This document shows, piece by piece, positions 1 to 64,000 of a stretch of DNA of 64,000 nt. Position numbers and translations under genes: made by a program. Each line of letters opens with the position of its first letter. The first letter of the stretch is position 1. Source of the stretch: Myxococcales bacterium (GTDB lineage: Bacteria > Myxococcota_A > Polyangia > Polyangiales > DASUME01); NCBI GenBank assembly GCA_047601445.1, contig JASGJH010000001.1, positions 4,128,001-4,192,000 on the forward strand, given 5' to 3'. The notes under the pieces were generated by a model. That model made no database searches. It was not told where the DNA came from and saw nothing but the letters and a program-made list of their open reading frames with translations.

Positions 1-158
1 TTGAGCGCGAACCGACGCTTGGTCCGCACGTGCTCGGCCACGAACACCAGACTGGAGCCACCCTGGCCGATCAAGGAGATCAAGCGATAGCGCTCCGAGA
101 GCACCCGACCGAGCAGCGCGGACACGGACACATCTCCGACCGTCGCCTCGCCAGTCAT
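1..158 (-). CDS. Ser/Thr protein kinase, N-terminal part (runs off window start)
   Basis: Manual translation from ATG at 158: MTGEATVGDVSVSALLGRVLSERYRLISLIGQGGSSLVFVAEHVRTKRRFAL(K). Contains the Gly-rich loop and ALK of Hanks kinases. The ATG overlaps the TGA of the upstream gene (ATGA). Not in the ORF track. Confidence 0.85.
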   Translation of the reverse strand, partial: MTGEATVGDVSVSALLGRVLSERYRLISLIGQGGSSLVFVAEHVRTKRRFAL

Positions 159-961
159 GGGCCGACCGAAGCTCGCGCAGGCGGTCGTTCGCCGAGGCGC
201 TCTCGGCAACGCGCTTCCAGCTCACGTACGCGCCCGCTCCAGTCGCGCGCGTCCAGCGCCTGGGGTAGCCAACTCGGAGCCTGAAGCTCTCCCGCCGGGA
301 CGACCAGGCCGAGCCAGTCACCGAGTCGCAACAGCTGATCTCCCCGCAACACGACCCCTTCACGAACGCGCTCCCCGTCGACATGGGTGCCGTTGGTGCT
401 GCCGAGATCGCGCAACACCAGGACAGGACCACGCAACGAGATCTCGGCGTGGACGCGAGAGACCTTCTCGTAGGGCAGCGACAACTCGCAGTCCGCCCCG
501 CGCCCGAGGCGTGTGAGCCCTGTGATCGCGAGCGAGGGACCCGCCGGCGGCCACAGCGTGATGATGCCGAGCGAATCGGCGCGCTCGAAGTCCGTTGGCA
601 GGGAGATCGCCGTGGTCGCGTCAGGCGTCACCGCCGCCGCCTGCAGCGGAGTCTCGAGCTTGGTCAACGGCGCCGTGAACTGATAGCCCCGGCCGTGCAA
701 GGTCCTCACGGCGTCCGCCCCGTCTTCGCCGAGAGAACGTCGCAGATCTTTGATCAGTCCGGGCAAGGAAGCGGGGCCGACCTGGAGTTCGCCCCAGAGC
801 GCTCGCTGCAGCTCCTCCTTGGCCACGTAGCGCTCCGAGCGGGACACGAGGTAGAGCAAGAGGTCCATCACCTTGGGCGCCAGGTGAACCTGCTCTCCGC
901 CGCGCGTGAGCCGTCGCGCCGAGACATCCAATACGTGATTCGAGAAAGCCCACTGGGTCAT
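155..961 (-). CDS. Winged-helix (OmpR/CadC-type Trans_reg_C) + FHA domain transcriptional regulator
   Basis: N-terminal wHTH (LAPKVMDLLLYL...ALW...IKDLRRSLG...RTLHGRGYQF). FHA motifs GR, SRVHA, DLGSTNGT. Confidence 0.9.
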   Translation of the reverse strand: MTQWAFSNHVLDVSARRLTRGGEQVHLAPKVMDLLLYLVSRSERYVAKEELQRALWGELQVGPASLPGLIKDLRRSLGEDGADAVRTLHGRGYQFTAPLTKLETPLQAAAVTPDATTAISLPTDFERADSLGIITLWPPAGPSLAITGLTRLGRGADCELSLPYEKVSRVHAEISLRGPVLVLRDLGSTNGTHVDGERVREGVVLRGDQLLRLGDWLGLVVPAGELQAPSWLPQALDARDWSGRVRELEARCRERLGERPPARASVGP

Positions 962-1057
962 GTCACTGCGCCCCGACGAGGAGCTCGCTTGCTAACACGG
1001 GACAGCGCGCCTTGACAACGGATGCCCAGCTTGCGAGTCAGCCATCGCTCTCAAAAA

Positions 1058-1079
1058 TCTCCTGAAAGTCTCATGACAT
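1058..1079 (+). promoter_or_regulatory. 11-bp-period direct repeat, putative wHTH regulator operator
   Basis: TCTCCTGAAAG TCTCATGACAT in the AT-richer divergent intergenic region; similar to the repeat at 2604-2630. Confidence 0.55.
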
Positions 1080-1203
1080 TCCGAGCAGAAACGTGCGTCC
1101 CTCTGAAAACCGGCTTTGGTATCGGCTGTTTGGCTTGACAGCCGCCAGCGACAAGGGGCATAGGCGCTTTGAATCCTCCAGCACAACAAGTTGAGGCCTC
1201 CCC

Positions 1204-1879
1204 ATGAGCGTAGGTTGCTCGCACGTCGTGCTTGGCTCCGCCCTTTCCGTGTTCTTGTGCGGCGCCTGCGAACCGGCCGACGGTCTTGCCAGCGCGGACG
1301 CCGGCACACACGACGCCGACGCCGCGGCTTTCCCGCACCGGGACGCGGGCGCGGTGACCCTGTGGCCCCAAGAAGAGGAAGTCGATGCGCAAGCGCCGGG
1401 CCCGTGCGACTTCAGTTGTGGCTCACTGGCCCAGAAGGTGGACGTCCAGGGGACCTCTCCGTGGGGCGAGGTGGTGATCGATCAGAATCGGGGCTGGCTA
1501 CGTGACAGGGTTCACCAACCTGACGTACCTGTACCTGGAGGGAACCGTAGACGGCCAACCATTGCTGGTCACGCTCCTCCCTTACACCGACGATGTCGAG
1601 GACTTCGCGATCGGCCCGGGAACCTATACGGGCGGGGGCACCTACGTGGGGGCAAACGGCCGCGCTGTGCGCAGAAGCGGTAGCGATCAATGCGACGAGA
1701 CAACGCTCGATGAGGTCAAAGTCGTGGTGACCAAGCACGCCTACACCGCGGGCGACGATGGCTTCCAGACGGGAGATGTCGTCATGTTTCAGGGCAGCGT
1801 GGCGGTGCACGGCGGAGGATGGTCGCTCGAGCTGCCCTTTGACATCACCACCGCGTGCGTGGTTTCCGTCGACCTCTGA
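1204..1879 (+). pseudogene. Frameshifted putative lipoprotein (pseudogene or sequencing indel)
   Basis: The frame from 1204 has a lipoprotein-like signal (LSVFLCGAC). Removing one A at 1486-1487 joins it to the 1502..1879 frame (..VVIDQIGAGYVTGFTNL..). Confidence 0.6.
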
Positions 1880-1902
1880 GCGCTCGTTGCGAGGTAGAGG
1901 CT

Positions 1903-2622
1903 ATGTCCGCCATCGTGATCCGTGACTATCGGCCAGAAGACCGGGCGGCGGTCCGCCGCATCTCCTTCGAGACTGGGATGCAGGGGCAATCCATCGCCCC
2001 CCAGTACGGCGACCTGGAGAGCTGGGCGGACATGTTCACCGGCTATTACACGGACCGTGAGCCCGAGAACGGCATCGTGGCGGAACTCGATGGTGAAGTG
2101 GTGGGCTACATGCTTTCGGCGCTCGACGAGCGGAGAGCCACCAATCCCATGCTCTATGCGCTCAAGCACGCCCTGCTGCGCGGTGCCTGCTTTCGACCCG
2201 ACACGGTGCGCTTCTACCTGCGCAGCGTGGTGGATACCTTCCGCGACCTCCTGGGGCCTCGCGCACCCAAGGTGGACTACGACCTGTACCCCTCGGGTCC
2301 CCACGTGAACCTGCTGCCGGCCGCGCGCCGCGCGGGCGTGGCCAAGGAGATGTTCTATCAGGTGTTCGATCGCGTCGTCGCGCGCGGCTCGACGGGAGCA
2401 CACGGACTGGTGCAGGCATCGAACCAAGCCATCATCGACCTCGCCACCAAGAAGCTCGGCTTTCAAATGGTCGGTGAGCCGTTCTTCGTTCCGGGCTTGC
2501 GCGGCGCGAACGGCGAACGCGTGGCGATCCGCATCTTGGGCCGACGACTCACCGATTGGAAGATCGGCGCCTGGAAGCAAGCCGACGCGCAGCCGAGTGG
2601 CACCATCATGAAAAGCTCATGA
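1903..2622 (+). CDS. GNAT family N-acyltransferase
   Basis: IRDYRPEDRAAV start, VAELDGEVVGY, HVNLLPAARRAGVA (acyl-CoA binding R/QxxGxA), N...KLGF. ATG at 1903 preceded by GAGG. Confidence 0.85.
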   Translation: MSAIVIRDYRPEDRAAVRRISFETGMQGQSIAPQYGDLESWADMFTGYYTDREPENGIVAELDGEVVGYMLSALDERRATNPMLYALKHALLRGACFRPDTVRFYLRSVVDTFRDLLGPRAPKVDYDLYPSGPHVNLLPAARRAGVAKEMFYQVFDRVVARGSTGAHGLVQASNQAIIDLATKKLGFQMVGEPFFVPGLRGANGERVAIRILGRRLTDWKIGAWKQADAQPSGTIMKSS

Positions 2623-2630
2623 AAATCTCC
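2604..2630 (+). promoter_or_regulatory. 11-bp-period direct repeat upstream of the biosynthetic operon
   Basis: TCATGAAAA at 2606 and at 2617 (exact 9-mer, period 11), about 90 bp before the ATG at 2715. Confidence 0.6.
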
Positions 2631-2714
2631 CGGCCGTTTTGGCAATTATCCCCATGTTTTTGGGGTGGCATGGTTTGACAGTTCCACGCGGAACGACGTA
2701 GTTCTAGGCCCGAC

Positions 2715-3857
2715 ATGGAACCGTCGGTCACGCAGCAGCAGCGCGTCAGAGCGGTGGCGGACTTCGCTCGCAAGCGCCTCTCCCCTGGCGCCAGCGAGCG
2801 TGAGAAGCACGGGCGCTTCGAGCGAAGCCTGTGGGACGAGGCGGCCGCCTTCGGACTCACGGGCTTACCGATCCCAACGCCGTGGGGAGGCAGTGGCCTC
2901 GACGCCGTGGAGACCATGCAGCTCGTGGAGTCCCTCGGCGAAAGCTGTGAGGACGGCGGCTTGGTATTCTCGCTGTGCGCTCACATGTTCGCATCGGCGG
3001 TGCCAATCTGGCGCTCGAACTCTCCGATCCATCAGCAGCGCTACTTGCGCGACCTCGCGAACGGAAAGCTCATTTGCGCCAACGCGGCCTCGGAGCCCGA
3101 CGCGGGGTCCGACGTGTATGCGATGAAGACCACGGCGACGCGCACCAGCTCGGGCTACGTGCTCGAAGGCACCAAGGTCTTCGTCACCAATGCGCCGATC
3201 GCCGACCTGTTCTTGATCTACGCCAGCACGAGTCCCTCGCGCGGGTACCTGGGAATCTCCGCGTTCCTCGTACCTCGCGATACGCCCGGGCTGCAGGTCG
3301 TTCCGGGTCCCACCAAGCACGGGCTAGGTAGCTCGCCCTGGGGCAGCATCTATTTGACCTCCTGCGATGTCCCGGAGGAAGCGCGCGTCGGGGCCGAAGG
3401 TGCCGGAGCGTCCTTCTTTCGTGAGTCGATGGTGTGGGAGCGAGGCTGCCTCTTCGCGTACTACGTCGGTGCCATGCAGCGGACACTCGATCGCTGCGTG
3501 GAGCACGCCCGGACACGCCGCCAGTTTGGCGAGGTGCTCGGGAAGTTCCAGTCGGTCGCCAATCGCATCGTCGACATGAAGCTCCGACTCGAGACCAGCC
3601 GGCTGCTCCTCTACAGGGCAGGCCAGTTGCACCGTGATGGCAAGCCCTGTGACGAGGCCATCGCGATGAGCAAGCTATGGATCTCCGAGTCCGCCGTGCA
3701 GGTCGGCCTGGATGCCGTGCAGATCTTTGGCGCATCCGGCATCACCCAGGAGCTGGGCATCGACGTCCTGCTCCGGGATGCCCTTCCATCGCGGATCTTC
3801 TCCGGGAGTTCGGAGGTCCAGCGCATGATCGTGGCCCGCACCCTGGGGCTGTCATGA
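2715..3857 (+). CDS. Acyl-CoA dehydrogenase family protein, L-prolyl-PCP dehydrogenase (PltE/RedW/PigA-like)
   Basis: ACAD motifs SEPDAGSD, GTKVFVTNA, RRQFG, QIFGASG. SMVWER and RIFSGSSE in place of IYEGT, as in prolyl-PCP oxidases. Adjacent to a Pro adenylation enzyme and PCP. Confidence 0.85.
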   Translation: MEPSVTQQQRVRAVADFARKRLSPGASEREKHGRFERSLWDEAAAFGLTGLPIPTPWGGSGLDAVETMQLVESLGESCEDGGLVFSLCAHMFASAVPIWRSNSPIHQQRYLRDLANGKLICANAASEPDAGSDVYAMKTTATRTSSGYVLEGTKVFVTNAPIADLFLIYASTSPSRGYLGISAFLVPRDTPGLQVVPGPTKHGLGSSPWGSIYLTSCDVPEEARVGAEGAGASFFRESMVWERGCLFAYYVGAMQRTLDRCVEHARTRRQFGEVLGKFQSVANRIVDMKLRLETSRLLLYRAGQLHRDGKPCDEAIAMSKLWISESAVQVGLDAVQIFGASGITQELGIDVLLRDALPSRIFSGSSEVQRMIVARTLGLS

Positions 3858-5482
3858 AGCGCCTCGAAGCGGTCTTGACATCGGCGTGCGCGACGGAGGC
3901 CGAGCTCATCGCCGTGGAGTGGGGCGAAGAGAAGCTGAGCTATCGCGCGCTCGATGAGCTCGCCAACCGCTTCGCGCACTGCCTGCTCGCAGCGGGTGTG
4001 CGAAGCGGCGATCGCGTGGGACTCCACGTTCCCCGTTCCGGTCGTTGCATCGCGGCCATGCTCGCTTGCTTGCGAATCGGCGCGGCCTACGTGCCGCTCG
4101 ATCCCAGCGCCCCCGCCAAGCGCACGCGCTGGATTGCCAGGGATTGCGCCCTGCGTGCGGTGGTCACCGTACCGCGTCTCTTGGGCACCTGGCTGGAAGC
4201 CGGGGAACATCAGCCACACTTGGTTCTAGTTGAGCACGACGGCGCGACCGACGCGGTCCAGCCCGCGGCGCTTGCAAGCCATGTGACGCGCTGGACCGAA
4301 GTGCTCGCCACCAGCGCAGATGCGCTTCCGCCTCGCCCGGGATCTCCCGACGAGCTCGCCTACATTCTCTATACGTCTGGCTCGACCGGCACCCCCAAAG
4401 GTGTGATGCTCTCGCACGAGAATGCCCTGGCGTTCGTCGAGTGGGCTGCAAGCCAGGCAGGGCTCGCGCGCGGCGAACGCGTGGCGAGCGTGGCGCCCTT
4501 TCACTTCGACCTCTCCGTGTTCGACATCTGGGCCACCCTGTCACGAGCGGGAACACTGATCATCATCGACGATGCCAGCGTGATCTCGGGCAACCGTATG
4601 CTCGATGCCATCCACGCGCGTGGGATCCAAGTCTGGTACTCGGTGCCTTCGGCGTTGGTGCTCTTGCTCGCGGGAGGACTCGAGGCACGCGGCGCTCCGT
4701 CGTTGCGCGTCGTGTTCTTCGCGGGCGAGGTGTTCCCCATCGCGGCGCTACGCCGCGTGATGGCCGCCTTGCCGGGGGCCAGGTTCTACAACCTGTTCGG
4801 CCCGACGGAGACCAACGTTTGCACGGCCTACCCGCTGGAAGTCATTCCCGAGGCTGATCTCCTCGCGATTCCGATCGGCCACCCCGCATGCGGCAATACG
4901 TGCAGCGTTCTCGATGACCACGGCTCCCCCCTGCCCCACGGCGAAGTCGGCGAACTCTACGTCGACGGTGCCACCGTGATGCTCGGCTATTGGCAGGACG
5001 GCTCCTGCAAGCCCGCCGAGCGCCCCTACCCCACCGGGGATCTAGTCTCTCAGCGCGCCGATGGCGCTTTCATGTACCACGGTAGACGCGATCATCAGCT
5101 CAAGGTCCATGGATTCCGCGTCGACCCTGCCGAAGTCGAGGCCGCGCTACACGCCCATCCGCTGATCCGCGAAGGCTTGGTCGTCGTGCTCGAGCAGCGG
5201 CTCGTCGCGCTGGTGGTGCCTGCCGACTCGCCGAGCGCGGGGACGCTACCGGACGGCATCTCGGTGATGGATGTCCGGCGGCACTGCGCCGCTCACCTGC
5301 CGCGCCACATGCTGCCAGCCGAGGTTCGATTCGTCAGCGATCTACCGCGGACTAGCACGGGCAAGCTCGATCGTTTGGGCGCGCGAGATGCCGTGGCGCG
5401 AGGCGCCTGGTGCGTCCTTGGGCAGCCCGCAGGGGCTCCACCGCGAACCGAAGTCACAGCACCTGAAGAGGCACGGACATGA
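3854..5482 (+). CDS. Stand-alone amino acid adenylation enzyme, L-proline-activating (PltF/RedM/PigI-like)
   Basis: Core motifs YTSGSTGTPKG, FDLS, NLFGPTE, TGDL, GRRDHQLK, TGKLD. Manually read specificity code DLFYFALVCK fits the DLxYxALVCK pattern of pyrrole-pathway Pro enzymes. ATGA overlap at 3854. Confidence 0.88.
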   Translation: MKRLEAVLTSACATEAELIAVEWGEEKLSYRALDELANRFAHCLLAAGVRSGDRVGLHVPRSGRCIAAMLACLRIGAAYVPLDPSAPAKRTRWIARDCALRAVVTVPRLLGTWLEAGEHQPHLVLVEHDGATDAVQPAALASHVTRWTEVLATSADALPPRPGSPDELAYILYTSGSTGTPKGVMLSHENALAFVEWAASQAGLARGERVASVAPFHFDLSVFDIWATLSRAGTLIIIDDASVISGNRMLDAIHARGIQVWYSVPSALVLLLAGGLEARGAPSLRVVFFAGEVFPIAALRRVMAALPGARFYNLFGPTETNVCTAYPLEVIPEADLLAIPIGHPACGNTCSVLDDHGSPLPHGEVGELYVDGATVMLGYWQDGSCKPAERPYPTGDLVSQRADGAFMYHGRRDHQLKVHGFRVDPAEVEAALHAHPLIREGLVVVLEQRLVALVVPADSPSAGTLPDGISVMDVRRHCAAHLPRHMLPAEVRFVSDLPRTSTGKLDRLGARDAVARGAWCVLGQPAGAPPRTEVTAPEEART

Positions 5483-5748
5483 GGGAAGTCGTCACGCAGG
5501 GCATTCGGGACTACATCGTGAACACCTGGTTAAGCGGCGACCCCCGTGGCTTCCATGACGATACCGACCTGCAGGAGACGGGGATCCTCGATTCGTTCTC
5601 GACCTTGGCGCTCGCCGCCTTCCTCGAAAAGACCTTCTCGACTCAACTCGAGCCCTCCGAGATCAACGGAGACACGTTTCGGAGCGTGCAGACGCTGACG
5701 CAGCTGGTGCTCGAGCGTCGAACCTCTTCCTTGGAGCAACGAACATGA
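5479..5748 (+). CDS. Peptidyl carrier protein (PltL/RedO/PigG-like)
   Basis: 89 aa, GILDSF phosphopantetheine motif, coupled to the adenylation gene. Confidence 0.85.
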   Translation: MREVVTQGIRDYIVNTWLSGDPRGFHDDTDLQETGILDSFSTLALAAFLEKTFSTQLEPSEINGDTFRSVQTLTQLVLERRTSSLEQRT

Positions 5749-6029
5749 GCTTGAATAGTATTGCAGTCGCGCCGACACCTCGTGACGGCCATCCCTCCTG
5801 GGAACCCGAGCTGCGAGAGATGGTCGCTCGCATCGCCGAGGTTCCAGCCACATTCGCGGCCGATGTGGACATGCGGGAAGAGCTCAACATGGACTCCATT
5901 CGCAGTGTCGAGCTCATGTTCGAGATCGAACAGCGCTTCACCCTCCTGGTCCCCGAGGAGCGCTACGCACAAGCGCGGAGCTTCGAAGACCTCTTGTCCC
6001 TGATTCGCTCGCTAAAGCAGGACACCTGA
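5745..6029 (+). CDS. Acyl carrier protein
   Basis: ELNMDSIRSVELMFEIEQRF: FAS/PKS-type ACP helix II with DS motif. Confidence 0.88.
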   Translation: MSLNSIAVAPTPRDGHPSWEPELREMVARIAEVPATFAADVDMREELNMDSIRSVELMFEIEQRFTLLVPEERYAQARSFEDLLSLIRSLKQDT

Positions 6030-6048
6030 GGCAAGGGCATCCGTGGCG

Positions 6049-7284
6049 ATGGCGTCCGTGCGTCGCGTTGCAATCACTGGCTGTGGTGTGGTCAGTGCCG
6101 CCGGTGCCGACCTGCGGTCATTTTGGGACGTGCTCGTGCAGGGCCGCAGCCTGATCCGTCCGCTGCGCGGCTTCGCCATCAAGGACCTGCCGAACTTGTA
6201 CGGTGCCGAGGTGGACTTTCCGGACGAGGGTCTCGGTGCCGACCGGGACAGCCGACGTCGGCGCTGTGCGCGTCTGCTCGGGCTCGCCGCGCGCCATGCC
6301 ACCCGTGACGCCAGGCTGTCCGAGAGCTGGTGCCATGCAGCCCGCATGGGCGTCGCCATGGGGACCACCCTCGGAGAGGAGGAGGAGCTCAATCATCTCC
6401 ATGACCGGGCTGCGGAGGTCGGTGCCCTGACGATCGACGCCACGTTTGCCAGCCGCGCCGACAACACGCGACTCGCGCTCGACGTCGCCCGGGATCACCA
6501 GCTACGGGGCCCCGTGCTGCTCAATGCGACCGCCTGTAGCTCGGGCAATGCAGCGACGGCTTGGGCCTACGATCTCGTGGCCTCGGGCGCCTGCGACGCC
6601 ATGCTCGCCGGCGGCGTGGACACCTTGACGCGGGTCACCTACTCGGGCTTCAGCCGCATGAATGCTCTCTCCAAGAGCGTGTGCAGACCGTTCGACGTGC
6701 GCCGAGATGGCGTCTCGTTTGGCGAGGGCGCCGGGGTCTTGGTGCTCGAGGAGATGGGACACGCCCAGCGGCGGGGAGCCCATGTGTACGCCGAACTGGC
6801 TGGCTACGGCATCGGCAACGATGCACATCACATCACGGCGCCCGAGCCGAACGGACGCGGCATGGCACGCGCGATTCGCGAAGCACTGACCACCACCGCA
6901 ACGTCGGTCGAAGCGATCGACTACGTGAGCGCGCACGGTACGGGCACGCCCTACAACGACGCGGCCGAGGAACGAGCCTTGAGGGCGGTATTCGGGGATC
7001 GCACGACAAGAACACCGGTGAGCTCGATCAAGGCCTCGCTGGGACACACCAACGGCGCAGCGAGTGCCCTGGAGAGCGTCGCGTGCGTGCTGGCGCTCGA
7101 GCACCAGCTGCTCCCACCCACGGCCAACCTCGAGCAGCCTGACCCGGCGTTCGCGCTCGACTTGGTGCGCACGCGCGCACGCGAAGCCCGCGTGAACACG
7201 TGCTTGAACCTCGCGGCCGGCTTCGGTGGCTTCAACGTGTGCCTGGTGCTCAAGAAGGCCCCTCAGGCAAAGGTGCGAGGTTGA
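6049..7284 (+). CDS. Beta-ketoacyl-ACP synthase (type II KS, active)
   Basis: Catalytic triad intact: TACSSG, HGTGT, GHTNG. Also RPFD...GEGAG and GFGG. Confidence 0.92.
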   Translation: MASVRRVAITGCGVVSAAGADLRSFWDVLVQGRSLIRPLRGFAIKDLPNLYGAEVDFPDEGLGADRDSRRRRCARLLGLAARHATRDARLSESWCHAARMGVAMGTTLGEEEELNHLHDRAAEVGALTIDATFASRADNTRLALDVARDHQLRGPVLLNATACSSGNAATAWAYDLVASGACDAMLAGGVDTLTRVTYSGFSRMNALSKSVCRPFDVRRDGVSFGEGAGVLVLEEMGHAQRRGAHVYAELAGYGIGNDAHHITAPEPNGRGMARAIREALTTTATSVEAIDYVSAHGTGTPYNDAAEERALRAVFGDRTTRTPVSSIKASLGHTNGAASALESVACVLALEHQLLPPTANLEQPDPAFALDLVRTRAREARVNTCLNLAAGFGGFNVCLVLKKAPQAKVRG

Positions 7285-8480
7285 TGTTCGACGAAGACGC
7301 GATCGTTATCACGGGTGTCGGCGTGCTCACGCCGCTCGGGAACACGTTCGCCGACGTGGGCGCCGCGTTGCGTCGAGATCACTGCAGCATCCTGCCATGC
7401 GCCCATGATCCCAGCATCGGCGAGTCCCTCATCTCGGACTTCGAGCCAACGCGCTATGCCGAGGTGCGCGGCATGCGCGTGTACAACCGCACCACCCAGC
7501 TCGCGATCTGCGCCGGACGCCGCGCGCTGCAGTCTGCGTACTGGCTCCGAGCCAGTCCTCCGCGCGAGCTCGGCGTCGTCATGGCATCGACATTCGGCCA
7601 TCTGGACACGCTCCTCGAATACGACGGGAGTCTGGCTCGCGCGGGGGTCAGGCGCACGAACCCCGCCCTCATGCCACTCTCGCTCGCCAGTGCCTCCGCG
7701 GCGGCCACCGCCCTGGCGTTGGAGGCCGAGGCCTGCGCCGTAACCTTGGCGGGGGACGCACCGGCGGCCCTCGATGCGTTGGCCCTCGCAGCTCGCTTAC
7801 TCGCGGTGGGTCGTGCGCGTGCATGCGTGGTGGTCGCGGCCTTTTCGCCGCTGCTCGCCCTGACGCAATCGGCCAGAGCGGCCGGTAAGCTCGCCTCGGC
7901 CGAGCAGTTCGTGGTGTTGGATCGATCCCATGCCGGCACCGTGTTCGGCGAAGCCGCGGTGGCCTTCGTGTTGGAACGCGACTCGATCGCCCGTACCAGC
8001 GGTGGTCGGCCCCTCGCTTCCCTACGCGGCCATGCCGCCGCGAATGCGCTCACCTCGGAACAGCGCGCGTCGGAGTTGCAGGCGACCTGCGATCGAGCGT
8101 TGCAACATGCGCGCGTTGCCCCAAGAGAGCTGGCCTTGGTGAGCGCAGGCTCCAACGGCACACCCGCTGGCGATGACGCCGAAGCGTTGGCGCTCAGGGC
8201 GTTGCTCGGCGAGGCCGCTGCGACCACCCCCATGTGCGCAGTCAAGGGCCACTGCGGCGAAGCCATGGAAGCGGGCGGCCTGCTGCAAGTCCTGCTGGCG
8301 CTATCCGTGCTCGAGAGCGGTTTTGCACCCGCGATTCGTCACCTCAAGGAGCCCTGCCGTGAGGGCCTGGGCTTCGTGAGCCGCACGGCTCAGGTCTCGC
8401 CTGGTCCCGTTCTCATCAGCGCGACGTCAGAGGCGGGACCTTGCTCCGCACTGGTCGTGGATCGACCCGTGCTGGTTTGA
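7284..8480 (+). CDS. Ketosynthase-like chain-length factor (inactive KS partner)
   Basis: KS fold (IVITGVGVLTPLG, FGEAAVAFVLE, VKGHCGE) but triad lost: GDAPAA, AGSNGT, GEAME. TGATG-coupled to the KS. Confidence 0.85.
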   Translation: MFDEDAIVITGVGVLTPLGNTFADVGAALRRDHCSILPCAHDPSIGESLISDFEPTRYAEVRGMRVYNRTTQLAICAGRRALQSAYWLRASPPRELGVVMASTFGHLDTLLEYDGSLARAGVRRTNPALMPLSLASASAAATALALEAEACAVTLAGDAPAALDALALAARLLAVGRARACVVVAAFSPLLALTQSARAAGKLASAEQFVVLDRSHAGTVFGEAAVAFVLERDSIARTSGGRPLASLRGHAAANALTSEQRASELQATCDRALQHARVAPRELALVSAGSNGTPAGDDAEALALRALLGEAAATTPMCAVKGHCGEAMEAGGLLQVLLALSVLESGFAPAIRHLKEPCREGLGFVSRTAQVSPGPVLISATSEAGPCSALVVDRPVLV

Positions 8481-11400
8481 GGAAGCGCTGTGACCTCCCT
8501 CGTCTCGCTATGTGCCGCAGCCAACGCTTCCACTCGGCGAGCCGCGGGATCCTTGGCGGCCAAGCGCTGATACTGAGCGAACAGCGTGGGGTGCTGCGTG
8601 TTGCGGACCCACTTCTCCATGGCCGACAGATGCGTCGAGTACGCCGGGCGGTCACTCATCTGAAGCGCGAGCTCCGCGCGAGCCCCGTGACTGAGCCCGT
8701 GCAGCATGGGATTGTCGTGGGCTTCTTGCTTGGCGAGTAGCGTGTCGAGCAGGTCGCGTGCACGCTCGAGTTCTCCCAGCGCCAGATGCGCCAGCGGCAG
8801 CTCGAGTTCCACCGCGAAGGTCATCATCGTGAACGCGGCGTCCTCCGTGCGTAGCCCCGCCAGGGCTCGCTCGCATACACACCGTGCTTGGGCTGCTTTG
8901 CCCGCCTTGCGGAGGATGCGCGCGTAGGCCCCGAGGTACTGGACCTCGCGCGTAGTCAGCGCCGAGCCCGCAATCGACTCGAAGAAACCGCCGTAACGAG
9001 CCAGCGCCTCGTGCGGCAAGCCACGCTCGGACAGGTAGCAAGCGTGGGTCACGTCGCGCAGTCGTGCCACGGAGGGCACTTCATTGGCGATCGCCTGGAT
9101 CTGCTGGGCGGCCCGCTTGAGAGCCACCACGTCTTCACACAGCGTGAGACTATTCCAGAGCAGACGCGGCACCTGCATGTCATGACGCCAGACCGCGTTG
9201 GTCTCGGCGGCCAGCTGGTCGAGCTCCTCGACGTGGCGCAGGAACTCGACACGCTCGCCGCGGTGGCCGTGATAGGCGACCAACATCGTGGAGCGGGTCT
9301 GGCGCGAGGTGAAGGTACTGAGACGCTCGATGGAGCCTAGGTGCTCTTTCACGGCGTCGTCGGTGCGTGTGGCGTCGAGCGCGCCCAGCATGACCAGGAT
9401 GCCGGCCTCGAGCTGGTTGCGGGCGTCCGGCGGGATCGCTTGAGCAGCCGGAGAGCATACGTACGTGAGCGCCCGCCGTGCCAGCTCGCGCGCGGCGCCA
9501 AACTCTCCATTCGCAAGGTGGATCAACGAGCGCTGAAACTCGTGGATTTTGTAGACGCGGTGGCGCTTGGGGAAATACGCCAACATCGAGAGCTGCTCGC
9601 CGATCTTGGCGGCTCCCTCCTCGTCCTGGAAGACCGTGCACACGCTGAGCACGGCCGTCCCGATGCCGATCAGGCCGAGTAGCACCGTGCGGAAGCTGGT
9701 GGCGCCCTGACGCCGTCCCGGCACGAGCATATAGGCCACAAAGGCCAAGCTCATGCACAGCCACAGAGCAAAACGGCCCCCCAAGAAGCGTGCGACACGG
9801 CGCGCGGCCTTGAGCCCGGCGAGCTCTTCGAACACGTCCATGAGCTCGCCGCCGTAGCGAAACGTCAGGCGGAAATCGACGTAGGCTCCCGCCAGCGTCA
9901 GCGCCGGGAGCAGGGGCGTATAGGAGTACCGATGCAGCCCGAGCGCCTTGTGGGTCTCCACCGCGGCTTCCAGATCGGGCGCGGCCTGAGCCAGCATGTC
10001 ACCGCGGATGGTCAGCTCCACCGCCGCCGTGCGTAGCACCTTTCGACCCGTTGCGACCTGGCCAGCGCGCATCAAGTGCAGCCCCATGCTGATCGCACGT
10101 ACGAGCTGCGGAGTGGACACACGGTCCAGTTGATTCGCCTCCACGGCCGCCGCGGCGTCCGGGTCTGCGTCTCGGATGGCCTGGGCGAGCTCACGGTGCA
10201 GGACCGTGCGCTGCATCGAGTCGATCGCGCCGAGCAGCTCACGTCGCACCGCTGCCTGCGCCACGCGATAGCCCTCGGGTGTGTCCACGATAAGCTGTGC
10301 AGTGATCAGCTGCTGCAGAGCTTGGCGCACGCGGCCGTCCTCCGCGCCCGCAGCCAGAGCCTGGCAGATCCCCTCATTCACGGTTCCACCGTGGAGGGCC
10401 AGGGCTCGCGCCAGCCGCTGAGCCAGCGCAGGGAGCGTTTGAATCCTGTCGGCCAGTGCACTCTCGGAGAGCTCATCTGGGGCTTCGTCGGTCAGCGCAG
10501 CCGGTAGAGTCCAGGTGCCCCCGACATCCCGGATCACGGAGCGCGCGAGCAGCTGCTTGAGCAGGCGCATCGTCTGGCCCGGATTGCCGCGTCCATGACT
10601 GAGCAGCCATTGCGCGAGGCGCACGCGGTGGGGCACATCGCCGAAGATGGAGTGCAACAGCTCGTTCACCGCAGCTTCCGGAAGCGTGCTCAGGAGCAAC
10701 GAATCTCCCATGAATGCGAGCTGCTCCACACCGGGCGGTGCGCGTCGCGCCAGGCTACGGCCCACGCTCAAGAGGAGAGGGGCACGCCGCGCGGCCTGAC
10801 CGAGCAGGGTGAACACCAGGGCCGATTCCGGCGGCACGAGGTGGGCATCGTCGATCGCGACGAGGAGAGGTCTCCGCCGTGCCACATCGGCCATCCACTC
10901 CGCGACGGCCTCCTGTTCCGCCAGGGAACGACTCAAGGCTTCGACCGGCTCGTGCGCAGGCTTGGCGGGGGTTGGCTCCGCTTTCGGATCGCCCTCGCCC
11001 AACAGTGACGCCAGCCGCGCCCGATAGGGAGCGATGCACGCACGGGCATCATCTGGAGCGACCGACAAGACCGCGCGCACGAGCCTCGCCAACAAGGAAC
11101 TGCGCTCGGCACTGGGATCGCCCGAGATCAGGACGGTGCGGAGACCCTCGAGGCGCGCCTCGATGGACAACTCGCTCAGTAGTCGCGAGCGGCCCATGCC
11201 CGGATCGCCCAGCACGGTGACGACATCCCCCTTGCCTCGCAAAGTGCTCTCGCAAAGCTGAAGGAGCGCGCGCTGCTCCGCTTTGCGCCCGACCAACACG
11301 CCCGCAGCGAGCCGGCTCTCCGCGATGTTGAGCAAGAGGCCGTCGTCGAGCTGACCGATGGCGCTCAGGCGGTCGATGACGTCGGCCGCGCTCGCAGCCC

Positions 11401-12160
11401 GTCCGAGGGGATCGATGCAGAGCAGCGACTGCACGAGCTCGTTCAGGGCTTCGGGGATCTCCGGGTTGAAGTGGGAGAGCGGGAGTGGAGGCGTAACCCA
11501 AGCCTGCTCGGCGTCTCTCATGCTCCTGATCGCATAGGGCTTCGAGCGCGTGAGGGCCCAGTACATCACCACGCCCAACGAAAACAGATCCGTGCGCGCG
11601 TCGAGGGCGCGGCCTCGCAGCGTCTCCGGAGCAATGCAACTCGGTGTGCCCATCAGCTCATTCGCCACGCCAAAAGGCGAGAGCGCACCGAAGTCCAGGA
11701 GTTTGGCATGGCCGTGCTCGTCGAGCCGCACGTTCCGCGGGTTCACGTCGCGGTGAATCATCCGCTGGTTGTGGAGCAGCGCGAGGGTCGTGCACACGTC
11801 GCGGAGGTAGCGGCACACTTCGCGCCAAGGTAGGGGCGCGAGGTCCCACAGGTCCCGGCCGCCGAGTAACTCCATCGTGTAGTAGCGCTTGCCGTCGTCG
11901 GTGTGGCCGAAGTCGTAAACGGAGATCACGCGCGGGTGGTCGAGCTTGGCGAGCGTCTCGTACTCACGCTCGAAGAGCCCCACGACGCGAGCATCGTGAC
12001 GGCTCATGAGCTTGAGCGCGACGACCCGATTGCAGCCCTCATCGAGGGCGCGATAGACCGCCCCCATGCCACCTCGCCCGAGCTCGGCTTCGATGCGGTA
12101 GCGGCCCGCGATGCGCATGGGAACGTTGGTGCTCAGCAGGGCTGGCGGCGAGCTCTTCAT
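8390..12160 (-). CDS. Ser/Thr kinase fused to P-loop ATPase (AAA_16/STAND-like) and helical repeat region
   Basis: GRGGMG, ALK, HRDVNPRN, DFG, APE. Walker A GDPGMGRS, Walker B VAIDDAH. Long Ala/Leu-rich helical C-terminal half. Confidence 0.9.
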   Translation of the reverse strand: MKSSPPALLSTNVPMRIAGRYRIEAELGRGGMGAVYRALDEGCNRVVALKLMSRHDARVVGLFEREYETLAKLDHPRVISVYDFGHTDDGKRYYTMELLGGRDLWDLAPLPWREVCRYLRDVCTTLALLHNQRMIHRDVNPRNVRLDEHGHAKLLDFGALSPFGVANELMGTPSCIAPETLRGRALDARTDLFSLGVVMYWALTRSKPYAIRSMRDAEQAWVTPPLPLSHFNPEIPEALNELVQSLLCIDPLGRAASAADVIDRLSAIGQLDDGLLLNIAESRLAAGVLVGRKAEQRALLQLCESTLRGKGDVVTVLGDPGMGRSRLLSELSIEARLEGLRTVLISGDPSAERSSLLARLVRAVLSVAPDDARACIAPYRARLASLLGEGDPKAEPTPAKPAHEPVEALSRSLAEQEAVAEWMADVARRRPLLVAIDDAHLVPPESALVFTLLGQAARRAPLLLSVGRSLARRAPPGVEQLAFMGDSLLLSTLPEAAVNELLHSIFGDVPHRVRLAQWLLSHGRGNPGQTMRLLKQLLARSVIRDVGGTWTLPAALTDEAPDELSESALADRIQTLPALAQRLARALALHGGTVNEGICQALAAGAEDGRVRQALQQLITAQLIVDTPEGYRVAQAAVRRELLGAIDSMQRTVLHRELAQAIRDADPDAAAAVEANQLDRVSTPQLVRAISMGLHLMRAGQVATGRKVLRTAAVELTIRGDMLAQAAPDLEAAVETHKALGLHRYSYTPLLPALTLAGAYVDFRLTFRYGGELMDVFEELAGLKAARRVARFLGGRFALWLCMSLAFVAYMLVPGRRQGATSFRTVLLGLIGIGTAVLSVCTVFQDEEGAAKIGEQLSMLAYFPKRHRVYKIHEFQRSLIHLANGEFGAARELARRALTYVCSPAAQAIPPDARNQLEAGILVMLGALDATRTDDAVKEHLGSIERLSTFTSRQTRSTMLVAYHGHRGERVEFLRHVEELDQLAAETNAVWRHDMQVPRLLWNSLTLCEDVVALKRAAQQIQAIANEVPSVARLRDVTHACYLSERGLPHEALARYGGFFESIAGSALTTREVQYLGAYARILRKAGKAAQARCVCERALAGLRTEDAAFTMMTFAVELELPLAHLALGELERARDLLDTLLAKQEAHDNPMLHGLSHGARAELALQMSDRPAYSTHLSAMEKWVRNTQHPTLFAQYQRLAAKDPAARRVEALAAAHSETREVTALPQTSTGRSTTSAEQGPASDVALMRTGPGET

Positions 12161-12332
12161 CTACTGCGGCTCGGACCTCTTCTAGCCCACTAGATTAACA
12201 GGGTTCCCGCGCGCTTGCGTAGGGTGTCTTCCCCATGGCGACGTCGAACCATCCCAGCGTGCCGCAGGAGGGAACACATCCCCCTAGACGGGAAGCGGCG
12301 AGCACGGCGCGACAGAAAGTGGGCCGGCTCAC

Positions 12333-13331
12333 TCACCAGAAGTGATTGATCACCAGAACCGCTTGCTTACGGTTGTCATTCGTCGCCACGGACCAGGTTG
12401 TCTGCACTCCCACGTCGACGAACTTGGGATCGGAGTAGAGGATGCCGCCCTCCACGTACCCCGTGGTGCTGCCCTGGCTGCCGATCGTCGGAAAGAACAC
12501 TCGCTCCGACTGGTTCGTCCGCACCTGGATGCTGCCGCCCAACGTGAACACGATGGGAGCGCCCACACTGTTCAAGCGCAGCTGGCTACCCAGACCGAAC
12601 AGCAGGTTGCCGTCGTCCCCCTTCTGTCCGCCCACGGACACATGCTGGTAGCGAAACCCCGTGTTCGCGAACACCCCGAACATGCGGTGGGGCGCTACTG
12701 CAAACATCAGGTTGCCGACCCCGTTTGCCACGTTGCCGCCTTGGGTGAGCGAGCTGATGGCAAAGGTGATGGTCCCATTCTCGTCCGTGGCTGACTGGGC
12801 GAGCGCTGCGGGGAGCACGGCCTCGGCGCGCTGCCATACGCCATCGCCTCGCAGGCTCAAGTACCACTTCTTGCCTTGTGCAAGCCGGAAGTTGACACCA
12901 AGTGTGCCACCGACGGCGTAATTAATGCCGAGATTGAAGGCGCCCGAGCTGTTGATGCCGACGGCGTTTCCCACCGCGAAGCCCCCGCTCAAGCCGAGCC
13001 ACTTGACGAGCTGAACGTCTGCCAAGAACGACTGGGTAAACGAGACCAGCTTTGCGTCGTTGGTCGTCACCACACCCACGTTCGCCACGGGGATGGACTT
13101 CAAGTTCACGATACCCATGCCCGTCTGGCCGGTGACTCGCGTGGTCACGAACGGAAAGGGTAACGTCTGAAACGGTACGAACGCGTGGTTGTTGAGCGTG
13201 CGGGAGGCGTCGTACTTCGGTGGAAGACACGGCTCCTCGCTGCACCACGCCGCCTCCGAGCGCCCCTGCGCCTGGACCGGCGCATGCAAAACCAGGATCG
13301 CGAGGGCGCAGAGTGTCGCCAGTCGGCTCAT
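12333..13331 (-). CDS. Secreted protein, probable outer-membrane beta-barrel
   Basis: Signal peptide (MSRLATLCALAILVLHAPVQA), Gly/aromatic amphipathic strands, C-terminal VINHFW. GAGGAG RBS before the ATG at 13331. Confidence 0.6.
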   Translation of the reverse strand: MSRLATLCALAILVLHAPVQAQGRSEAAWCSEEPCLPPKYDASRTLNNHAFVPFQTLPFPFVTTRVTGQTGMGIVNLKSIPVANVGVVTTNDAKLVSFTQSFLADVQLVKWLGLSGGFAVGNAVGINSSGAFNLGINYAVGGTLGVNFRLAQGKKWYLSLRGDGVWQRAEAVLPAALAQSATDENGTITFAISSLTQGGNVANGVGNLMFAVAPHRMFGVFANTGFRYQHVSVGGQKGDDGNLLFGLGSQLRLNSVGAPIVFTLGGSIQVRTNQSERVFFPTIGSQGSTTGYVEGGILYSDPKFVDVGVQTTWSVATNDNRKQAVLVINHFW

Positions 13332-13456
13332 CGCCGCCACCTCCTCGAACACTATGGTGCGACGCTCTCAGGGCGCGCCACTCCGCACAGGACGAAATTC
13401 GCTTGCAGCCATGGGCTGGGACCCCTTCGCGGCGGCTCCAGAATAGGGCTGATCGC

Positions 13457-15574
13457 TCAGTTGCTAGCGCGTTCCGCCGACGGCGCGCCGTCGAGAGCCT
13501 CTCGCACCTGACGGACGAGGGCGCCCGGCGGAAACGGCTTGGGCAACATGGGCGTGTGACCGACGTCGCTCAGCTGCACCTCCATCCGCGCTTGCTCGGG
13601 GTAGCCAGACATGAACACGACGCGCAGGGCAGGCCGGCTACGCTTCAACTCGCGGGCAAGCTCCGGCCCCGACTTGCCCGGCATCACGACATCGCTGAGG
13701 AGCAGGTGGACGGGATGGGGCCAAGCGTCGCTCAGCGCGATCGCGTCTTCGGCGCTCGAAGCCGCGAGCACGTGGTACCCGTGTGCAGAGAGCATGCGCT
13801 CGATCAGTTCCCGAACCATCCCCTCGTCCTCGGCGACAAGCACGGTTTCGTTCCCAGGAGGCAGCGGTTGCTCCTCAGGTGCCCGAGAGGCTGCTTCGCC
13901 CGTCTCGGACGCTCGGGGCAGATAGACATGGAACGTGGTGCCTTCGCCCTTGACGCTCCTCAGAGAGAGAAAGCCCCCACTCTGTTCGACGATCGTGCAC
14001 ACCGTTGCGAGCCCGAGGCCCGTGCCTTTGCCGGGTGCCTTGGTGCTAAAAAATGGTTCGAACGCGCGAGCCTGTGTCTGGCTCCCCATCCCCGTCCCCG
14101 TATCGCGGACACTGAGGCGTACATACAGACCCGGCACCGCCTCTCGCTCACCGTCCTCACGGTCGTCCATGGACCCACCGAGGTTCACGTTCCCGGTCTC
14201 GATCTGCAGGACTCCGCCTTCGGACATCGCGTCCCGGGCATTGACGACGAGGTTTACGATGACTTGCTCGAGGAGCCCCTTGTCGGCTCGAACATGCCCC
14301 AGATTCGGAGCGAGAGACCGCTCGAGGCGGATCCGTTCGCCGAGCACCCGGTGCAACATGTCGTCGAGCTCCACCAGGAGGGAGTTGAGATCGAGCACGC
14401 GAGTCTCTTGACTCTGCTTACGACTGAAGGAGAGCAACTGTCCCGTCAGGGCGGCTGCTCTCTCGCTGACCTGCTGGATTTGCAGCACTTCGGCGCGGGC
14501 CGGGTGCTCCTTGGATAGCCTCTCGAGCGCGAGACCGCTCGCTCCGAGCATGATCGTGATCAGGTTGTTGAAGTCGTGGGCGATCCCGCCGGCCAGGCGA
14601 CCGACAGCATCCATTCGCTGCGCCTGTCGCAGGTTTTCTTCGGCACGCCGAAGCGCGTGTTCATGCTCCAATTGAGCGCGAAGATCGCGCGCGATGATGG
14701 AATACGAATCGATCCTACCGTCCTCACCGCGGTGACCGAGCATGATCTGTTGGACCGGAACGTTCGTCCGATCGGCGCGAAGCAATGCAAGCGGTCCGCG
14801 CCAGTAGCCCGCGCGGGAGACGGTCGGCACGATCTCCTCGAGGGTACGACCGAGCAACGCGTCGGGCACGAGATTGGGGAACGTGAGCGAGCCGGCGTCG
14901 GTGTCCTTTCTGAGCCCGAGGAGCGCGCGGCCTGCCGGATTGAGGTACGTCACGCGCCCATTGGAGTCCGCCGTGCACAGCAGGTCCGGACTCGCCTCCA
15001 GGATCGCGATCATCTTGGTGCGCGCCGCCTCCTCCGAGAGCTGCTCGCCAATGTCCTCGAATGTGACGGCCGTGCTTCCGGGGCGACCTTCAGGCCCCAG
15101 CAATGGCACGGTGTTGATCCTCGCCCGGATCAACGTCCCGTCGCGTCGTCGAAGCTGAGCCGAGGTGGCCGCGACGTGCCCAGCCCCGAGGCAGGCTCGT
15201 CGAAACTCCGCGGCTGTCTCTGGCGGCTCGATGGGTGCCGAGTTCCCGAGTACTTCCTGCGAGGTCCACCCAAACAAGCGCTCGGCTTCGCGGTTCCAGG
15301 CGGTCACACGTCCGGTGCGATCGACGGCCGCAACCCCGATCGGAGCTGCATCGAGCAGCGACCGAAAGGTCTCCAAGGCCTGATGCTCTCCGGCTTCCTT
15401 TTTTCTCAGCGTTCTCGCCATCCAGAGCACGACCAGCACGCCGACGGCCACCATCCCGAGCAAGGCTCCACGCGAGCGTGTCGCACTGACCGCGAGGGCG
15501 ACGAACGCGGCACCTAACCCCAGCAGGGCGCTCCAGTGCGGCAAACGATGGTGCGATGTGGAGCTTCCGATCAT
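13457..15574 (-). CDS. Hybrid sensor histidine kinase (2 TM, 2 PAS, HisKA, HATPase, receiver)
   Basis: GGIAHDFNN, NARDAM, DTGTGM, FEPFF, GTGLGL. Receiver VLVAED...SDVVMPG...KPF. Confidence 0.93.
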   Translation of the reverse strand: MIGSSTSHHRLPHWSALLGLGAAFVALAVSATRSRGALLGMVAVGVLVVLWMARTLRKKEAGEHQALETFRSLLDAAPIGVAAVDRTGRVTAWNREAERLFGWTSQEVLGNSAPIEPPETAAEFRRACLGAGHVAATSAQLRRRDGTLIRARINTVPLLGPEGRPGSTAVTFEDIGEQLSEEAARTKMIAILEASPDLLCTADSNGRVTYLNPAGRALLGLRKDTDAGSLTFPNLVPDALLGRTLEEIVPTVSRAGYWRGPLALLRADRTNVPVQQIMLGHRGEDGRIDSYSIIARDLRAQLEHEHALRRAEENLRQAQRMDAVGRLAGGIAHDFNNLITIMLGASGLALERLSKEHPARAEVLQIQQVSERAAALTGQLLSFSRKQSQETRVLDLNSLLVELDDMLHRVLGERIRLERSLAPNLGHVRADKGLLEQVIVNLVVNARDAMSEGGVLQIETGNVNLGGSMDDREDGEREAVPGLYVRLSVRDTGTGMGSQTQARAFEPFFSTKAPGKGTGLGLATVCTIVEQSGGFLSLRSVKGEGTTFHVYLPRASETGEAASRAPEEQPLPPGNETVLVAEDEGMVRELIERMLSAHGYHVLAASSAEDAIALSDAWPHPVHLLLSDVVMPGKSGPELARELKRSRPALRVVFMSGYPEQARMEVQLSDVGHTPMLPKPFPPGALVRQVREALDGAPSAERASN

Positions 15575-16419
15575 GTGACTGACTCGCAGGCTGCGTAGTA
15601 CTCCCCGCGCAGCCGAACTCGTTCGGGAATCTTCAAGGCTCTGGGCGTGTACCAGGGCGTGTACGTGCGCACGAGCTTGGGCCAGAACCCAAGCAACGCG
15701 TCGCGCAGGAAACGTGCGTTGCGGGCCAACCTTGCGGCTCCTGCCTCTGCCGCGAGCCGCTCTCGTTGGTCCGCGTGCACGAGCCGCGTCGCACGAAAAA
15801 CGAAGCGACCGAAGTGAAGCTGCGCGAACGCGCCTGCCTTTAACCGGAAAACGTACCCCTTACCGAGCGCTTGGTACGCATCGAAGGCGACCGTTCGGTG
15901 CTCCAACTCCTCCACCAAGTGCCACTCGAATAGCTCGCGCACCGCGGGATCGACCTGTTCAATCCAACCAATCTCGAGGAGAAACAACGCCATCGCGGTC
16001 GTGAACGCCTCGAAGCTTTCGGCGTAGGCGAGGTTAAATGGCATACCGCGCTCACCCGCAAAGCGCCGATAGTCGACCCCGAGCTGTGCTCGCAGCGCGG
16101 CGAGTGGCGGCGAGTGCGGGAGATTGAGCGCCTTGTTGAAGCGAGCGTGCCCCCGCGCATGCTGAGCCTCCTGAGCGCTGAAGCGCCGCATGTCCTCCCT
16201 CAGACGCTCGCTCGCAACCTGTGGAGCGGCCGTGCGCATCGTGCGAATCAGGTAAGGCTCGAGCTCTGCGAACAGGTACGACAGCGCGACGGCGAGGCAG
16301 GATAGCTCGGGCTCGCCCTTGACCAGCATGGCATCGACTTCAGCGGGTAGCTGCAGGTGAAAACTCCTTACCCGGATCTCGTCGACTCGACTCGGTGTCA
16401 TGGATTGTTTCCTCATCAT
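15571..16419 (-). CDS. Predicted metal-dependent hydrolase family protein (ferritin-like diiron motifs)
   Basis: FAELE, QEAQH, ESFEAFT, WHLVEELEHRTVAFD. Overlaps both neighbours. Alternative start at 16401. Confidence 0.8.
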   Translation of the reverse strand: MMRKQSMTPSRVDEIRVRSFHLQLPAEVDAMLVKGEPELSCLAVALSYLFAELEPYLIRTMRTAAPQVASERLREDMRRFSAQEAQHARGHARFNKALNLPHSPPLAALRAQLGVDYRRFAGERGMPFNLAYAESFEAFTTAMALFLLEIGWIEQVDPAVRELFEWHLVEELEHRTVAFDAYQALGKGYVFRLKAGAFAQLHFGRFVFRATRLVHADQRERLAAEAGAARLARNARFLRDALLGFWPKLVRTYTPWYTPRALKIPERVRLRGEYYAACESVT

Positions 16420-19400
16420 CAAGCCCCCAGACGTTCTCGTCCCCGCGTCGTCAGCGCGTGCCTGAGCTCGCTCGCAAGTCGCGCTACTTCGTTTGGGTCT
16501 AGTGGCCGATGGAAGTGTCCGCTTTCGACCAGCACGGCTGCTCCCACGTAGCCCTCTTCGTCGCGCAACGGTATTAGCCGATGCAGTGTTCTCCCGAGCA
16601 ACAGACTCTCCGTCGGTCGGCCTTCCTCATTTACGGCGCGCCCGGCCTGCTCGACCCACCAGCCGATCGGCAACGGCGGTGAATCCTTGCCAGACCTTGC
16701 CAGAAGCCGCATTCCGTTCGGGCCCTTTTGAAACAGGTAGGCGGTGTCCGCGGCGCCTGCCGCATGGACCAGCACCGCTAGCACACGCTCGGCACACTCC
16801 GCGAGCGAACGGCTCTCGGTGAGCATCTCCTGCACGGTCACGTGCGAGCCCAACCCCACCACGCCGCTATCCGGCGGTCGCCCGGACACCTCGCGCGTTC
16901 TTCCTTCCTCGAACAGGCGCTCACAGCGCTGGATGAGCCCAGGAATAGCCGTTGGTACGTACCAACCACGCATGGCGCGGGCGTGCTCCTCGTACGCAGC
17001 GCGATCCCCTGCCTGCAGGGCCACCTGGGCGCGCGCCTCGTGAAGGGCGCCGAGCGTGAGCGGGTTCTCGTTGTGCTCGAAGCGTGTCAGATAGGACTGC
17101 AATTGCTCTGCCGCCAATTGCGTGTTGCCGAGCCCGGCCTCGGCCAGCGCGAGTTGAATGGGCAGGTCCCAGTTGTGCGCGGTAAAATCGAGGTCTTCCT
17201 GAGCGATACGCCCGATGGCCGAGAGGCAAACCTCCTTGGCCCGCGCGTGCTGCCGCAACTCATTGTGGGCCCTGGCGCGCACTGCTTGCATGCGTGTCCA
17301 GCCGGTCAGCAAGAGCGGCTCCTCTTCGTCTGGCTCGAGCTCGTGCAGCGCATCCTCGGGCCTGCCGCGCCACAGCAAGTAGGACGCATAGGCGCGGTGT
17401 GCAGAGCACGCCATGGTGGGGATGTCCCGGCTCAGCCGCTGCAGCTCTTCCCAGGCGCGCTTGAGGCCGAGCACGTCGTTGGTCCTCATGCTGATCGCGA
17501 TGTTGCTGGCCGGCGCCAAGGTCTCCGCCTGCCACGCCGAGCCCTTACGAATCGCGTGTTCCTCGACACGCCGGGCGTACTCGTCGGCCAGCGCGAGCTT
17601 CCCGCGATGCGAGTAATGGAGCGTCCGTAGCCGGTCGGCGAACAAGCCGTAGAGCTGCCCGTGCGTCTGCTCGAGCTCGTCGGCGAACGCGAGCACATGG
17701 GAGTCGTCGCGGTACGACTCGAGGACACCGAAGGAGTAGGGAGCGCTGGCCAGAAGCTCGATGCGAGTAGGTTCGTCCATTCCACGTATCGGGCCCCGCT
17801 TGAGCCGCTCGATCAGCCTGAGCCCACGCATCCAGGTTTCATATGGGCGGTCCTGAACAATCGCAGCCGTGGCCATGCAGTACTCGTGAACCAAGCTCGT
17901 CACGTGGTTGCGGCCGAGCCCGGCGAGCGGCTCCAGAACGCGCGCACAGCGCATGGCGCCTTGGGGGTCGTGGCAGATGCAGCAACTCGCCGTCAGTCCG
18001 GCCATGACCTGAAACGGAAGGCGCACCGCTTCGCGAAAGCTCGGCACCAGCGGGTTGCGGCGTTGGCGGACGAATTCGAGACCTGCGTACAGCAGTCCCA
18101 GAACCACCGCCACCTTCTTGCCGAGCCAGGGACGCAGCTTGCGGATCGTGTCGAGCCTCAGGCACTCGGAGAGCCTGTCGATCGTCTCGTCGCCATAGCG
18201 CTTCACCAGTCGCCGATCCACGTAGAAGCCGGCGATCGAGAGGCAGACGAGCGGGATGAGCATCTCATGACTGCTGCGACCGGCACTGCGAAACTCGAGC
18301 AACGCGGCTTCCAGCGCGGGTGCCGCTGCGGTGTAGCTGTCGGCCCCCTTGATTTGCGTGCATGCTCGCACGACGCACTCACCGCCGCGTCCAGCCTGAC
18401 CGCCACGCATGAGGTGAAGCCCGGCAGCCAAAAGCTCCAGGTGAACGGGCTCTTTGCGTCTCAGCAGCACGTCTCCGAAGCGAGCGTGGGCACGCTGCTT
18501 CTCGGCTCTGGAGAGCTCGCCCGCGAGGGTCTCGCGCAACTCTTCGTGGGTGAATCGGTAGCCCTGCGGGGACCCCTCCAAGATGCCCTCGCGCGTCAAC
18601 CCATCCGCCGCAGAGAACGCTGCGCCATGGGGCCCATCGAACACCGCGGTGCACGCCTCGAGCGGAATGACACCAGCGTGAACGCTCAGCATTTTTCCGA
18701 GGCTTCGCTCCGAGGGCGTCAGACGCTCGAGTCGGCTCTTGAGGACGTCGAAGCGGGTCGCTGGAAGCGAGATGCTCGAGACGTCGTATGGGATGACCCA
18801 CATGCCCTCGACGAAGCGGATCACGTCCGTGCGGACGAGGTAGTCGCAGAGCTCGAGCACGTGAGCAGGGTTGCCCAATGAGACGCCGTACAGGCGCGCA
18901 GCCAGGCGGGCGAGGTGTGGAACCTCCCCGAACACCGAGGAAAGAAGTTGATCTATGTCGCCGGAGCTCAGCGCGCTCAGGCCAAAACGCGTGGCCCTTT
19001 GCGCAAAGAGCTGGGCCACCGAGCTCGCATCTCGATGAGCCAGCGGCGACGCCGTCGCGAGCACGATGAGATCGCAGCGCTCGGCTTCGATGGCGAGCGA
19101 CGTCAGCCAGGCCAGCGACGGCTCGTCGACCGCGTCGAGGTCATCGACGAACAGGGCGAGCGGCTGCTGAGAGGCAACTGCAGCGAACCAGTCGTGCAGA
19201 GCCGTCTGCAGGAGAATGCGACTCTCGCGAGCATGGAGCACGGCGGGCGCAACCGCGTCACCACCCAGCCTCATGCGCAGTCTCTCGGACAGATTCGAGA
19301 GTACGTGCGCATGCGGTTTGGCCGCCGCCAAAGCCGTCTCGGGCAGCGCGTCGAGGAGCAGGGTGCCCAGCGCGGTCGCGGCCCCGTACACCCCCTCGTG

Positions 19401-20462
19401 GGTGCCGCCCTGAGCATACAGCACGGTGCGTCCCTCGAGACGGAACTCGATGCCAACCTCCTCGAGCAGTCGGGTCTTGCCGATGCCGTCCGAGGCTTCG
19501 ACCAACACGCCCGTACCGTGGCCTTGTTTCGCTCGCACGAGCATGCTTCGCAGCTTCGCGCGCAACGACTCACGGCCGACGAACGCGTGGCTTGCCAGGT
19601 AGGTACCGGCCAGGCCTTCGCTCTTGTGCGGAGAGAACCCGGCGATTGCGTCGAGCTGGTCGATCAACTCGGCGGGGCTCGCTGGACGTGCGATGGGATT
19701 GATGCTTAGCAAAGCATGGAGCAGTCGCCGGAAGGTTTCGGGGACGGGCGGCAGATCGCGCTGCACCTGATCGTCGATGCGAATCGAGCTGGAGCCGGGC
19801 GGGTTGCGCCATAGTTGAGTGAGCTGTGTCAGTGTACCGGCTGGATACGCGTGGTCTCCGACCAAGAGCCAATAAGCCAGGGCCCCCAATGAGTAGAGAT
19901 CGGAGCGTCCGTCGATCGGCTGACCATAGAGAGCCTCGGGAGGAACCAGGGCAGGGACTCCGGCGACGTCCTCGGCGATGCCGAATGACGCCAGGGTCCC
20001 GAAGTCGATCAACTTGATGGTCCCCTCTGGCCGGCGCCACACATTTCTTGGGCTGATGTCGCGGTGTACCAAACGCCTCGTATGAAGGACTCCGAGCACG
20101 GACGCCACGTCGCGCATGACGCGAGAGACTTCGCGCCACGGCATGGGGGCTGCGTTTCGCAAATCGGTCCCCTCCAGCATCTCCATCGTGTAGTACGGTC
20201 CTTGGGCATCGACTCCGAAGTCGTAAACCGTGAGGGCGTGCTCGTGTCGCAGCGTCGCGAGCGTGTGGTACTCGCGCTGGAACATCGATACGAGGCGCGG
20301 ACTGGCGTCTGGACGCAGTCGCTTTAGCGCGAGCACGCGGTCATTCGATTCGTCGCGAACCTCGAGAACCGTCCCCATGCCGCCCGTCGCGAGGGTGCGG
20401 AGTGTCCGGTACCTGCCGGAGATCAGCGACGTGCTCTTCTCGTAGCCCGAGGTTCGCGTCAT
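16419..20462 (-). CDS. Ser/Thr kinase-ATPase-helical protein with C-terminal GAF-like region
   Basis: ATGGMG, ALK, HRDISPRN, DFG. Walker A DGIGKT, Walker B LFVDDLD. Start 20462 chosen from RBS context. Confidence 0.88.
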   Translation of the reverse strand: MTRTSGYEKSTSLISGRYRTLRTLATGGMGTVLEVRDESNDRVLALKRLRPDASPRLVSMFQREYHTLATLRHEHALTVYDFGVDAQGPYYTMEMLEGTDLRNAAPMPWREVSRVMRDVASVLGVLHTRRLVHRDISPRNVWRRPEGTIKLIDFGTLASFGIAEDVAGVPALVPPEALYGQPIDGRSDLYSLGALAYWLLVGDHAYPAGTLTQLTQLWRNPPGSSSIRIDDQVQRDLPPVPETFRRLLHALLSINPIARPASPAELIDQLDAIAGFSPHKSEGLAGTYLASHAFVGRESLRAKLRSMLVRAKQGHGTGVLVEASDGIGKTRLLEEVGIEFRLEGRTVLYAQGGTHEGVYGAATALGTLLLDALPETALAAAKPHAHVLSNLSERLRMRLGGDAVAPAVLHARESRILLQTALHDWFAAVASQQPLALFVDDLDAVDEPSLAWLTSLAIEAERCDLIVLATASPLAHRDASSVAQLFAQRATRFGLSALSSGDIDQLLSSVFGEVPHLARLAARLYGVSLGNPAHVLELCDYLVRTDVIRFVEGMWVIPYDVSSISLPATRFDVLKSRLERLTPSERSLGKMLSVHAGVIPLEACTAVFDGPHGAAFSAADGLTREGILEGSPQGYRFTHEELRETLAGELSRAEKQRAHARFGDVLLRRKEPVHLELLAAGLHLMRGGQAGRGGECVVRACTQIKGADSYTAAAPALEAALLEFRSAGRSSHEMLIPLVCLSIAGFYVDRRLVKRYGDETIDRLSECLRLDTIRKLRPWLGKKVAVVLGLLYAGLEFVRQRRNPLVPSFREAVRLPFQVMAGLTASCCICHDPQGAMRCARVLEPLAGLGRNHVTSLVHEYCMATAAIVQDRPYETWMRGLRLIERLKRGPIRGMDEPTRIELLASAPYSFGVLESYRDDSHVLAFADELEQTHGQLYGLFADRLRTLHYSHRGKLALADEYARRVEEHAIRKGSAWQAETLAPASNIAISMRTNDVLGLKRAWEELQRLSRDIPTMACSAHRAYASYLLWRGRPEDALHELEPDEEEPLLLTGWTRMQAVRARAHNELRQHARAKEVCLSAIGRIAQEDLDFTAHNWDLPIQLALAEAGLGNTQLAAEQLQSYLTRFEHNENPLTLGALHEARAQVALQAGDRAAYEEHARAMRGWYVPTAIPGLIQRCERLFEEGRTREVSGRPPDSGVVGLGSHVTVQEMLTESRSLAECAERVLAVLVHAAGAADTAYLFQKGPNGMRLLARSGKDSPPLPIGWWVEQAGRAVNEEGRPTESLLLGRTLHRLIPLRDEEGYVGAAVLVESGHFHRPLDPNEVARLASELRHALTTRGRERLGA

Positions 20463-20744
20463 GGGTCCCCCGCGCGGGTGCAAGCGCAACCCGTTGGCTC
20501 TTCGGGTACTCTCCCGCAAAGGGCTGGAATTGGCCACTCATCGCACTCGGTTGGGTTCCCGCGCTGGCGCCCGGGTCCGCGCGTCACCGCGCGCGTTCCG
20601 TCAGCCTTGGTCAGCCGCAGCTGTTCCGTAGCCACGGAGCGCACGCTTGCACTCGGCCCGGCCCGCACGGCCTTGGCAGCCGCGTGAGGCCCGATCGTTC
20701 TTGATTCGGCTACGGCGTGGTCGGATCCGCGGAGCGACCTTCCG

Positions 20745-20879
20745 AGTCGGTCGACGGATCGCGTCGATCCCTGCCAGAATCAGGTCCACGCCGGCGATGA
20801 ACTGCTCGCGATCGTCGTACTCGCGCAGCTGCATCGCCACCTGGCGCGCGAACGGGTAGGCTGCCGCGTCGAGCTGGGC
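20745..20879 (-). pseudogene. TetR-family regulator C-terminal remnant
   Basis: AQLDAAAYPFARQVAMQLREYDDREQFIAGVDLILAGI resembles a TetR_C-type C-terminus. No HTH upstream. Confidence 0.65.
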
Positions 20880-20885
20880 ACGCTT

Positions 20886-21080
20886 GCTGCAGCCAATGCA
20901 GTCGGCATGGGCGCGCTGTCCCCGATGGCGCCAGGACAGGCCATCACCACTCATCACGAGGCCGGAGGCGTGCTCCACATCTGTGTGCAGCTGAAGCGTC
21001 CGCTCGAATGATTCGCCGAGATCGATTTCAACAACGCCGTGGCCGCCACGGCTCGCGTGGCAGGCGAATTCCAGGGCTGG
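20886..21080 (+). pseudogene. Internal fragment of a FAD-dependent monooxygenase (TetX-like family)
   Basis: Manual translation AAANAVGMGALSPMAPGQAITTHHEAGGVLHICVQLKRPLE*FAEIDFNNAVAATARVAGEFQGW. In-frame TGA at 21009 where Trp is expected. Confidence 0.6.
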
Positions 21081-21282
21081 AAAATCCAGGAGCCGTGCTT
21101 GGGTGAGCGCGCTCCGAATGCCTCGTCGAGTTCTTCAGAAATGGGCCCGCGGGCCACTCGGGAGCGACGTCCACGCCGTAAGAAGCGCCTTTGCCAGAGG
21201 CTCCACGCACAGAGAACACGTCGAAACCGTCACGTTGGAAGCGGACGTCGCTGCGTGGTACCAGATCAGGGCCATGCTTTGC

Positions 21283-23292
21283 ATGCTGCGCCTCCGCAAG
21301 AATGCGAGTAAGCGGGTCCTAGGGCCGTGGCCGAGCAGGCCGAGGCGTACCGAGCGCCCACGTAAGGAACCACCGTCCCAGCCGGCGCAAGCAGTGCCTC
21401 CATCCGAAGTCTCCTCACCTAGCGCAGCCCACGAGACCCTGCTCGAAGAAGCCGGGCGTGTGGCTCACCTGGGGAGCTGGACTTGGAACCGGCACACGGG
21501 CGAGATCCGCTGGTCCGATGAGTTGTACCGGATTTTCGGTCTCACCCCGCAGAGCGTACCGCCCAACGCCGACGTCTTCTTCGGCGCCGTCCACAGCGAA
21601 GATCGCGCCAAGGTCCAAGTCAGGCTGGATCGCACGCTGAATGCGCACACCATGGAGACCATCTCATTCCGTGTGGTTAGGCCGAGCGGGGAGATTCGCT
21701 ACGTTCGCTCGGACGCGGCGTTTCTGGGCGATCCGCGCGACCCCGAGAGCGCCATCGTCGGGACCATCCTCGACGAAACGGACAAGGAGAGCTTGGCCAC
21801 CAAGCTCACCCATGTCGTGGCGGAGCTAAACGACGCCCAGGATATTGCAGGTGTTGGCAGCTGGCGCTGGGACAAGTCGGCAGATTGCCTGGAATGGTCC
21901 GAAGGCATGTACCGGCTATTCGACATGAGGGATCGGCCGGCCCCTTCGGAGGCACTGTTTTTCGCTCACGTGCACCCAGACGACGTCGAGAGGGTCAAGG
22001 CAGCGTCCGACAATGCGCTGGCGACAGGCGAACCCGGTCAGTTCGATCTGCGCATTCTGCGGGACGACGGCACCGTGCGCGAAGCCACTCTGCGCTCGCG
22101 GGCCCTGCTCACCCCGGAAGGCCAACTCTTTGGTTTCACGGGCATCCTGCAAGACGTCACGGAGCGCGCACGGTTGGAGCGGCAGCTGCGCCACGCGCAG
22201 CGGATGGAGGCCGTCAGCACGCTGGCAGGTGGGGTGGCGCACGACTTCAACAACTATCTTACGGTGATCCAGGGGCACCTGGACTTACTCGCCCTGCGCC
22301 AAGCCGACTCAAGCCCACTGCAAGCTTCCCTCGGAGCGATTCGGCATGCATCGACGCAATGCGCGATCTTGACCCAGCAATTGCTGACCATGAGTCGCAA
22401 ACACAGGGGCGCCCTCGGGCGCGTCTCGCTCACACGCCTCGTCCGGGGGATGGAGCCGACCATCCGCAGCATGCTCGTACCGAAAATTGTTCTGCGTTTG
22501 GAGCTCGCCTCCGAGGCGTCCGACGTCATCGCAGATGCATCTCAAGTGGACCAAGTGCTGATGAATCTGATCATCAACGCGCGAGACGCCATGCCTGACG
22601 GCGGCACGCTGACCCTCGCGATCCACGAGGAACCCGCCCATGCAAGAACTTCGGAGGCCCCCAGAAGGATCTGCCTCTCCGTGACGGACACCGGAACGGG
22701 AATTCCGCAAAGCATTCTGCCGCACATCTTCGAGCCATTCTTCACGACCAAGGAAGTAGGACACGGCACCGGCCTTGGCCTCTCCACCGTCTACGGCATC
22801 GTCCAAGAGGCCGGAGGCAGCGTGGACGTCGTCAGCGAAGCGGGGCGCGGCAGCTCGTTCCGCGTCCACTTTCTTGCGGCTGAAGCCAGTGCGGAGCAGA
22901 CCAGCAACCCTTTGCGGGCGACGCGGACACGCGGCGATGGCAAGCGCATTTTGGTCGTCGACGACGCAGAGGCCGTCCGCCAGGTCACCTGCGCGCTCCT
23001 GGCAGACGCGGGCTACGAGGTGCTGACTGCCGACGATGGAGAGGCCGCGCTGACCCTGATGGAGAGGGAAACCGGAATCGATGCGGTGTTGACCGATATC
23101 ACGATGCCGAAGATGGATGGCCGGTCCCTCTACTGGGAGCTCAGCGAACGACAGCCGCAGGTTCCCTGCTTGCTGATCACGGGCTACGCCGACGAACGCG
23201 CGGACTCCGTCCCCAGCGGCACCCAGCCGATTCTGCGCAAGCCCTTCTCTGCGGAAGACCTGCTAGGTGCGGTCGCGCGGTTGTTCGCCTGA
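21283..23292 (+). CDS. Cytoplasmic hybrid histidine kinase (2 PAS_3, HisKA, HATPase, receiver)
   Basis: GSWTW...WSDELYRIFG...VHSED twice, GGVAHDFNN, GTGLGL, ILVVDD...TDITMP...KPF. Start uncertain (frame open from 21103). Confidence 0.9.
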   Translation: MLRLRKNASKRVLGPWPSRPRRTERPRKEPPSQPAQAVPPSEVSSPSAAHETLLEEAGRVAHLGSWTWNRHTGEIRWSDELYRIFGLTPQSVPPNADVFFGAVHSEDRAKVQVRLDRTLNAHTMETISFRVVRPSGEIRYVRSDAAFLGDPRDPESAIVGTILDETDKESLATKLTHVVAELNDAQDIAGVGSWRWDKSADCLEWSEGMYRLFDMRDRPAPSEALFFAHVHPDDVERVKAASDNALATGEPGQFDLRILRDDGTVREATLRSRALLTPEGQLFGFTGILQDVTERARLERQLRHAQRMEAVSTLAGGVAHDFNNYLTVIQGHLDLLALRQADSSPLQASLGAIRHASTQCAILTQQLLTMSRKHRGALGRVSLTRLVRGMEPTIRSMLVPKIVLRLELASEASDVIADASQVDQVLMNLIINARDAMPDGGTLTLAIHEEPAHARTSEAPRRICLSVTDTGTGIPQSILPHIFEPFFTTKEVGHGTGLGLSTVYGIVQEAGGSVDVVSEAGRGSSFRVHFLAAEASAEQTSNPLRATRTRGDGKRILVVDDAEAVRQVTCALLADAGYEVLTADDGEAALTLMERETGIDAVLTDITMPKMDGRSLYWELSERQPQVPCLLITGYADERADSVPSGTQPILRKPFSAEDLLGAVARLFA

Positions 23293-23357
23293 CGGACCTG
23301 CGCAACACGAGCCGATACGCAAGGATCAATCCATCTCGAGCCACGGTCTCGTGAAGA

Positions 23358-24599
23358 CTAGCTCGAGGTGAGGACGATCTTGGTGACCTCGGGGGCCGAG
23401 CCCACGCGAGCAGGTGGTCCCGCCGTGCCGAAACCTCGGTTGACGTAGAGCTGGCTCTCGCCATGGCTGTAGTGTCCGCGTACATAGCCGTGACGCAGGA
23501 CGAGCTGGGCTGGATTGATGAAGAGCGTGATCTGTCCGCCGTGGGTATGCCCGCTGAGCGTGAGATCGGCCGCTCCGTGGGACTCCTGGAAGTAGCTCGG
23601 GTTGTGGCTCAACAGGACGCGCGCGAGGTCGGGTGGAGCACCGTGGAACGCTTGATCGAGTCGTGGCCCCGCGCCTCCGAAGTCAGGCGCCATCACGTCG
23701 TCGAGTCCTGCGAGTACAAGCCTTCCACCCGCATCGCCCCATACGACGTGGCGGTTCTTGAGCACTTCCGCCCCCGCGCCACGGAGCGCGGCCTCGACCG
23801 GCTCGACTCCAGCGTAGTAGTCGTGGTTGCCCGGAATCGCGAACAGGCCGCGTGGTGCACGATCACGCAGCGCGCGCACGAAGCGACCGAGCACGGGCGC
23901 GAAGCGGGCATCGTGGTCCAGCAGATCACCAGTGAGCACGATGATATCCGGCTTGGCCTGCTGAACGAGCTCGAGCGCGCGCCGGAACTCGGGATCGCCC
24001 ACGAACAGACCCACGTGGATGTCGGAGAGCTGGACGATGCTCAAGCCGTCGAGGCTGCGCGGAAGTTTGGCGAGGCGGACCGGGACGGTCTCCAACGTGA
24101 AGTCATGGCGACCGATGAGCGCGCCGTAAAGTGCAGCGCCCATGCCCACCGAGGTGGCGCTCCCGACGGCCGCTTGCTTCAGAAAGTCGCGCCGAGCCGA
24201 AGTCGCAGGCACGCGCGAGGGCGGCGTGAGGTCCGGCGGCTGCGCAGAAGCTTGAACCTGGGCGGGCTCGGCACCGCGTCCGGCCAGTCTGCGCTGCACC
24301 ACGCCCGCGATCATCACGAAGGTTTCGTAGGGGAGCAGCAACACGCTGCTGATCAGGATGCCAAGCACGATGGCGCCGCCGGCGCTCCCCATGGGGCGAG
24401 CGAGCTCGGGGGCCCCGGAGAGGAAGCGGGAGACCATGGTCATCACGATGCCCGCACCGAATGCGATGGCGACCAGGCGGGACACCCAGGCAGGCGGATG
24501 AAAGGCCTCGCGTATGCGGCGGTGAAGGTGGCGACCGAGCGCGGCCAGGATCCATGCCAAGACGACGAACAGCAAGATCATGCGCAGATGCGGCGACAT
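23358..24599 (-). CDS. Membrane-anchored metallophosphoesterase (YkuE-like)
   Basis: Calcineurin-like motifs SDIH, TGD, GNHD, SHNP, GHTHGGQ. N-terminal TM helices. Confidence 0.92.
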   Translation of the reverse strand: MSPHLRMILLFVVLAWILAALGRHLHRRIREAFHPPAWVSRLVAIAFGAGIVMTMVSRFLSGAPELARPMGSAGGAIVLGILISSVLLLPYETFVMIAGVVQRRLAGRGAEPAQVQASAQPPDLTPPSRVPATSARRDFLKQAAVGSATSVGMGAALYGALIGRHDFTLETVPVRLAKLPRSLDGLSIVQLSDIHVGLFVGDPEFRRALELVQQAKPDIIVLTGDLLDHDARFAPVLGRFVRALRDRAPRGLFAIPGNHDYYAGVEPVEAALRGAGAEVLKNRHVVWGDAGGRLVLAGLDDVMAPDFGGAGPRLDQAFHGAPPDLARVLLSHNPSYFQESHGAADLTLSGHTHGGQITLFINPAQLVLRHGYVRGHYSHGESQLYVNRGFGTAGPPARVGSAPEVTKIVLTSS

Positions 24600-24843
24600 T
24601 CGCCAAGGGTAGCAGTCGGGCGGACGATCGCTTCTCGGCCTGGTTCCCGTGCGGTCCTACGGCGTGCGAAAGGTGGAAAGCACGAGCTCTCGGAACGCCT
24701 GCGCGGCCGCGGAGAGCGCTGGCTGGCGCCGTTGAACCAGGTAGACGTCGGAGGAGTACCGCGAGCTGCGTGCGCGCCGTCATGCCGCGGCGCGCAGTCA
24801 CGCCGTCATCGTGTCCGCTGTTCCAGGTCGAGGTGATCCTGGT

Positions 24844-25194
24844 TCAGATCGCGCGCGGGGCAGAGGCTGTGGTCGAGTCCCCCGTGTTGGCGGTTCCCAA
24901 CGGCTCGATCACCAGCACGTGCACCTCCTCGCGTGCGACAGGCCTGTGCTCGACGCCCTTGGGAACGACGAACAGCTCGCCGGGCCCGAGCGTCACGCTC
25001 CGATCCCTCATCTCGATGACGAGCGTGCCCTTGACCACCAGGAAGAAGTCGTCCGTATCGTCATGCTTGTGCCAAACGAACTCTCCCAGCGCCTTCGCCA
25101 AGAGAAGGTCATGGCCATTGAAGGCTCCGACACGATGCGGCTTCCAGTACTCGGAGAACAGCGAGAGCTTCTGCTCTAGGTTGATGGCATCCAT
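24844..25194 (-). CDS. Cupin domain protein
   Basis: MDAINLEQKLSLFSEYW...GEFVWHKHDDTDDFFLV...VPKGVEHRP. Likely start 25194 within a longer ORF. Confidence 0.9.
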   Translation of the reverse strand: MDAINLEQKLSLFSEYWKPHRVGAFNGHDLLLAKALGEFVWHKHDDTDDFFLVVKGTLVIEMRDRSVTLGPGELFVVPKGVEHRPVAREEVHVLVIEPLGTANTGDSTTASAPRAI

Positions 25195-25332
25195 GAAGGA
25201 GACGAATGTAGCTCGGCAGGTGACGCTCGGCCTCTCGCGGAACTTCGAAGCACTCGGCGCTTGCGCGCCTGGCATTTGCCGAGACCAGTTCGGGCTTACT
25301 TCTGAAGCGCGTTGAACCGCACGGAGGATTCC

Positions 25333-25884
25333 ATGCAAGCAAAGCTCATCTGCCTTTTTGCGAGCGCCGTCGCGGCAGGCGCGTTCGCCCTCGTGGCTGC
25401 TGGACATACTGGCGCTCAAGACCAACCCGAGGCCTCGAAAAAGCCAAAGCCGCAGTACATGTTCGTGCAGAACGCCGACGGGGTGAAGGTGGAAGGCGGC
25501 AAGCTCATTTTGCAGGACGTGAGTCCCACCACGCTCTATTTCACGGACCGCCCCGTGCGCACCACCGGGCACACCCCCACGACGGACTTTCTCGCGCTCT
25601 GGGGCAAGGGCACCGATAGCTTCGCCAAGGATCCACCCAACGCGACGCTCTCGATCTTCGGCCAGGGCGCAGACAAGGACAAGGTCACGGATGTGGTCGT
25701 GGAGCTGAGCCATCCGCAGTTGCACGGCAAGGACCTGGTCTACGACATCCATCGTCTGGACGGTAATCTCCCAGCGCAAGGCGGGCCTGCGGCGCTGTTC
25801 ATCGACTGGGTCGTGGTCAGGCCGGGCGCAGCCGTAGTCGTTCGCCCCGTTCCAGTGACTCCACACGTCGTGGTCGTTCGTTGA
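25333..25884 (+). CDS. Secreted hypothetical protein
   Basis: GGAGGA RBS, signal peptide, FTDRPVRTTGH...SFAKDPPNA motif, typical codon usage. Confidence 0.75.
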   Translation: MQAKLICLFASAVAAGAFALVAAGHTGAQDQPEASKKPKPQYMFVQNADGVKVEGGKLILQDVSPTTLYFTDRPVRTTGHTPTTDFLALWGKGTDSFAKDPPNATLSIFGQGADKDKVTDVVVELSHPQLHGKDLVYDIHRLDGNLPAQGGPAALFIDWVVVRPGAAVVVRPVPVTPHVVVVR

Positions 25885-25991
25885 CTGCTTGTTGTCGCGC
25901 AGGCGGCCATGACCGTCCTAGCGACGCGGGCTGCCCCGAGGGTTAGGTGGCCTCTCGCTCGCTGGCAGGTACCCTTTCGCATGGAAGTCCC

Positions 25992-26582
25992 ATGCGCCGC
26001 AACATCTCCCTCGACCGCCTCGCCGAGCAGGCTCGCCTCTACGTCGCCGGCGACGCGATCGTGCACAAGGCTCCGCATCCCACACTGAAGCCCGAGTACG
26101 ATGCGTTGTATCGCTTCGCTCTCGCCAACGCGCTCGCGCGCTGGCTGACGGTGGCGGTCGGAAAATACCGGCTCGCGCACATCGAGAAGCATCGGGACGA
26201 CTTTCGTCTGCTCGATGCCCCAGAGCAACGCATCAGCAAGGTGCGCTGGTGGCCGGGAAACCAAGGAACGAAGCCGCCGCCCGACGTATTCCTCATCCGG
26301 ACCGACGGCTTCGACAACGATTGGGACACGATCCGCGCCGCGATGGGACGCCCTGGAGGCGCCCCCATCTGGCATGACGATCCCGCGTTGTTCGTGCGCC
26401 ATCCCGAAGGCTACATGTGTCGGTCCGCCTGCATCGGGCACGAGGGTGAGATCTATTTCTTTGCCTACGATCACGAAGACGAGTGGACCGCTCAACTCGA
26501 GCAGGCGGGGCTGAAGCTACGGGGGACAGGGCTCACGGCGTACCTGCGGATCATTCAAACGCTGGGCAGCGTCGCGGAGTAG
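25992..26582 (+). CDS. Hypothetical protein
   Basis: Protein-like composition, GC3-biased codons, followed directly by a hairpin. Confidence 0.6.
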   Translation: MRRNISLDRLAEQARLYVAGDAIVHKAPHPTLKPEYDALYRFALANALARWLTVAVGKYRLAHIEKHRDDFRLLDAPEQRISKVRWWPGNQGTKPPPDVFLIRTDGFDNDWDTIRAAMGRPGGAPIWHDDPALFVRHPEGYMCRSACIGHEGEIYFFAYDHEDEWTAQLEQAGLKLRGTGLTAYLRIIQTLGSVAE

Positions 26583-26583
26583 A

Positions 26584-26607
26584 AGCCCTACCCGAACGGG
26601 TAGGGCT
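26584..26607 (+). terminator. Perfect inverted repeat, probable terminator
   Basis: AGCCCTACCCG-AA-CGGGTAGGGCT just after the stop at 26582; TTTTT about 8 nt later. Confidence 0.6.
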
Positions 26608-26684
26608 CGTAGTCATTTTTCAGAAGCCTCACGACCTCGCCGCAAGGCTTGCTACATGCATCCCCGAATTGGGGAGGCGAGCAC

Positions 26685-29390
26685 GTGATTCGGAAGGCAG
26701 TCCGTCACTGGAGAGCCGCGAGCTGGCGCGGCTACGGTAGCCCGAGCGTTGGGCTGTTCTTGAGCGCGCTGATCTTGCTGCATGGCACCGCGGCCCGAGC
26801 CGACCGGTACTATGACGACGTGCTTCTGTGCGGGGACCACGGCCTGGACCTGCTGGACACCAATCAAGCCAAGGCTGGTGCGAACGACAAGCGCTTGGCC
26901 GAGATCGACGAGCTACGCAAGGTCGTGTTCAAGTCCGGCCTGATTTGTCAGAACCACGACCAGTTTCCGTTGTGTACAGCGCGGGGAAAGGTTCTCGCGG
27001 AGCGCGCCGACCTTGTAGACCAAGGGTTCGTGAATCCTTCCCCCAACCGCAATCGTGTCTTCGCTGCGCGAGAGAAAATTCCGGCCGTCGATCTGGAACT
27101 CCGCTCTCTCGCCGGTCGGTTGGAGGCGATGGAGAGCTGCGCCGCGGCCTACACGCAGAATCCCAGGCCGGACGCGGTCGAGTTCGCCGACTGCCGCAGG
27201 TGGATCGATAGCGAACGGGGCACGGCCACGCTCGACGCCTTCCTCAAACTCGATAGTTCTTCCTCCACAGTCGACCCGCGCGCGCAGCCTGAGAAGGTGC
27301 TCCGCAATGCCCAGGCCGTTTCGCCGCTCCCCCAGCAAGCTCCGGTCGCCCCAGCGCCAGTGCTCGCGGACTGTTCCGACCCTCCCGCTGCCGACGATCA
27401 AGGAACGGGCAGGTTGTGCGCGGAGAGAAACACGATTGCGGGATGGATCACGGGGTGCTCCACCGCGCCGCTGTACATCGACCCGACTGGCCAAATGCGA
27501 GATCCCGAAGTGGACAAGCAGGGAAAGGCAAAGATCTGCGTGGACACGGGCGAGTCCGCGGCAGGGCGCGCGATCACCGTGACGCTCCAGAGCGTCGGCA
27601 AGCGCAGAGTCGTCTCACTCTGGCCCGGAGAGCCCTCAAAGGACGAGATCGAAGTGCCCACGCAGGGTGACGTGCTGAGCTTGCGCGTGGATGGCAAGCC
27701 CAACGCCTCCACGCTGGCCCAGATGTACACCAAGTGGGCGTCGAGCAACGACGCGCCCCCGCTCGGGTTCACGCTCTCGACCATGTTGCGTTCGTTGTCG
27801 GATGACGCACAGAAGGAGAGCGACGATCAGCAACTGGTGTCGGATCAGCTCAGCGACCTGGAAAACAAGCTACGTCAGGACCCGACCGTGCGAACGACCC
27901 GAGATGCCCTCGGGAAGCAGTTCGACCTGCTGGCACAGGCACCGGATCCGAAGGCACCGCTCGCAGGAATCAACGGCGCCTTCGACAAGGTCCTCGATGC
28001 CGGCACAAAAGTGGCGGAGGCTTGGAGAGATGCGGCCACGGACGCCAGCCTGCGCCAGAAGCGCGCGCGACTGGTCACGCGATTCATCAACCAGTGGAGC
28101 AGTCGTACCCCTACCCCGGTCGAGAATGAGACGCCAGATGCGCGGCGCACTCGCTACTTCAACGCACTGAACTTCGATTTCGTTCGGACGCTTGCGACCG
28201 ACCCTACCCCGGCGAACGGCGTGGTCGGCAACAGTCGCAAGGTCCTCACCGAAACCGTTTCGCGGCTGTGCTTCCTGGCGTCACAACGCGTGCTGGTGGT
28301 TTCGCACGACGCGTTGTTCAAGCCAGCGGCGCCACCGACGTTGCCCCCCGATTGCCCCCAGCGGCTCGACAAGGGCACCATGGTGGACCGCATCGCGCAC
28401 AACAAGAAATGCAGGCAAGCCGAGCGGGTCACCAAGGCGGCCTACGTCCCACCGCCGCCCGTGTTGGCCTTCGACTTCAACCGCGGCATCGAGACCCTGC
28501 TTACCGAGGAGGTGTGGAGCGACCGGCCGTTCTACATCCGCGTGTCGAACGTGCCCCCGGGAGGCGGCGTGACCGTGCAGATCGACGGCCAGACCGTAGC
28601 CAAGTCGCGCAGGGTCGAGGTGCTCGGCGAGCCCAACACCGACGAAGCACCTCCCAGCCAGAGGCTCGTCACCTCCGCGCCCACTCAAGGCGACCCCACG
28701 CCTACCAAGGCGTCCATCATCGGCTTGAGCGGCACCTTGATCGTCCCTGTACTCAACCTGTGGCGCGGCCGCATCTACACCTTTCGCGTTTGCTCGAGCG
28801 CCTCGGGCCCGCCCGCCAAGTGCGACAATACGGATCCGCCCCAGGGCACGCCGGCGCCAACAGTGCAGAGCCAAGCCGCGCTCAAGGTGCACGGACTCTT
28901 TTACCTCGGCCTGCGCAGCGGTCCGGGTGTGGCGTTGCTGGCCGCGAACAAGCGCACCTTGCTCAAGGAGGGCGGGGTCGGCGCCGAGACCGTGTGGGCG
29001 GTTGGCAACGATCCTTTCGCGGCGCGTTTCTCGCTGCCGCTCCTGCTCGCTTGGTACCCATGGGGACGCGACCCGCTCTCTACCAAGACGGCGTTCTCGC
29101 TCTCGGCAGGCGCGGACTTGATGAACATCAAACATCGCTTCGTCGTGGGCGCCCTCGGTCTCGACTGGGGAGGCTTCGGGATCAACGCAGGCGCGGTCAT
29201 CGAAGTGAACCAGCGCTCGCTCGCTCCCAATGGCACTCGCATCGAGAGCGCGACGAAGCCCAACCTCGATGAGTGGGGCAAGAAGGACCATGTCTCCTGG
29301 GGTGGAGGTGCCTGGGTCACCATGGACTTCGACATCTTCCGTGTCCTGTACGCGCGCGTATTCAAGAGCGGTCTTCCGGAGTTGAACTAG
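26685..29390 (+). CDS. Large secreted hypothetical protein
   Basis: GGGGAGG RBS then GTG at 26685, hydrophobic signal ending AARA, paired Cys, aromatic beta-strand-rich C-terminus. Confidence 0.75.
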   Translation: MIRKAVRHWRAASWRGYGSPSVGLFLSALILLHGTAARADRYYDDVLLCGDHGLDLLDTNQAKAGANDKRLAEIDELRKVVFKSGLICQNHDQFPLCTARGKVLAERADLVDQGFVNPSPNRNRVFAAREKIPAVDLELRSLAGRLEAMESCAAAYTQNPRPDAVEFADCRRWIDSERGTATLDAFLKLDSSSSTVDPRAQPEKVLRNAQAVSPLPQQAPVAPAPVLADCSDPPAADDQGTGRLCAERNTIAGWITGCSTAPLYIDPTGQMRDPEVDKQGKAKICVDTGESAAGRAITVTLQSVGKRRVVSLWPGEPSKDEIEVPTQGDVLSLRVDGKPNASTLAQMYTKWASSNDAPPLGFTLSTMLRSLSDDAQKESDDQQLVSDQLSDLENKLRQDPTVRTTRDALGKQFDLLAQAPDPKAPLAGINGAFDKVLDAGTKVAEAWRDAATDASLRQKRARLVTRFINQWSSRTPTPVENETPDARRTRYFNALNFDFVRTLATDPTPANGVVGNSRKVLTETVSRLCFLASQRVLVVSHDALFKPAAPPTLPPDCPQRLDKGTMVDRIAHNKKCRQAERVTKAAYVPPPPVLAFDFNRGIETLLTEEVWSDRPFYIRVSNVPPGGGVTVQIDGQTVAKSRRVEVLGEPNTDEAPPSQRLVTSAPTQGDPTPTKASIIGLSGTLIVPVLNLWRGRIYTFRVCSSASGPPAKCDNTDPPQGTPAPTVQSQAALKVHGLFYLGLRSGPGVALLAANKRTLLKEGGVGAETVWAVGNDPFAARFSLPLLLAWYPWGRDPLSTKTAFSLSAGADLMNIKHRFVVGALGLDWGGFGINAGAVIEVNQRSLAPNGTRIESATKPNLDEWGKKDHVSWGGGAWVTMDFDIFRVLYARVFKSGLPELN

Positions 29391-29392
29391 TC

Positions 29393-30550
29393 ATGCACAA
29401 GCAACTCACCCTTTTGGTGTGCCTCGCTGCGAGCACCGGCGCGTGCGACCCCTCCGCCGAAGAGGTCAAGCCTGCAACCGTGGAGCTCTACTTCTCTGAT
29501 TTGGCAGGACAGCCGCTGAAGATGCTCGCCGCTGGCATGGCCACGAACTCTTGCTCGCCCAGCTCGCCCGAGGCGTATGGCGTCGGCGACCATCGGTTCG
29601 TCACCGCCCGCGTGAGAGTCCTGCCTCAGTCGCAGAACAGCGTGATCACCGTGCAGAGTCGCGGCGCTTGGCGCATCCTGCAGAACGGCACGCCGGTGGA
29701 GGAGGCGAGCCACGTGATCTCCCGCGGTCTCGAAGATCGACTCTGGACCTTCGAGGTCGCTGCCGTCAGCCTCGGCCAGGGTCTGATCCAAATCGTGCAG
29801 CCCTACGACGACGACGTCGACGCTGGCGTCCTCATGCCCGACGTGGAACGTGGCACCAACGTCGCCGTGGTCTCTCCTACGTGGACCCGCTTCAGCGGCG
29901 TCAATCCCGTGTACACCGTGGACCTGTGCAGTAGTGCGGCGGCCGGAGAGGTCATCACGCTCAACGCCACCTCTGGCAGCTGGCTCGGGGGCGATGCGGT
30001 GGAGAATGCGCCTGCCTCCACGCGCAGCGTCAAGCTCACGGCTGCGCCCCTGACGTGCCCGCCGGAGCTCCCGCAGGGCGCAGAACTCGAGTACTTCGCC
30101 GATTCCGCGAACCTCAGCCTGGTGCTGTCCGGCGCAGGCGGCTCTCAACGCTGCGACGCCTACGCCCTCGACAAGGTCGTCGACGACGTGAAAACCGTGC
30201 CGGAAATTCAGGGCACCTGGCTGCCGGTCAACGACGGCAAGGCCGAAGCCCTGGTGAAAGTCTCGGTCACCTTGCTCGGTCTCGGCGTATCCGATGCCGG
30301 CGCGTCCGATGCCGGGGTATCCGATGCCGGCGCCCCCGCTAGTGCCACCTCCACGCCGGCCGCGGCGGTCTCCGTGACCCTCGTAGCCGAGGCGTCGCTC
30401 GTGAGCGCCGAGCTCCCCGCCACCACCGATGCCAACGGCGTGTTCACAGCAAAGATCAGCGCACCCGCCACGCTGGCCAACGTACAGCTGCCCGTGCTCA
30501 TCGGCGGGCGCTTCCGTAAAGTCGTCGACTTCGCCGGACCCAAGCCGTAG
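29393..30550 (+). CDS. Putative lipoprotein, beta-rich/Ig-like
   Basis: MHKQLTLLVCLAASTGAC lipobox-like; starts 2 nt after the upstream stop; SDAG x3 repeat; TTDANGVF. Confidence 0.7.
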   Translation: MHKQLTLLVCLAASTGACDPSAEEVKPATVELYFSDLAGQPLKMLAAGMATNSCSPSSPEAYGVGDHRFVTARVRVLPQSQNSVITVQSRGAWRILQNGTPVEEASHVISRGLEDRLWTFEVAAVSLGQGLIQIVQPYDDDVDAGVLMPDVERGTNVAVVSPTWTRFSGVNPVYTVDLCSSAAAGEVITLNATSGSWLGGDAVENAPASTRSVKLTAAPLTCPPELPQGAELEYFADSANLSLVLSGAGGSQRCDAYALDKVVDDVKTVPEIQGTWLPVNDGKAEALVKVSVTLLGLGVSDAGASDAGVSDAGAPASATSTPAAAVSVTLVAEASLVSAELPATTDANGVFTAKISAPATLANVQLPVLIGGRFRKVVDFAGPKP

Positions 30551-30846
30551 CCCAACCACCGCGGCGCGGATGTGCGCAGCGAGATCGCCCGGCTTCTTCG
30601 CGGCGCCCCATCGCTCGAAGCCTATCTTGAGCACCAGGACGCCCGCCTCGGCGGCGAGGCTCGCGTTGGGCTCGGCGACTCCACGCGTGGACGCCTGGGC
30701 TGGAGCCCAAGCGAAAAGGGGCTTCTCGCGACCTCGATGACACGCACTACTTCGAGCTAGCGGAGGCGTGAGGAGCAACCCAAGCCCGGAAATTGGCATG
30801 CGCAGTCATTCGGGAAGAGGACCACTCGGCTATAGTCGGAGCCCAG

Positions 30847-31266
30847 ATGAAGCTGCCCCGCGCCGTCGCTCGCTTCAACAAGCGAGTAAACAATCCGATT
30901 CAACTCTCGTGGGCGTGGCTCTTGCCGCCCTGGGCCATCGTGATTCACCGCGGCCGTAAATCGGGGCGGGAGTACCGCACCCCTGTCGTGGCATTCCGGA
31001 GCGGCGATCTCTTCCTCGTCAACGTGCTCTACGGCAGCGAGTCCGACTGGGTGCGCAACCTGCTGGCGTCCAACGGCGGAGAGGTCGTGCGGATGGGTCG
31101 TACCTATCGGCTCTTGGATCCGCGGCTCGAGGAAGTCGCCGGGTCCGGGCGCAGCACGCTGAGTGGCCTCGCTCGACTCGTCACGCGGCTCGGAGACCAC
31201 GTCCTCGTTGCCCAGCTGGGCCCCAGAGTCGTAGAGCGCTCGCCTCGTGGCTACCTTCGCGGCTAG
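30847..31266 (+). CDS. Deazaflavin (F420)-dependent nitroreductase family oxidoreductase
   Basis: ARFNKRVNNP, HRGRKSGREYRTPV, YGSESDWVRNLLA. Confidence 0.85.
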   Translation: MKLPRAVARFNKRVNNPIQLSWAWLLPPWAIVIHRGRKSGREYRTPVVAFRSGDLFLVNVLYGSESDWVRNLLASNGGEVVRMGRTYRLLDPRLEEVAGSGRSTLSGLARLVTRLGDHVLVAQLGPRVVERSPRGYLRG

Positions 31267-31278
31267 AGCCGCGCCAAC

Positions 31279-32790
31279 CTAGGGCTTCTGCAGGACGAAT
31301 TCCCATCCGGCGGCGCTCGCCCAGGACTTGTTGGGATTGCCGTCGGGAGCGGCCGCCAGGTCGTCCAGGTCGCCCGTGATGGCCTTCACACTCCACTTAA
31401 TGCCGGAGGAGCTCCAGTCGACGCCGTACGCGCCGAGATCGGGCAACATGAGGCTGGTGTCTTGCGTGTAGACCTCCACCTTCGTGGCGCCGTCCGTCCG
31501 TTCCAAACCCGCGCTGAACATGACTTGGTAAACGCAGCCCGCTGAAGGCTTCCAACTGAAGATCGTGGAGGCCGTCCCTTGGGCAAAGACCTCAGGGTAC
31601 CCGCCGTGATCGGGCGCAGGAGTGAGCAGGGTTGGCGGCGTTGGTGCACGGATGGTGATGCCGTCCGGCGGATCGAGCATGCTCGCATTCGAGGCGAACC
31701 CCTGCAGCGGAAGAGGGTCGTTCAGCGGGTAGTTGCCGGAAACGGTCACCAACACGCCAAAGTCAGAGCCGAGGTTGGGCACCGGAAGCGTATAGGAAGT
31801 GGAGACGCCGTCGATGAGCTCCTCCGAAAACGAAGCCCCTGCGCTCGGGAGCAAATTGCTCTTGTCGTGAACCGCAGCGCTGATCACGAGCGACCTGGCG
31901 CCGTCTGCGGCGGCCGTGAAGGAGCGCGTCGACGACGTGATCGGCGCCATCGTCAGCGCGATGGGCACGTCCTTCGCGAAGTCCGCGATCGTGTTGATCG
32001 ATGAGGCGAAGCCCAGAAAGCTCGTGACCTTGCCATAGCCCGAGGCGCGCGTGTGCTGGAGGATCCAGAAGCGCATCGGCACGCTGCTTGGGCCGTTCCA
32101 GCTGACCCAGTCGCTGACCGGCGACACTTCGGCATACCCCTGGAGTGGAGAGTGCGGAACCGTGGCGAACACGCTGAACAAGGTTTGCCCGAGGGGCGGC
32201 TCCGGACTCTTGTAGTTGCCCAGAAAGCCCACGTAGAGCGTGGCGTTGTGGTCCGTCTGTCGCAGAGCCACTGGTAGCGTCGGATCGCGACGCTCGAGCC
32301 CGCGATAGATCTCGACGGTCAGAGGTCCCCCTGGGATCGCGACGTAGGCGAACGCAAGATCGTAAGGTGGGTTGACCGGCTCGACGTGAAACCAACCGTC
32401 CGCGTCGCTCGTGGTGGTTTGTCCCGCGACGTACACCGCAATGCCAGACACACCGAGGCCGAGCTGATCGACCAGGTGTCCGCATACCCCCGTTGTTGCG
32501 GCAGGGTCGTGGGGTGGCGCGCAAACATCCTTGGCGCTTGGCACGCCAGCTTCAGGACTCTCGGCCGCAGCTGCGTCGGTTTGGGCGTCCGGGAGTGTAT
32601 TGAGGGAAGAACCATCTATCCGCTCATCTACGGCGCGCCCCCCGTCGCGCACGATGCCGGAATCGGGGACCTCCCCGCCCTGAGGGGAACCGTGGCGACC
32701 ACTATCTGCGCACGCCCAGAGCAGAGCCCCGGCAACCAGGCAACCAGACGGACCTCGGAGAACGCGCGCGTTGGAGAGCTCGGAGCGCAT
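31279..32790 (-). CDS. Putative lipoprotein with carboxypeptidase-regulatory-like beta-sandwich
   Basis: LLWAC lipobox; VCGHLVDQLGLGVSGIAVYV...TTSDADGWF...PPYDL. Confidence 0.7.
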   Translation of the reverse strand: MRSELSNARVLRGPSGCLVAGALLWACADSGRHGSPQGGEVPDSGIVRDGGRAVDERIDGSSLNTLPDAQTDAAAAESPEAGVPSAKDVCAPPHDPAATTGVCGHLVDQLGLGVSGIAVYVAGQTTTSDADGWFHVEPVNPPYDLAFAYVAIPGGPLTVEIYRGLERRDPTLPVALRQTDHNATLYVGFLGNYKSPEPPLGQTLFSVFATVPHSPLQGYAEVSPVSDWVSWNGPSSVPMRFWILQHTRASGYGKVTSFLGFASSINTIADFAKDVPIALTMAPITSSTRSFTAAADGARSLVISAAVHDKSNLLPSAGASFSEELIDGVSTSYTLPVPNLGSDFGVLVTVSGNYPLNDPLPLQGFASNASMLDPPDGITIRAPTPPTLLTPAPDHGGYPEVFAQGTASTIFSWKPSAGCVYQVMFSAGLERTDGATKVEVYTQDTSLMLPDLGAYGVDWSSSGIKWSVKAITGDLDDLAAAPDGNPNKSWASAAGWEFVLQKP

Positions 32791-32922
32791 CTCCCTTTAT
32801 GCGCCCGTGGCCACCATCCTTGGCAAGCTCATAAGCCCTGCAATGCGGGGTGAAACGAGCGATACCGAGGACTGGACGCTCCTGGTAGGAATACGAATGC
32901 GCTTGGATATGGCGCGAACCGC

Positions 32923-33123
32923 GCGTCTGGGCTCTATCAGGCCGAACTCACCAAGCTCGGGCACTTCTCATTCATCTGCGATCATGGGATGGGCCACACC
33001 ATCCCCGCCGGCATCGGCAGCAGCACGGAGCAGTTCTTCGAGGACCATCCCTTCGGCGTTGCGCCGGAACCCTACGCGAAGAAGCTAACGGCCTCGATGC
33101 CCGACGACTGCATGCTGCCGTGA
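32923..33123 (+). pseudogene. C-terminal remnant of an alpha/beta-hydrolase (esterase-like)
   Basis: Manual translation ASGLYQAELTKLGHFSFICDHGMGHTIPAGIGSSTEQFFEDHPFGVAPEPYAKKLTASMPDDCMLP*. In-frame stop at 32851 and no ATG/GTG/TTG upstream of the fragment. Confidence 0.5.
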
Positions 33124-33412
33124 CACTCGACCTCGCCTGGTTTCGTTGACTTGCCTTCGACGAAGACGAATGGCGCGCGGTGCATGAGTCGGAGGCCAGC
33201 CGAACGACAGCACGCGTTACCCACACTCGTGTCTCTTTGGCGTATTCGGGGACTCCCATGCGCTTGCTCCGTTGAGGACAGCCTTCACCTGAGCAACCCA
33301 TACGCGAGACCTGCCCATCCGCGCGGGTGGGCGAGCCAACGCTCACCCGCGAGCAACGTTTCGACCCCGCCAGCCCTGGCTGAAATAGGGCGAACCAGTC
33401 CATAATTTACCG

Positions 33413-35941
33413 ATGCATGGCAAGGACGCCGAACGCCTCTGGTTGGAGCGTGAGCTAAGCGAGCTGCGAGCACGGGAAACCAAATATCGCACGCGTCTTT
33501 CCGATCAGGAGGCCGAGGCGACGCGCCTGCGCGAGTACGCGCACTCCTTGCACCGGCTGCTCCAGCGCCGTCCCCCGCTGCGCGAGGAGCTCTCCCACAC
33601 ACTTCGGGCGGTCGCGAGTCTGTCGGCCCGCGCGTTGGGCGTGTCGCGGGCGAACGTCTGGTTCATCGATCAAGAACGCCACGAGCTGCGTTGTGCCGTG
33701 CAGCTCGTGGCCGACACGGAGCTTCCGGTCGACTCCATGGTGCTGCCCCTGGCGAAGTGCCCGAACTACCTGCACGCGCTGGCCGACGAGAGTGCCCTGG
33801 CCGTCACGGACGTCTATGAGGACCCACGCACGCAAGAGCTCGCGTCGTATTTCCGCCAGCACAACATCGGCGCGCTGCTCGACATTCCCATCGTGATTCC
33901 GGGCCAGCTCTTGGGGGTCGTCTGCCACGAGCACGTGGGCGGGCCGCGCAGGTGGCTGTCCGGTGAAATCGAGCTCGCCTCCAACGTGGGCCACCTCGTC
34001 GCCCTCACGCTCGAGACGGAACGACGCCTCACGGCCGAGTTCAGCGCGCGCGACAGCGAGGCCCGTTACCGCTACCTGGTGGAGTCCCTGCCCGTCACCG
34101 TGTACTCATTCGACGGCAAAACGGGCAAACTGCAGTACGTGAGTCCCCAGGCGGTCACGCTGGGAGGCGAGAGTGCGCAGCAGTGGCTCAAGCAAGGCGC
34201 GGGGCCGTGGCTGCATCGCATTCATCCGGACGACCGGGCCAACGTGCGGCTGCGCTTCGAGCGCGGCCTGGCAGGCGGCTTCCCGGAAGAGGTTGTCTAT
34301 CGAGTGAACTTCGAGGACGGAAGCACCCGCTTCGTTCGCGACACCTGTCGCGTAGTGCGTGACTCCTGGGGCGAGGCCATCGCCATCCAGGGCGTGCTCT
34401 CGGATGTCACCGAGAACGTGGAGACGCAGCGTGCGCGCGACGAGATCGAACGGCGATACAAGGCGATCCTCGAGAATGTGGACGTGATCGCGGTCGCGCT
34501 CGACCTGCAAGGCCGCGTGACCTTCGCCAACGACGCCTTCCTGCGAGTATCGGGTCGCTCTCGCCAGGAACTCATGGGCCTGGACTGGTTCGAAGCTTCG
34601 CTCGCACCGGAGCAGCGCGACCCCGTCCGCAAGCGCTTTTTGACCGACATGGCGCGTGACACGGTCGCGCCTCGCTTCGAGCTGCCCATCACCACGACCT
34701 CCGGGCAAACACGGCAGCTGCTCGCCACCAACACGCTCCTGCGCTCCGCCGACGGCAAGACCCAGGGCACGCTCAGCCTGGCGCTCGACGTGACCGACCG
34801 ACGCAACCTGGAACAGCAGCTCATGCATCAGACCAAGCTCGAGAGCCTCGGACGCCTGGCTGCTGGCGTGGCCCACGACTTCAACAACTTGCTCACGGTC
34901 ATGCTGGGCCAGCTGGACATGCTCGAGACTCGCTTTGCTGCGACGATGGACCCCACCACCCAAACCATGTTCGAAGCGTTGGGCAGCGCCATCGACCAAG
35001 CCGCAGACTTGACGCGCTCGTTGCTGCTCTACGGTCGCCAGCAAACCTCTCACGCCGAAGTCTTCGTCCTGGACGACCTCGTGCGGGACAGCCTGCCCCT
35101 GCTGGAGGCCTGCGCTGCGGGCGGCGCAGACCTGAGCCTTTCCTTGAACGCGCCCGACGCGGCCCTCTCGTCCGACAGGGGACGCATGCGTCAGGTGCTA
35201 CTGAACCTCGTCGGCAACGCCGTCGATGCGACCCGAGACTTCGGCAGCAGCATTCGCATCTCGACGCACGTCGACCTCATCGACGACGCGGTCGCACGTG
35301 GCCATGGTGCCCCTCGAGGCGGCGAATGCGTGGTGCTGAGCGTGTCGGATGATGGCCGAGGCATGGATGCCATTACGCGCGCGCGTGTGTTCGACCCGTT
35401 CTTCACCACCAAGCTCGACGGACGCGGCACCGGACTCGGACTCGCAATTACCCAGACCATCGTAAGCCAAATGAACGGCTTCGTCGACGTCATGAGCGAG
35501 CCCGACAAGGGGACGACCTTCCGGGTCCACTTGCCCCTTCGCAAGCAAAACGGGCACGCGACGGCGAGCACGCCTTCGTTGGCACTCGAGCCCAGCGGCC
35601 GCATTCTGGTCGTGCAGGACTCCGCTCTATTGCGCAACCATATCGAGACGACCTTGCGCCAGGCAGGCTACGACGTGTTTGCGGTCACGGACATCCGCGG
35701 GGCGACCGAGGCGCTCAGCTCGGCCAAGTTCGACCTGCTGATCACGGATTCCCAGCTCACGGACGGGTCGGGCGCGGCGTTGGCCCGGAGCGCGCGACGA
35801 CTGGAAGACCTGAAGGTCGTGCTCATCTCCGACAGCCAGGCGAGTGAGGAGTTTGCTGACGAGACCCTGATCAGCCCCTTCGACCCCGCCACGCTGCTCT
35901 CCCTGGTTTCGCGCGCGATCGACTCGAACCGCGGCGTCTGA
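33413..35941 (+). CDS. Hybrid histidine kinase (coiled coil, GAF, 2 PAS, HisKA, HATPase, atypical receiver)
   Basis: GAF (LLDIPI...GVVCHEHVGGPRRW), AGVAHDFNN, GTGLGL. Receiver ILVVQD...ITDSQL...ISPF. Confidence 0.92.
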   Translation: MHGKDAERLWLERELSELRARETKYRTRLSDQEAEATRLREYAHSLHRLLQRRPPLREELSHTLRAVASLSARALGVSRANVWFIDQERHELRCAVQLVADTELPVDSMVLPLAKCPNYLHALADESALAVTDVYEDPRTQELASYFRQHNIGALLDIPIVIPGQLLGVVCHEHVGGPRRWLSGEIELASNVGHLVALTLETERRLTAEFSARDSEARYRYLVESLPVTVYSFDGKTGKLQYVSPQAVTLGGESAQQWLKQGAGPWLHRIHPDDRANVRLRFERGLAGGFPEEVVYRVNFEDGSTRFVRDTCRVVRDSWGEAIAIQGVLSDVTENVETQRARDEIERRYKAILENVDVIAVALDLQGRVTFANDAFLRVSGRSRQELMGLDWFEASLAPEQRDPVRKRFLTDMARDTVAPRFELPITTTSGQTRQLLATNTLLRSADGKTQGTLSLALDVTDRRNLEQQLMHQTKLESLGRLAAGVAHDFNNLLTVMLGQLDMLETRFAATMDPTTQTMFEALGSAIDQAADLTRSLLLYGRQQTSHAEVFVLDDLVRDSLPLLEACAAGGADLSLSLNAPDAALSSDRGRMRQVLLNLVGNAVDATRDFGSSIRISTHVDLIDDAVARGHGAPRGGECVVLSVSDDGRGMDAITRARVFDPFFTTKLDGRGTGLGLAITQTIVSQMNGFVDVMSEPDKGTTFRVHLPLRKQNGHATASTPSLALEPSGRILVVQDSALLRNHIETTLRQAGYDVFAVTDIRGATEALSSAKFDLLITDSQLTDGSGAALARSARRLEDLKVVLISDSQASEEFADETLISPFDPATLLSLVSRAIDSNRGV

Positions 35942-36232
35942 CCGGCCCACGTCCGCTCCCGCGATCGTGGCCGATTGGTGCGCCAGCGTGCGCCGAACGC
36001 GCTGTCCGCCCCCGCCGTTTGCAACGCCAATCACACCTGTCGTTCAACAACGCCCCGGTCGGCCGAGAGCGCGTCTGCTCCGAGCAGTGCTTGCTCTCTT
36101 CTTCCTCCAGACAAGGAGCCAACCAACCTGGCAATCGATCGCGGCTTGATGCGCCACTCGAGTCAATTGCTCCCGCAAGACCTGCGAGCCCCAAGCGGTG
36201 TGGGTGCATCGCGTACGTTCCCAGGAGACGCC

Positions 36233-39200
36233 GTGGGTCGATACGATCCCATCGTGAGCGTCTCGCACACGGCACGTCAGCCTGCGCCAACGGGGAGCGG
36301 TGCGCCTCCGCTTCCCAAGCTCGTGGGTCGCTATCAATTGCGCTCGGAGCTGGGGCGCGGCGGCATGGCGACGGTGTACCGCGCGTTCGACGAGGGCAAG
36401 CAACGCGAGGTCGCGCTGAAGGTGCTCGAGCGCAGCGAGGAGCGCTTGATCAGTCTCTTCGAGCGCGAGTTCGAGACCCTGGCATACCTCGCGCACCCGC
36501 GCGTGATCGCCGCCTACGACTTTGGCATCGCAGAAGGCAGGCGCTTCTACACCATGGAGCTGCTCACAGGGCAGGACCTCCTCGCGCTCTCTCCGCTGCC
36601 GTGGCTCCGCGTCTGTGAAATCGCGCGCGATGTGTGTACTTCGCTGGTTCTGCTGCACGCCCAGCGACTCGTTCACCGCGACGTCAACCCGCTCAACGTG
36701 CGGATCGATGGCGAGGGACGCGCCAAGCTGATCGACTTCGGTGCACTCTGCGATTTCGGACGAGCCACGGAGGCGGTGGGCACACCGAACTGCGTCGCGC
36801 CCGAGGTCTTGCGCGGACGCGAGCTGGATCAGCGAACCGACTTGTTCTCGCTCGGCTCCGTGATGTACTACGCCCTCACGGGAACGACGCCCTACGCCGT
36901 CCCCAGGTTCTCGGAGGCGGAGGCCGCCTGGCGCAGGCCACCCGAGGAGCCTTCGCAGCGCGTGCAGGCCATCCCCAAGGCACTCGATGAGCTGGTCCTC
37001 TCGCTGCTCAGCCTGGATCCCATGGGGAGGCCCGGCCATGCAGCGGAGCTCATCGATCGCTTGAGCGCGCTGGCGCAGCTCGACGACGAGCCGCTGGCGG
37101 GCCTGGCGGGCAATCACCTGTTCAGTTCGCTCTTGGTCGGGCGCGAGCGTGAGCAAAGCGAGCTGGGACGCCTCGGCTCCCTCGCGCGGACGGGCCAGGG
37201 CGAAGTGGTGGTGGTCGCAGGGAACTCAGGCATCGGCAAGACACGCTTGGTCGCCTCCGCATGCGTCGACGCGCAGCTGAGCGGCGTGACGACGCTGCGC
37301 GTGGAAGCTCGCTCGTGCGCTGGCGGCGACGAGCTGTTGCGCGCCCTCATCGCCAGCGCCTTCGAGGCCGCCCCCGCCGAAGCTACACGCGCGCTCCCCG
37401 ACCATCTCGAGCAGCTGCGCGAGCTCTTGCCAGCACCTCCGGACATGGCGTTGAAGCAGCGCATGGCGCCCGCGAACGACGTCACGCCGCGCGGTCGCGA
37501 AAACGAGCGCGCATCCCTCGTTCGACGCCAACTCGCCACGGCGAGATGGCTCGGAGCGATCGCACGCAACACTCCGCTGCTCCTGGCCATCGATGACGCG
37601 CACCTGCTCCCTCCCGATGCAGCCGGCGTTCTCACGATGCTCGCCGAACGCGCCTACGAGCGCCCGCTGGTGCTGCTGGTCGCTCACTGCGGCGAGGTTC
37701 CCACGGCGCCCGCCGTGGCGCAGCTACCTTTCATGGGAACGCAGGTGAACGTTCTTCCCTTCGATGAGTTGGCGGTGGACAAGCTGGTGCGCTCCATCTT
37801 CGGCGACGTGCCCCAGCGCACGCGGCTGTCCGAGTGGCTGGTTCGCTCGGCTCAGGGCAACCCGGGCAAGGTGGTCTCCCTGCTCAGCCGGCTGCTCGCC
37901 TCCAAGGCCATCCGCTACGCCGGTGGCGCGTGGGTGCTGCCGCACGAGCTCCGCGATACGGATCTGGATGAGGTGGAGGTCGCGCCCGAGCGTTTGAACT
38001 CCCTCTCCGCCAACGCACGACGCCTGGCACAGCTGCTGGGCCTGGAGGCGGGCGCCACCTCCGAAGTGTTCTTGTCGCGAGTCTGCGCGCATCTGGAGGC
38101 TTCCGAGCTGAGCGATGCACTGACCGAGTTGGTGAGGGCGCAGGCGGTGATCGCCGAGCAAGGGACCTATCGCCTGGCCAGTGCCCGCGTCCGCGAACTG
38201 GTAGACGCCGCACTCGGCCTGGACGAGCGTAGGGCCCTTCACCGGGCCATGGCCGAGGCCTTGCGCGGGAGCCAGGCGAGCGAACACGCGGCCATTCTCG
38301 CCGGACGCCCACACGAGCTCTCTGCGCTTGCACTGCTGCACGCCATCCGCTGCGGACTGCATTCCTTGCGCGCCGGCGAAGAAGCTCTCGCTACCCAGGT
38401 GCTGTGCATTTGCGCGACGGAGCTCGCCAAACGCGGCGACGCCTTGATGACGGCGGTGCCCGACCTCGAAGGCGCCATCCACACCTATCGAGCGCTCGGC
38501 CGGTCCCGCAACGTCTACGCCCCCTTGACGAGCGTACTGGTCCTCGCCGGGACGTACTCCGACTTCCGACTGAATTATCGCTATGGTGAAGAGCTACTGG
38601 ACACCTTCGCCGAAGCGGCAGGGCTGAAATGGGCTGCGCGGCTCGAGCGCCACGTGCCGGGGCGCGTCGCTCTCTATCTTTCGTTAGCGGTGGCCTTCGT
38701 TCTGTCCATGCTGGCGCCCCGCAGGCGCATAGGCACGGGTTTTCGCGATGTGATGTTGGGTTTGATCGGGGTGGGCTCGGCCGTGCTCGGGATCTGTCCC
38801 GTTACCCAGGACCGGTTGCGTGCCGAGCGCGTCCGCGAGCAGCTCCGGATGCTCTGGTACTTCCCTCAGGGGCACCCCGCCCATCAGGTGCACGGCTTTC
38901 AGCTGGCCCTGGTCGATCATGCCGCAGGTCGCTTTCGCGAGTCCGCCGAGCGCTGCCGCAAGACCCTGGCATATCTGAGCTCGCCAGCGGCCCGCAAGGC
39001 TCTGCGCGAAGATGCACGCGCCCAACTGGAGTCCGGCATCTATACGCTCCTGGCGCAGCTCGACGCGCTGCGCACTGACGACACACTGCGCGAGACTCTC
39101 GAGGCAACGACCCGACTGCGCGCCTTCACGGCCCCCCAGACGCGGGCCGCTGCGCGCGTGACGTACCATGGCCACCGCGGAGAGCGCGCTCAGTTTCTCA

Positions 39201-40387
39201 AGGCCCTCGAAGAACTGGACCAGCTCGCCGCAGCGAGCGGTGCGACCTGGCGCAACGACGTGCAGGTGCCACGCATGATGTGGAGCACCTATGCGATGTG
39301 CGAGGACGTGCTAAGCCTGAAGCGCGCCGTACAGCAGCTGGATCGACTCGCCGAGGTCTTGCCCTCGGTGGCGGAGATGCGCGATGCCGTCAATGCCTGC
39401 TACCTGACCGAGCGTGGCCTGTACGACGAGGCGTTGGCCCACTACGCCGGACTCTTCGAGGCGCCTCGCGAGGGGCTGCGCCGCACGCAATACCGGGCTG
39501 CCCATGCACGTTTGTTGCGCAAGGCGGGCCGGGCCAGCCATGCCCGAAAGCTCTGCGAGGAAGAGCTCGCGCTGCTGGTGCCTGGCGACTACGACTATGC
39601 CGTTCTGGTGTTTGCGGTGGAACGCGAGTTGGTGCTGGCGTTGACCGCGGAGGGCAATCTCGACCGTGCGCGTCAGCTGGCCGACAAGCTGGTAGCCGAC
39701 CAGAGCGGTCATGACAACGGGCTGCTGATCGGTCTCGCACACGGGGCACGCGCCGAAGTCGCACTGGCCGAGAGCGACACCCTGGCCTTCGAGCATCACC
39801 TGGAGCAGATGCGCAAGGCGGTGCGGCCCCTCGACAACCCGGCCCTCTTTGCGTGCGCACAGCGCCTGCAGGACCGCGCTCGGGGCAACCGCGCGAAGGG
39901 CAGTGTCCGGCCGGCTGCGCGCGACGAAGCCACCCAAGTCCTCGCCCTCTCGACCAGCGACCGGCTGGATCCCGCCCAGCGTGCACGGCAAGCACTGGAG
40001 GCCGCCGTGCAGGCAGCGGGAGCCGATGGAGGCTACCTCTTTGTCACGGAAGCGGGCTCGCTGGTCATGCGCGAGCGAACGCTCGACGGGCCCACAGCCG
40101 ACTGCATCGAAGAGCTGACGACGAGCGCGCTCTTTGAAGACGGCAGCTTCTCCACGGATCTGACCTCCGCAGGTGGTGCCGCCGTCACGCCCGCTGAGGC
40201 TGCCGAGGGCGCCACCGGTGCGCCCCTGTCGCAGCCGTGGTCAGGCCGTCAGGCATACTGGTTCTCGCTGCCCATCTCCCACGCTAGCCAGCACCAGCAG
40301 CCTGGCACCCTGGTCCTGGTGGCCCGAGACAAGCAGCTTGCGCGGGTTCCGTTCAGTATTCTCACGCGGCTCGCCTCGGCCGTCTGA
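36233..40387 (+). CDS. Ser/Thr kinase-ATPase-helical protein with C-terminal GAF-like region
   Basis: GRGGMA, ALK, HRDVNPLN, DFG, APE. Walker A GNSGIGKT, Walker B LAIDDAH. AGGAG then GTG at 36233. Clear paralog of 8390..12160. Confidence 0.9.
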   Translation: MGRYDPIVSVSHTARQPAPTGSGAPPLPKLVGRYQLRSELGRGGMATVYRAFDEGKQREVALKVLERSEERLISLFEREFETLAYLAHPRVIAAYDFGIAEGRRFYTMELLTGQDLLALSPLPWLRVCEIARDVCTSLVLLHAQRLVHRDVNPLNVRIDGEGRAKLIDFGALCDFGRATEAVGTPNCVAPEVLRGRELDQRTDLFSLGSVMYYALTGTTPYAVPRFSEAEAAWRRPPEEPSQRVQAIPKALDELVLSLLSLDPMGRPGHAAELIDRLSALAQLDDEPLAGLAGNHLFSSLLVGREREQSELGRLGSLARTGQGEVVVVAGNSGIGKTRLVASACVDAQLSGVTTLRVEARSCAGGDELLRALIASAFEAAPAEATRALPDHLEQLRELLPAPPDMALKQRMAPANDVTPRGRENERASLVRRQLATARWLGAIARNTPLLLAIDDAHLLPPDAAGVLTMLAERAYERPLVLLVAHCGEVPTAPAVAQLPFMGTQVNVLPFDELAVDKLVRSIFGDVPQRTRLSEWLVRSAQGNPGKVVSLLSRLLASKAIRYAGGAWVLPHELRDTDLDEVEVAPERLNSLSANARRLAQLLGLEAGATSEVFLSRVCAHLEASELSDALTELVRAQAVIAEQGTYRLASARVRELVDAALGLDERRALHRAMAEALRGSQASEHAAILAGRPHELSALALLHAIRCGLHSLRAGEEALATQVLCICATELAKRGDALMTAVPDLEGAIHTYRALGRSRNVYAPLTSVLVLAGTYSDFRLNYRYGEELLDTFAEAAGLKWAARLERHVPGRVALYLSLAVAFVLSMLAPRRRIGTGFRDVMLGLIGVGSAVLGICPVTQDRLRAERVREQLRMLWYFPQGHPAHQVHGFQLALVDHAAGRFRESAERCRKTLAYLSSPAARKALREDARAQLESGIYTLLAQLDALRTDDTLRETLEATTRLRAFTAPQTRAAARVTYHGHRGERAQFLKALEELDQLAAASGATWRNDVQVPRMMWSTYAMCEDVLSLKRAVQQLDRLAEVLPSVAEMRDAVNACYLTERGLYDEALAHYAGLFEAPREGLRRTQYRAAHARLLRKAGRASHARKLCEEELALLVPGDYDYAVLVFAVERELVLALTAEGNLDRARQLADKLVADQSGHDNGLLIGLAHGARAEVALAESDTLAFEHHLEQMRKAVRPLDNPALFACAQRLQDRARGNRAKGSVRPAARDEATQVLALSTSDRLDPAQRARQALEAAVQAAGADGGYLFVTEAGSLVMRERTLDGPTADCIEELTTSALFEDGSFSTDLTSAGGAAVTPAEAAEGATGAPLSQPWSGRQAYWFSLPISHASQHQQPGTLVLVARDKQLARVPFSILTRLASAV

Positions 40388-40453
40388 GCGCGAGCCCAAC
40401 GCGGTGGCGGATGAACGACGGCGGCTGCCATGCGCGCACGACATGCCCGGCTC

Positions 40454-41059
40454 TCATTCAGTTGCCGAGAGAAGCCCCACGAGCATTCTTGCTCCGCACA
40501 GCGTGCTGACCAATCCCGCCGAGACCACCAGCCGGCGGCGCACGACGCGTGCAGACGATGCTCGGAACAGGTAAGCCAGAGCGAGCGTAATCACGATCAT
40601 GCCGAGCACCGTACCGAGACCGAACAGCGCGAGGTAGAGCAGTGCATGTAGCGCGGAGCCGATCGTGGTGAGCGCCAGCAAGGCGACGGCCGCGGAGCCC
40701 GCCAGGCCGTGAATGCAGCCGAGCGCTACGGGACGAGCCGGATGAGGGGCGGTCTCGAGGCTTGGCTCGCGGGCACTCGGCAGAAGTTGTAACAGCCCCA
40801 GGAACAGCAGGCTCAGCGCCACCAAGGCTTCCACGCCGACCTCGAACTCGTGCGGCATACGAAGTTCGAAGCGCACCATCGCAAGGCCCACCGCGAGAAA
40901 GGTCAGCGTGTGTCCGAGGCCCCAGAACGCCGCCGTGCGCAAAGCCCCCGTGATGCTGGTACGCCCGACGACCACGCTTGCGATGGTCGCCACGTGATCC
41001 ACGTCAGCGGCGTGTCGAACTCCGAGCGCAAGGCCGAGTAGCAAAGGAGAAGCGAACAC
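40454..41059 (-). CDS. NiCoT/UreH-like nickel/cobalt transporter
   Basis: RHAADVDH, WGLGHT and GCIHGLAGS signatures; multiple TM helices; last gene of the cob operon. Confidence 0.85.
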   Translation of the reverse strand: MFASPLLLGLALGVRHAADVDHVATIASVVVGRTSITGALRTAAFWGLGHTLTFLAVGLAMVRFELRMPHEFEVGVEALVALSLLFLGLLQLLPSAREPSLETAPHPARPVALGCIHGLAGSAAVALLALTTIGSALHALLYLALFGLGTVLGMIVITLALAYLFRASSARVVRRRLVVSAGLVSTLCGARMLVGLLSATE

Positions 41060-41102
41060 GTGATGGGATCTCCGGGTCAGTTGTCCTACGGAATCGGCTT
41101 CG

Positions 41103-42470
41103 CTAGCAGCTTGCGCGAAGGCATGCCCCCACGAGGCCAGCAGCGACGTCGGGGTTCGATGCCCAGTGAGCATGGACGTAGCTCGCCAATACGGAACCCC
41201 GTCCGTAGCCTTCCGGGTTGATAGCCCCGTTGCGCCGCGTGCAGACCTGATAGCGTTGCGCCGGCACATCCGTGTCGAAGCGGGAATAGCGAAACTGGTG
41301 ACCACGGAAGCAGGTTCCGGCCCTGCCCAGAATGGTGTCCTCCCGCGTCTCTACCTCCACGTAGCCCAGGGCGGCGAGGCGCGGCTGCATGCAGGCGATG
41401 CCTGGTACGAGGCCCATCATGGGGTGACGCTGCCCATCGAGGGTGACGATCGCATCGCTCAAGAACATGAGCCCGCCGCACTCGGCGTAGATTGGCCTTC
41501 CACGCGCGGCAAACTCCTGAAGCGCAGCGCGCAGGTGTGCTTTGCGTGCCAGAGCCTGAGCATGGAGCTCGGGGTACCCGCCGCCGAAATAGAGGCCATC
41601 CACGTCCGGCAAGCCAGTGTCAGCCAATGGCGAGAAGTACACGAGCTCCGCGCCCAACGCCTCGAGAAGCCGCAGGTTGTATGGGTAGTAGAAGGAGAAC
41701 GCCTGGTCACGCGCGACGCCGATACGACAGCGCCCGAAGCGCACGAGGGGCGCACCCGGCCGAGCTCGGAGAGGAGCGGCAGCCCGCGCCAAAGAGAGCA
41801 CATCGTCGAGGTTGGTGTAGGCGAGCAAGCGCTCCGCCCAGACGTCGAGAACCTGCTCGCTCACCGCCTGGTCAGCCGTGTGTAGGCCGAGGTGGCGGGA
41901 AGGAAACTGCCCATCTTCTGCCTTCAGCAAGCTACCGACGAGCGGAGGATCGCCGCAGGCGCTAGCGAGTAGCGCGTGATGGCTAGCGCTACCCACGCGA
42001 TTGCACAGAACGCCAGCCACATGCACCTCGGGCGCGAACTGGCCAAAGCCCCGGGCGACTGCCGCCACCGAGCGCGCCATGCCGCTCGCGTCCACCACGA
42101 GCAGTACCGGCGCAGACAGCCAGCTCGCGATCTCTGCCGAGGAACCTTCGTTGCTGGTCGGGCCCGCCCCGTCGAACAGGCCCATCGCCCCCTCGATCAG
42201 CGCAATGTCGGCGCCGCGGGTCAGCTCGAGGAACGTCTCGACAACGGCGTCGCGCCCCATCATCCAGCCGTCCAGATTGTGGCTGGGCCTAGCCGTGGCG
42301 AGTCGATGGTAGGTCGGGTCGAGATAGTCAGGGCCGCATTTGAACAGCACGGTCTTCAGGCCTCGCTTGCGCAACGCGCGGGCGAGCGCGACCGTCATGG
42401 TGGTCTTGCCCACGCCGCTCGACACGCCTGCGATCAACAGGCGTGGGACGTGGACGGCCTCACTCTGCAT
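41103..42470 (-). CDS. cbiA: Cobyrinate a,c-diamide synthase
   Basis: SGVGKT, KCGPDYLDP, EGAMGLFDG, SRHLGL, GGGYPEL, AECGGL, SYVHAH. Confidence 0.95.
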   Translation of the reverse strand: MQSEAVHVPRLLIAGVSSGVGKTTMTVALARALRKRGLKTVLFKCGPDYLDPTYHRLATARPSHNLDGWMMGRDAVVETFLELTRGADIALIEGAMGLFDGAGPTSNEGSSAEIASWLSAPVLLVVDASGMARSVAAVARGFGQFAPEVHVAGVLCNRVGSASHHALLASACGDPPLVGSLLKAEDGQFPSRHLGLHTADQAVSEQVLDVWAERLLAYTNLDDVLSLARAAAPLRARPGAPLVRFGRCRIGVARDQAFSFYYPYNLRLLEALGAELVYFSPLADTGLPDVDGLYFGGGYPELHAQALARKAHLRAALQEFAARGRPIYAECGGLMFLSDAIVTLDGQRHPMMGLVPGIACMQPRLAALGYVEVETREDTILGRAGTCFRGHQFRYSRFDTDVPAQRYQVCTRRNGAINPEGYGRGSVLASYVHAHWASNPDVAAGLVGACLRASC

Positions 42471-43245
42471 CGGTGGCTCGCTCGCCCGTTACGGTGCCGC
42501 GCCGAAAGCGGTGGGTGAAGGTGGGGTCGTACAGGCGCGAGTTGGCGAAGTCTTTCGCGGAGAGGACGCGACCCACGATCACCATCGATTGTGAGCGCAA
42601 GCCGGCGTCTCGAGCCCGCTGCGCGATGTCAGCCAGCGTACCCATGACGACGCGCTGGTCCGGACAGCTGGCCTTGTGCACTACGGCCACAGGGCAGTCC
42701 TCGCCGTAGTGCGGCGAGAGCTCGCGTGCGACGTCGCGCAGCAAGTTGATGCTGAGGAACAGGCACATGGTCGCCCCGTGCGCCGCCAACCCGGCCAACT
42801 TCTCGCCTGCGGGCATGGGCGTGCGTCCTTCGGCACGGGTCAGGATCACGGTCTGGCTGAGCTCGGGTAGCGTGAGCTCCTTGCCTAGCGCCGCAGCGGC
42901 CGCCGTAAAAGAGGAGACGCCTGGCACGATCTCGAATTCGATGCCGAGCTCCTCGAGTTTGCGGATCTGCTCCGCCGTGGATCCGAAAATCGAGGGGTCT
43001 CCAGTGTGAACTCGGGCCACGTCCTGATTGCGCTCGTGTGCCTCCCTGATGATGGCGATGATCTCGTCGAGGGTCATCCCCGAGGAATCGAGCACCCTGG
43101 CATCGGCCCTCGCTCGCGCGACCGCCTCCTTCGGCACCAGAGAGCCAGTGTAGAGAACGACCGGGCAGCGCTCGATCAGCTCGGCTGCGCGAAGGGTAAG
43201 CAACTTGGGGTCGCCGGGGCCCGCTCCGATGATGTACACACGCAT
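42460..43245 (-). CDS. cbiF: (Cobalt-)precorrin-4 C11-methyltransferase (CbiF/CobM)
   Basis: IGAGPGDP, YTGSLVP, RVHTGDPSIFG, ELTLPELSQTVILTR, SRLYDPTFTH. Confidence 0.95.
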   Translation of the reverse strand: MRVYIIGAGPGDPKLLTLRAAELIERCPVVLYTGSLVPKEAVARARADARVLDSSGMTLDEIIAIIREAHERNQDVARVHTGDPSIFGSTAEQIRKLEELGIEFEIVPGVSSFTAAAAALGKELTLPELSQTVILTRAEGRTPMPAGEKLAGLAAHGATMCLFLSINLLRDVARELSPHYGEDCPVAVVHKASCPDQRVVMGTLADIAQRARDAGLRSQSMVIVGRVLSAKDFANSRLYDPTFTHRFRRGTVTGERATDAE

Positions 43246-43256
43246 TCGATCACTCC

Positions 43257-43670
43257 TCAAGTGCAGCGCAGCACGGTGTCGCGCACCACATCCCAAACCC
43301 GTTCGGGAGCTTCGACGAACCAGCGCGCTTCGATGGACTCGGGCAGGCCCTCGTCGTCGGCGTCGTCGTGTCCACATATCAACCGCCAGAGCCGATCGCT
43401 CACGGACCCGTTGCGCTGGATGAGCAAGCGCTCGGCGAGCAGCCTGGGAAGTGGCTCGCCTTCGAGTCCAAGCCTGAGCCAGGGCGCCTCGAGCTTCACT
43501 TCAGCGAGCGTCTCGAGCCGAACGTACGGCTGCGAGAGCGCGTCGATCACCGAGGGCTTCACCAGGCCGTACACCTCGAAGTCGACTGGTCGCTTGGTGT
43601 TGCCCACCAGGTAGTAGACGCCCTCAGTCTCGACAAGCATGGCGCCTGCCAATCGCGCAACTCTGGCCAT
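43257..43670 (-). CDS. Hypothetical protein within the cobalamin operon
   Basis: 137 aa, TGATG-coupled to cbiH and 11 nt before cbiF; normal codon bias. Confidence 0.8.
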   Translation of the reverse strand: MARVARLAGAMLVETEGVYYLVGNTKRPVDFEVYGLVKPSVIDALSQPYVRLETLAEVKLEAPWLRLGLEGEPLPRLLAERLLIQRNGSVSDRLWRLICGHDDADDEGLPESIEARWFVEAPERVWDVVRDTVLRCT

Positions 43671-44512
43671 CAGGTGGTTCCTTGATCGAGCCCACCGTCG
43701 ACGACCAGCGAATGGGCGGGACGCTGCCCAGGTAGGGTCTCGCCCTGCCAGGTGTACTTGTTGGTGTATCCGCGCGGCGTGACCATGAAGCCTTCGAATA
43801 CGAAGCTGTTGCTGGAGCCGATCAGCACCGTGGTCAGCATACCGATCTCGAAGTCAAGGAAGCTGTCGAGGTCACTGAGCTCGGTGGTCTGCAGCTTGCG
43901 ATAGGCGCTCTTGACGAGCGCGACCGGGGTGCTGCCGGGACGATGGCGGCGGATGATCTGTTGCGCCTCGACGATCTGGCGCTGCCGTCTCCCGCTCGCC
44001 GGGTTGTAGAGGCCGATCACGAAGTCGGCGCTCGCCGCTGCCTCGATGCGCCGGGCGATCACGGACCAAGGGGTCAACAGGTCCGACAATGAGATCGAAC
44101 AGAAGTCGTGGCCGAGCGGCGCGCCCACCAAAGACGCGCACGAATTCAGCGCCGTCATGCCCGGGATGACACGTAGCTCGGGCGACTGGCCGCGCGTCCA
44201 GCCCACTTCCTGCAGGACCTGGAACACGAGGCTCGCCATGCCGTACACACCAGCATCGCCAGAGGAAATAATGGCCACCTTGGCGCCGCCGCGCGCGCGC
44301 TCGACGGCCGCCCGCGCACGTCCGATCTCCTCGGTCATCCCAGTACGCACGACTTCCTTCCCCTCGATCAACGGCTTGACCAGCTTGATGTACGTGCTGT
44401 AGCCAACGATGAGGTCGGCATCGGCGATGGCCCGCAGGGCTGCGGGCGTCGTGTGTTCTTCGGCGCCTGGTCCGATGCCCACCACGTACAGAACGCCTTG
44501 GCTCTCACTCAC
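43670..44512 (-). CDS. cbiH: (Cobalt-)precorrin-3 C17-methyltransferase (CbiH/CobJ)
   Basis: VVGIGPG, SSGDAGVYGMA, GAPLGHDFCSISLSDLLTPW, YNPAS, TPRGY. Confidence 0.95.
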   Translation of the reverse strand: MSESQGVLYVVGIGPGAEEHTTPAALRAIADADLIVGYSTYIKLVKPLIEGKEVVRTGMTEEIGRARAAVERARGGAKVAIISSGDAGVYGMASLVFQVLQEVGWTRGQSPELRVIPGMTALNSCASLVGAPLGHDFCSISLSDLLTPWSVIARRIEAAASADFVIGLYNPASGRRQRQIVEAQQIIRRHRPGSTPVALVKSAYRKLQTTELSDLDSFLDFEIGMLTTVLIGSSNSFVFEGFMVTPRGYTNKYTWQGETLPGQRPAHSLVVDGGLDQGTT

Positions 44513-45656
44513 GGCTCGCCTCCTCACGCTTCTGAAACGGCACGCGCGCTACCGCGACCGTCATACTGCGACCTGCTCCATCTTCGGTGTAAACCGTCTT
44601 CGGTACGATGACGCGCTCGGCCCCCGCCAGTAGGCGAGCCGCCGGCTCACAAACACCGCGCGTGCCGACATGACGCAACACCGTGGCCGACGGATTCTGG
44701 AGATCGGGCACGCTGTCCAGCTCTTCGGCCGTATAGAAGGTCAGCGGCCAACCGCGCTTCTCCGACAAGGCCAGGAGTCCGGGTTCGTCGCTCTTCTTGT
44801 CGATGCTCGCCATGGCTCTCACGCTCTTGGCAGACAGCCCCTGGTCCGCGAGCACCTTGTCGATGCCGCGCTCGATCAGGGCCAGCGGAGTATTGCGATC
44901 GCAGCCGAGCCCGAGCACGAGGCTCTTCGGCCGATAGACGACGCTGTTGTCGAAGTGCGCAGGATGGCTGCGCGCCACGTCCCGGTCGCTCGCGATCAGT
45001 AGGATCTCGAACGCGCCCGGGTCCACTCCCTCCAAGCCGAGCGCATACTCGACCCCAGGAGGCAGAGCCTTGTCCAGCGGCCAAAACGCGGCGTCGCCGG
45101 CCTCGTGCACGAACAGGACTCGGGCCTGATTGACCACCGCCGCGCAGCCACGGGTCACGTTGCGATCCATGTCGTCGAGGGTCCAACCAAGGTCGCGCCC
45201 GAGGATATCCACCGTGAGCGTGCCGATCGCGTCGCTGGCCGTCGTGATGACCGGCGTCGCTCCGAGTGCCTCCGCAACGCGTTCCGTGAAGGCGTTGCCT
45301 CGGCCCACGTGCCCCGAGAGCACGCAGATCGCAAAGCGCGCCGTGTCATCCACGCACAGCACGGCGGGATCGATCTTCTTGTTCGCCAGCAGCGGCGCGA
45401 CCATGCGGACCACCGCTCCGACGCTGATGACGTGCACGTGGCAGTCGTACGCCTTCCAGGTGTCGCGCAGCAGGGGCCCCATGGGTAGCGGCAGCGGCCG
45501 AGCTTCAGCGAGACTTGGTAGCTCGCGGGCGCCAGCCAAGAGCTTCTCGGATACGTAGACGTCGGCATCCGGCAATGCCGCGACCAACCGCGCAGCATGC
45601 TTCAACCCGTGGCGTGTGATCGCGTAGATCGCATAGGGTTTGCGCTGCTGAATCAT
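44505..45656 (-). CDS. cbiG: Cobalt-precorrin-5A hydrolase
   Basis: GAVVRMVAP, DPAVLCVD, LSGHVGRGN, VITTASD, LGLGC, GVCEPAA. Confidence 0.93.
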   Translation of the reverse strand: MIQQRKPYAIYAITRHGLKHAARLVAALPDADVYVSEKLLAGARELPSLAEARPLPLPMGPLLRDTWKAYDCHVHVISVGAVVRMVAPLLANKKIDPAVLCVDDTARFAICVLSGHVGRGNAFTERVAEALGATPVITTASDAIGTLTVDILGRDLGWTLDDMDRNVTRGCAAVVNQARVLFVHEAGDAAFWPLDKALPPGVEYALGLEGVDPGAFEILLIASDRDVARSHPAHFDNSVVYRPKSLVLGLGCDRNTPLALIERGIDKVLADQGLSAKSVRAMASIDKKSDEPGLLALSEKRGWPLTFYTAEELDSVPDLQNPSATVLRHVGTRGVCEPAARLLAGAERVIVPKTVYTEDGAGRSMTVAVARVPFQKREEASRE

Positions 45657-46438
45657 GGCGCCTCCTCCACCGCAGCGGGCCGAGGCGTACTAGGCACATC
45701 GCCCATCAACACGCCCTTGCGCTCGTTGCGCGACACCACGATCATCGCGAAACAGTCCCCCCGCTGGTCCTGCACCTGGGTCAGGTCGCGCACGATGCGC
45801 TGCTCTTCCATGGTGGCCCGCGATACGTAGGCCGCCCGTTCGAGCAGCGACAACTTTCGCAAGGTCTCGATGATGTGTGGCAGTTCAGGTCCCACCTTCA
45901 TCAGCACCACGGTGTCGAAGCGTGCGAGCACCTCGGCAAGGTCGTCGAAGCCGCTCGTGCCGGAGAGGATCGCAACCCGCTCCTGACCATCGGCGAGTCC
46001 GATGCCCAGGGCCGCGGGCACCGCCATGATGGACGACACCCCTGGCACCACTTCGACAGGCAGCTCCGGGATGCGGGCGCGCAGCTCACGTCGCACGTAA
46101 AGAAACGTGCTGAAGGTGGAGGCATCGCCTTCACTGACGAAGGCCACCGACTTGCCCTCGCGCAGGCGCGCTTCGATCTGACTGCAAGCGCGCAGCACGG
46201 CCGGCCTCACGCGCTCCGGATCCTTGCTCATCGGAAACGTGAGAAGAAGCCGCTCCTGATCGGCGCGCGGCTCCAAGACGGGCTTCACGATGCGCAGCGC
46301 CATCGATTCGCCGAAGTCCGATCCGCGCGGCAGAGCGAGCACCGCCACCTCGCGCAGCACTTCGAGCGCGCGAAGCGTAAGCAAGTTGGTGGCACCGGGC
46401 CCAGCGCCGACACCGTAGAGGGTCCCTAGGTAGTTCAT
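45653..46438 (-). CDS. cbiL: (Cobalt-)precorrin-2 C20-methyltransferase (CbiL/CobI)
   Basis: LYGVGAGPG, LLTLRA, FPMSKD, EGDASTFSTF, VPGVSS, VVLMK. Confidence 0.92.
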   Translation of the reverse strand: MNYLGTLYGVGAGPGATNLLTLRALEVLREVAVLALPRGSDFGESMALRIVKPVLEPRADQERLLLTFPMSKDPERVRPAVLRACSQIEARLREGKSVAFVSEGDASTFSTFLYVRRELRARIPELPVEVVPGVSSIMAVPAALGIGLADGQERVAILSGTSGFDDLAEVLARFDTVVLMKVGPELPHIIETLRKLSLLERAAYVSRATMEEQRIVRDLTQVQDQRGDCFAMIVVSRNERKGVLMGDVPSTPRPAAVEEAP

Positions 46439-47667
46439 GGCCGCGTCACCGCGAAGATTTGAATAGGATTGAGGGCATCGAAGCGCATGTAGCGCGCCAG
46501 CGGCGCGGCTCTCGATACCTGCAGCATGGTGACCTCGGGGATCAGGTCGCGCTCGCGCAGGCACGCGTAACACTCATGACTGTTCTCGAGCGTGATCGCA
46601 TTCACAACCAGCCGGCCACCGGGCTTGAGTCGCTGAAGCGCGAGCTCGATGATGGCCCGCATACTGCCCTTGCTGCCGCCCACGAACACAGCGTCGGGCG
46701 CTGGCAGGTCTCCGAGCGCCTGCGGGGCGAGACCGCTGATCACGGTCATGTTGTCGGCACCGTGCGTCCTGGCGTTCTCGCGGCAGATCTCCACGCCTTC
46801 CGGGTCGACCTCTACGGCATAGACGTGGCCCGAGCTGGCCAGCAGTGCGGCTTCGATGCCCACCGAACCGGACCCGGCGCCCACGTCCCACACCACGCTG
46901 TCGCGACGCAGCTGCATGGCGCCGAGCGAGAGCAGCCGAACCTCGCGCTTGGTGATCAGCCCCTGCTTGGGCATACGCTTCTCGAAGGCGCTCTCGGGCA
47001 GATAGGGAATCAGTGCAGGCTCGCGAAAGTCGGGATCGCTGCGCTCGAGCAGCAGGACGTTGAGCGGGCCGACGTCGTCGCATTGCGCGAGTGATGAGAG
47101 GTCGAACGAGCGACAGCGCTCGCCCGGTCCGCACAGGTTCTCCAGCACGAACGCGGAAAAACCCGTCTCTCCGTAGGCGATCAGGTGCGCGGCGATGCGC
47201 TGAGGCGTGTTCTCTCGGTCGGTGAGGATGGCCACGCGCCGCTCGCCGCGGATGCGCGAGACGACCTGCTCCAGGGGACGCCCGTGCAGCGACAGGACCC
47301 GAGCGTGGTCGTAGGCGATGCCGGCGCGGGCAAATGCCCACTGCACGCTGGACGGCTGAGGGATCACCTCCACGTGCGCGCGTCCCACCGTCTCGATGAT
47401 CCGGGCTCCGATGCCGAAGAAGAGCGGGTCGCCCGAGGCGAGGACACAGACCGAGCGGTCCTCGGCCCACTGCGCGACGCGCGCGAGCACCGCGTCGAGC
47501 CCCCCCTTGATCGGGAGTCGCTCGCCGTGAAACTCGGGAAAGAAGGCCAGCTGGCGCTCTCCGCCAACGAGGACCTGCGCGCGCGCGATGGCGTCCATCG
47601 CTCGGCTGGTGAGGCCACGACAGCCGTCATCGCCGATCCCCACAATCGAAACGGCCCGCCTGCTCAT
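46435..47667 (-). CDS. cbiET: Bifunctional precorrin-6B C5,C15-methyltransferase (CbiE-CbiT/CobL)
   Basis: VGIGDDG, LASGDPLFFGIG, SLHGR, ITKREVR, WDVGAGSGSV, PDAVFVGG. Confidence 0.95.
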   Translation of the reverse strand: MSRRAVSIVGIGDDGCRGLTSRAMDAIARAQVLVGGERQLAFFPEFHGERLPIKGGLDAVLARVAQWAEDRSVCVLASGDPLFFGIGARIIETVGRAHVEVIPQPSSVQWAFARAGIAYDHARVLSLHGRPLEQVVSRIRGERRVAILTDRENTPQRIAAHLIAYGETGFSAFVLENLCGPGERCRSFDLSSLAQCDDVGPLNVLLLERSDPDFREPALIPYLPESAFEKRMPKQGLITKREVRLLSLGAMQLRRDSVVWDVGAGSGSVGIEAALLASSGHVYAVEVDPEGVEICRENARTHGADNMTVISGLAPQALGDLPAPDAVFVGGSKGSMRAIIELALQRLKPGGRLVVNAITLENSHECYACLRERDLIPEVTMLQVSRAAPLARYMRFDALNPIQIFAVTRP

Positions 47668-48317
47668 GTCGCACGCTCCGTCGAGAGCAGGAGCAACGCA
47701 TGCAGGATGGCGACTGCGATCGGACTTCCGCCCTTGCGCCCACGAGCCACGATGCTCGGCAGGGCCTCTACCGCGAGCACGGCCTCCTTGGACTCCGCCG
47801 CCGAGACGAAGCCCACGGGCACGCCTACGATCAACGCGGGTCTCGCCCCCTCTTCTTGCATCAGTCGGAGGAGCTCCAATAGCGCAGTCGGCGCATTGCC
47901 GACCGCGATCACCGCGCCATCGACGAGACCCATCCTGTGCGCCTTCCGCATCGCCTCGATCGCGCGCGTGCTGTTCTTGCGCTTCGCCTCGCTGATTACG
48001 TCTTCATCGGAGATGAAGCAGTGCACCTTGCAGCCGTAGCTAGCCAAGCGCTCCTCATTGAGGCCCACCTGGATCATGCGCACGTCTACCAACACCGGGC
48101 AGCCACGCTTGAGTGCTGCGATACCTGCATCGATGGCGTGCGGATGAACCCTGGTCAGGGTCGCGAACTCGAAGTCGGCGGTGGCATGGATCACGCGGCG
48201 CACCACCTGCCAGGCATCGGGTGTGAAGCCGTGCTCGCCGATCTCACGATCGATGATCGCGAAGCTACCGTCCTCTATGCTACGGCCAAGGGCCGTCATC
48301 TGTCTCATGTCGTTCAC
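47664..48317 (-). CDS. cbiC: Precorrin-8 methylmutase (CbiC/CobH)
   Basis: RRVIHATADF, GNAPTAL, PVGFVSAAESK, GRKGGS. Confidence 0.95.
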   Translation of the reverse strand: MNDMRQMTALGRSIEDGSFAIIDREIGEHGFTPDAWQVVRRVIHATADFEFATLTRVHPHAIDAGIAALKRGCPVLVDVRMIQVGLNEERLASYGCKVHCFISDEDVISEAKRKNSTRAIEAMRKAHRMGLVDGAVIAVGNAPTALLELLRLMQEEGARPALIVGVPVGFVSAAESKEAVLAVEALPSIVARGRKGGSPIAVAILHALLLLSTERAT

Positions 48318-49435
48318 GAAGGTCCTCCTGGGATCACGGCTTCCACGCGCGGGTGGCGCGCGAGCAGCGCACCACCGAAGTCGACCATGATGGCGGCGAT
48401 GGCCAGACTGCTGCCGGCGTGCTTCTCGGTGTGTTCGACCGCGCGCTGGCAGATCAACTCGGTCAGGTGCACGATGCCGCGCTCGGTGCAGATCTCCAGT
48501 ACGTGACGGGCGGTGTTCGCGGCGCCGATGCGCTCGCAGGTCGCGAAGTCGGCTCCAAGCTCTCGTGCAAACCCCGCCAGCAGCTCGAGGTTGACCTCCG
48601 AGCCGGCGACGTGGGTCTGCATCTTGCCGTTCGCCATCTTCGACAGCTTGCCGATCATGCCCACGATGTGTGCGCGCGGAAATCGCCGGCGGGCGGCGTG
48701 CTTGACGGCCACACCCACGAAATCGCCCATCTGCACGAAGGCCTCCTCGGGCAGGTGCGGGAAGAGCTTCATGGCATAGGCTTCGCTCTTGCCGCCCGTC
48801 GTGAGCACGACGTCGTCGATGCCTCGCTCCTTGGCCACGTCGATGGCCTGGACGACGCTCGCACGATAGGCGGCCGTCGAGTACGGCTTGACGATCCCGG
48901 AGGTGCCGAGGATCGAGATCCCTCCGAGCAAGCCCAGGCGAGCGTTGGTGGTCTGCTTCGCGAGCTCTTCTCCGCCAGGCACGCTGATGGTCACCACGGC
49001 GCCGGCATACTGGGAACCTCGCAACTCCTCTTCGACCATCTCCGCGATGTTGCGGCGCGGCACGGGATTGATGGCCGGGCCGCCCACCTCGAGACCGAGG
49101 CCCGGCTTGGTGACCGTGGCTACACCTTCGCCGCCGCGAATCTCCACGCCCGCCGTGTTGCGCAGGCTGACCTCCGCCACGATCCGTGCTCCGTGCGTGC
49201 AGTCCGGGTCGTCGCCGCCGTCCTTCACCACCGCGCAGCGAGCCAGATCTCCTTCACGTTCGGCGTGCGCCAGCGGAAAGATCACGCGCTGGCGATTCGG
49301 AAGGGTGCTCTCGATGCTCTCGAGCGGTGCCGCGCGAAGCAAGATGCGCGTGGCGGCCTTGGCGGCTGCAGCGGCGCAGGCCCCGGTGGTGAAACCGGTG
49401 CGCAACCCCTTCTTGTCGCGAGGCGGAACGGCCAT
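48314..49435 (-). CDS. cbiD: Cobalt-precorrin-5B C1-methyltransferase
   Basis: GFTTGACAAAA, KDGGDDPDCTHG, AINPVPR, GGISILGTSGIVKPYS. Confidence 0.96.
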   Translation of the reverse strand: MAVPPRDKKGLRTGFTTGACAAAAAKAATRILLRAAPLESIESTLPNRQRVIFPLAHAEREGDLARCAVVKDGGDDPDCTHGARIVAEVSLRNTAGVEIRGGEGVATVTKPGLGLEVGGPAINPVPRRNIAEMVEEELRGSQYAGAVVTISVPGGEELAKQTTNARLGLLGGISILGTSGIVKPYSTAAYRASVVQAIDVAKERGIDDVVLTTGGKSEAYAMKLFPHLPEEAFVQMGDFVGVAVKHAARRRFPRAHIVGMIGKLSKMANGKMQTHVAGSEVNLELLAGFARELGADFATCERIGAANTARHVLEICTERGIVHLTELICQRAVEHTEKHAGSSLAIAAIMVDFGGALLARHPRVEAVIPGGPS

Positions 49436-50172
49436 CAGAGCAACGAGGCCTTTCTGACGGGGTGGTGGAAGAAGTTCTCGCTCTGAATCGGCACGTCCGC
49501 GAGCCCCCGCTGGTCCAGGAACGCGCGCGCGAAGGCAGGCAGTTCACCGTCGCCGGCCAGGTACACACGCGTGGGAGGGCCCTCGCTCGCGAGAGCGTCG
49601 AGGCAGCCTACGAACGCTGTCTGGCGCTCCGGGGTGCCGACTGCGGGCGAGCGGATATGACGTAGACGCAGGTCGCCGGGACACCGTGCCTCGACCTCCG
49701 TGGGCGATAGGAAGTACTCGCGTGAGGCCGCCCACCAAACGAGTGTGGTGTGCTGGAGAGCGGGCGCGAAGCCCGCGCCGCGAAGCAATCCGAGTGCGGC
49801 CGTGATGCCGGTGTCGCTGGCCACGACCCAGACACGTTCCTCGCTCTCCGCCAACACGGGAGCAAGCTTGCCCCAAGGCCCGCTGAATCGAACCTGCGTG
49901 CCCGCTTCGAGCGCGAGCATGGTCGCAGCCCCGAGTCCGCCCGCGACGGGGTAAACGGCGAGCTCGAATCGGCCCTGATCGGAGTCACTGGAAGTCAGCG
50001 AGTAGGCGCGTTTTCGGCGCTTTCCATCGGGCAGGTCGAGCCCCGTGTCCACGATGATGTACTGTCCTCCGCGAAATCCGAGCGGTGCACCATCGCTCAT
50101 CTCGAAACGCAAGAAGGCGCCGTCACCAACGGGCTGGCGCTCGAGCAGTCGTGCGGTGCGCACCGTGGCCAT
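49435..50172 (-). CDS. Ferredoxin-NAD(P)+ reductase-like flavoprotein
   Basis: FRGGQY, RAYSL (FAD), GPWG, SDTGITA, YLAG, ENF. TGATG-coupled to cbiD. Confidence 0.85.
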   Translation of the reverse strand: MATVRTARLLERQPVGDGAFLRFEMSDGAPLGFRGGQYIIVDTGLDLPDGKRRKRAYSLTSSDSDQGRFELAVYPVAGGLGAATMLALEAGTQVRFSGPWGKLAPVLAESEERVWVVASDTGITAALGLLRGAGFAPALQHTTLVWWAASREYFLSPTEVEARCPGDLRLRHIRSPAVGTPERQTAFVGCLDALASEGPPTRVYLAGDGELPAFARAFLDQRGLADVPIQSENFFHHPVRKASLL

Positions 50173-50175
50173 CGC

Positions 50176-50556
50176 TCAACCCTCCTCGGCGGGATAGAGC
50201 TCATGAACGAAGTCGTGCATCTCCTCGAGCTCCTGGCAGAAGCGCGCCATGCCCTCGACGTGGGCGTTCAATTCGAGCTCGACCTTCTTGGTGAGGACCA
50301 TGAGTGACGCGAGGTAGGGGCGCTCGGGTGCGCTGGCGGCGGTCTTCGCGACCTTCTCTTCCAGGCCGACCAGCGCGTGTTCGAAGCGTTCCCGCAGCGC
50401 TCGCAGTTCGCGTGTGCTCGCCAGCGTGGCGAGCGCCCCCGGTGCACTCGCGAGCGCGCCGAGCTCGGCTCGCTCGTGTTCACGTTCGCTCTCGTCGAAT
50501 CCACCGAGCACGTTCATGAGTCCGAGTCGCAGTGCTGCAATTTCGTGGCAAGCCAT
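50176..50556 (-). CDS. DUF3209-like small helical protein
   Basis: MACHEIAALRLGLMNVLG N-terminus and DxxHE-like C-terminal motif (EEMHDFVHE), in cobalamin-cluster context. Confidence 0.8.
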   Translation of the reverse strand: MACHEIAALRLGLMNVLGGFDESEREHERAELGALASAPGALATLASTRELRALRERFEHALVGLEEKVAKTAASAPERPYLASLMVLTKKVELELNAHVEGMARFCQELEEMHDFVHELYPAEEG

Positions 50557-50570
50557 GTTTCGCGTTCCTT

Positions 50571-51770
50571 TCAGGCCATGATGTTGTCGACGAGTCGCGC
50601 CAGGATGCGGTCGCCTTGCAGGTGCTCGGCGATCAGCTCGGGCGTGTCCTGTTCGCGCACGCCGCGGTACCAGATGCCGTCCGGATACACGACCACCGCC
50701 GGGCCCTCTCCGCAGCGGCCCATGCAGCCCGTGCGCGTGACGCGGATGTCACGCTCGAGATGGACCTGCTTGAGCCGCCGTCGCAGTGCGGACAGGACCG
50801 CCATGCTGCCGCGCTCGACGCAGTCGCCGTTGCCACACACCAGCACGTGCTTTTTGAGCGGTCGGTGTGCATGCGCGTGGGGAGCGGCCTGGCCGTGGGT
50901 GACGCCGTGACGAACGCTGTAGAGCAGAGCCTTGAGTCCACCCACTCCGTCGGCAATCGCGCCGATGGGGGTACGGTACTGACACGTGTCGCACGGCAAT
51001 GGACTCGCGCCGGAGAGCGCGTTCTCGATGCGTTCCTCGAGCGCTCGTAGGACCTCGGGCTGTGCGCCGATGGGGTCACAGAGCGCGAAGTCGATCCACG
51101 GCGCCGCCTGTACGACTGCAGCGAGCTGTTCGCGCAGCTTGTCGAAGATCCGCCCCGCGAACAGCAGATAGGGTGCGACGACTACCCGCTTCGGGCGGCC
51201 CCGGATGGCCCGCTGTAGAGCGTCCTCGAAACTGGGCTTGGCGATGCCTGCGAAGCAAGGTTCGAAGGAGCTGATCGGCCTTCCTTCGGCGGTGAGGCGC
51301 GCGAGCTTGTACAGGTCGGCGTTGGCATCCGGATCACTCGCTCCGCGCCCGACCACCACCAGGGTCGTCGGTTCGGCCGGGCTGGTGAGCTGCGGCGCGA
51401 TGCGCTGCCAAAATGCGTTCAGCATGGCGGGATGCAGCCCGAGAGGCTCTGCCGCGACGAACTGGACCCGCGGGTGTTGCCGGCGTGCCCGGGACAGCGC
51501 CAGCGGGATGTCGTTCTTGACGTGCGGCGCGGTGAACAAGAGGACGGGCGCCACGACTACGCGTGAACTCATCCGCGCTGCGGCATGCAAAGCGGCGTCG
51601 AGAAGGGGCTGCGCGAGCTCGACGTACGCCGGGACAGCTCGCCTGCCGGTCGCCTCGCCATACCTCGCAACGAGCCCTTCGAACGCGAAGTTCGCGCCCG
51701 CTTCGCGGCTGCCGTGGCCGACGAGCACGACGACCGGCGCTTCCGATCCTGCGCACGCTAGATGGTCCAT
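50571..51770 (-). CDS. cbiX: Sirohydrochlorin cobaltochelatase CbiX fused to a thioredoxin-like [2Fe-2S] ferredoxin
   Basis: VGHGS and HVKNDIP chelatase His residues, second domain VGRGASD, CDTC motif, His-rich linker, VCGNGDC...CMGRCGEGP...YPDGIWY. Confidence 0.92.
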   Translation of the reverse strand: MDHLACAGSEAPVVVLVGHGSREAGANFAFEGLVARYGEATGRRAVPAYVELAQPLLDAALHAAARMSSRVVVAPVLLFTAPHVKNDIPLALSRARRQHPRVQFVAAEPLGLHPAMLNAFWQRIAPQLTSPAEPTTLVVVGRGASDPDANADLYKLARLTAEGRPISSFEPCFAGIAKPSFEDALQRAIRGRPKRVVVAPYLLFAGRIFDKLREQLAAVVQAAPWIDFALCDPIGAQPEVLRALEERIENALSGASPLPCDTCQYRTPIGAIADGVGGLKALLYSVRHGVTHGQAAPHAHAHRPLKKHVLVCGNGDCVERGSMAVLSALRRRLKQVHLERDIRVTRTGCMGRCGEGPAVVVYPDGIWYRGVREQDTPELIAEHLQGDRILARLVDNIMA

Positions 51771-51967
51771 GGCGGATCATCCAGGAGTCGGCTGGGTAGC
51801 CGCGGTCTTGATCACCCACCCGGCCCATCGTCTTTGGCTCGTCATCCTCGGGTCTCCCCGCTCGGGACCACGCGGACGAACCCATAGGGGTCACCGACCC
51901 CATGCAGAACGCGCCCCGAAGGACCCCGGCCGTTGCCTCCGTGTCCACGCGGAGTGCTGCCAACGCA

Positions 51968-52150
51968 TCGAGGTAGGTCTCCTGGCTCGCAGGTTCGGGT
52001 TTAACCCTCGCTTTCGCCGCCTTCCCCGGTTCTCGACCGAGTGACCTTGACGAAAAGCTCCCTGCTTACAGTGGCGGGACCGCGCCGGTCTTGCACCGGC
52101 TTCCCTTTTACGCCCGCGCGTTGTCCGCGAAGGCACCCAGATACGGCCGC
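51968..52150 (-). ncRNA. Cobalamin (B12) riboswitch
   Basis: Minus strand reads GGTGC...AAAAGGGAAGCCGGTGCAAGACCGGCGCGGTCCCGCCACTGTAA...GGGAAGG...GAGCCAGGAGACCT; about 200 nt upstream of cbiX. Confidence 0.95.
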
Positions 52151-52273
52151 CATCGGCGGCAGGTGTAAAGTAGCGGGACACACCGAGCCGTCAAGGGCCC
52201 GTCGTCGTCACGCTGGATACAGCGCGCGAGCCTCCACCGGAACGGACATTTGCGGGGGCGTTCTTGAAGGGCT

Positions 52274-54553
52274 CTAGGTTCCCGACTGCTGCGGCAGGGA
52301 TTCGTCGAGCGTGCCGCCCGTCTCCTTGGACCAGGCCGCGCCCCTCTGAATCGACCAGCCAGTGCTCAATCCGACCACGAAGGCCACCAGGGACACGGTC
52401 CCCGCAGCGAACAGCGTGTCACCGATCACGCGCATCCATCGCAACCTTTGCATGACGTCGCCCTGGAGGAACTCGGAGCTGCGCGCGTACCAGTATCCAT
52501 GCTCCACCGAGGCCCAGGTCTGCATCAACCCCACCGGCAGGAGGCTCAACACGATCATCGCCACGAGCCCGCCGTTGATGGCCCAGAAAGCAAAACTCAA
52601 GGTTCCCTCTCGCCAAACCGCATCCGGCTTCAGGGCACGGAAGCAAAACAGCATGAGTCCGATACCCAGCATCCCGTAGACGCCGAACAGCGCGGCGTGA
52701 CCGTGCACCGGAGTGGTGTTGAGTCCCTGCATGTAATAGAGCGCCACAGGCGGATTGATCATGAATCCGAACAGGCCCGCGCCCACGAGGTTCCAGAAGG
52801 CCACGGCCACGAAGAAATAGATCGGCCAGCGGTACTTGCGCACCCAGGGCCGCGTCTTGGTGAGCTTGAGGTTGTGCCAAGCTTCGAAGCCCACGAACAG
52901 CAGCGGCACCACTTCGAGGGCGCTGAAGACGGCCCCTAGCGCGAGAACCAGGGTGGGCGTCCCCGAGTAGTACAGATGGTGCAGGGTGCCGATGATTCCC
53001 CCCGAGAGGAAGATCGTCGAGGCCAACACGGTGGCCGTGCCGGCGGTCTTCAAGCTCACCAGGTGTAGCCGTGCGAACAGGAAGGCGATGACCACCGTGG
53101 CGAAGACCTCGAAGAACCCCTCGACCCACAAGTGTACGACCCACCAGCGCCAGTACTCGGCGACCGCCAGGTTCGTGCTCCGCCCGGCGCCGAGCGCCGC
53201 TCCGTAGAAGCCTGCGATGGCAAACGAGGAGACGAGAAAGAGCGTCAGGATGGTCCGCTGCTCGTCGCGACGCCGCAGCGCCGGCAAGATCGCGCGGATC
53301 AGCAGGGCGAGCCATAGAAACAGACCGACCAGCAGCGCGATCTGAAACGCTCGCCCGAGGTCGATGTACTCGTAGCCGCTGTGGCCGAAATAGAACCAGG
53401 CGTCGCCTGTGAGCCGCTGCTTCACGCTCAGCCATTGCCCTGCCATCGAGCCGACGACCACCACGAGCAGCGCTCCGAAGAGCACATTGACGCCAAGCCG
53501 TTGAAAGCGTGGCTCGGTGCCCACGGCGGGTGCCAAGTACAACCCTGCGGCCAGCCAGGCCGTGGCGATCCAGAAGATGCCGAGCTGAAGGTGCCACGTG
53601 CGCGTGATGACGTAGGGCAACATGGCGTCGATCGGCACGCCATAGAAGCCGCTGCCCTCCACGCCATAGTGCGCGGTGATCACCCCCAGCATGACCTGCA
53701 CCAGGATCAACGCCGCGACGGTCCAGAAGTACTTCACCACTGCGCGCTGCGAAGGCGTGGACGCGGACCCGAGCAAGGGATCATCGCCCGGGATGTCGCC
53801 GGGCGGCAGCTCTTCCTTATGCGTCGCATATCGGAAAGCCATGGCGCCGATGCCGGCCAGCAGCACGATGATGCTGACCCCGGTCCACACCAGGGCTTCT
53901 CCCGTGGGCCGATTGCCGATCAGGGGTTCGTGGGGCCAGTTGCTCGTGTATGTGATGTCCTCTCCAGGTCGCTTGGTGGCCGCCGCCCACGCACTCCAGA
54001 AAGTGAACGCAGCCAGTTGAGCGAGCCGCTGCGGGTCGGTCAGCGTATCCCGCGGAATCGCGTACTCCGCGCGCCCCTTCGTGAAGATGTCACGGTAGTG
54101 CTCGGCGTTGGCGCGATACGCGTGGGCGCGCACGGGGTCGATCGTCAAGGTTCGTGTTTCGGGATCGTAGTGATTCTCCCGAAAGCGGGCCTCCAGGCGA
54201 CGTTGCAATGCCCCTTGCTGCTCGGGACCCAGCCGTGCGTAGGGCTTGCCGAACTCGACTCGAGACCATTCATCGAGGATGAAGATGAGCTCTCGGTGAA
54301 GCCAATCCGCCGTCCAATCGGGTGCAACGTAGCTACCGTGGCCCCAAATGGAGCCGAGCTCCATTCCGCCCATGGCCTGCCAAACGTTCTGCCCTGCGCC
54401 GATGGCACCCGCCGGAACGACCTCCTCACCATCGGTCGTCACGACGCGTTCGGGGATCGGCGGCGCTTGTTGATAGATGCGCAGGCCCGTCCACCCCAAG
54501 ACGGCGAAAGACAACGTCATCACGGCGATGAAGCCGACCCAGACACGCGACAT
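52274..54553 (-). CDS. norB: Quinol-dependent nitric oxide reductase (qNOR, long NorB/NorZ)
   Basis: GSIWGHGSYVAPDWTADWLHRE, WWVVHLWVEGFFE, GTLHHLY, SALEVVP, HGHAALFG; 759 aa; GGAGGAG RBS. Confidence 0.96.
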   Translation of the reverse strand: MSRVWVGFIAVMTLSFAVLGWTGLRIYQQAPPIPERVVTTDGEEVVPAGAIGAGQNVWQAMGGMELGSIWGHGSYVAPDWTADWLHRELIFILDEWSRVEFGKPYARLGPEQQGALQRRLEARFRENHYDPETRTLTIDPVRAHAYRANAEHYRDIFTKGRAEYAIPRDTLTDPQRLAQLAAFTFWSAWAAATKRPGEDITYTSNWPHEPLIGNRPTGEALVWTGVSIIVLLAGIGAMAFRYATHKEELPPGDIPGDDPLLGSASTPSQRAVVKYFWTVAALILVQVMLGVITAHYGVEGSGFYGVPIDAMLPYVITRTWHLQLGIFWIATAWLAAGLYLAPAVGTEPRFQRLGVNVLFGALLVVVVGSMAGQWLSVKQRLTGDAWFYFGHSGYEYIDLGRAFQIALLVGLFLWLALLIRAILPALRRRDEQRTILTLFLVSSFAIAGFYGAALGAGRSTNLAVAEYWRWWVVHLWVEGFFEVFATVVIAFLFARLHLVSLKTAGTATVLASTIFLSGGIIGTLHHLYYSGTPTLVLALGAVFSALEVVPLLFVGFEAWHNLKLTKTRPWVRKYRWPIYFFVAVAFWNLVGAGLFGFMINPPVALYYMQGLNTTPVHGHAALFGVYGMLGIGLMLFCFRALKPDAVWREGTLSFAFWAINGGLVAMIVLSLLPVGLMQTWASVEHGYWYARSSEFLQGDVMQRLRWMRVIGDTLFAAGTVSLVAFVVGLSTGWSIQRGAAWSKETGGTLDESLPQQSGT

Positions 54554-54587
54554 GAGCTCCTCCTGCTAAGCGTTGGAAGGACCCATG

Positions 54588-54603
54588 TGCACAGGTCATG
54601 CCT
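54588..54603 (-). promoter_or_regulatory. Putative sigma-54 promoter for qNOR
   Basis: Minus strand AGGCATGACCTGTGCA = GG-N10-GC, about 35 nt before the ATG. Confidence 0.45.
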
Positions 54604-54665
54604 CGAGGGCCCGACCGGCCAAGAACAGCGCTATTCGCCACGAGATGGCATGCGCGAGCAGGCGG

Positions 54666-54682
54666 CTGGCCCGCGCTTTGCA
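54666..54682 (+). promoter_or_regulatory. Putative sigma-54 promoter
   Basis: CTGGCCCGCGCTTTGCA has one mismatch to YTGGCACG-N4-TTGCW; 46 nt before the ATG at 54729. Confidence 0.6.
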
Positions 54683-54728
54683 CACACCTGGGCATCACCA
54701 ATTTACCACTGCTCACGGAGTGCGTTCC

Positions 54729-55100
54729 ATGAAAGCCCATGTTCAAGCCCTCTTCCTCGCTCTCGCGTTCGCGGTCGTATCGTCGCCCCTGATGGGGCAA
54801 GCCGCGCTTGCACAAGAGGTCTTGGTGCCAGCCACCGCCGCGGATCACCTTGCGCTCGCCAAGACCTATTCGGAGAAGGCGGCCGCGTATCACAAGGAAG
54901 GCGAGTACCACCACAAGATGGCCGAGGCTTACAAGAAGAGCATCGCCACGTCTCCCAAGCAGCCCCAGCCCGATCCGCGGGTGAAGAAGATGGAGAAGCA
55001 CTGTCAGGCCATCGCGAGCGGAGCCGAGAAGCTCGCCAAGGACGCACAAGCGATGGCTGACTACCATACCGCTCGCGCGAAGGAGCTCGAGGGCAAGTAG
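54729..55100 (+). CDS. Small secreted helical His/Met-containing protein (possible metal binder)
   Basis: Signal peptide ending ALA-Q; DHLALAKTY...HHKMAEAY...MEKHC...MADYH. Confidence 0.75.
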   Translation: MKAHVQALFLALAFAVVSSPLMGQAALAQEVLVPATAADHLALAKTYSEKAAAYHKEGEYHHKMAEAYKKSIATSPKQPQPDPRVKKMEKHCQAIASGAEKLAKDAQAMADYHTARAKELEGK

Positions 55101-55290
55101 TCGCTCGCAGGAAATGCGTCCAGGACTACAGAGCCGCGCATTGCTTGCGAGCCGCTGACCTTCGGGCCACGGGCCAGCCGCCTCAAGGATCGGCGAACCT
55201 GTCGCAAACAGTTTCAACCCGCGTCGAGGCTCGACCCACCCTACGGGGACCGCACCCAAGTGCACTGGGCGCGCGTATGTAGGGAAAAAC

Positions 55291-58200
55291 ATGCAGAGAA
55301 TTCCGGCTTCGTCGGGACTGATTCGCGTCGTACATGTGAAGCTCGCATTGGCCGCCTGCTTGCTCTTGGGCAGCGCGTGCAGCGGGGACCCCGACGCGAA
55401 GGGGGACGCCGATCCCGATGGTGGACCCAGCTCGGACTCGGGCCTACACGGAGACGGAGACGGAGGGGTCATCGACCCGGCCCTGTGTGGCAACCTGAAG
55501 CTCGACCCAGCCGAGAGGTGCGACGACGGTAACCGCGCGCCCGCCGATGGCTGCAGCGCGCTCTGCCAGATCGAACCCAATGGCTGGCAGTGTCCGGTCG
55601 TGGGCCAGGCCTGTGAGTTGTGCGGCAATGGCACGATCGACGCGAACGAGAAATGCGACGACGGCAACCGGACCAGCGGCGACGGCTGTCGGGCCGATTG
55701 CTACGAGGTCGAGGAGCACTTCCAGTGCTTCGACGGCGCCTGTGAGCACTGCGGCAATGGAGTCCGCGAAACCCACGAGGCCTGCGACGACGGCAACAAC
55801 CAGTCGGACGACGGCTGCACCTTCAACTGCCTCGCGGTCGAGGCCGGCTGGGTCTGCGATCAGAGCGGTGGCGGCTGCACGATCTGCGGCGACGGGTTCA
55901 TCGACCCCAATCTCGAAGAGTGTGACGACGGCAACGGGTTGAACGACGACGGCTGCAGCAACGAATGCACCAAGGAACCGGGCGCCGTGTGTCTGATCAC
56001 GGGCGCGGTCTGCTCGGTGTGCGGCAACGGCGTGATCGAGGCGGTGTCGATCAACGACCAAGGTACCGCCACCACGAGCGACGACACCTACGAGATCGAA
56101 GGGTGCGACGACGGCAACCGCAATGACGGCGATGGCTGCTCGGCCGGCTGCGGGGTGGAAGAGGGTTTCATCTGCAAGGTCCCCGGCTTTCCCTGCTACA
56201 AGTGCGGCGACGGCGTGGTGGCCGCAGGCATCGAGGCCTGCGACGATGGCAACACCAAGAGCAGCGACGGCTGCCGTGCCGACTGCTACCTCGTCGAGCC
56301 GTACTACAGCTGCACGACGCCGGGCGCGCTGTGCGAGAAGTGCGGCGACGGCAACGTCGGCCCGGGCGAGACCTGCGACGACGGCAAGACTCCGCCCACG
56401 GCGGGCGATGGCTGTGACGTGCTCTGTCAAATCGAGTCCGGGTGGTCCTGCGACGGCGGCACCTGCCTCATGTGCGGCAACGGCGTCAAGGACGCGGGCG
56501 AAGCCTGCGACGACCGCAACAGCAAGGATGGCGACGGCTGCAGCGCGGACTGCAAGAGCGTGGAAGCCGGCTTCAACTGCTTTTTCCCTGGCTTTGCCTG
56601 CGCCAAGTGCGGCGACGGAAAGCTTCAGCCTGGCGAGGAGTGCGATGAGGGCACGTTCACGGATGGCGTGGGCTGCACGGCCCAGTGCCAGAACCAGAAC
56701 GGCTATGTGTGCGTCGTGCCGAACACCAAGTGCACGCTGTGCGGTGACGGCACCAAGGAAGGCCTCGAAGGCTGCGACGACAAGAACGGCGCGAATGGCG
56801 ACGGCTGCAGCTCCCAGTGTCAGGTGGAACCCGGCTACGTCTGCTCCGGGACGCAGTGCTTCGCGGGCGCTTGCGGTGACGCCGTGCGCGCCGGTGCCGA
56901 GGAGTGCGACGACGGCAACCTGAAGGCGGGTGACGGCTGCAATTTCGTGTGCAAGCTCGAGAGCGGCTGGTCCTGCGAAGGCAGCAAGGGCTGCCACCGC
57001 GTAGTCTGCGGCGACAAGATCATCGAGGGCGACGAGGAGTGCGAGGACAACGACGCTCCGCCCGCGTCCAACGACGGCTGCAGCGCGACCTGCCAGCTCG
57101 AGATCGGCTACAAGTGTCCGACGCCCGGCGCTGCATGCGTGACGACCACCTGCAACGACAAGCTCGTCGAAGGCGCCGAGCAGTGCGATGACGGCAACAC
57201 CAACGTGGGCGACGGCTGCGGCGCCACCTGTCAGCTCGAGTCGGGCTACTACTGCCCCACCCCGGGTTCGGCGTGCAAGCCCACCGTCTGCGGCGACAAG
57301 GCGATCCAGGGCCTCGAAGCTTGCGACGACGGCAACAAGGTCGCCGGCGACGGCTGCAGCGATACCTGCACGGTGGAGAAGTTCTACCACTGCAGCACGC
57401 CCGCTGCTGGTCAGGCGAGCGACTGCAAGCCGCTCTTCGAGTTCGTGGCCATCCGCAGCTTCAACATCCAGAACGTCTATCCGGAAGGCCTGGTGTACGA
57501 CCCGATCCGGCGCTCCTTCGGCGGCTTCAAGCAGTCCGCCAGCGCCAACAAGGATCCCATCGAGCTGTGCATGGACGGCACCATCATCGACCCCAACGAC
57601 ACCGCGTCGGGCTCGCAATACGGCACCATCTACCGTCCGGACGGGACGATGGAGCAGGTCGCCCAGAGCTACAAGCAGGTGCCGCGTCCCGTGACCTCCG
57701 GGACACTCCTGGAGGGTGCCTACGATCCCTTCACCGGGCACTACTTGTACCTGAGCACGAACGGGTCCACCGTGACACTGACGGATGTGCCCCTCTGCAC
57801 CACGGGCCTCTCCTGCCCGGCCACTTACTTCGACCCCACAGCGGCCGACGCTGCCAGCAAGCTGCCCAAGTATCAGGCCACGCTGAACGGAGTCACGGAC
57901 GCCGCAGGGCTCACCGTGGGTGAGGACGGCGACCTGTACGTCACCGACAGCAGCCTGGAAAAGATCGTGGTGTTCGCGCGTCGCCGGGATGCCAAGCAAA
58001 GCATCGTGGTGCCCAACTGCGTGAGCGCGCCCGAGGCAAACTGCACGAGCTTTGCGACCTCGTCGGGCTACAGCTTCGCGGACGCTGCCACCGACGTGCT
58101 CAAGAGCATCTTCACCGTGCCCGGTGTCGACATGGTGGGCACGTTCCACGGCGCCTCGGACGCCTCCTATCCGAAGGACCTCTACTTCAACTTCTATCAG

Positions 58201-59898
58201 CGTTCGCTGGGCACGAATCCGCCGCTGTACGGGCGCTCGACGCTCCCCGGCTTGCTCTTCGATCTGGGCAAGGTCGGTAGCAGCTACACCAAGTACTCCC
58301 AGTCGGCCGAGACGGCCGCCGACGGCGGTGCCTTCGTGATCTGCTCGGCCAACCCGAGCGAGCCTTGCCAGATGTTCGCTCGCCTGTGCGACACGGACGC
58401 CGACTGCGCCGGCGTGGGCCAAGGCACGCGCTGCACCAAGGACGCCAACACGGCGTTCAGCTACTGCGCCTCGAAGGGTGATGCGCGCGACGATCTGACC
58501 TCCGTGGCCACCGGCGCCAAGAACGTTGCTATCGACGTGCTGGCCAACGATAGTCGCAGTGAAGCCTCCTGCGTCGACCCGCGCATGCGCGTGATCAAGG
58601 TCAACGACGTGGGCACGCCGAACACCACGTCTCCGACCACCAAGGGCGGTACCGTGAGCTTCCCGGTGGATGGTTCGAACGTAGTTTACACGGCCCCCTC
58701 GAGCGGCTGCGGCCTCGTCGACACCTTCACGTACACGGCGGACCTGGGCGGCGGTGTCACGGACACCGCCACCGTCAGCATCATCATCAAGTGCGAGTGC
58801 GGCAACGGTGTGGTCGAGGGCGGCGAGCAGTGCGACGACAAGAACAACGTCGACACCGATCGCTGCAACAACCTCTGCCTCATCAACATCAAGTGCGGTG
58901 ACGGCTTCGTCGACGGCGGCGAGCAGTGCGACGACAAGAACACCGCCAACGGCGACGGCTGCAGCTCGATCTGCACACTGGAGTCGGTGTGCGGCGACAG
59001 CAACAAGGTCGGCGCCGAGCAGTGCGACGACGGCAACACCGTGTCGGGCGATGGCTGCAACGCCAACTGCACAGTCCCCAGCTGCGGGGACGGTCGCGTC
59101 GACCTCGACAACCCCGCCGGCGCCGAACAGTGCGACGACAGCAACGCCATCGCCGGCGACGGATGCTATCAGTGCAAGCTCGAGAGCAAGTGCGGCAACC
59201 ACATGATCGAAGGCAGCGAGCAATGCGACGACGGCAACATCCTGCAGGGCGACGGCTGCAATCAGTTCTGCAAGATCGAGGGTGGTTGCGGTGATGGCGT
59301 GATCCAGAGCAGCGAGCAGTGCGATGGCGCCGCCACCGGCACGTGCAAGGCTGGCTGCACCAACATCTGCATCTGCGCCAACTACTGCGGTGACGGCAAG
59401 CTCGGCGGGCTCGAGCAGTGCGACGACGGCAATAACGCGACGGGTGACTCCTGCAACGCCGACTGCACGGTCCCGCGCTGCGGCGACAAGAACGTCGACA
59501 GCCAGGCCCCGTTCAGCGAACAATGCGACGACGGCAACACCAACCCCTCCGACGGGTGCACGAACAACTGCAAGATCGTGGTGATCTGCGGCAACGGCGT
59601 GAAGGAAGGCAACGAGCAGTGCGACGACGGCAACACCACCAACGGCGACGGCTGCAGCAGCCTGTGCACCGTCGAGACCGGTGGCACCTGCGGTAACGGC
59701 ACGATCGAGGCCCCCGAGACGTGCGACGACGGCAACACCGCCAGCTTCGATGGCTGCAGCAACGTCTGCCGCACCGAAAGCGGCAGCCAGAACTGCGGCA
59801 ACGGCGCGGTCGAGGGCACCGAACAGTGCGACGACGGGAACCTGATCAGCGGTGACGGCTGTGACTCCAGCTGCCTCTGGGAGATCATCGTTCTCTGA
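55291..59898 (+). CDS. Large lipoprotein with myxobacterial Cys-rich repeats (DUF4215-like) and a cadherin/Ig-like domain
   Basis: LLLGSAC lipobox; about 14 N-terminal and 11 C-terminal CG(N/D)G..E.CDDGN...DGC repeats; ARDD...IDVLAND...DTFTYT Ig-like module. Confidence 0.9.
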   Translation: MQRIPASSGLIRVVHVKLALAACLLLGSACSGDPDAKGDADPDGGPSSDSGLHGDGDGGVIDPALCGNLKLDPAERCDDGNRAPADGCSALCQIEPNGWQCPVVGQACELCGNGTIDANEKCDDGNRTSGDGCRADCYEVEEHFQCFDGACEHCGNGVRETHEACDDGNNQSDDGCTFNCLAVEAGWVCDQSGGGCTICGDGFIDPNLEECDDGNGLNDDGCSNECTKEPGAVCLITGAVCSVCGNGVIEAVSINDQGTATTSDDTYEIEGCDDGNRNDGDGCSAGCGVEEGFICKVPGFPCYKCGDGVVAAGIEACDDGNTKSSDGCRADCYLVEPYYSCTTPGALCEKCGDGNVGPGETCDDGKTPPTAGDGCDVLCQIESGWSCDGGTCLMCGNGVKDAGEACDDRNSKDGDGCSADCKSVEAGFNCFFPGFACAKCGDGKLQPGEECDEGTFTDGVGCTAQCQNQNGYVCVVPNTKCTLCGDGTKEGLEGCDDKNGANGDGCSSQCQVEPGYVCSGTQCFAGACGDAVRAGAEECDDGNLKAGDGCNFVCKLESGWSCEGSKGCHRVVCGDKIIEGDEECEDNDAPPASNDGCSATCQLEIGYKCPTPGAACVTTTCNDKLVEGAEQCDDGNTNVGDGCGATCQLESGYYCPTPGSACKPTVCGDKAIQGLEACDDGNKVAGDGCSDTCTVEKFYHCSTPAAGQASDCKPLFEFVAIRSFNIQNVYPEGLVYDPIRRSFGGFKQSASANKDPIELCMDGTIIDPNDTASGSQYGTIYRPDGTMEQVAQSYKQVPRPVTSGTLLEGAYDPFTGHYLYLSTNGSTVTLTDVPLCTTGLSCPATYFDPTAADAASKLPKYQATLNGVTDAAGLTVGEDGDLYVTDSSLEKIVVFARRRDAKQSIVVPNCVSAPEANCTSFATSSGYSFADAATDVLKSIFTVPGVDMVGTFHGASDASYPKDLYFNFYQRSLGTNPPLYGRSTLPGLLFDLGKVGSSYTKYSQSAETAADGGAFVICSANPSEPCQMFARLCDTDADCAGVGQGTRCTKDANTAFSYCASKGDARDDLTSVATGAKNVAIDVLANDSRSEASCVDPRMRVIKVNDVGTPNTTSPTTKGGTVSFPVDGSNVVYTAPSSGCGLVDTFTYTADLGGGVTDTATVSIIIKCECGNGVVEGGEQCDDKNNVDTDRCNNLCLINIKCGDGFVDGGEQCDDKNTANGDGCSSICTLESVCGDSNKVGAEQCDDGNTVSGDGCNANCTVPSCGDGRVDLDNPAGAEQCDDSNAIAGDGCYQCKLESKCGNHMIEGSEQCDDGNILQGDGCNQFCKIEGGCGDGVIQSSEQCDGAATGTCKAGCTNICICANYCGDGKLGGLEQCDDGNNATGDSCNADCTVPRCGDKNVDSQAPFSEQCDDGNTNPSDGCTNNCKIVVICGNGVKEGNEQCDDGNTTNGDGCSSLCTVETGGTCGNGTIEAPETCDDGNTASFDGCSNVCRTESGSQNCGNGAVEGTEQCDDGNLISGDGCDSSCLWEIIVL

Positions 59899-60010
59899 GC
59901 CTGGCGGGCGTGCGACGCGCCCCCATCGAGTCCCCGCAGACTTGGCAGCTTGCCTGAGAGCTCAGGTCGCGGGCTCGGTTCGCACGCGAATTTTTCGAAC
60001 TCGCGCAAAC

Positions 60011-60038
60011 TCGAGCCGTTTTCGAGCCTCCCTCGATG
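60011..60038 (+). promoter_or_regulatory. TCGA(G) direct repeats with 11-bp period
   Basis: TCGAGCC at 60011, TCGAGCC at 60022 and TCGATG at 60033, in the intergenic region before 60155. Confidence 0.4.
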
Positions 60039-60154
60039 TCGTTTGGCGCAACCAGCAAGAATGCTGTCGCGAACGGCATCATACGCCCTGGAGCGGGGCC
60101 CCACTCACCACCAGGCGTGAGTCCATCCACGGATGGCGAGCCCTGGGGAGCAAC

Positions 60155-60916
60155 ATGAAGAACACGATCCTTGGAATTGCGAGCAGTGCCTGTTTGCTGG
60201 GTCTGGTGATGGCCGGAGCCGGCTGCGCCGACGGCGGCGCGGAGCAGGGAGAGCAGGACGACCAGAATGTCGGCACGAGCGAGCTCGAGCTCAGCATCAT
60301 CGACTGTCAGCAGCAGCGCCTGCAGTGTGCGCTGAAGGCCACCAGCATCGCGGACGTGCAAGCCTGCGATCAGGCGCTCGGCAGCTGTCTGCAGACGGTG
60401 GGAACCCCCGGTGCGCCGACGCCCAATCCGCCCGCGGCTTCCGGCCTGACCGCCTGTCGCAATCAGGCGACCACGTGCGTGCAAAAGGGAGGCGTGCAGG
60501 CGCTATCGAGCTGTCGCTCTACCTTCGAAGCCTGCGTGCAAGGACTCGCGGCAGATGCTGGTACACCGGCACCGGGTGGCGGCGGCGCAGCTGGAGGCGG
60601 CGGTCTTCCCGGCGGCGGTACCGGCGGATTGCTCGGCGGTGCGGGCGGCCTGCTCGGTGGCAACGGCGGATTGCCTGGCGGCAACGGCGGATTGCCCGGT
60701 GGCAGCGGCGGTCTTCTGGGTGGCGGCGGCCTGCCGACGGTTGATGCGGGCCTGCCGAGCTTGCCCGGGGCCGGCGGCGGCATGCCCTCGCTGCCCGGTA
60801 CTTCTTGCCTGAGCACGCTGCGCCAGTGCGTGCAGAGCGGGAAGACCTCCCCCAGTGATTGCGCCAATCAGGCGCGCGCCTGCCTGCGCGGCTCGCTGCC
60901 GGACGCAGGTCCGTGA
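60155..60916 (+). CDS. Cys/Gly-rich putative lipoprotein
   Basis: GGGGAG RBS, AGAGC lipobox, three C-x6-C...C-x6-C units, GG(L/N)PGG repeats. Confidence 0.8.
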   Translation: MKNTILGIASSACLLGLVMAGAGCADGGAEQGEQDDQNVGTSELELSIIDCQQQRLQCALKATSIADVQACDQALGSCLQTVGTPGAPTPNPPAASGLTACRNQATTCVQKGGVQALSSCRSTFEACVQGLAADAGTPAPGGGGAAGGGGLPGGGTGGLLGGAGGLLGGNGGLPGGNGGLPGGSGGLLGGGGLPTVDAGLPSLPGAGGGMPSLPGTSCLSTLRQCVQSGKTSPSDCANQARACLRGSLPDAGP

Positions 60917-61389
60917 ACGTACGCTGGTGCCTCAGCGCACTCGGGCTCGTCTGCGTCTATGCGGCCGTTGGCTGCGGAGACGATCCGGCGAGCCCGAACC
61001 TTTCGTCCGACGCGGGGCGATCGCATGGCGACGGCGACGGCGATGGGGACGGTGACCGGAATCCCGACGAGAGCGACGCGGGCGCCAACGCCTGCTGCAC
61101 GGCTCGCAAGGCCCCCGGTTGTCCGGATCCAGACGTGGAAGAGTGCGTGTGCAACGACGTCGCCGATTGCTGTCAGAGCAATTGGGACGTGGTGTGCATA
61201 CAGCTCGCCGACTCGCTCGGCTGCACCTCGTGCAAGGGCGAGTGCTGCGCCGGCAGCTCCACCCCGGGCTGCAACGACGCCAAGGTCGAGCAATGCGTTT
61301 GCGAGAAGGCGCCGGAGTGCTGCAAATCCGAGTGGGACGAGTTCTGCTCGACCCTGGTGGAAGGCTTGTCCTGCGGTAGCTGCGAGTAA
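60913..61389 (+). CDS. Cys-rich putative lipoprotein
   Basis: GTGA overlap, AVGC lipobox, (DG)n tract, two CC..PGC..VE.CVC...CC...WD..C repeats. Confidence 0.8.
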   Translation: MNVRWCLSALGLVCVYAAVGCGDDPASPNLSSDAGRSHGDGDGDGDGDRNPDESDAGANACCTARKAPGCPDPDVEECVCNDVADCCQSNWDVVCIQLADSLGCTSCKGECCAGSSTPGCNDAKVEQCVCEKAPECCKSEWDEFCSTLVEGLSCGSCE

Positions 61390-61499
61390 AGGCGGCGCGC
61401 CCGAATCTCCGTTTGGGCCAGGCACATTCGCACTAGATCGCCACAAAGCCGCTCAGCTCATCGTGGCACATCGGTCGTTGGTGCGTACCTCACAGCAAC

Positions 61500-62792
61500 A
61501 TGCTTGCCGTCGAGTCCTCTCCAGCGTGGCACCCGAGGTCCCATGCCTATGGCCGCTACGTCATCGGCCTGCTCACGCTGGTTAACTTCGCGAACTACCT
61601 CGACCGCATGGTGGTCGTCACCATGTACGAAGACCTGCGTCGCGAGTTCCACTTCTCGAACGGCCAGCTGGGAGCGTTGTCGACGGGCTTCTTCGTAGTG
61701 CACTCGCTGTGCACACTGCCCTTCGGCTGGGCCGCCGACCGCTTCGACCGTCGCCGCGTCATGGCCGTCGGCGTCGTGTGTTGGTCGATCGCTACGCTGA
61801 GCAGCTCGTTCGCGCAGGGATTCATGTCGCTCATGCTCCTACGCGCCTTCGTGGGCGTCGGCGAAGCGGCCTACGGCCCCGCCTCGGCCGCCATCTTGTG
61901 CGAGGTCGACGCGAACAAGAAAGCTCGCCTCAACGCGATCTACAACGGCGGGATGTTCGCGGGTGCATGCGCCGGGCTTTGGCTCGGAGGCACGCTCGGG
62001 TTCCCCCGCGCGTTTCGACTGGTTGGGCCGCCCGGCATCGTGTTTGCGGTGCTCTTGATGATGCTCAAGATTCCGCCACGGCGCGTGGGCGTGCGGAGAC
62101 AGAGTGCCCCGTCCTTTGGCGCCGTTGCGCGCACGCTGGGTCAGGCCATCCGCCGAACGTTCGCGATTCGAACCCTGCGCTGGATGCTGCTGTCCGGCAT
62201 TTTTGCGAGCTTTGCGGCTGGGGGATACATCACGTGGATCGTCGACTTCACGGTCCAGGTGAAGGGCATGTCGCAGGCGGAGGCACGTCCACTCTATGCA
62301 CTGATCGCGCTCACCGGAGGAATCGCAGGCGTGGTCACCGGCGGCACCCTTGGGGACTACTGGCAACGGCGCTCGCCCCGCGGACGGGTCCTGACGATCG
62401 CCACCGGCTTTCTCGCGGCCTCCCCGTTCTGCCTCGGCATCATCCTCATCGATCACGGCATCCCGTACATCGTCGTGTCGTGGCTGCTCATGTTCTTCTT
62501 GCCCTTCTACAACGGCCCCATGCCAGCGGTGATCGACGACGTGGTGGACGACGATCAAGCGACTTCCGCTCAAGCGAGCTTCATCCCGTTCCTGCATATC
62601 CTGGGCACGGGTTCCGCGGCCACCATCGTGGGAGTCGTCTCGCAGATTCATGGCATCGGCCTGCGAGGAGCCTTTGCGCTGCCCGCGATCGCGACCTTGC
62701 TCGCCGGCCTATTTGCGCTGCGCGCGTCGCACTTCGTGGCGCACGACATCGCGGCACGCAACGAGCGGGCAAATGGACACGGGCGCGCTTGA
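61500..62792 (+). CDS. MFS transporter (spinster-like)
   Basis: NYLDR, motif A GWAADRFDRRR, RAFVGVGEA, about 12 TM segments. Confidence 0.92.
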   Translation: MLAVESSPAWHPRSHAYGRYVIGLLTLVNFANYLDRMVVVTMYEDLRREFHFSNGQLGALSTGFFVVHSLCTLPFGWAADRFDRRRVMAVGVVCWSIATLSSSFAQGFMSLMLLRAFVGVGEAAYGPASAAILCEVDANKKARLNAIYNGGMFAGACAGLWLGGTLGFPRAFRLVGPPGIVFAVLLMMLKIPPRRVGVRRQSAPSFGAVARTLGQAIRRTFAIRTLRWMLLSGIFASFAAGGYITWIVDFTVQVKGMSQAEARPLYALIALTGGIAGVVTGGTLGDYWQRRSPRGRVLTIATGFLAASPFCLGIILIDHGIPYIVVSWLLMFFLPFYNGPMPAVIDDVVDDDQATSAQASFIPFLHILGTGSAATIVGVVSQIHGIGLRGAFALPAIATLLAGLFALRASHFVAHDIAARNERANGHGRA

Positions 62793-62828
62793 GCTTGGAG
62801 GCATGGACGCTGGCATCCGAGAAAAACT

Positions 62829-62864
62829 AGAGGCCCCGAAACGCCGCTGCGCTTCGGGGCCTCT
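62829..62864 (-). terminator. Rho-independent (possibly bidirectional) terminator
   Basis: AGAGGCCCCGAA...TTCGGGGCCTCT 12-bp stem between convergent genes; T-tract on the minus strand. Confidence 0.8.
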
Positions 62865-62914
62865 CTCGTTCGCACGAGGTCAGACGACCTGCATGCGCTT
62901 TCCGAGCGAGCTCG

Positions 62915-64000
62915 CTAGGGCGTAAGCACCATCGTCGACAGGCCGCCGACTCCAGCTGGGGCATTGCTGAGGTTGGTGACCGTGCCGGCTGTCGGATCAA
63001 AGCGAACCACCTGCTTGCCGAAGCCGTCACTCCAGCTCGACATGTAGATGGCGCCGCCCGTGAAGTCCGTGGCCATCGTGGACCAAATCGTGGCCGGAAC
63101 TCGCCCTGTGTCCGTGGAAGGTCCGGACGTGGTCGCACTCACCGCCCTGATGCTATTCGTACTCCAATGCGTGTAGAGGTTGCCCTTGAAGTACGCACCG
63201 TCGGCGTTGTCATTGCCGTGGCCCTCGGTACCGACAGTGAGGGTTTCGGATTGTGTTGCAGACGCCGGATCGATCACCATGAAGCTCTGGCTGTTGTAGA
63301 CGCGAGCGTACAACTTGCCTCCCGTCGGGTCGTAGCTACCTCCGGTGGAGCACATGTTGCTCAACGTGAATGACGTCCAGGCCCCTGCTTCATAGCGCCA
63401 CATCTTCGCCTGGCCGTAGGGGCAGTAGTAGATCCCATTCGGTGTGTACGCGAGGAATCCCAGTTGGGGCGAAGCAGGTCCTCCGCTCGCCGACACCGTG
63501 GACCAACTGTTGCCCGCGACGCTGTAGGCACGCAGGCTGCCGTCCGCCAGGTAGGCATAGACGTTGGGGCCGTCCGTGGTGAGGGTGCTTCGGATGTCGA
63601 CTCCAGCCGGCGTCGCGGCCGTCCAGGTGTCGGTCGCAATAGTGTACTTCTGGAGGATGCCGCCTCCGCCGTTGTAGCCCTGCGTTCGGAACAGGAAGTG
63701 GTTCACCCGGCAAACCGCGGCCGAATCATCGACTTCGCCCGGCTCGAGCGTGCCGTTGCCTGCGGTGCCGCCGCCGTCGCCGTTGTCCAGGCCAACGTCG
63801 ATCTGGGTGCCACCAGCTGCGCAGGTCGCGCCGAGCTTGAGTGTCGTGGTGCTCACGAGCGTGCCGCCAGAGTTCGCCCCGGTTGCTCCCGTGGCGCCGG
63901 TTGCTCCGGTGGCTCCGGTGGCGCCCGTCGCACCAGTCGCGCCGGTTGAACCCGTGGCGCCCGTGGCACCCGTGGCTCCAGTCGCTCCGGTCGCTCCGGT
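62915..64000 (-). CDS. Collagen-like protein with C-terminal Kelch-like beta-propeller (5' part outside window)
   Basis: Frame open to the window end: (GAT)n triplets, CAAGG...GLDNGDG...NGTL..GEVD...C module, then Y...NSW-type propeller repeats. Confidence 0.8.
63875..64000 (-). repeat. 9-bp-period repeat encoding collagen-like Gly-Ala-Thr triplets
   Basis: Minus strand translates [22 protein letters not shown]... with synonymous variation. Confidence 0.9.

Follow-up and report, generated by a model that had tools for sequence, protein, structure and literature searches.

A probable proline-to-pyrrole starter trio joined to a dissociated ketosynthase pair: a candidate reducing type II polyketide system in uncultured Myxococcota-type bacteria

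What does a proline-to-pyrrole starter trio do when it sits beside a free acyl carrier protein (ACP), an active ketosynthase (KS) and a chain-length-factor-like (CLF) partner? The PigA/I/G, RedW/M/O and PltE/F/L trios are partnered by PigJ/PigH, by a modular type I polyketide synthase (PKS) or by a halogenase, whereas here the partners are a dissociated ACP, KS, CLF and ketoreductase (KR). The locus lies in positions 4,128,001-4,192,000 (forward strand) of JASGJH010000001.1, from Myxococcales bacterium GCA_047601445.1, a stretch of 64,000 nt that we refer to as the window. Our preferred reading, which we hold at a probability of roughly 60%, is that the pyrrolyl group on its peptidyl carrier protein (PCP) primes a reducing type II PKS whose short pyrrolyl-acyl product is taken up by an acyltransferase; what we infer here covers the priming, the length of the chain, its acceptor and the final product.

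Table 1. Features at the locus, in window positions
Feature	Positions	Strand	Basis or remark
GNAT acetyltransferase, upstream of the cassette	1903..2622	+	Pfam GNAT, Atlas
Candidate sigma-70-type promoter (putative function)	2675..2704	+	TTGACA at 2675-2680, weak -10 region at about 2698-2704
L-prolyl-PCP dehydrogenase (PigA/RedW/PltE type), 380 aa	2715..3857	+	NCBIfam PigA equivalog
Stand-alone proline adenylation enzyme (PigI/RedM/PltF type), 542 aa	3854..5482	+	Code DLFYFALVCK
PCP, GILDS motif, 89 aa; presumed prolyl/pyrrolyl carrier	5479..5748	+	Pfam PP-binding
ACP, MDS motif, 94 aa; presumed malonyl/chain carrier	5745..6029	+	
Active KS, 413 aa	6043..7284	+	Pfam ketoacyl-synthase; C165/H298/H335
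CLF-like inactive ketosynthase, 398 aa	7284..8480	+	Pfam ketoacyl-synthase; triad-less

The six cassette genes are real, intact and coupled. Each open reading frame was recovered where it had been predicted, in one orientation, and the junction spacings (in order -4, -4, -4, +13 and -1) mean that four of the five overlap. Pfam assigns one acyl-CoA dehydrogenase, one AMP-binding, two PP-binding and two ketoacyl-synthase proteins; the KS starts at a GTG codon, with the ATG at 6049 as an alternative. The two carriers proposed earlier bear out that description in their motifs and in their matches to PP-binding and, for the ACP, also to FAS-type ACP models. Among 30 sequences, the PCP shows no deviation at family-conserved columns, and the ACP belongs to an ortholog cluster of its own (n=29) in which the carrier motif is VDS as against MDS in the window copy. 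The predicted pairing of an active with an inactive KS also stands, with the triad complete in the first protein and all three residues missing in the second. As claimed, the Pfam scan of 14 open reading frames (window 155-20537) found no halogenase, KR, dehydratase (DH), AT, TE or PigH-type gene.

From its sequence features, the trio most likely converts proline to a pyrrole ring. The dehydrogenase passes the NCBIfam PigA equivalog model (562.8 bits, cut-off 500), scores below the cut-off of the RedW model (423 against 650), and groups in the tree with PigA-type proteins, apart from the generic acyl-CoA dehydrogenase of the same genome. The adenylation code read earlier, DLFYFALVCK, was recovered from alignment A3, and its inner LFYFALVC agrees at seven of eight positions with L(L/F)YLALVC, the published consensus for stand-alone proline enzymes (PMC3874040). 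The best single-domain PDB match of this enzyme is 6O6E, an L-proline--[L-prolyl-carrier protein] ligase (348 bits). The likeness to the known trios extends to a PigA-type dehydrogenase, a Pro-type code, a PltF-type structural match and a dedicated PCP, and the central claim of the original prediction, a proline-to-pyrrole trio beside a dissociated ACP and KS/CLF, is supported.

A dehydrogenase that passes the PigA model also raises the idea of a split prodiginine/tambjamine bipyrrole (MBC) pathway, in which KS and CLF replace PigJ and a distant oxoamine synthase replaces PigH. The genome has three BioF-like genes and, according to the accessible part of one source, the prodigiosin route extends pyrrolyl-PCP once by a KS (PMC6667630). 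We nevertheless consider such a pathway highly improbable and largely refuted. KS and CLF are separate genes, and the KS reaches only 99.7 bits on the PigJ model (cut-off 900) and branches apart from the PigJ-like L036 protein in a tree with long branches. PigH-type oxoamine synthases occur in 0 of 29 loci, the genome's matches to a PigH-like query span the PLP domain only, and PigH/RedN, PigD, PigE and PigB/C orthologs, including any PigC-type enzyme, were not found in the genome. Furthermore, a KR would eliminate the beta-keto group that PigH requires. The earlier view that the system is not of prodiginine type is thus borne out.

The KS retains C165, H298 and H335, which are kept in all 24 aligned KS. 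Its best PDB match is chain B of 9S5H (profile, 444 bits), followed by FabF (369) and the ishigamide KS 6KXD (348), and that of the CLF is chain C of the same entry (profile, 235 bits), with FabF next at 186; Act-type matches are weaker for both (318 and 160.5 bits). We take 9S5H to be the anammox amxFabF2/amxFabFmut KS/CLF-like heterodimer. The CLF is predicted to adopt a thiolase/FabF fold (pLDDT 89), and the matches listed in a fold search included FabF proteins and did not include 9S5H. A model of the KS+CLF complex scored 0.95 against 0.02 for the best control, the score mark being one reached by 116 of 157 solved pairs and 2 of 215 mismatched pairs, and repeated runs gave a contact agreement of at least 96% with partner pLDDT of at least 91. 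Since similar complexes have already been solved, this score shows likeness only, and the CLF is a predicted KS partner in that sense. In the KS/CLF phylogeny that had been proposed as a check, a small quick tree that includes no characterised Ape sequence, KS and CLF each fall in a clade of their own, separate from PigJ-like, aryl-polyene-like and FabF enzymes.

The acyl tunnel of the KS contains Glu113 and Asn337 in all 24 family members, at sites where the anammox KS has hydrophobic residues (Ile112/113 and Met337), as do the genome's FabF-like KS and the L045 KS. These invariant polar residues would fit a polar heteroaryl starter, and the bulky gate of the CLF (Met130 in 23 of 23, Ile or Leu at 134) would fit a short chain. 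An unlikely alternative is that the two halves of the cassette act as parallel arms, with the pyrrole-2-carbonyl unit passed directly off the PCP to an acceptor by the acyltransferase while KS/CLF, ACP and KR make a separate malonyl-derived chain, the two being joined only in the final product. There is precedent for each arm, as the fatty chain of undecylprodigiosin is made by RedP/Q/R separately from the pyrrole and the aminocoumarin enzymes transfer the pyrrolyl group directly. A candidate acyltransferase (hexapeptide, GNAT-like or NRPS) lies near 24 of 29 loci, and the accessible part of a preprint indicates that the nearest solved KS/CLF can initiate by malonyl-ACP decarboxylation (bioRxiv 10.64898/2026.05.19.726425). 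However, Glu113 and Asn337 are easier to reconcile with a heteroaryl starter than with a fatty chain, and the six genes always occur together wherever a locus is long enough for judgement, while the acyltransferase is variable.

A synteny comparison recovered the identical six-gene order in 31 of 51 stretches, nearly all of them uncultured Myxococcota-type assemblies or metagenome contigs, and the arrangement exceeds chance. The metagenome loci comprise 6 of 80, those with at least 44% identity; CLF orthologs are of metagenome or MAG origin wherever a source or name is given, and a plasmid collection gave no match to the CLF. Accessory genes were counted in the 29 loci with enough room to judge. 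A KR is present in 26, the exceptions being the window, L044 and L004, while a CurA-like reductase and a hexapeptide acyltransferase are each found in 18. The EpsC/WcaF-like acyltransferases are coupled to the KR, and locus L002 has both the KR and the hexapeptide gene within the operon itself, placed after the ACP gene and before that of the KS. Five loci, the window included, lack any neighbouring gene of the hexapeptide, GNAT-like or NRPS kind; linked NRPS genes were counted at L015, L019 and L025 only, the L022 flag being an opposite-strand gene and the L020 flag having been left out. GT2 glycosyltransferases occur in five loci. A dehydratase was found in none of the 29 by tblastn with one distant query, nor by Pfam in 81 of the 128 listed neighbours, and no cyclase family appeared among the scanned neighbours.

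These counts alter the picture of a minimal PKS borrowing FabG, since the family has its own KR and usually a CurA-like reductase. With these and an acyltransferase in the family, and a family KR elsewhere in this genome, the unreduced beta-keto or pyrone product once entertained becomes less likely. We think it decidedly unlikely that the window copy is a minimal non-reducing system releasing a pyrrolyl beta-keto acid, methyl ketone or pyrone. That reading draws on the lack of KR, reductase and hexapeptide genes beside the window copy and on its KS, which departs from the family at R114E, Q115E and H142T, so that the product may have changed. It also has a myxobacterial parallel, as the accessible part of PMC10295502 describes an aurachin KS/CLF that performs two unreduced extensions on an aryl starter. 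Set against this are the prevalence of the KR, the intact family KR kept in this genome, and the finding that no thioesterase or cyclase is linked to the window copy.

The orthologs of the KR, hexapeptide acyltransferase and reductase are clustered 1.9 Mb from the window copy (G000:6,027,719-6,030,476), in what we call the satellite. Its KR scores 413.6 bits (family members 414-460, next best in the genome 256) with the catalytic Ser/Tyr/Lys intact, and its reductase scores 573, where members span 517-652 and the runner-up in the genome has 310. In the trees this reductase groups with its L002 counterpart at 100/99, as do the window dehydrogenase (96), KS (98) and CLF (99) with theirs. The KR tree, which groups satellite and L002 at 95/95, was used only for that grouping, because the distant L046 KR falls next to the satellite KR with a long branch. 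L046 is this genome's own aryl-polyene-like locus, with two KS, a KR and a DH; L046_8219 is an active-type KS. A second cassette, L044, lies 3.1 Mb from the window copy, and the satellite may serve this copy instead: it is nearer in identity to the satellite of genome G401 (KR 74%, reductase 81%, hexapeptide 71%) than to L002 (69%, 76% and 65%), and the cassette seen in G401, the KR-less L004, is of the L044 type. The family KR that G401 holds elsewhere aligns in two pieces and is therefore read as frameshifted in that assembly. The CurA-like reductase was not found in two of the five genomes whose locus is without one.

Given this second cassette, the window copy could in principle be a decaying duplicate, the functional system being L044 with the satellite. 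Its adenylation enzyme carries 23 changes at conserved columns, the highest of 28 (median 4), its CLF carries 15 (median 5), and its branches are about twice those of L002 (dehydrogenase 0.33 against 0.16, CLF 0.74 against 0.35). We judge decay very unlikely, however, since the six frames, catalytic residues and coupled junctions are intact, the promoter-like box is retained, and it is the L044 adenylation gene that is frameshifted in this assembly. The dN/dS of the window genes against L002 (0.12-0.30) points the same way, though with dS near saturation (1.4-1.9) it carries little information on recent decay.

The candidate promoter would imply a nearly leaderless transcript starting just 5' of the dehydrogenase gene. 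Of 31 regions upstream of the dehydrogenase gene, 10, the window's among them, have TTGAC(A/G) starting 32-40 nt ahead of the start codon (a count without shuffle control), and this box is the only recurring element, no family-wide operator having been found. A longer pattern common to the window and satellite promoters occurs nowhere else in the genome; as it was built from both promoters themselves, it counts as a weak hint only. The upstream GNAT was rejected as a conserved cassette member, with homologs in 0 of 43 related loci. It is one of five copies in the genome, and in two genomes of the same genus, those whose copies are closest, the GNAT and cassette are on different contigs. It is probably a bystander, although recruitment as a release enzyme is possible.

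In the reading we prefer, L-proline would be loaded on the PCP by the adenylation enzyme and oxidised by the flavin dehydrogenase to pyrrolyl-2-carboxyl-S-PCP, a step with strong homology behind it. The pyrrolyl group would then pass to Cys165 of the KS, and KS/CLF would condense it with malonyl on the second ACP; the genome encodes FabD, FabZ-type genes and one PPTase gene, and FabD and the PPTase could load the carriers. The dedicated FabG-type reductase would reduce the beta-keto group. A carbinol adjoining pyrrole C2 eliminates readily, so with no linked dehydratase water could be lost spontaneously or via host FabZ, which leaves any polyene or enoyl step conjectural, and the CurA-like NADPH reductase could saturate the resulting double bond. 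After probably few rounds, an acyltransferase varying by locus (hexapeptide, GNAT-like or NRPS module) would deliver the chain to its acceptor. In this genome the cluster would be split, six core genes in the window and the satellite trio acting in trans. A more speculative version, to which we give about one chance in five, is a type II PKS that has no dehydratase and relies on the pyrrole to drive water loss after each reduction, the pyrrolyl-enoyl or polyene chain being placed on a surface glycan or lipid by the hexapeptide acyltransferase. The prevalence of the KR, the lack of a DH in all 29 loci, the KR-coupled EpsC/WcaF-like acyltransferases and the GT2 genes hint at this; if true, uncultured Myxococcota would have a pyrrole-based equivalent of aryl polyene decoration.

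All of the parts belong to known families. The anammox KS/CLF and the ishigamide highly reducing type II PKS share an active KS with a triad-less partner; set apart from them, the present system has its own KS and CLF clades, polar tunnel residues and proline-derived starter genes. Highly reducing type II clusters carry a linked dehydratase, and none was found linked here, though one may act in trans from a distance; of their other hallmarks, the KS, triad-less CLF and free ACP are present (the heterodimer as a model showing likeness only), as is a dedicated KR, in trans in this genome. Aryl polyene and flexirubin systems extend an aromatic starter by type II enzymes with a KR and hand the chain to an acceptor, traits that are shared; a second active KS of the ApeR type and a dehydratase are both missing here, and the tree separates the family from L046, so that the aryl polyene class does not apply. 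Nor does the aromatic type II class, given Act matches below those to 9S5H and no cyclase among the scanned neighbours. In DKxanthene and pyrronazol a proline-derived pyrrole is extended by malonate units on type I PKS, as reportedly also in rumbrin, but those are multidomain enzymes with built-in KR/DH and the present ones are dissociated. The aurachin AuaB/C/D/E system of Stigmatella uses a dissociated ACP, KS and CLF with an anthranilate starter installed via a CoA ligase on one ACP, and in the accessible part of its source (PMC10295502) it resembles ours in being myxobacterial, in its nitrogen-bearing aromatic starter, in its short chain and in genes at remote loci. By description it differs, as the pyrrole here would be formed on its own PCP, with KR and reductase linked. 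Our literature search, in which subscription journals were poorly covered, found no cluster joining a pyrrole starter to a type II KS/CLF, in keeping with the original prediction, and the pairing seems to be undescribed.

At six to nine genes, the system is small enough for in vitro reconstitution or transfer to a laboratory host, and it allows a clean test both of how KS/CLF receives a starter that sits on a peptidyl carrier and of whether reducing type II synthases can work with no dehydratase of their own. If our reading is right, type II polyketide chemistry would gain a PCP-made pyrrole starter and a distinct KS/CLF clade, and uncultured myxobacteria-like lineages would be indicated as makers of a metabolite class not seen before.

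All six open reading frames originally predicted between positions 2715 and 8480 of the window were recovered at those positions; the window spans G000:C1:4,128,001-4,192,000 of a 9.5-Mb genome (G000) that forms a single contig. Four of the five gene junctions overlap, Pfam assigns an acyl-CoA dehydrogenase, an AMP-binding enzyme, two carriers and two ketoacyl synthases, and the GC content of the block equals that of the genome (0.666 vs 0.663). A TTGACA box lies 40 nt upstream of the first gene, a feature shared by 10 of 31 upstream regions. The proposed proline-to-pyrrole starter trio was supported: on NCBIfam models the dehydrogenase reaches 562.8 for PigA, where the cut-off is 500, and 423 for RedW, short of the 650 required there, the A-enzyme code read from the alignment, DLFYFALVCK, agrees at seven of eight inner positions with the stand-alone proline consensus as given in PMC3874040, and among single-domain PDB matches of this enzyme the proline--carrier ligase 6O6E scores best, at 348 bits. 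Strong homology therefore indicates that the trio converts proline to pyrrolyl-2-carboxyl-S-PCP, the chemistry that PMC6667630 describes for PigI/G/A.

The predicted pairing of an active with an inactive KS also held, with C165, H298 and H335 all present in the KS and all three absent from the CLF. The best PDB matches of KS and CLF are chains B and C of 9S5H. The main text of the anammox amxFabF paper (bioRxiv 10.64898/2026.05.19.726425) does not give this code; we infer that 9S5H is the amxFabF heterodimer because ten residues named there (Ala110, Ala164, Cys165, Phe203, Ser296, Ala297, His298, His335, Met337 and Glu344) map to chain B with the same shift of five positions throughout, as counted manually in the KS alignment; Ile112 is one place off. 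The tunnel residues Ile112/113 and Met337 of that paper become Glu113 and Asn337 in all 24 family KSs, and its CLF gates Phe135 and Val139 become Met130 (23/23) and Ile/Leu134, so the pocket may suit a short chain and a starter that is polar and bears an NH group. In a quick tree, which held no characterised Iga, Ape or Aua sequences and in which the PigJ rows were long-branched, the cassette KS and CLF each formed one clade with support of 100, separate from PigJ-like (L036) and aryl-polyene-like (L046) enzymes and from FabF. In the same tree the KS of another type II cluster of G000, L045, is sister to the cassette KS. Fused two-domain KS-CLF proteins of about 800 aa (P0028, P0032, P0035, P0038, P0039, P0046, P0063 and P0070) are related to the pair and lie outside its clades. 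A model of the KS-CLF complex scored 0.95 against 0.02 for the best control, with contact agreement of at least 96% and partner pLDDT of at least 91; of the solved pairs 116 of 157 attained the mark, and of the mismatched ones 2 of 215. Because similar complexes are already solved, this score shows likeness to known complexes, not binding.

A search with the dehydrogenase returned 43 loci, the closest from Polyangiales/Myxococcales-type metagenome assemblies, which suggests a Myxococcota-like source for the window. All six genes stand in the same order at 26, four are truncated by contig ends, and the cassette is absent from 13 (Massilia, Hahella, Zooshikella, Methylosinus, Kitasatospora and others), several with prodiginine-type neighbours. 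Counting the window, the second copy in G000 (L044) and three of the six metagenome loci analysed, the full core is present in 31 of 51 stretches. The CLF is a sharp marker: across 400 other genomes of the phylum (four candidates scored per genome) one match reached 644 bits, duplicating a locus already in the set, and the rest scored at most 194. Four of 40 relatives carry it, three of them among nine same-genus genomes. Wherever source or name tells, the 65 CLF homologs and 10 clusters come from metagenomes or MAGs, and no characterised enzyme is named among them. On this evidence the cassette is uncommon, patchily distributed and, as far as seen, limited to uncultured lineages.

The description of the system as minimal, with FabG borrowed from the host, did not survive comparison of the 29 loci whose sequence extends past the CLF. 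A FabG-type KR is present in 26, a CurA/PTGR-like NADPH reductase in 18 and, anywhere in the fetched locus, an EpsC/WcaF-like hexapeptide acyltransferase in 18; GNAT-like proteins, B12 radical SAM enzymes and GT2 glycosyltransferases occur in five each and a PPTase in three. No oxoamine synthase was found in the 29, nor any dehydratase with one distant query and a Pfam scan of 81 of the 128 listed neighbours. In the hexapeptide proteins one His is nearly invariant. LpxA and LpxD use acyl-ACP with this fold, but the family proteins resemble acetyl-CoA enzymes, so a role in chain transfer is putative. Aminocoumarin pathways have a pyrrole C-methylase of the B12 radical SAM kind, and by analogy the enzyme beside the cassette is a candidate for this role. 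At L015, L019 and L025 the cassette runs on into NRPS genes adjoining the KR, which suggests pyrrolyl-acyl amino acid products. Other features are collected in the table. The GNAT gene upstream of the window cassette was rejected as a member; the genus carries its family in multiple copies, unlinked to the cassette in relatives. The kinase-AAA and winged-helix/FHA genes show no conservation next to the cassette at other loci; the first kinase-AAA gene and the 3' end of the CLF gene share 91 bp in a head-to-head overlap.

Features noted in the window, in G000 and at related loci
Feature	Position	Strand or arrangement	Remark
Satellite (L162)	L162:8719-11476 = G000:C1:6,027,719-6,030,476	hexapeptide <- KR <- / -> reductase	without core genes
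Second cassette copy (L044)	L044:8681-15023 = G000:C1 about 7,211,680-7,218,022 (minus strand)		closest to L004 (dehydrogenase 88%)
Lipoprotein-like N-terminus (from 1204) and ORF 1502-1879	window 1204-1879	+	apparent single gene, frameshift near 1490-1500
Two large Ser/Thr kinase-AAA proteins	window 8390-12160 and 16419-20537	-	side observation
Winged-helix/FHA regulator	window 155-961	-	upstream of cassette
NRPS genes	L015:8359-12354, L019:16452-20324, L025:17561-20134	directly downstream of KR	C-A-PCP-TE (L015, L019) or A-PCP-TE (L025)
B12-binding radical SAM gene	L005, L018, L020, L027, L030, L085	upstream of dehydrogenase	
Type II cluster (L045)	L045:7074-14013 = G000:C1 about 3.207-3.214 Mb	fatty acyl-AMP ligase and two ACPs facing KS, CLF, oxoamine synthase	possibly an amino-ketone lipid
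Aryl-polyene/flexirubin-like cluster (L046)	L046:7020-12558 = G000:C1 about 0.214-0.220 Mb		two KS, KR, FabZ-like dehydratase, flavin-dependent enzyme
Methylosinus locus (L036)	L036:1274-11149		PigH-, PigI-, PigJ- and PigA-like genes; prodiginine-type cluster in a methanotroph

When G000 was searched with HMMs built for the family's KR, reductase and hexapeptide protein, each gave an in-family match, and all three lie at the satellite (413.6, 573.1 and 239.1 bits; members 414-460, 517-652 and 213-307). By sequence, these genes are orthologous to those missing from the window copy. One related locus, L002, holds all nine genes together; it is the closest to the window dehydrogenase (75%), ACP (56%), KS (66%) and CLF (55%), though not to the A enzyme and PCP, and among the loci compared, G401 aside, the nearest to the satellite KR (69%), reductase (76%) and hexapeptide protein (65%). 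G401, home of the KR-less L004, has the same satellite at higher identity (74%, 81% and 71%), its KR split in two pieces, so the satellite is, on sequence identity, older than the split of the two genomes. The reductase is found in trans in three of the five genomes whose cassette locus is without it. The satellite may serve the window copy, L044, or both; L044 lacks a KR and carries a hexapeptide gene of its own downstream of the CLF. A one-base frameshift in the L044 A gene may be a sequencing error, and, taken with the break at window 1204-1879, is a hint that the assembly contains indel errors. The promoters of the window cassette (2619-2680) and the satellite (L162 about 10,300-10,356, minus strand) have ATGAAAAT in common, followed 40-60 nt on by GTTTGACA. 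This pattern occurs at only these two places in G000, and, as it was derived from them, it hints only weakly at a shared origin or shared control. Against L002, dN/dS of the window copy is 0.12-0.30, with dS near saturation. Its A enzyme is the most divergent (23 changes at conserved columns against a median of 4) and three tunnel-side KS residues differ from the family, so this copy may have changed its product or be slowly decaying.

Intact genes, conserved linkage, catalytic residues and the family KR and reductase in trans give the pathway its sequence support, and host FabD, FabZ-type and PPTase genes are present. The pyrrolyl unit would pass to the KS, undergo one to a few malonyl extensions and be keto-reduced. 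Water can be lost spontaneously beside a pyrrole by azafulvenium-type elimination; here this route or FabZ would act, and the dehydratase of L046 is another candidate in trans. The chain might then be saturated and would be handed to an acceptor. The cassette fell outside the aryl polyene and aromatic type II systems and, as originally predicted for known pyrrole pathways, outside the prodiginine pathway; it fits what defines highly reducing type II PKSs except for a dedicated dehydratase. The literature searched, most subscription journals lying outside it, holds no description of a pyrrole starter with a dissociated type II KS/CLF. The cassette probably operates as a reducing type II PKS that takes a dedicated starter, a logic for which the aurachin system, as presented in PMC10295502, is the closest myxobacterial precedent, and it is real, conserved and apparently undescribed.
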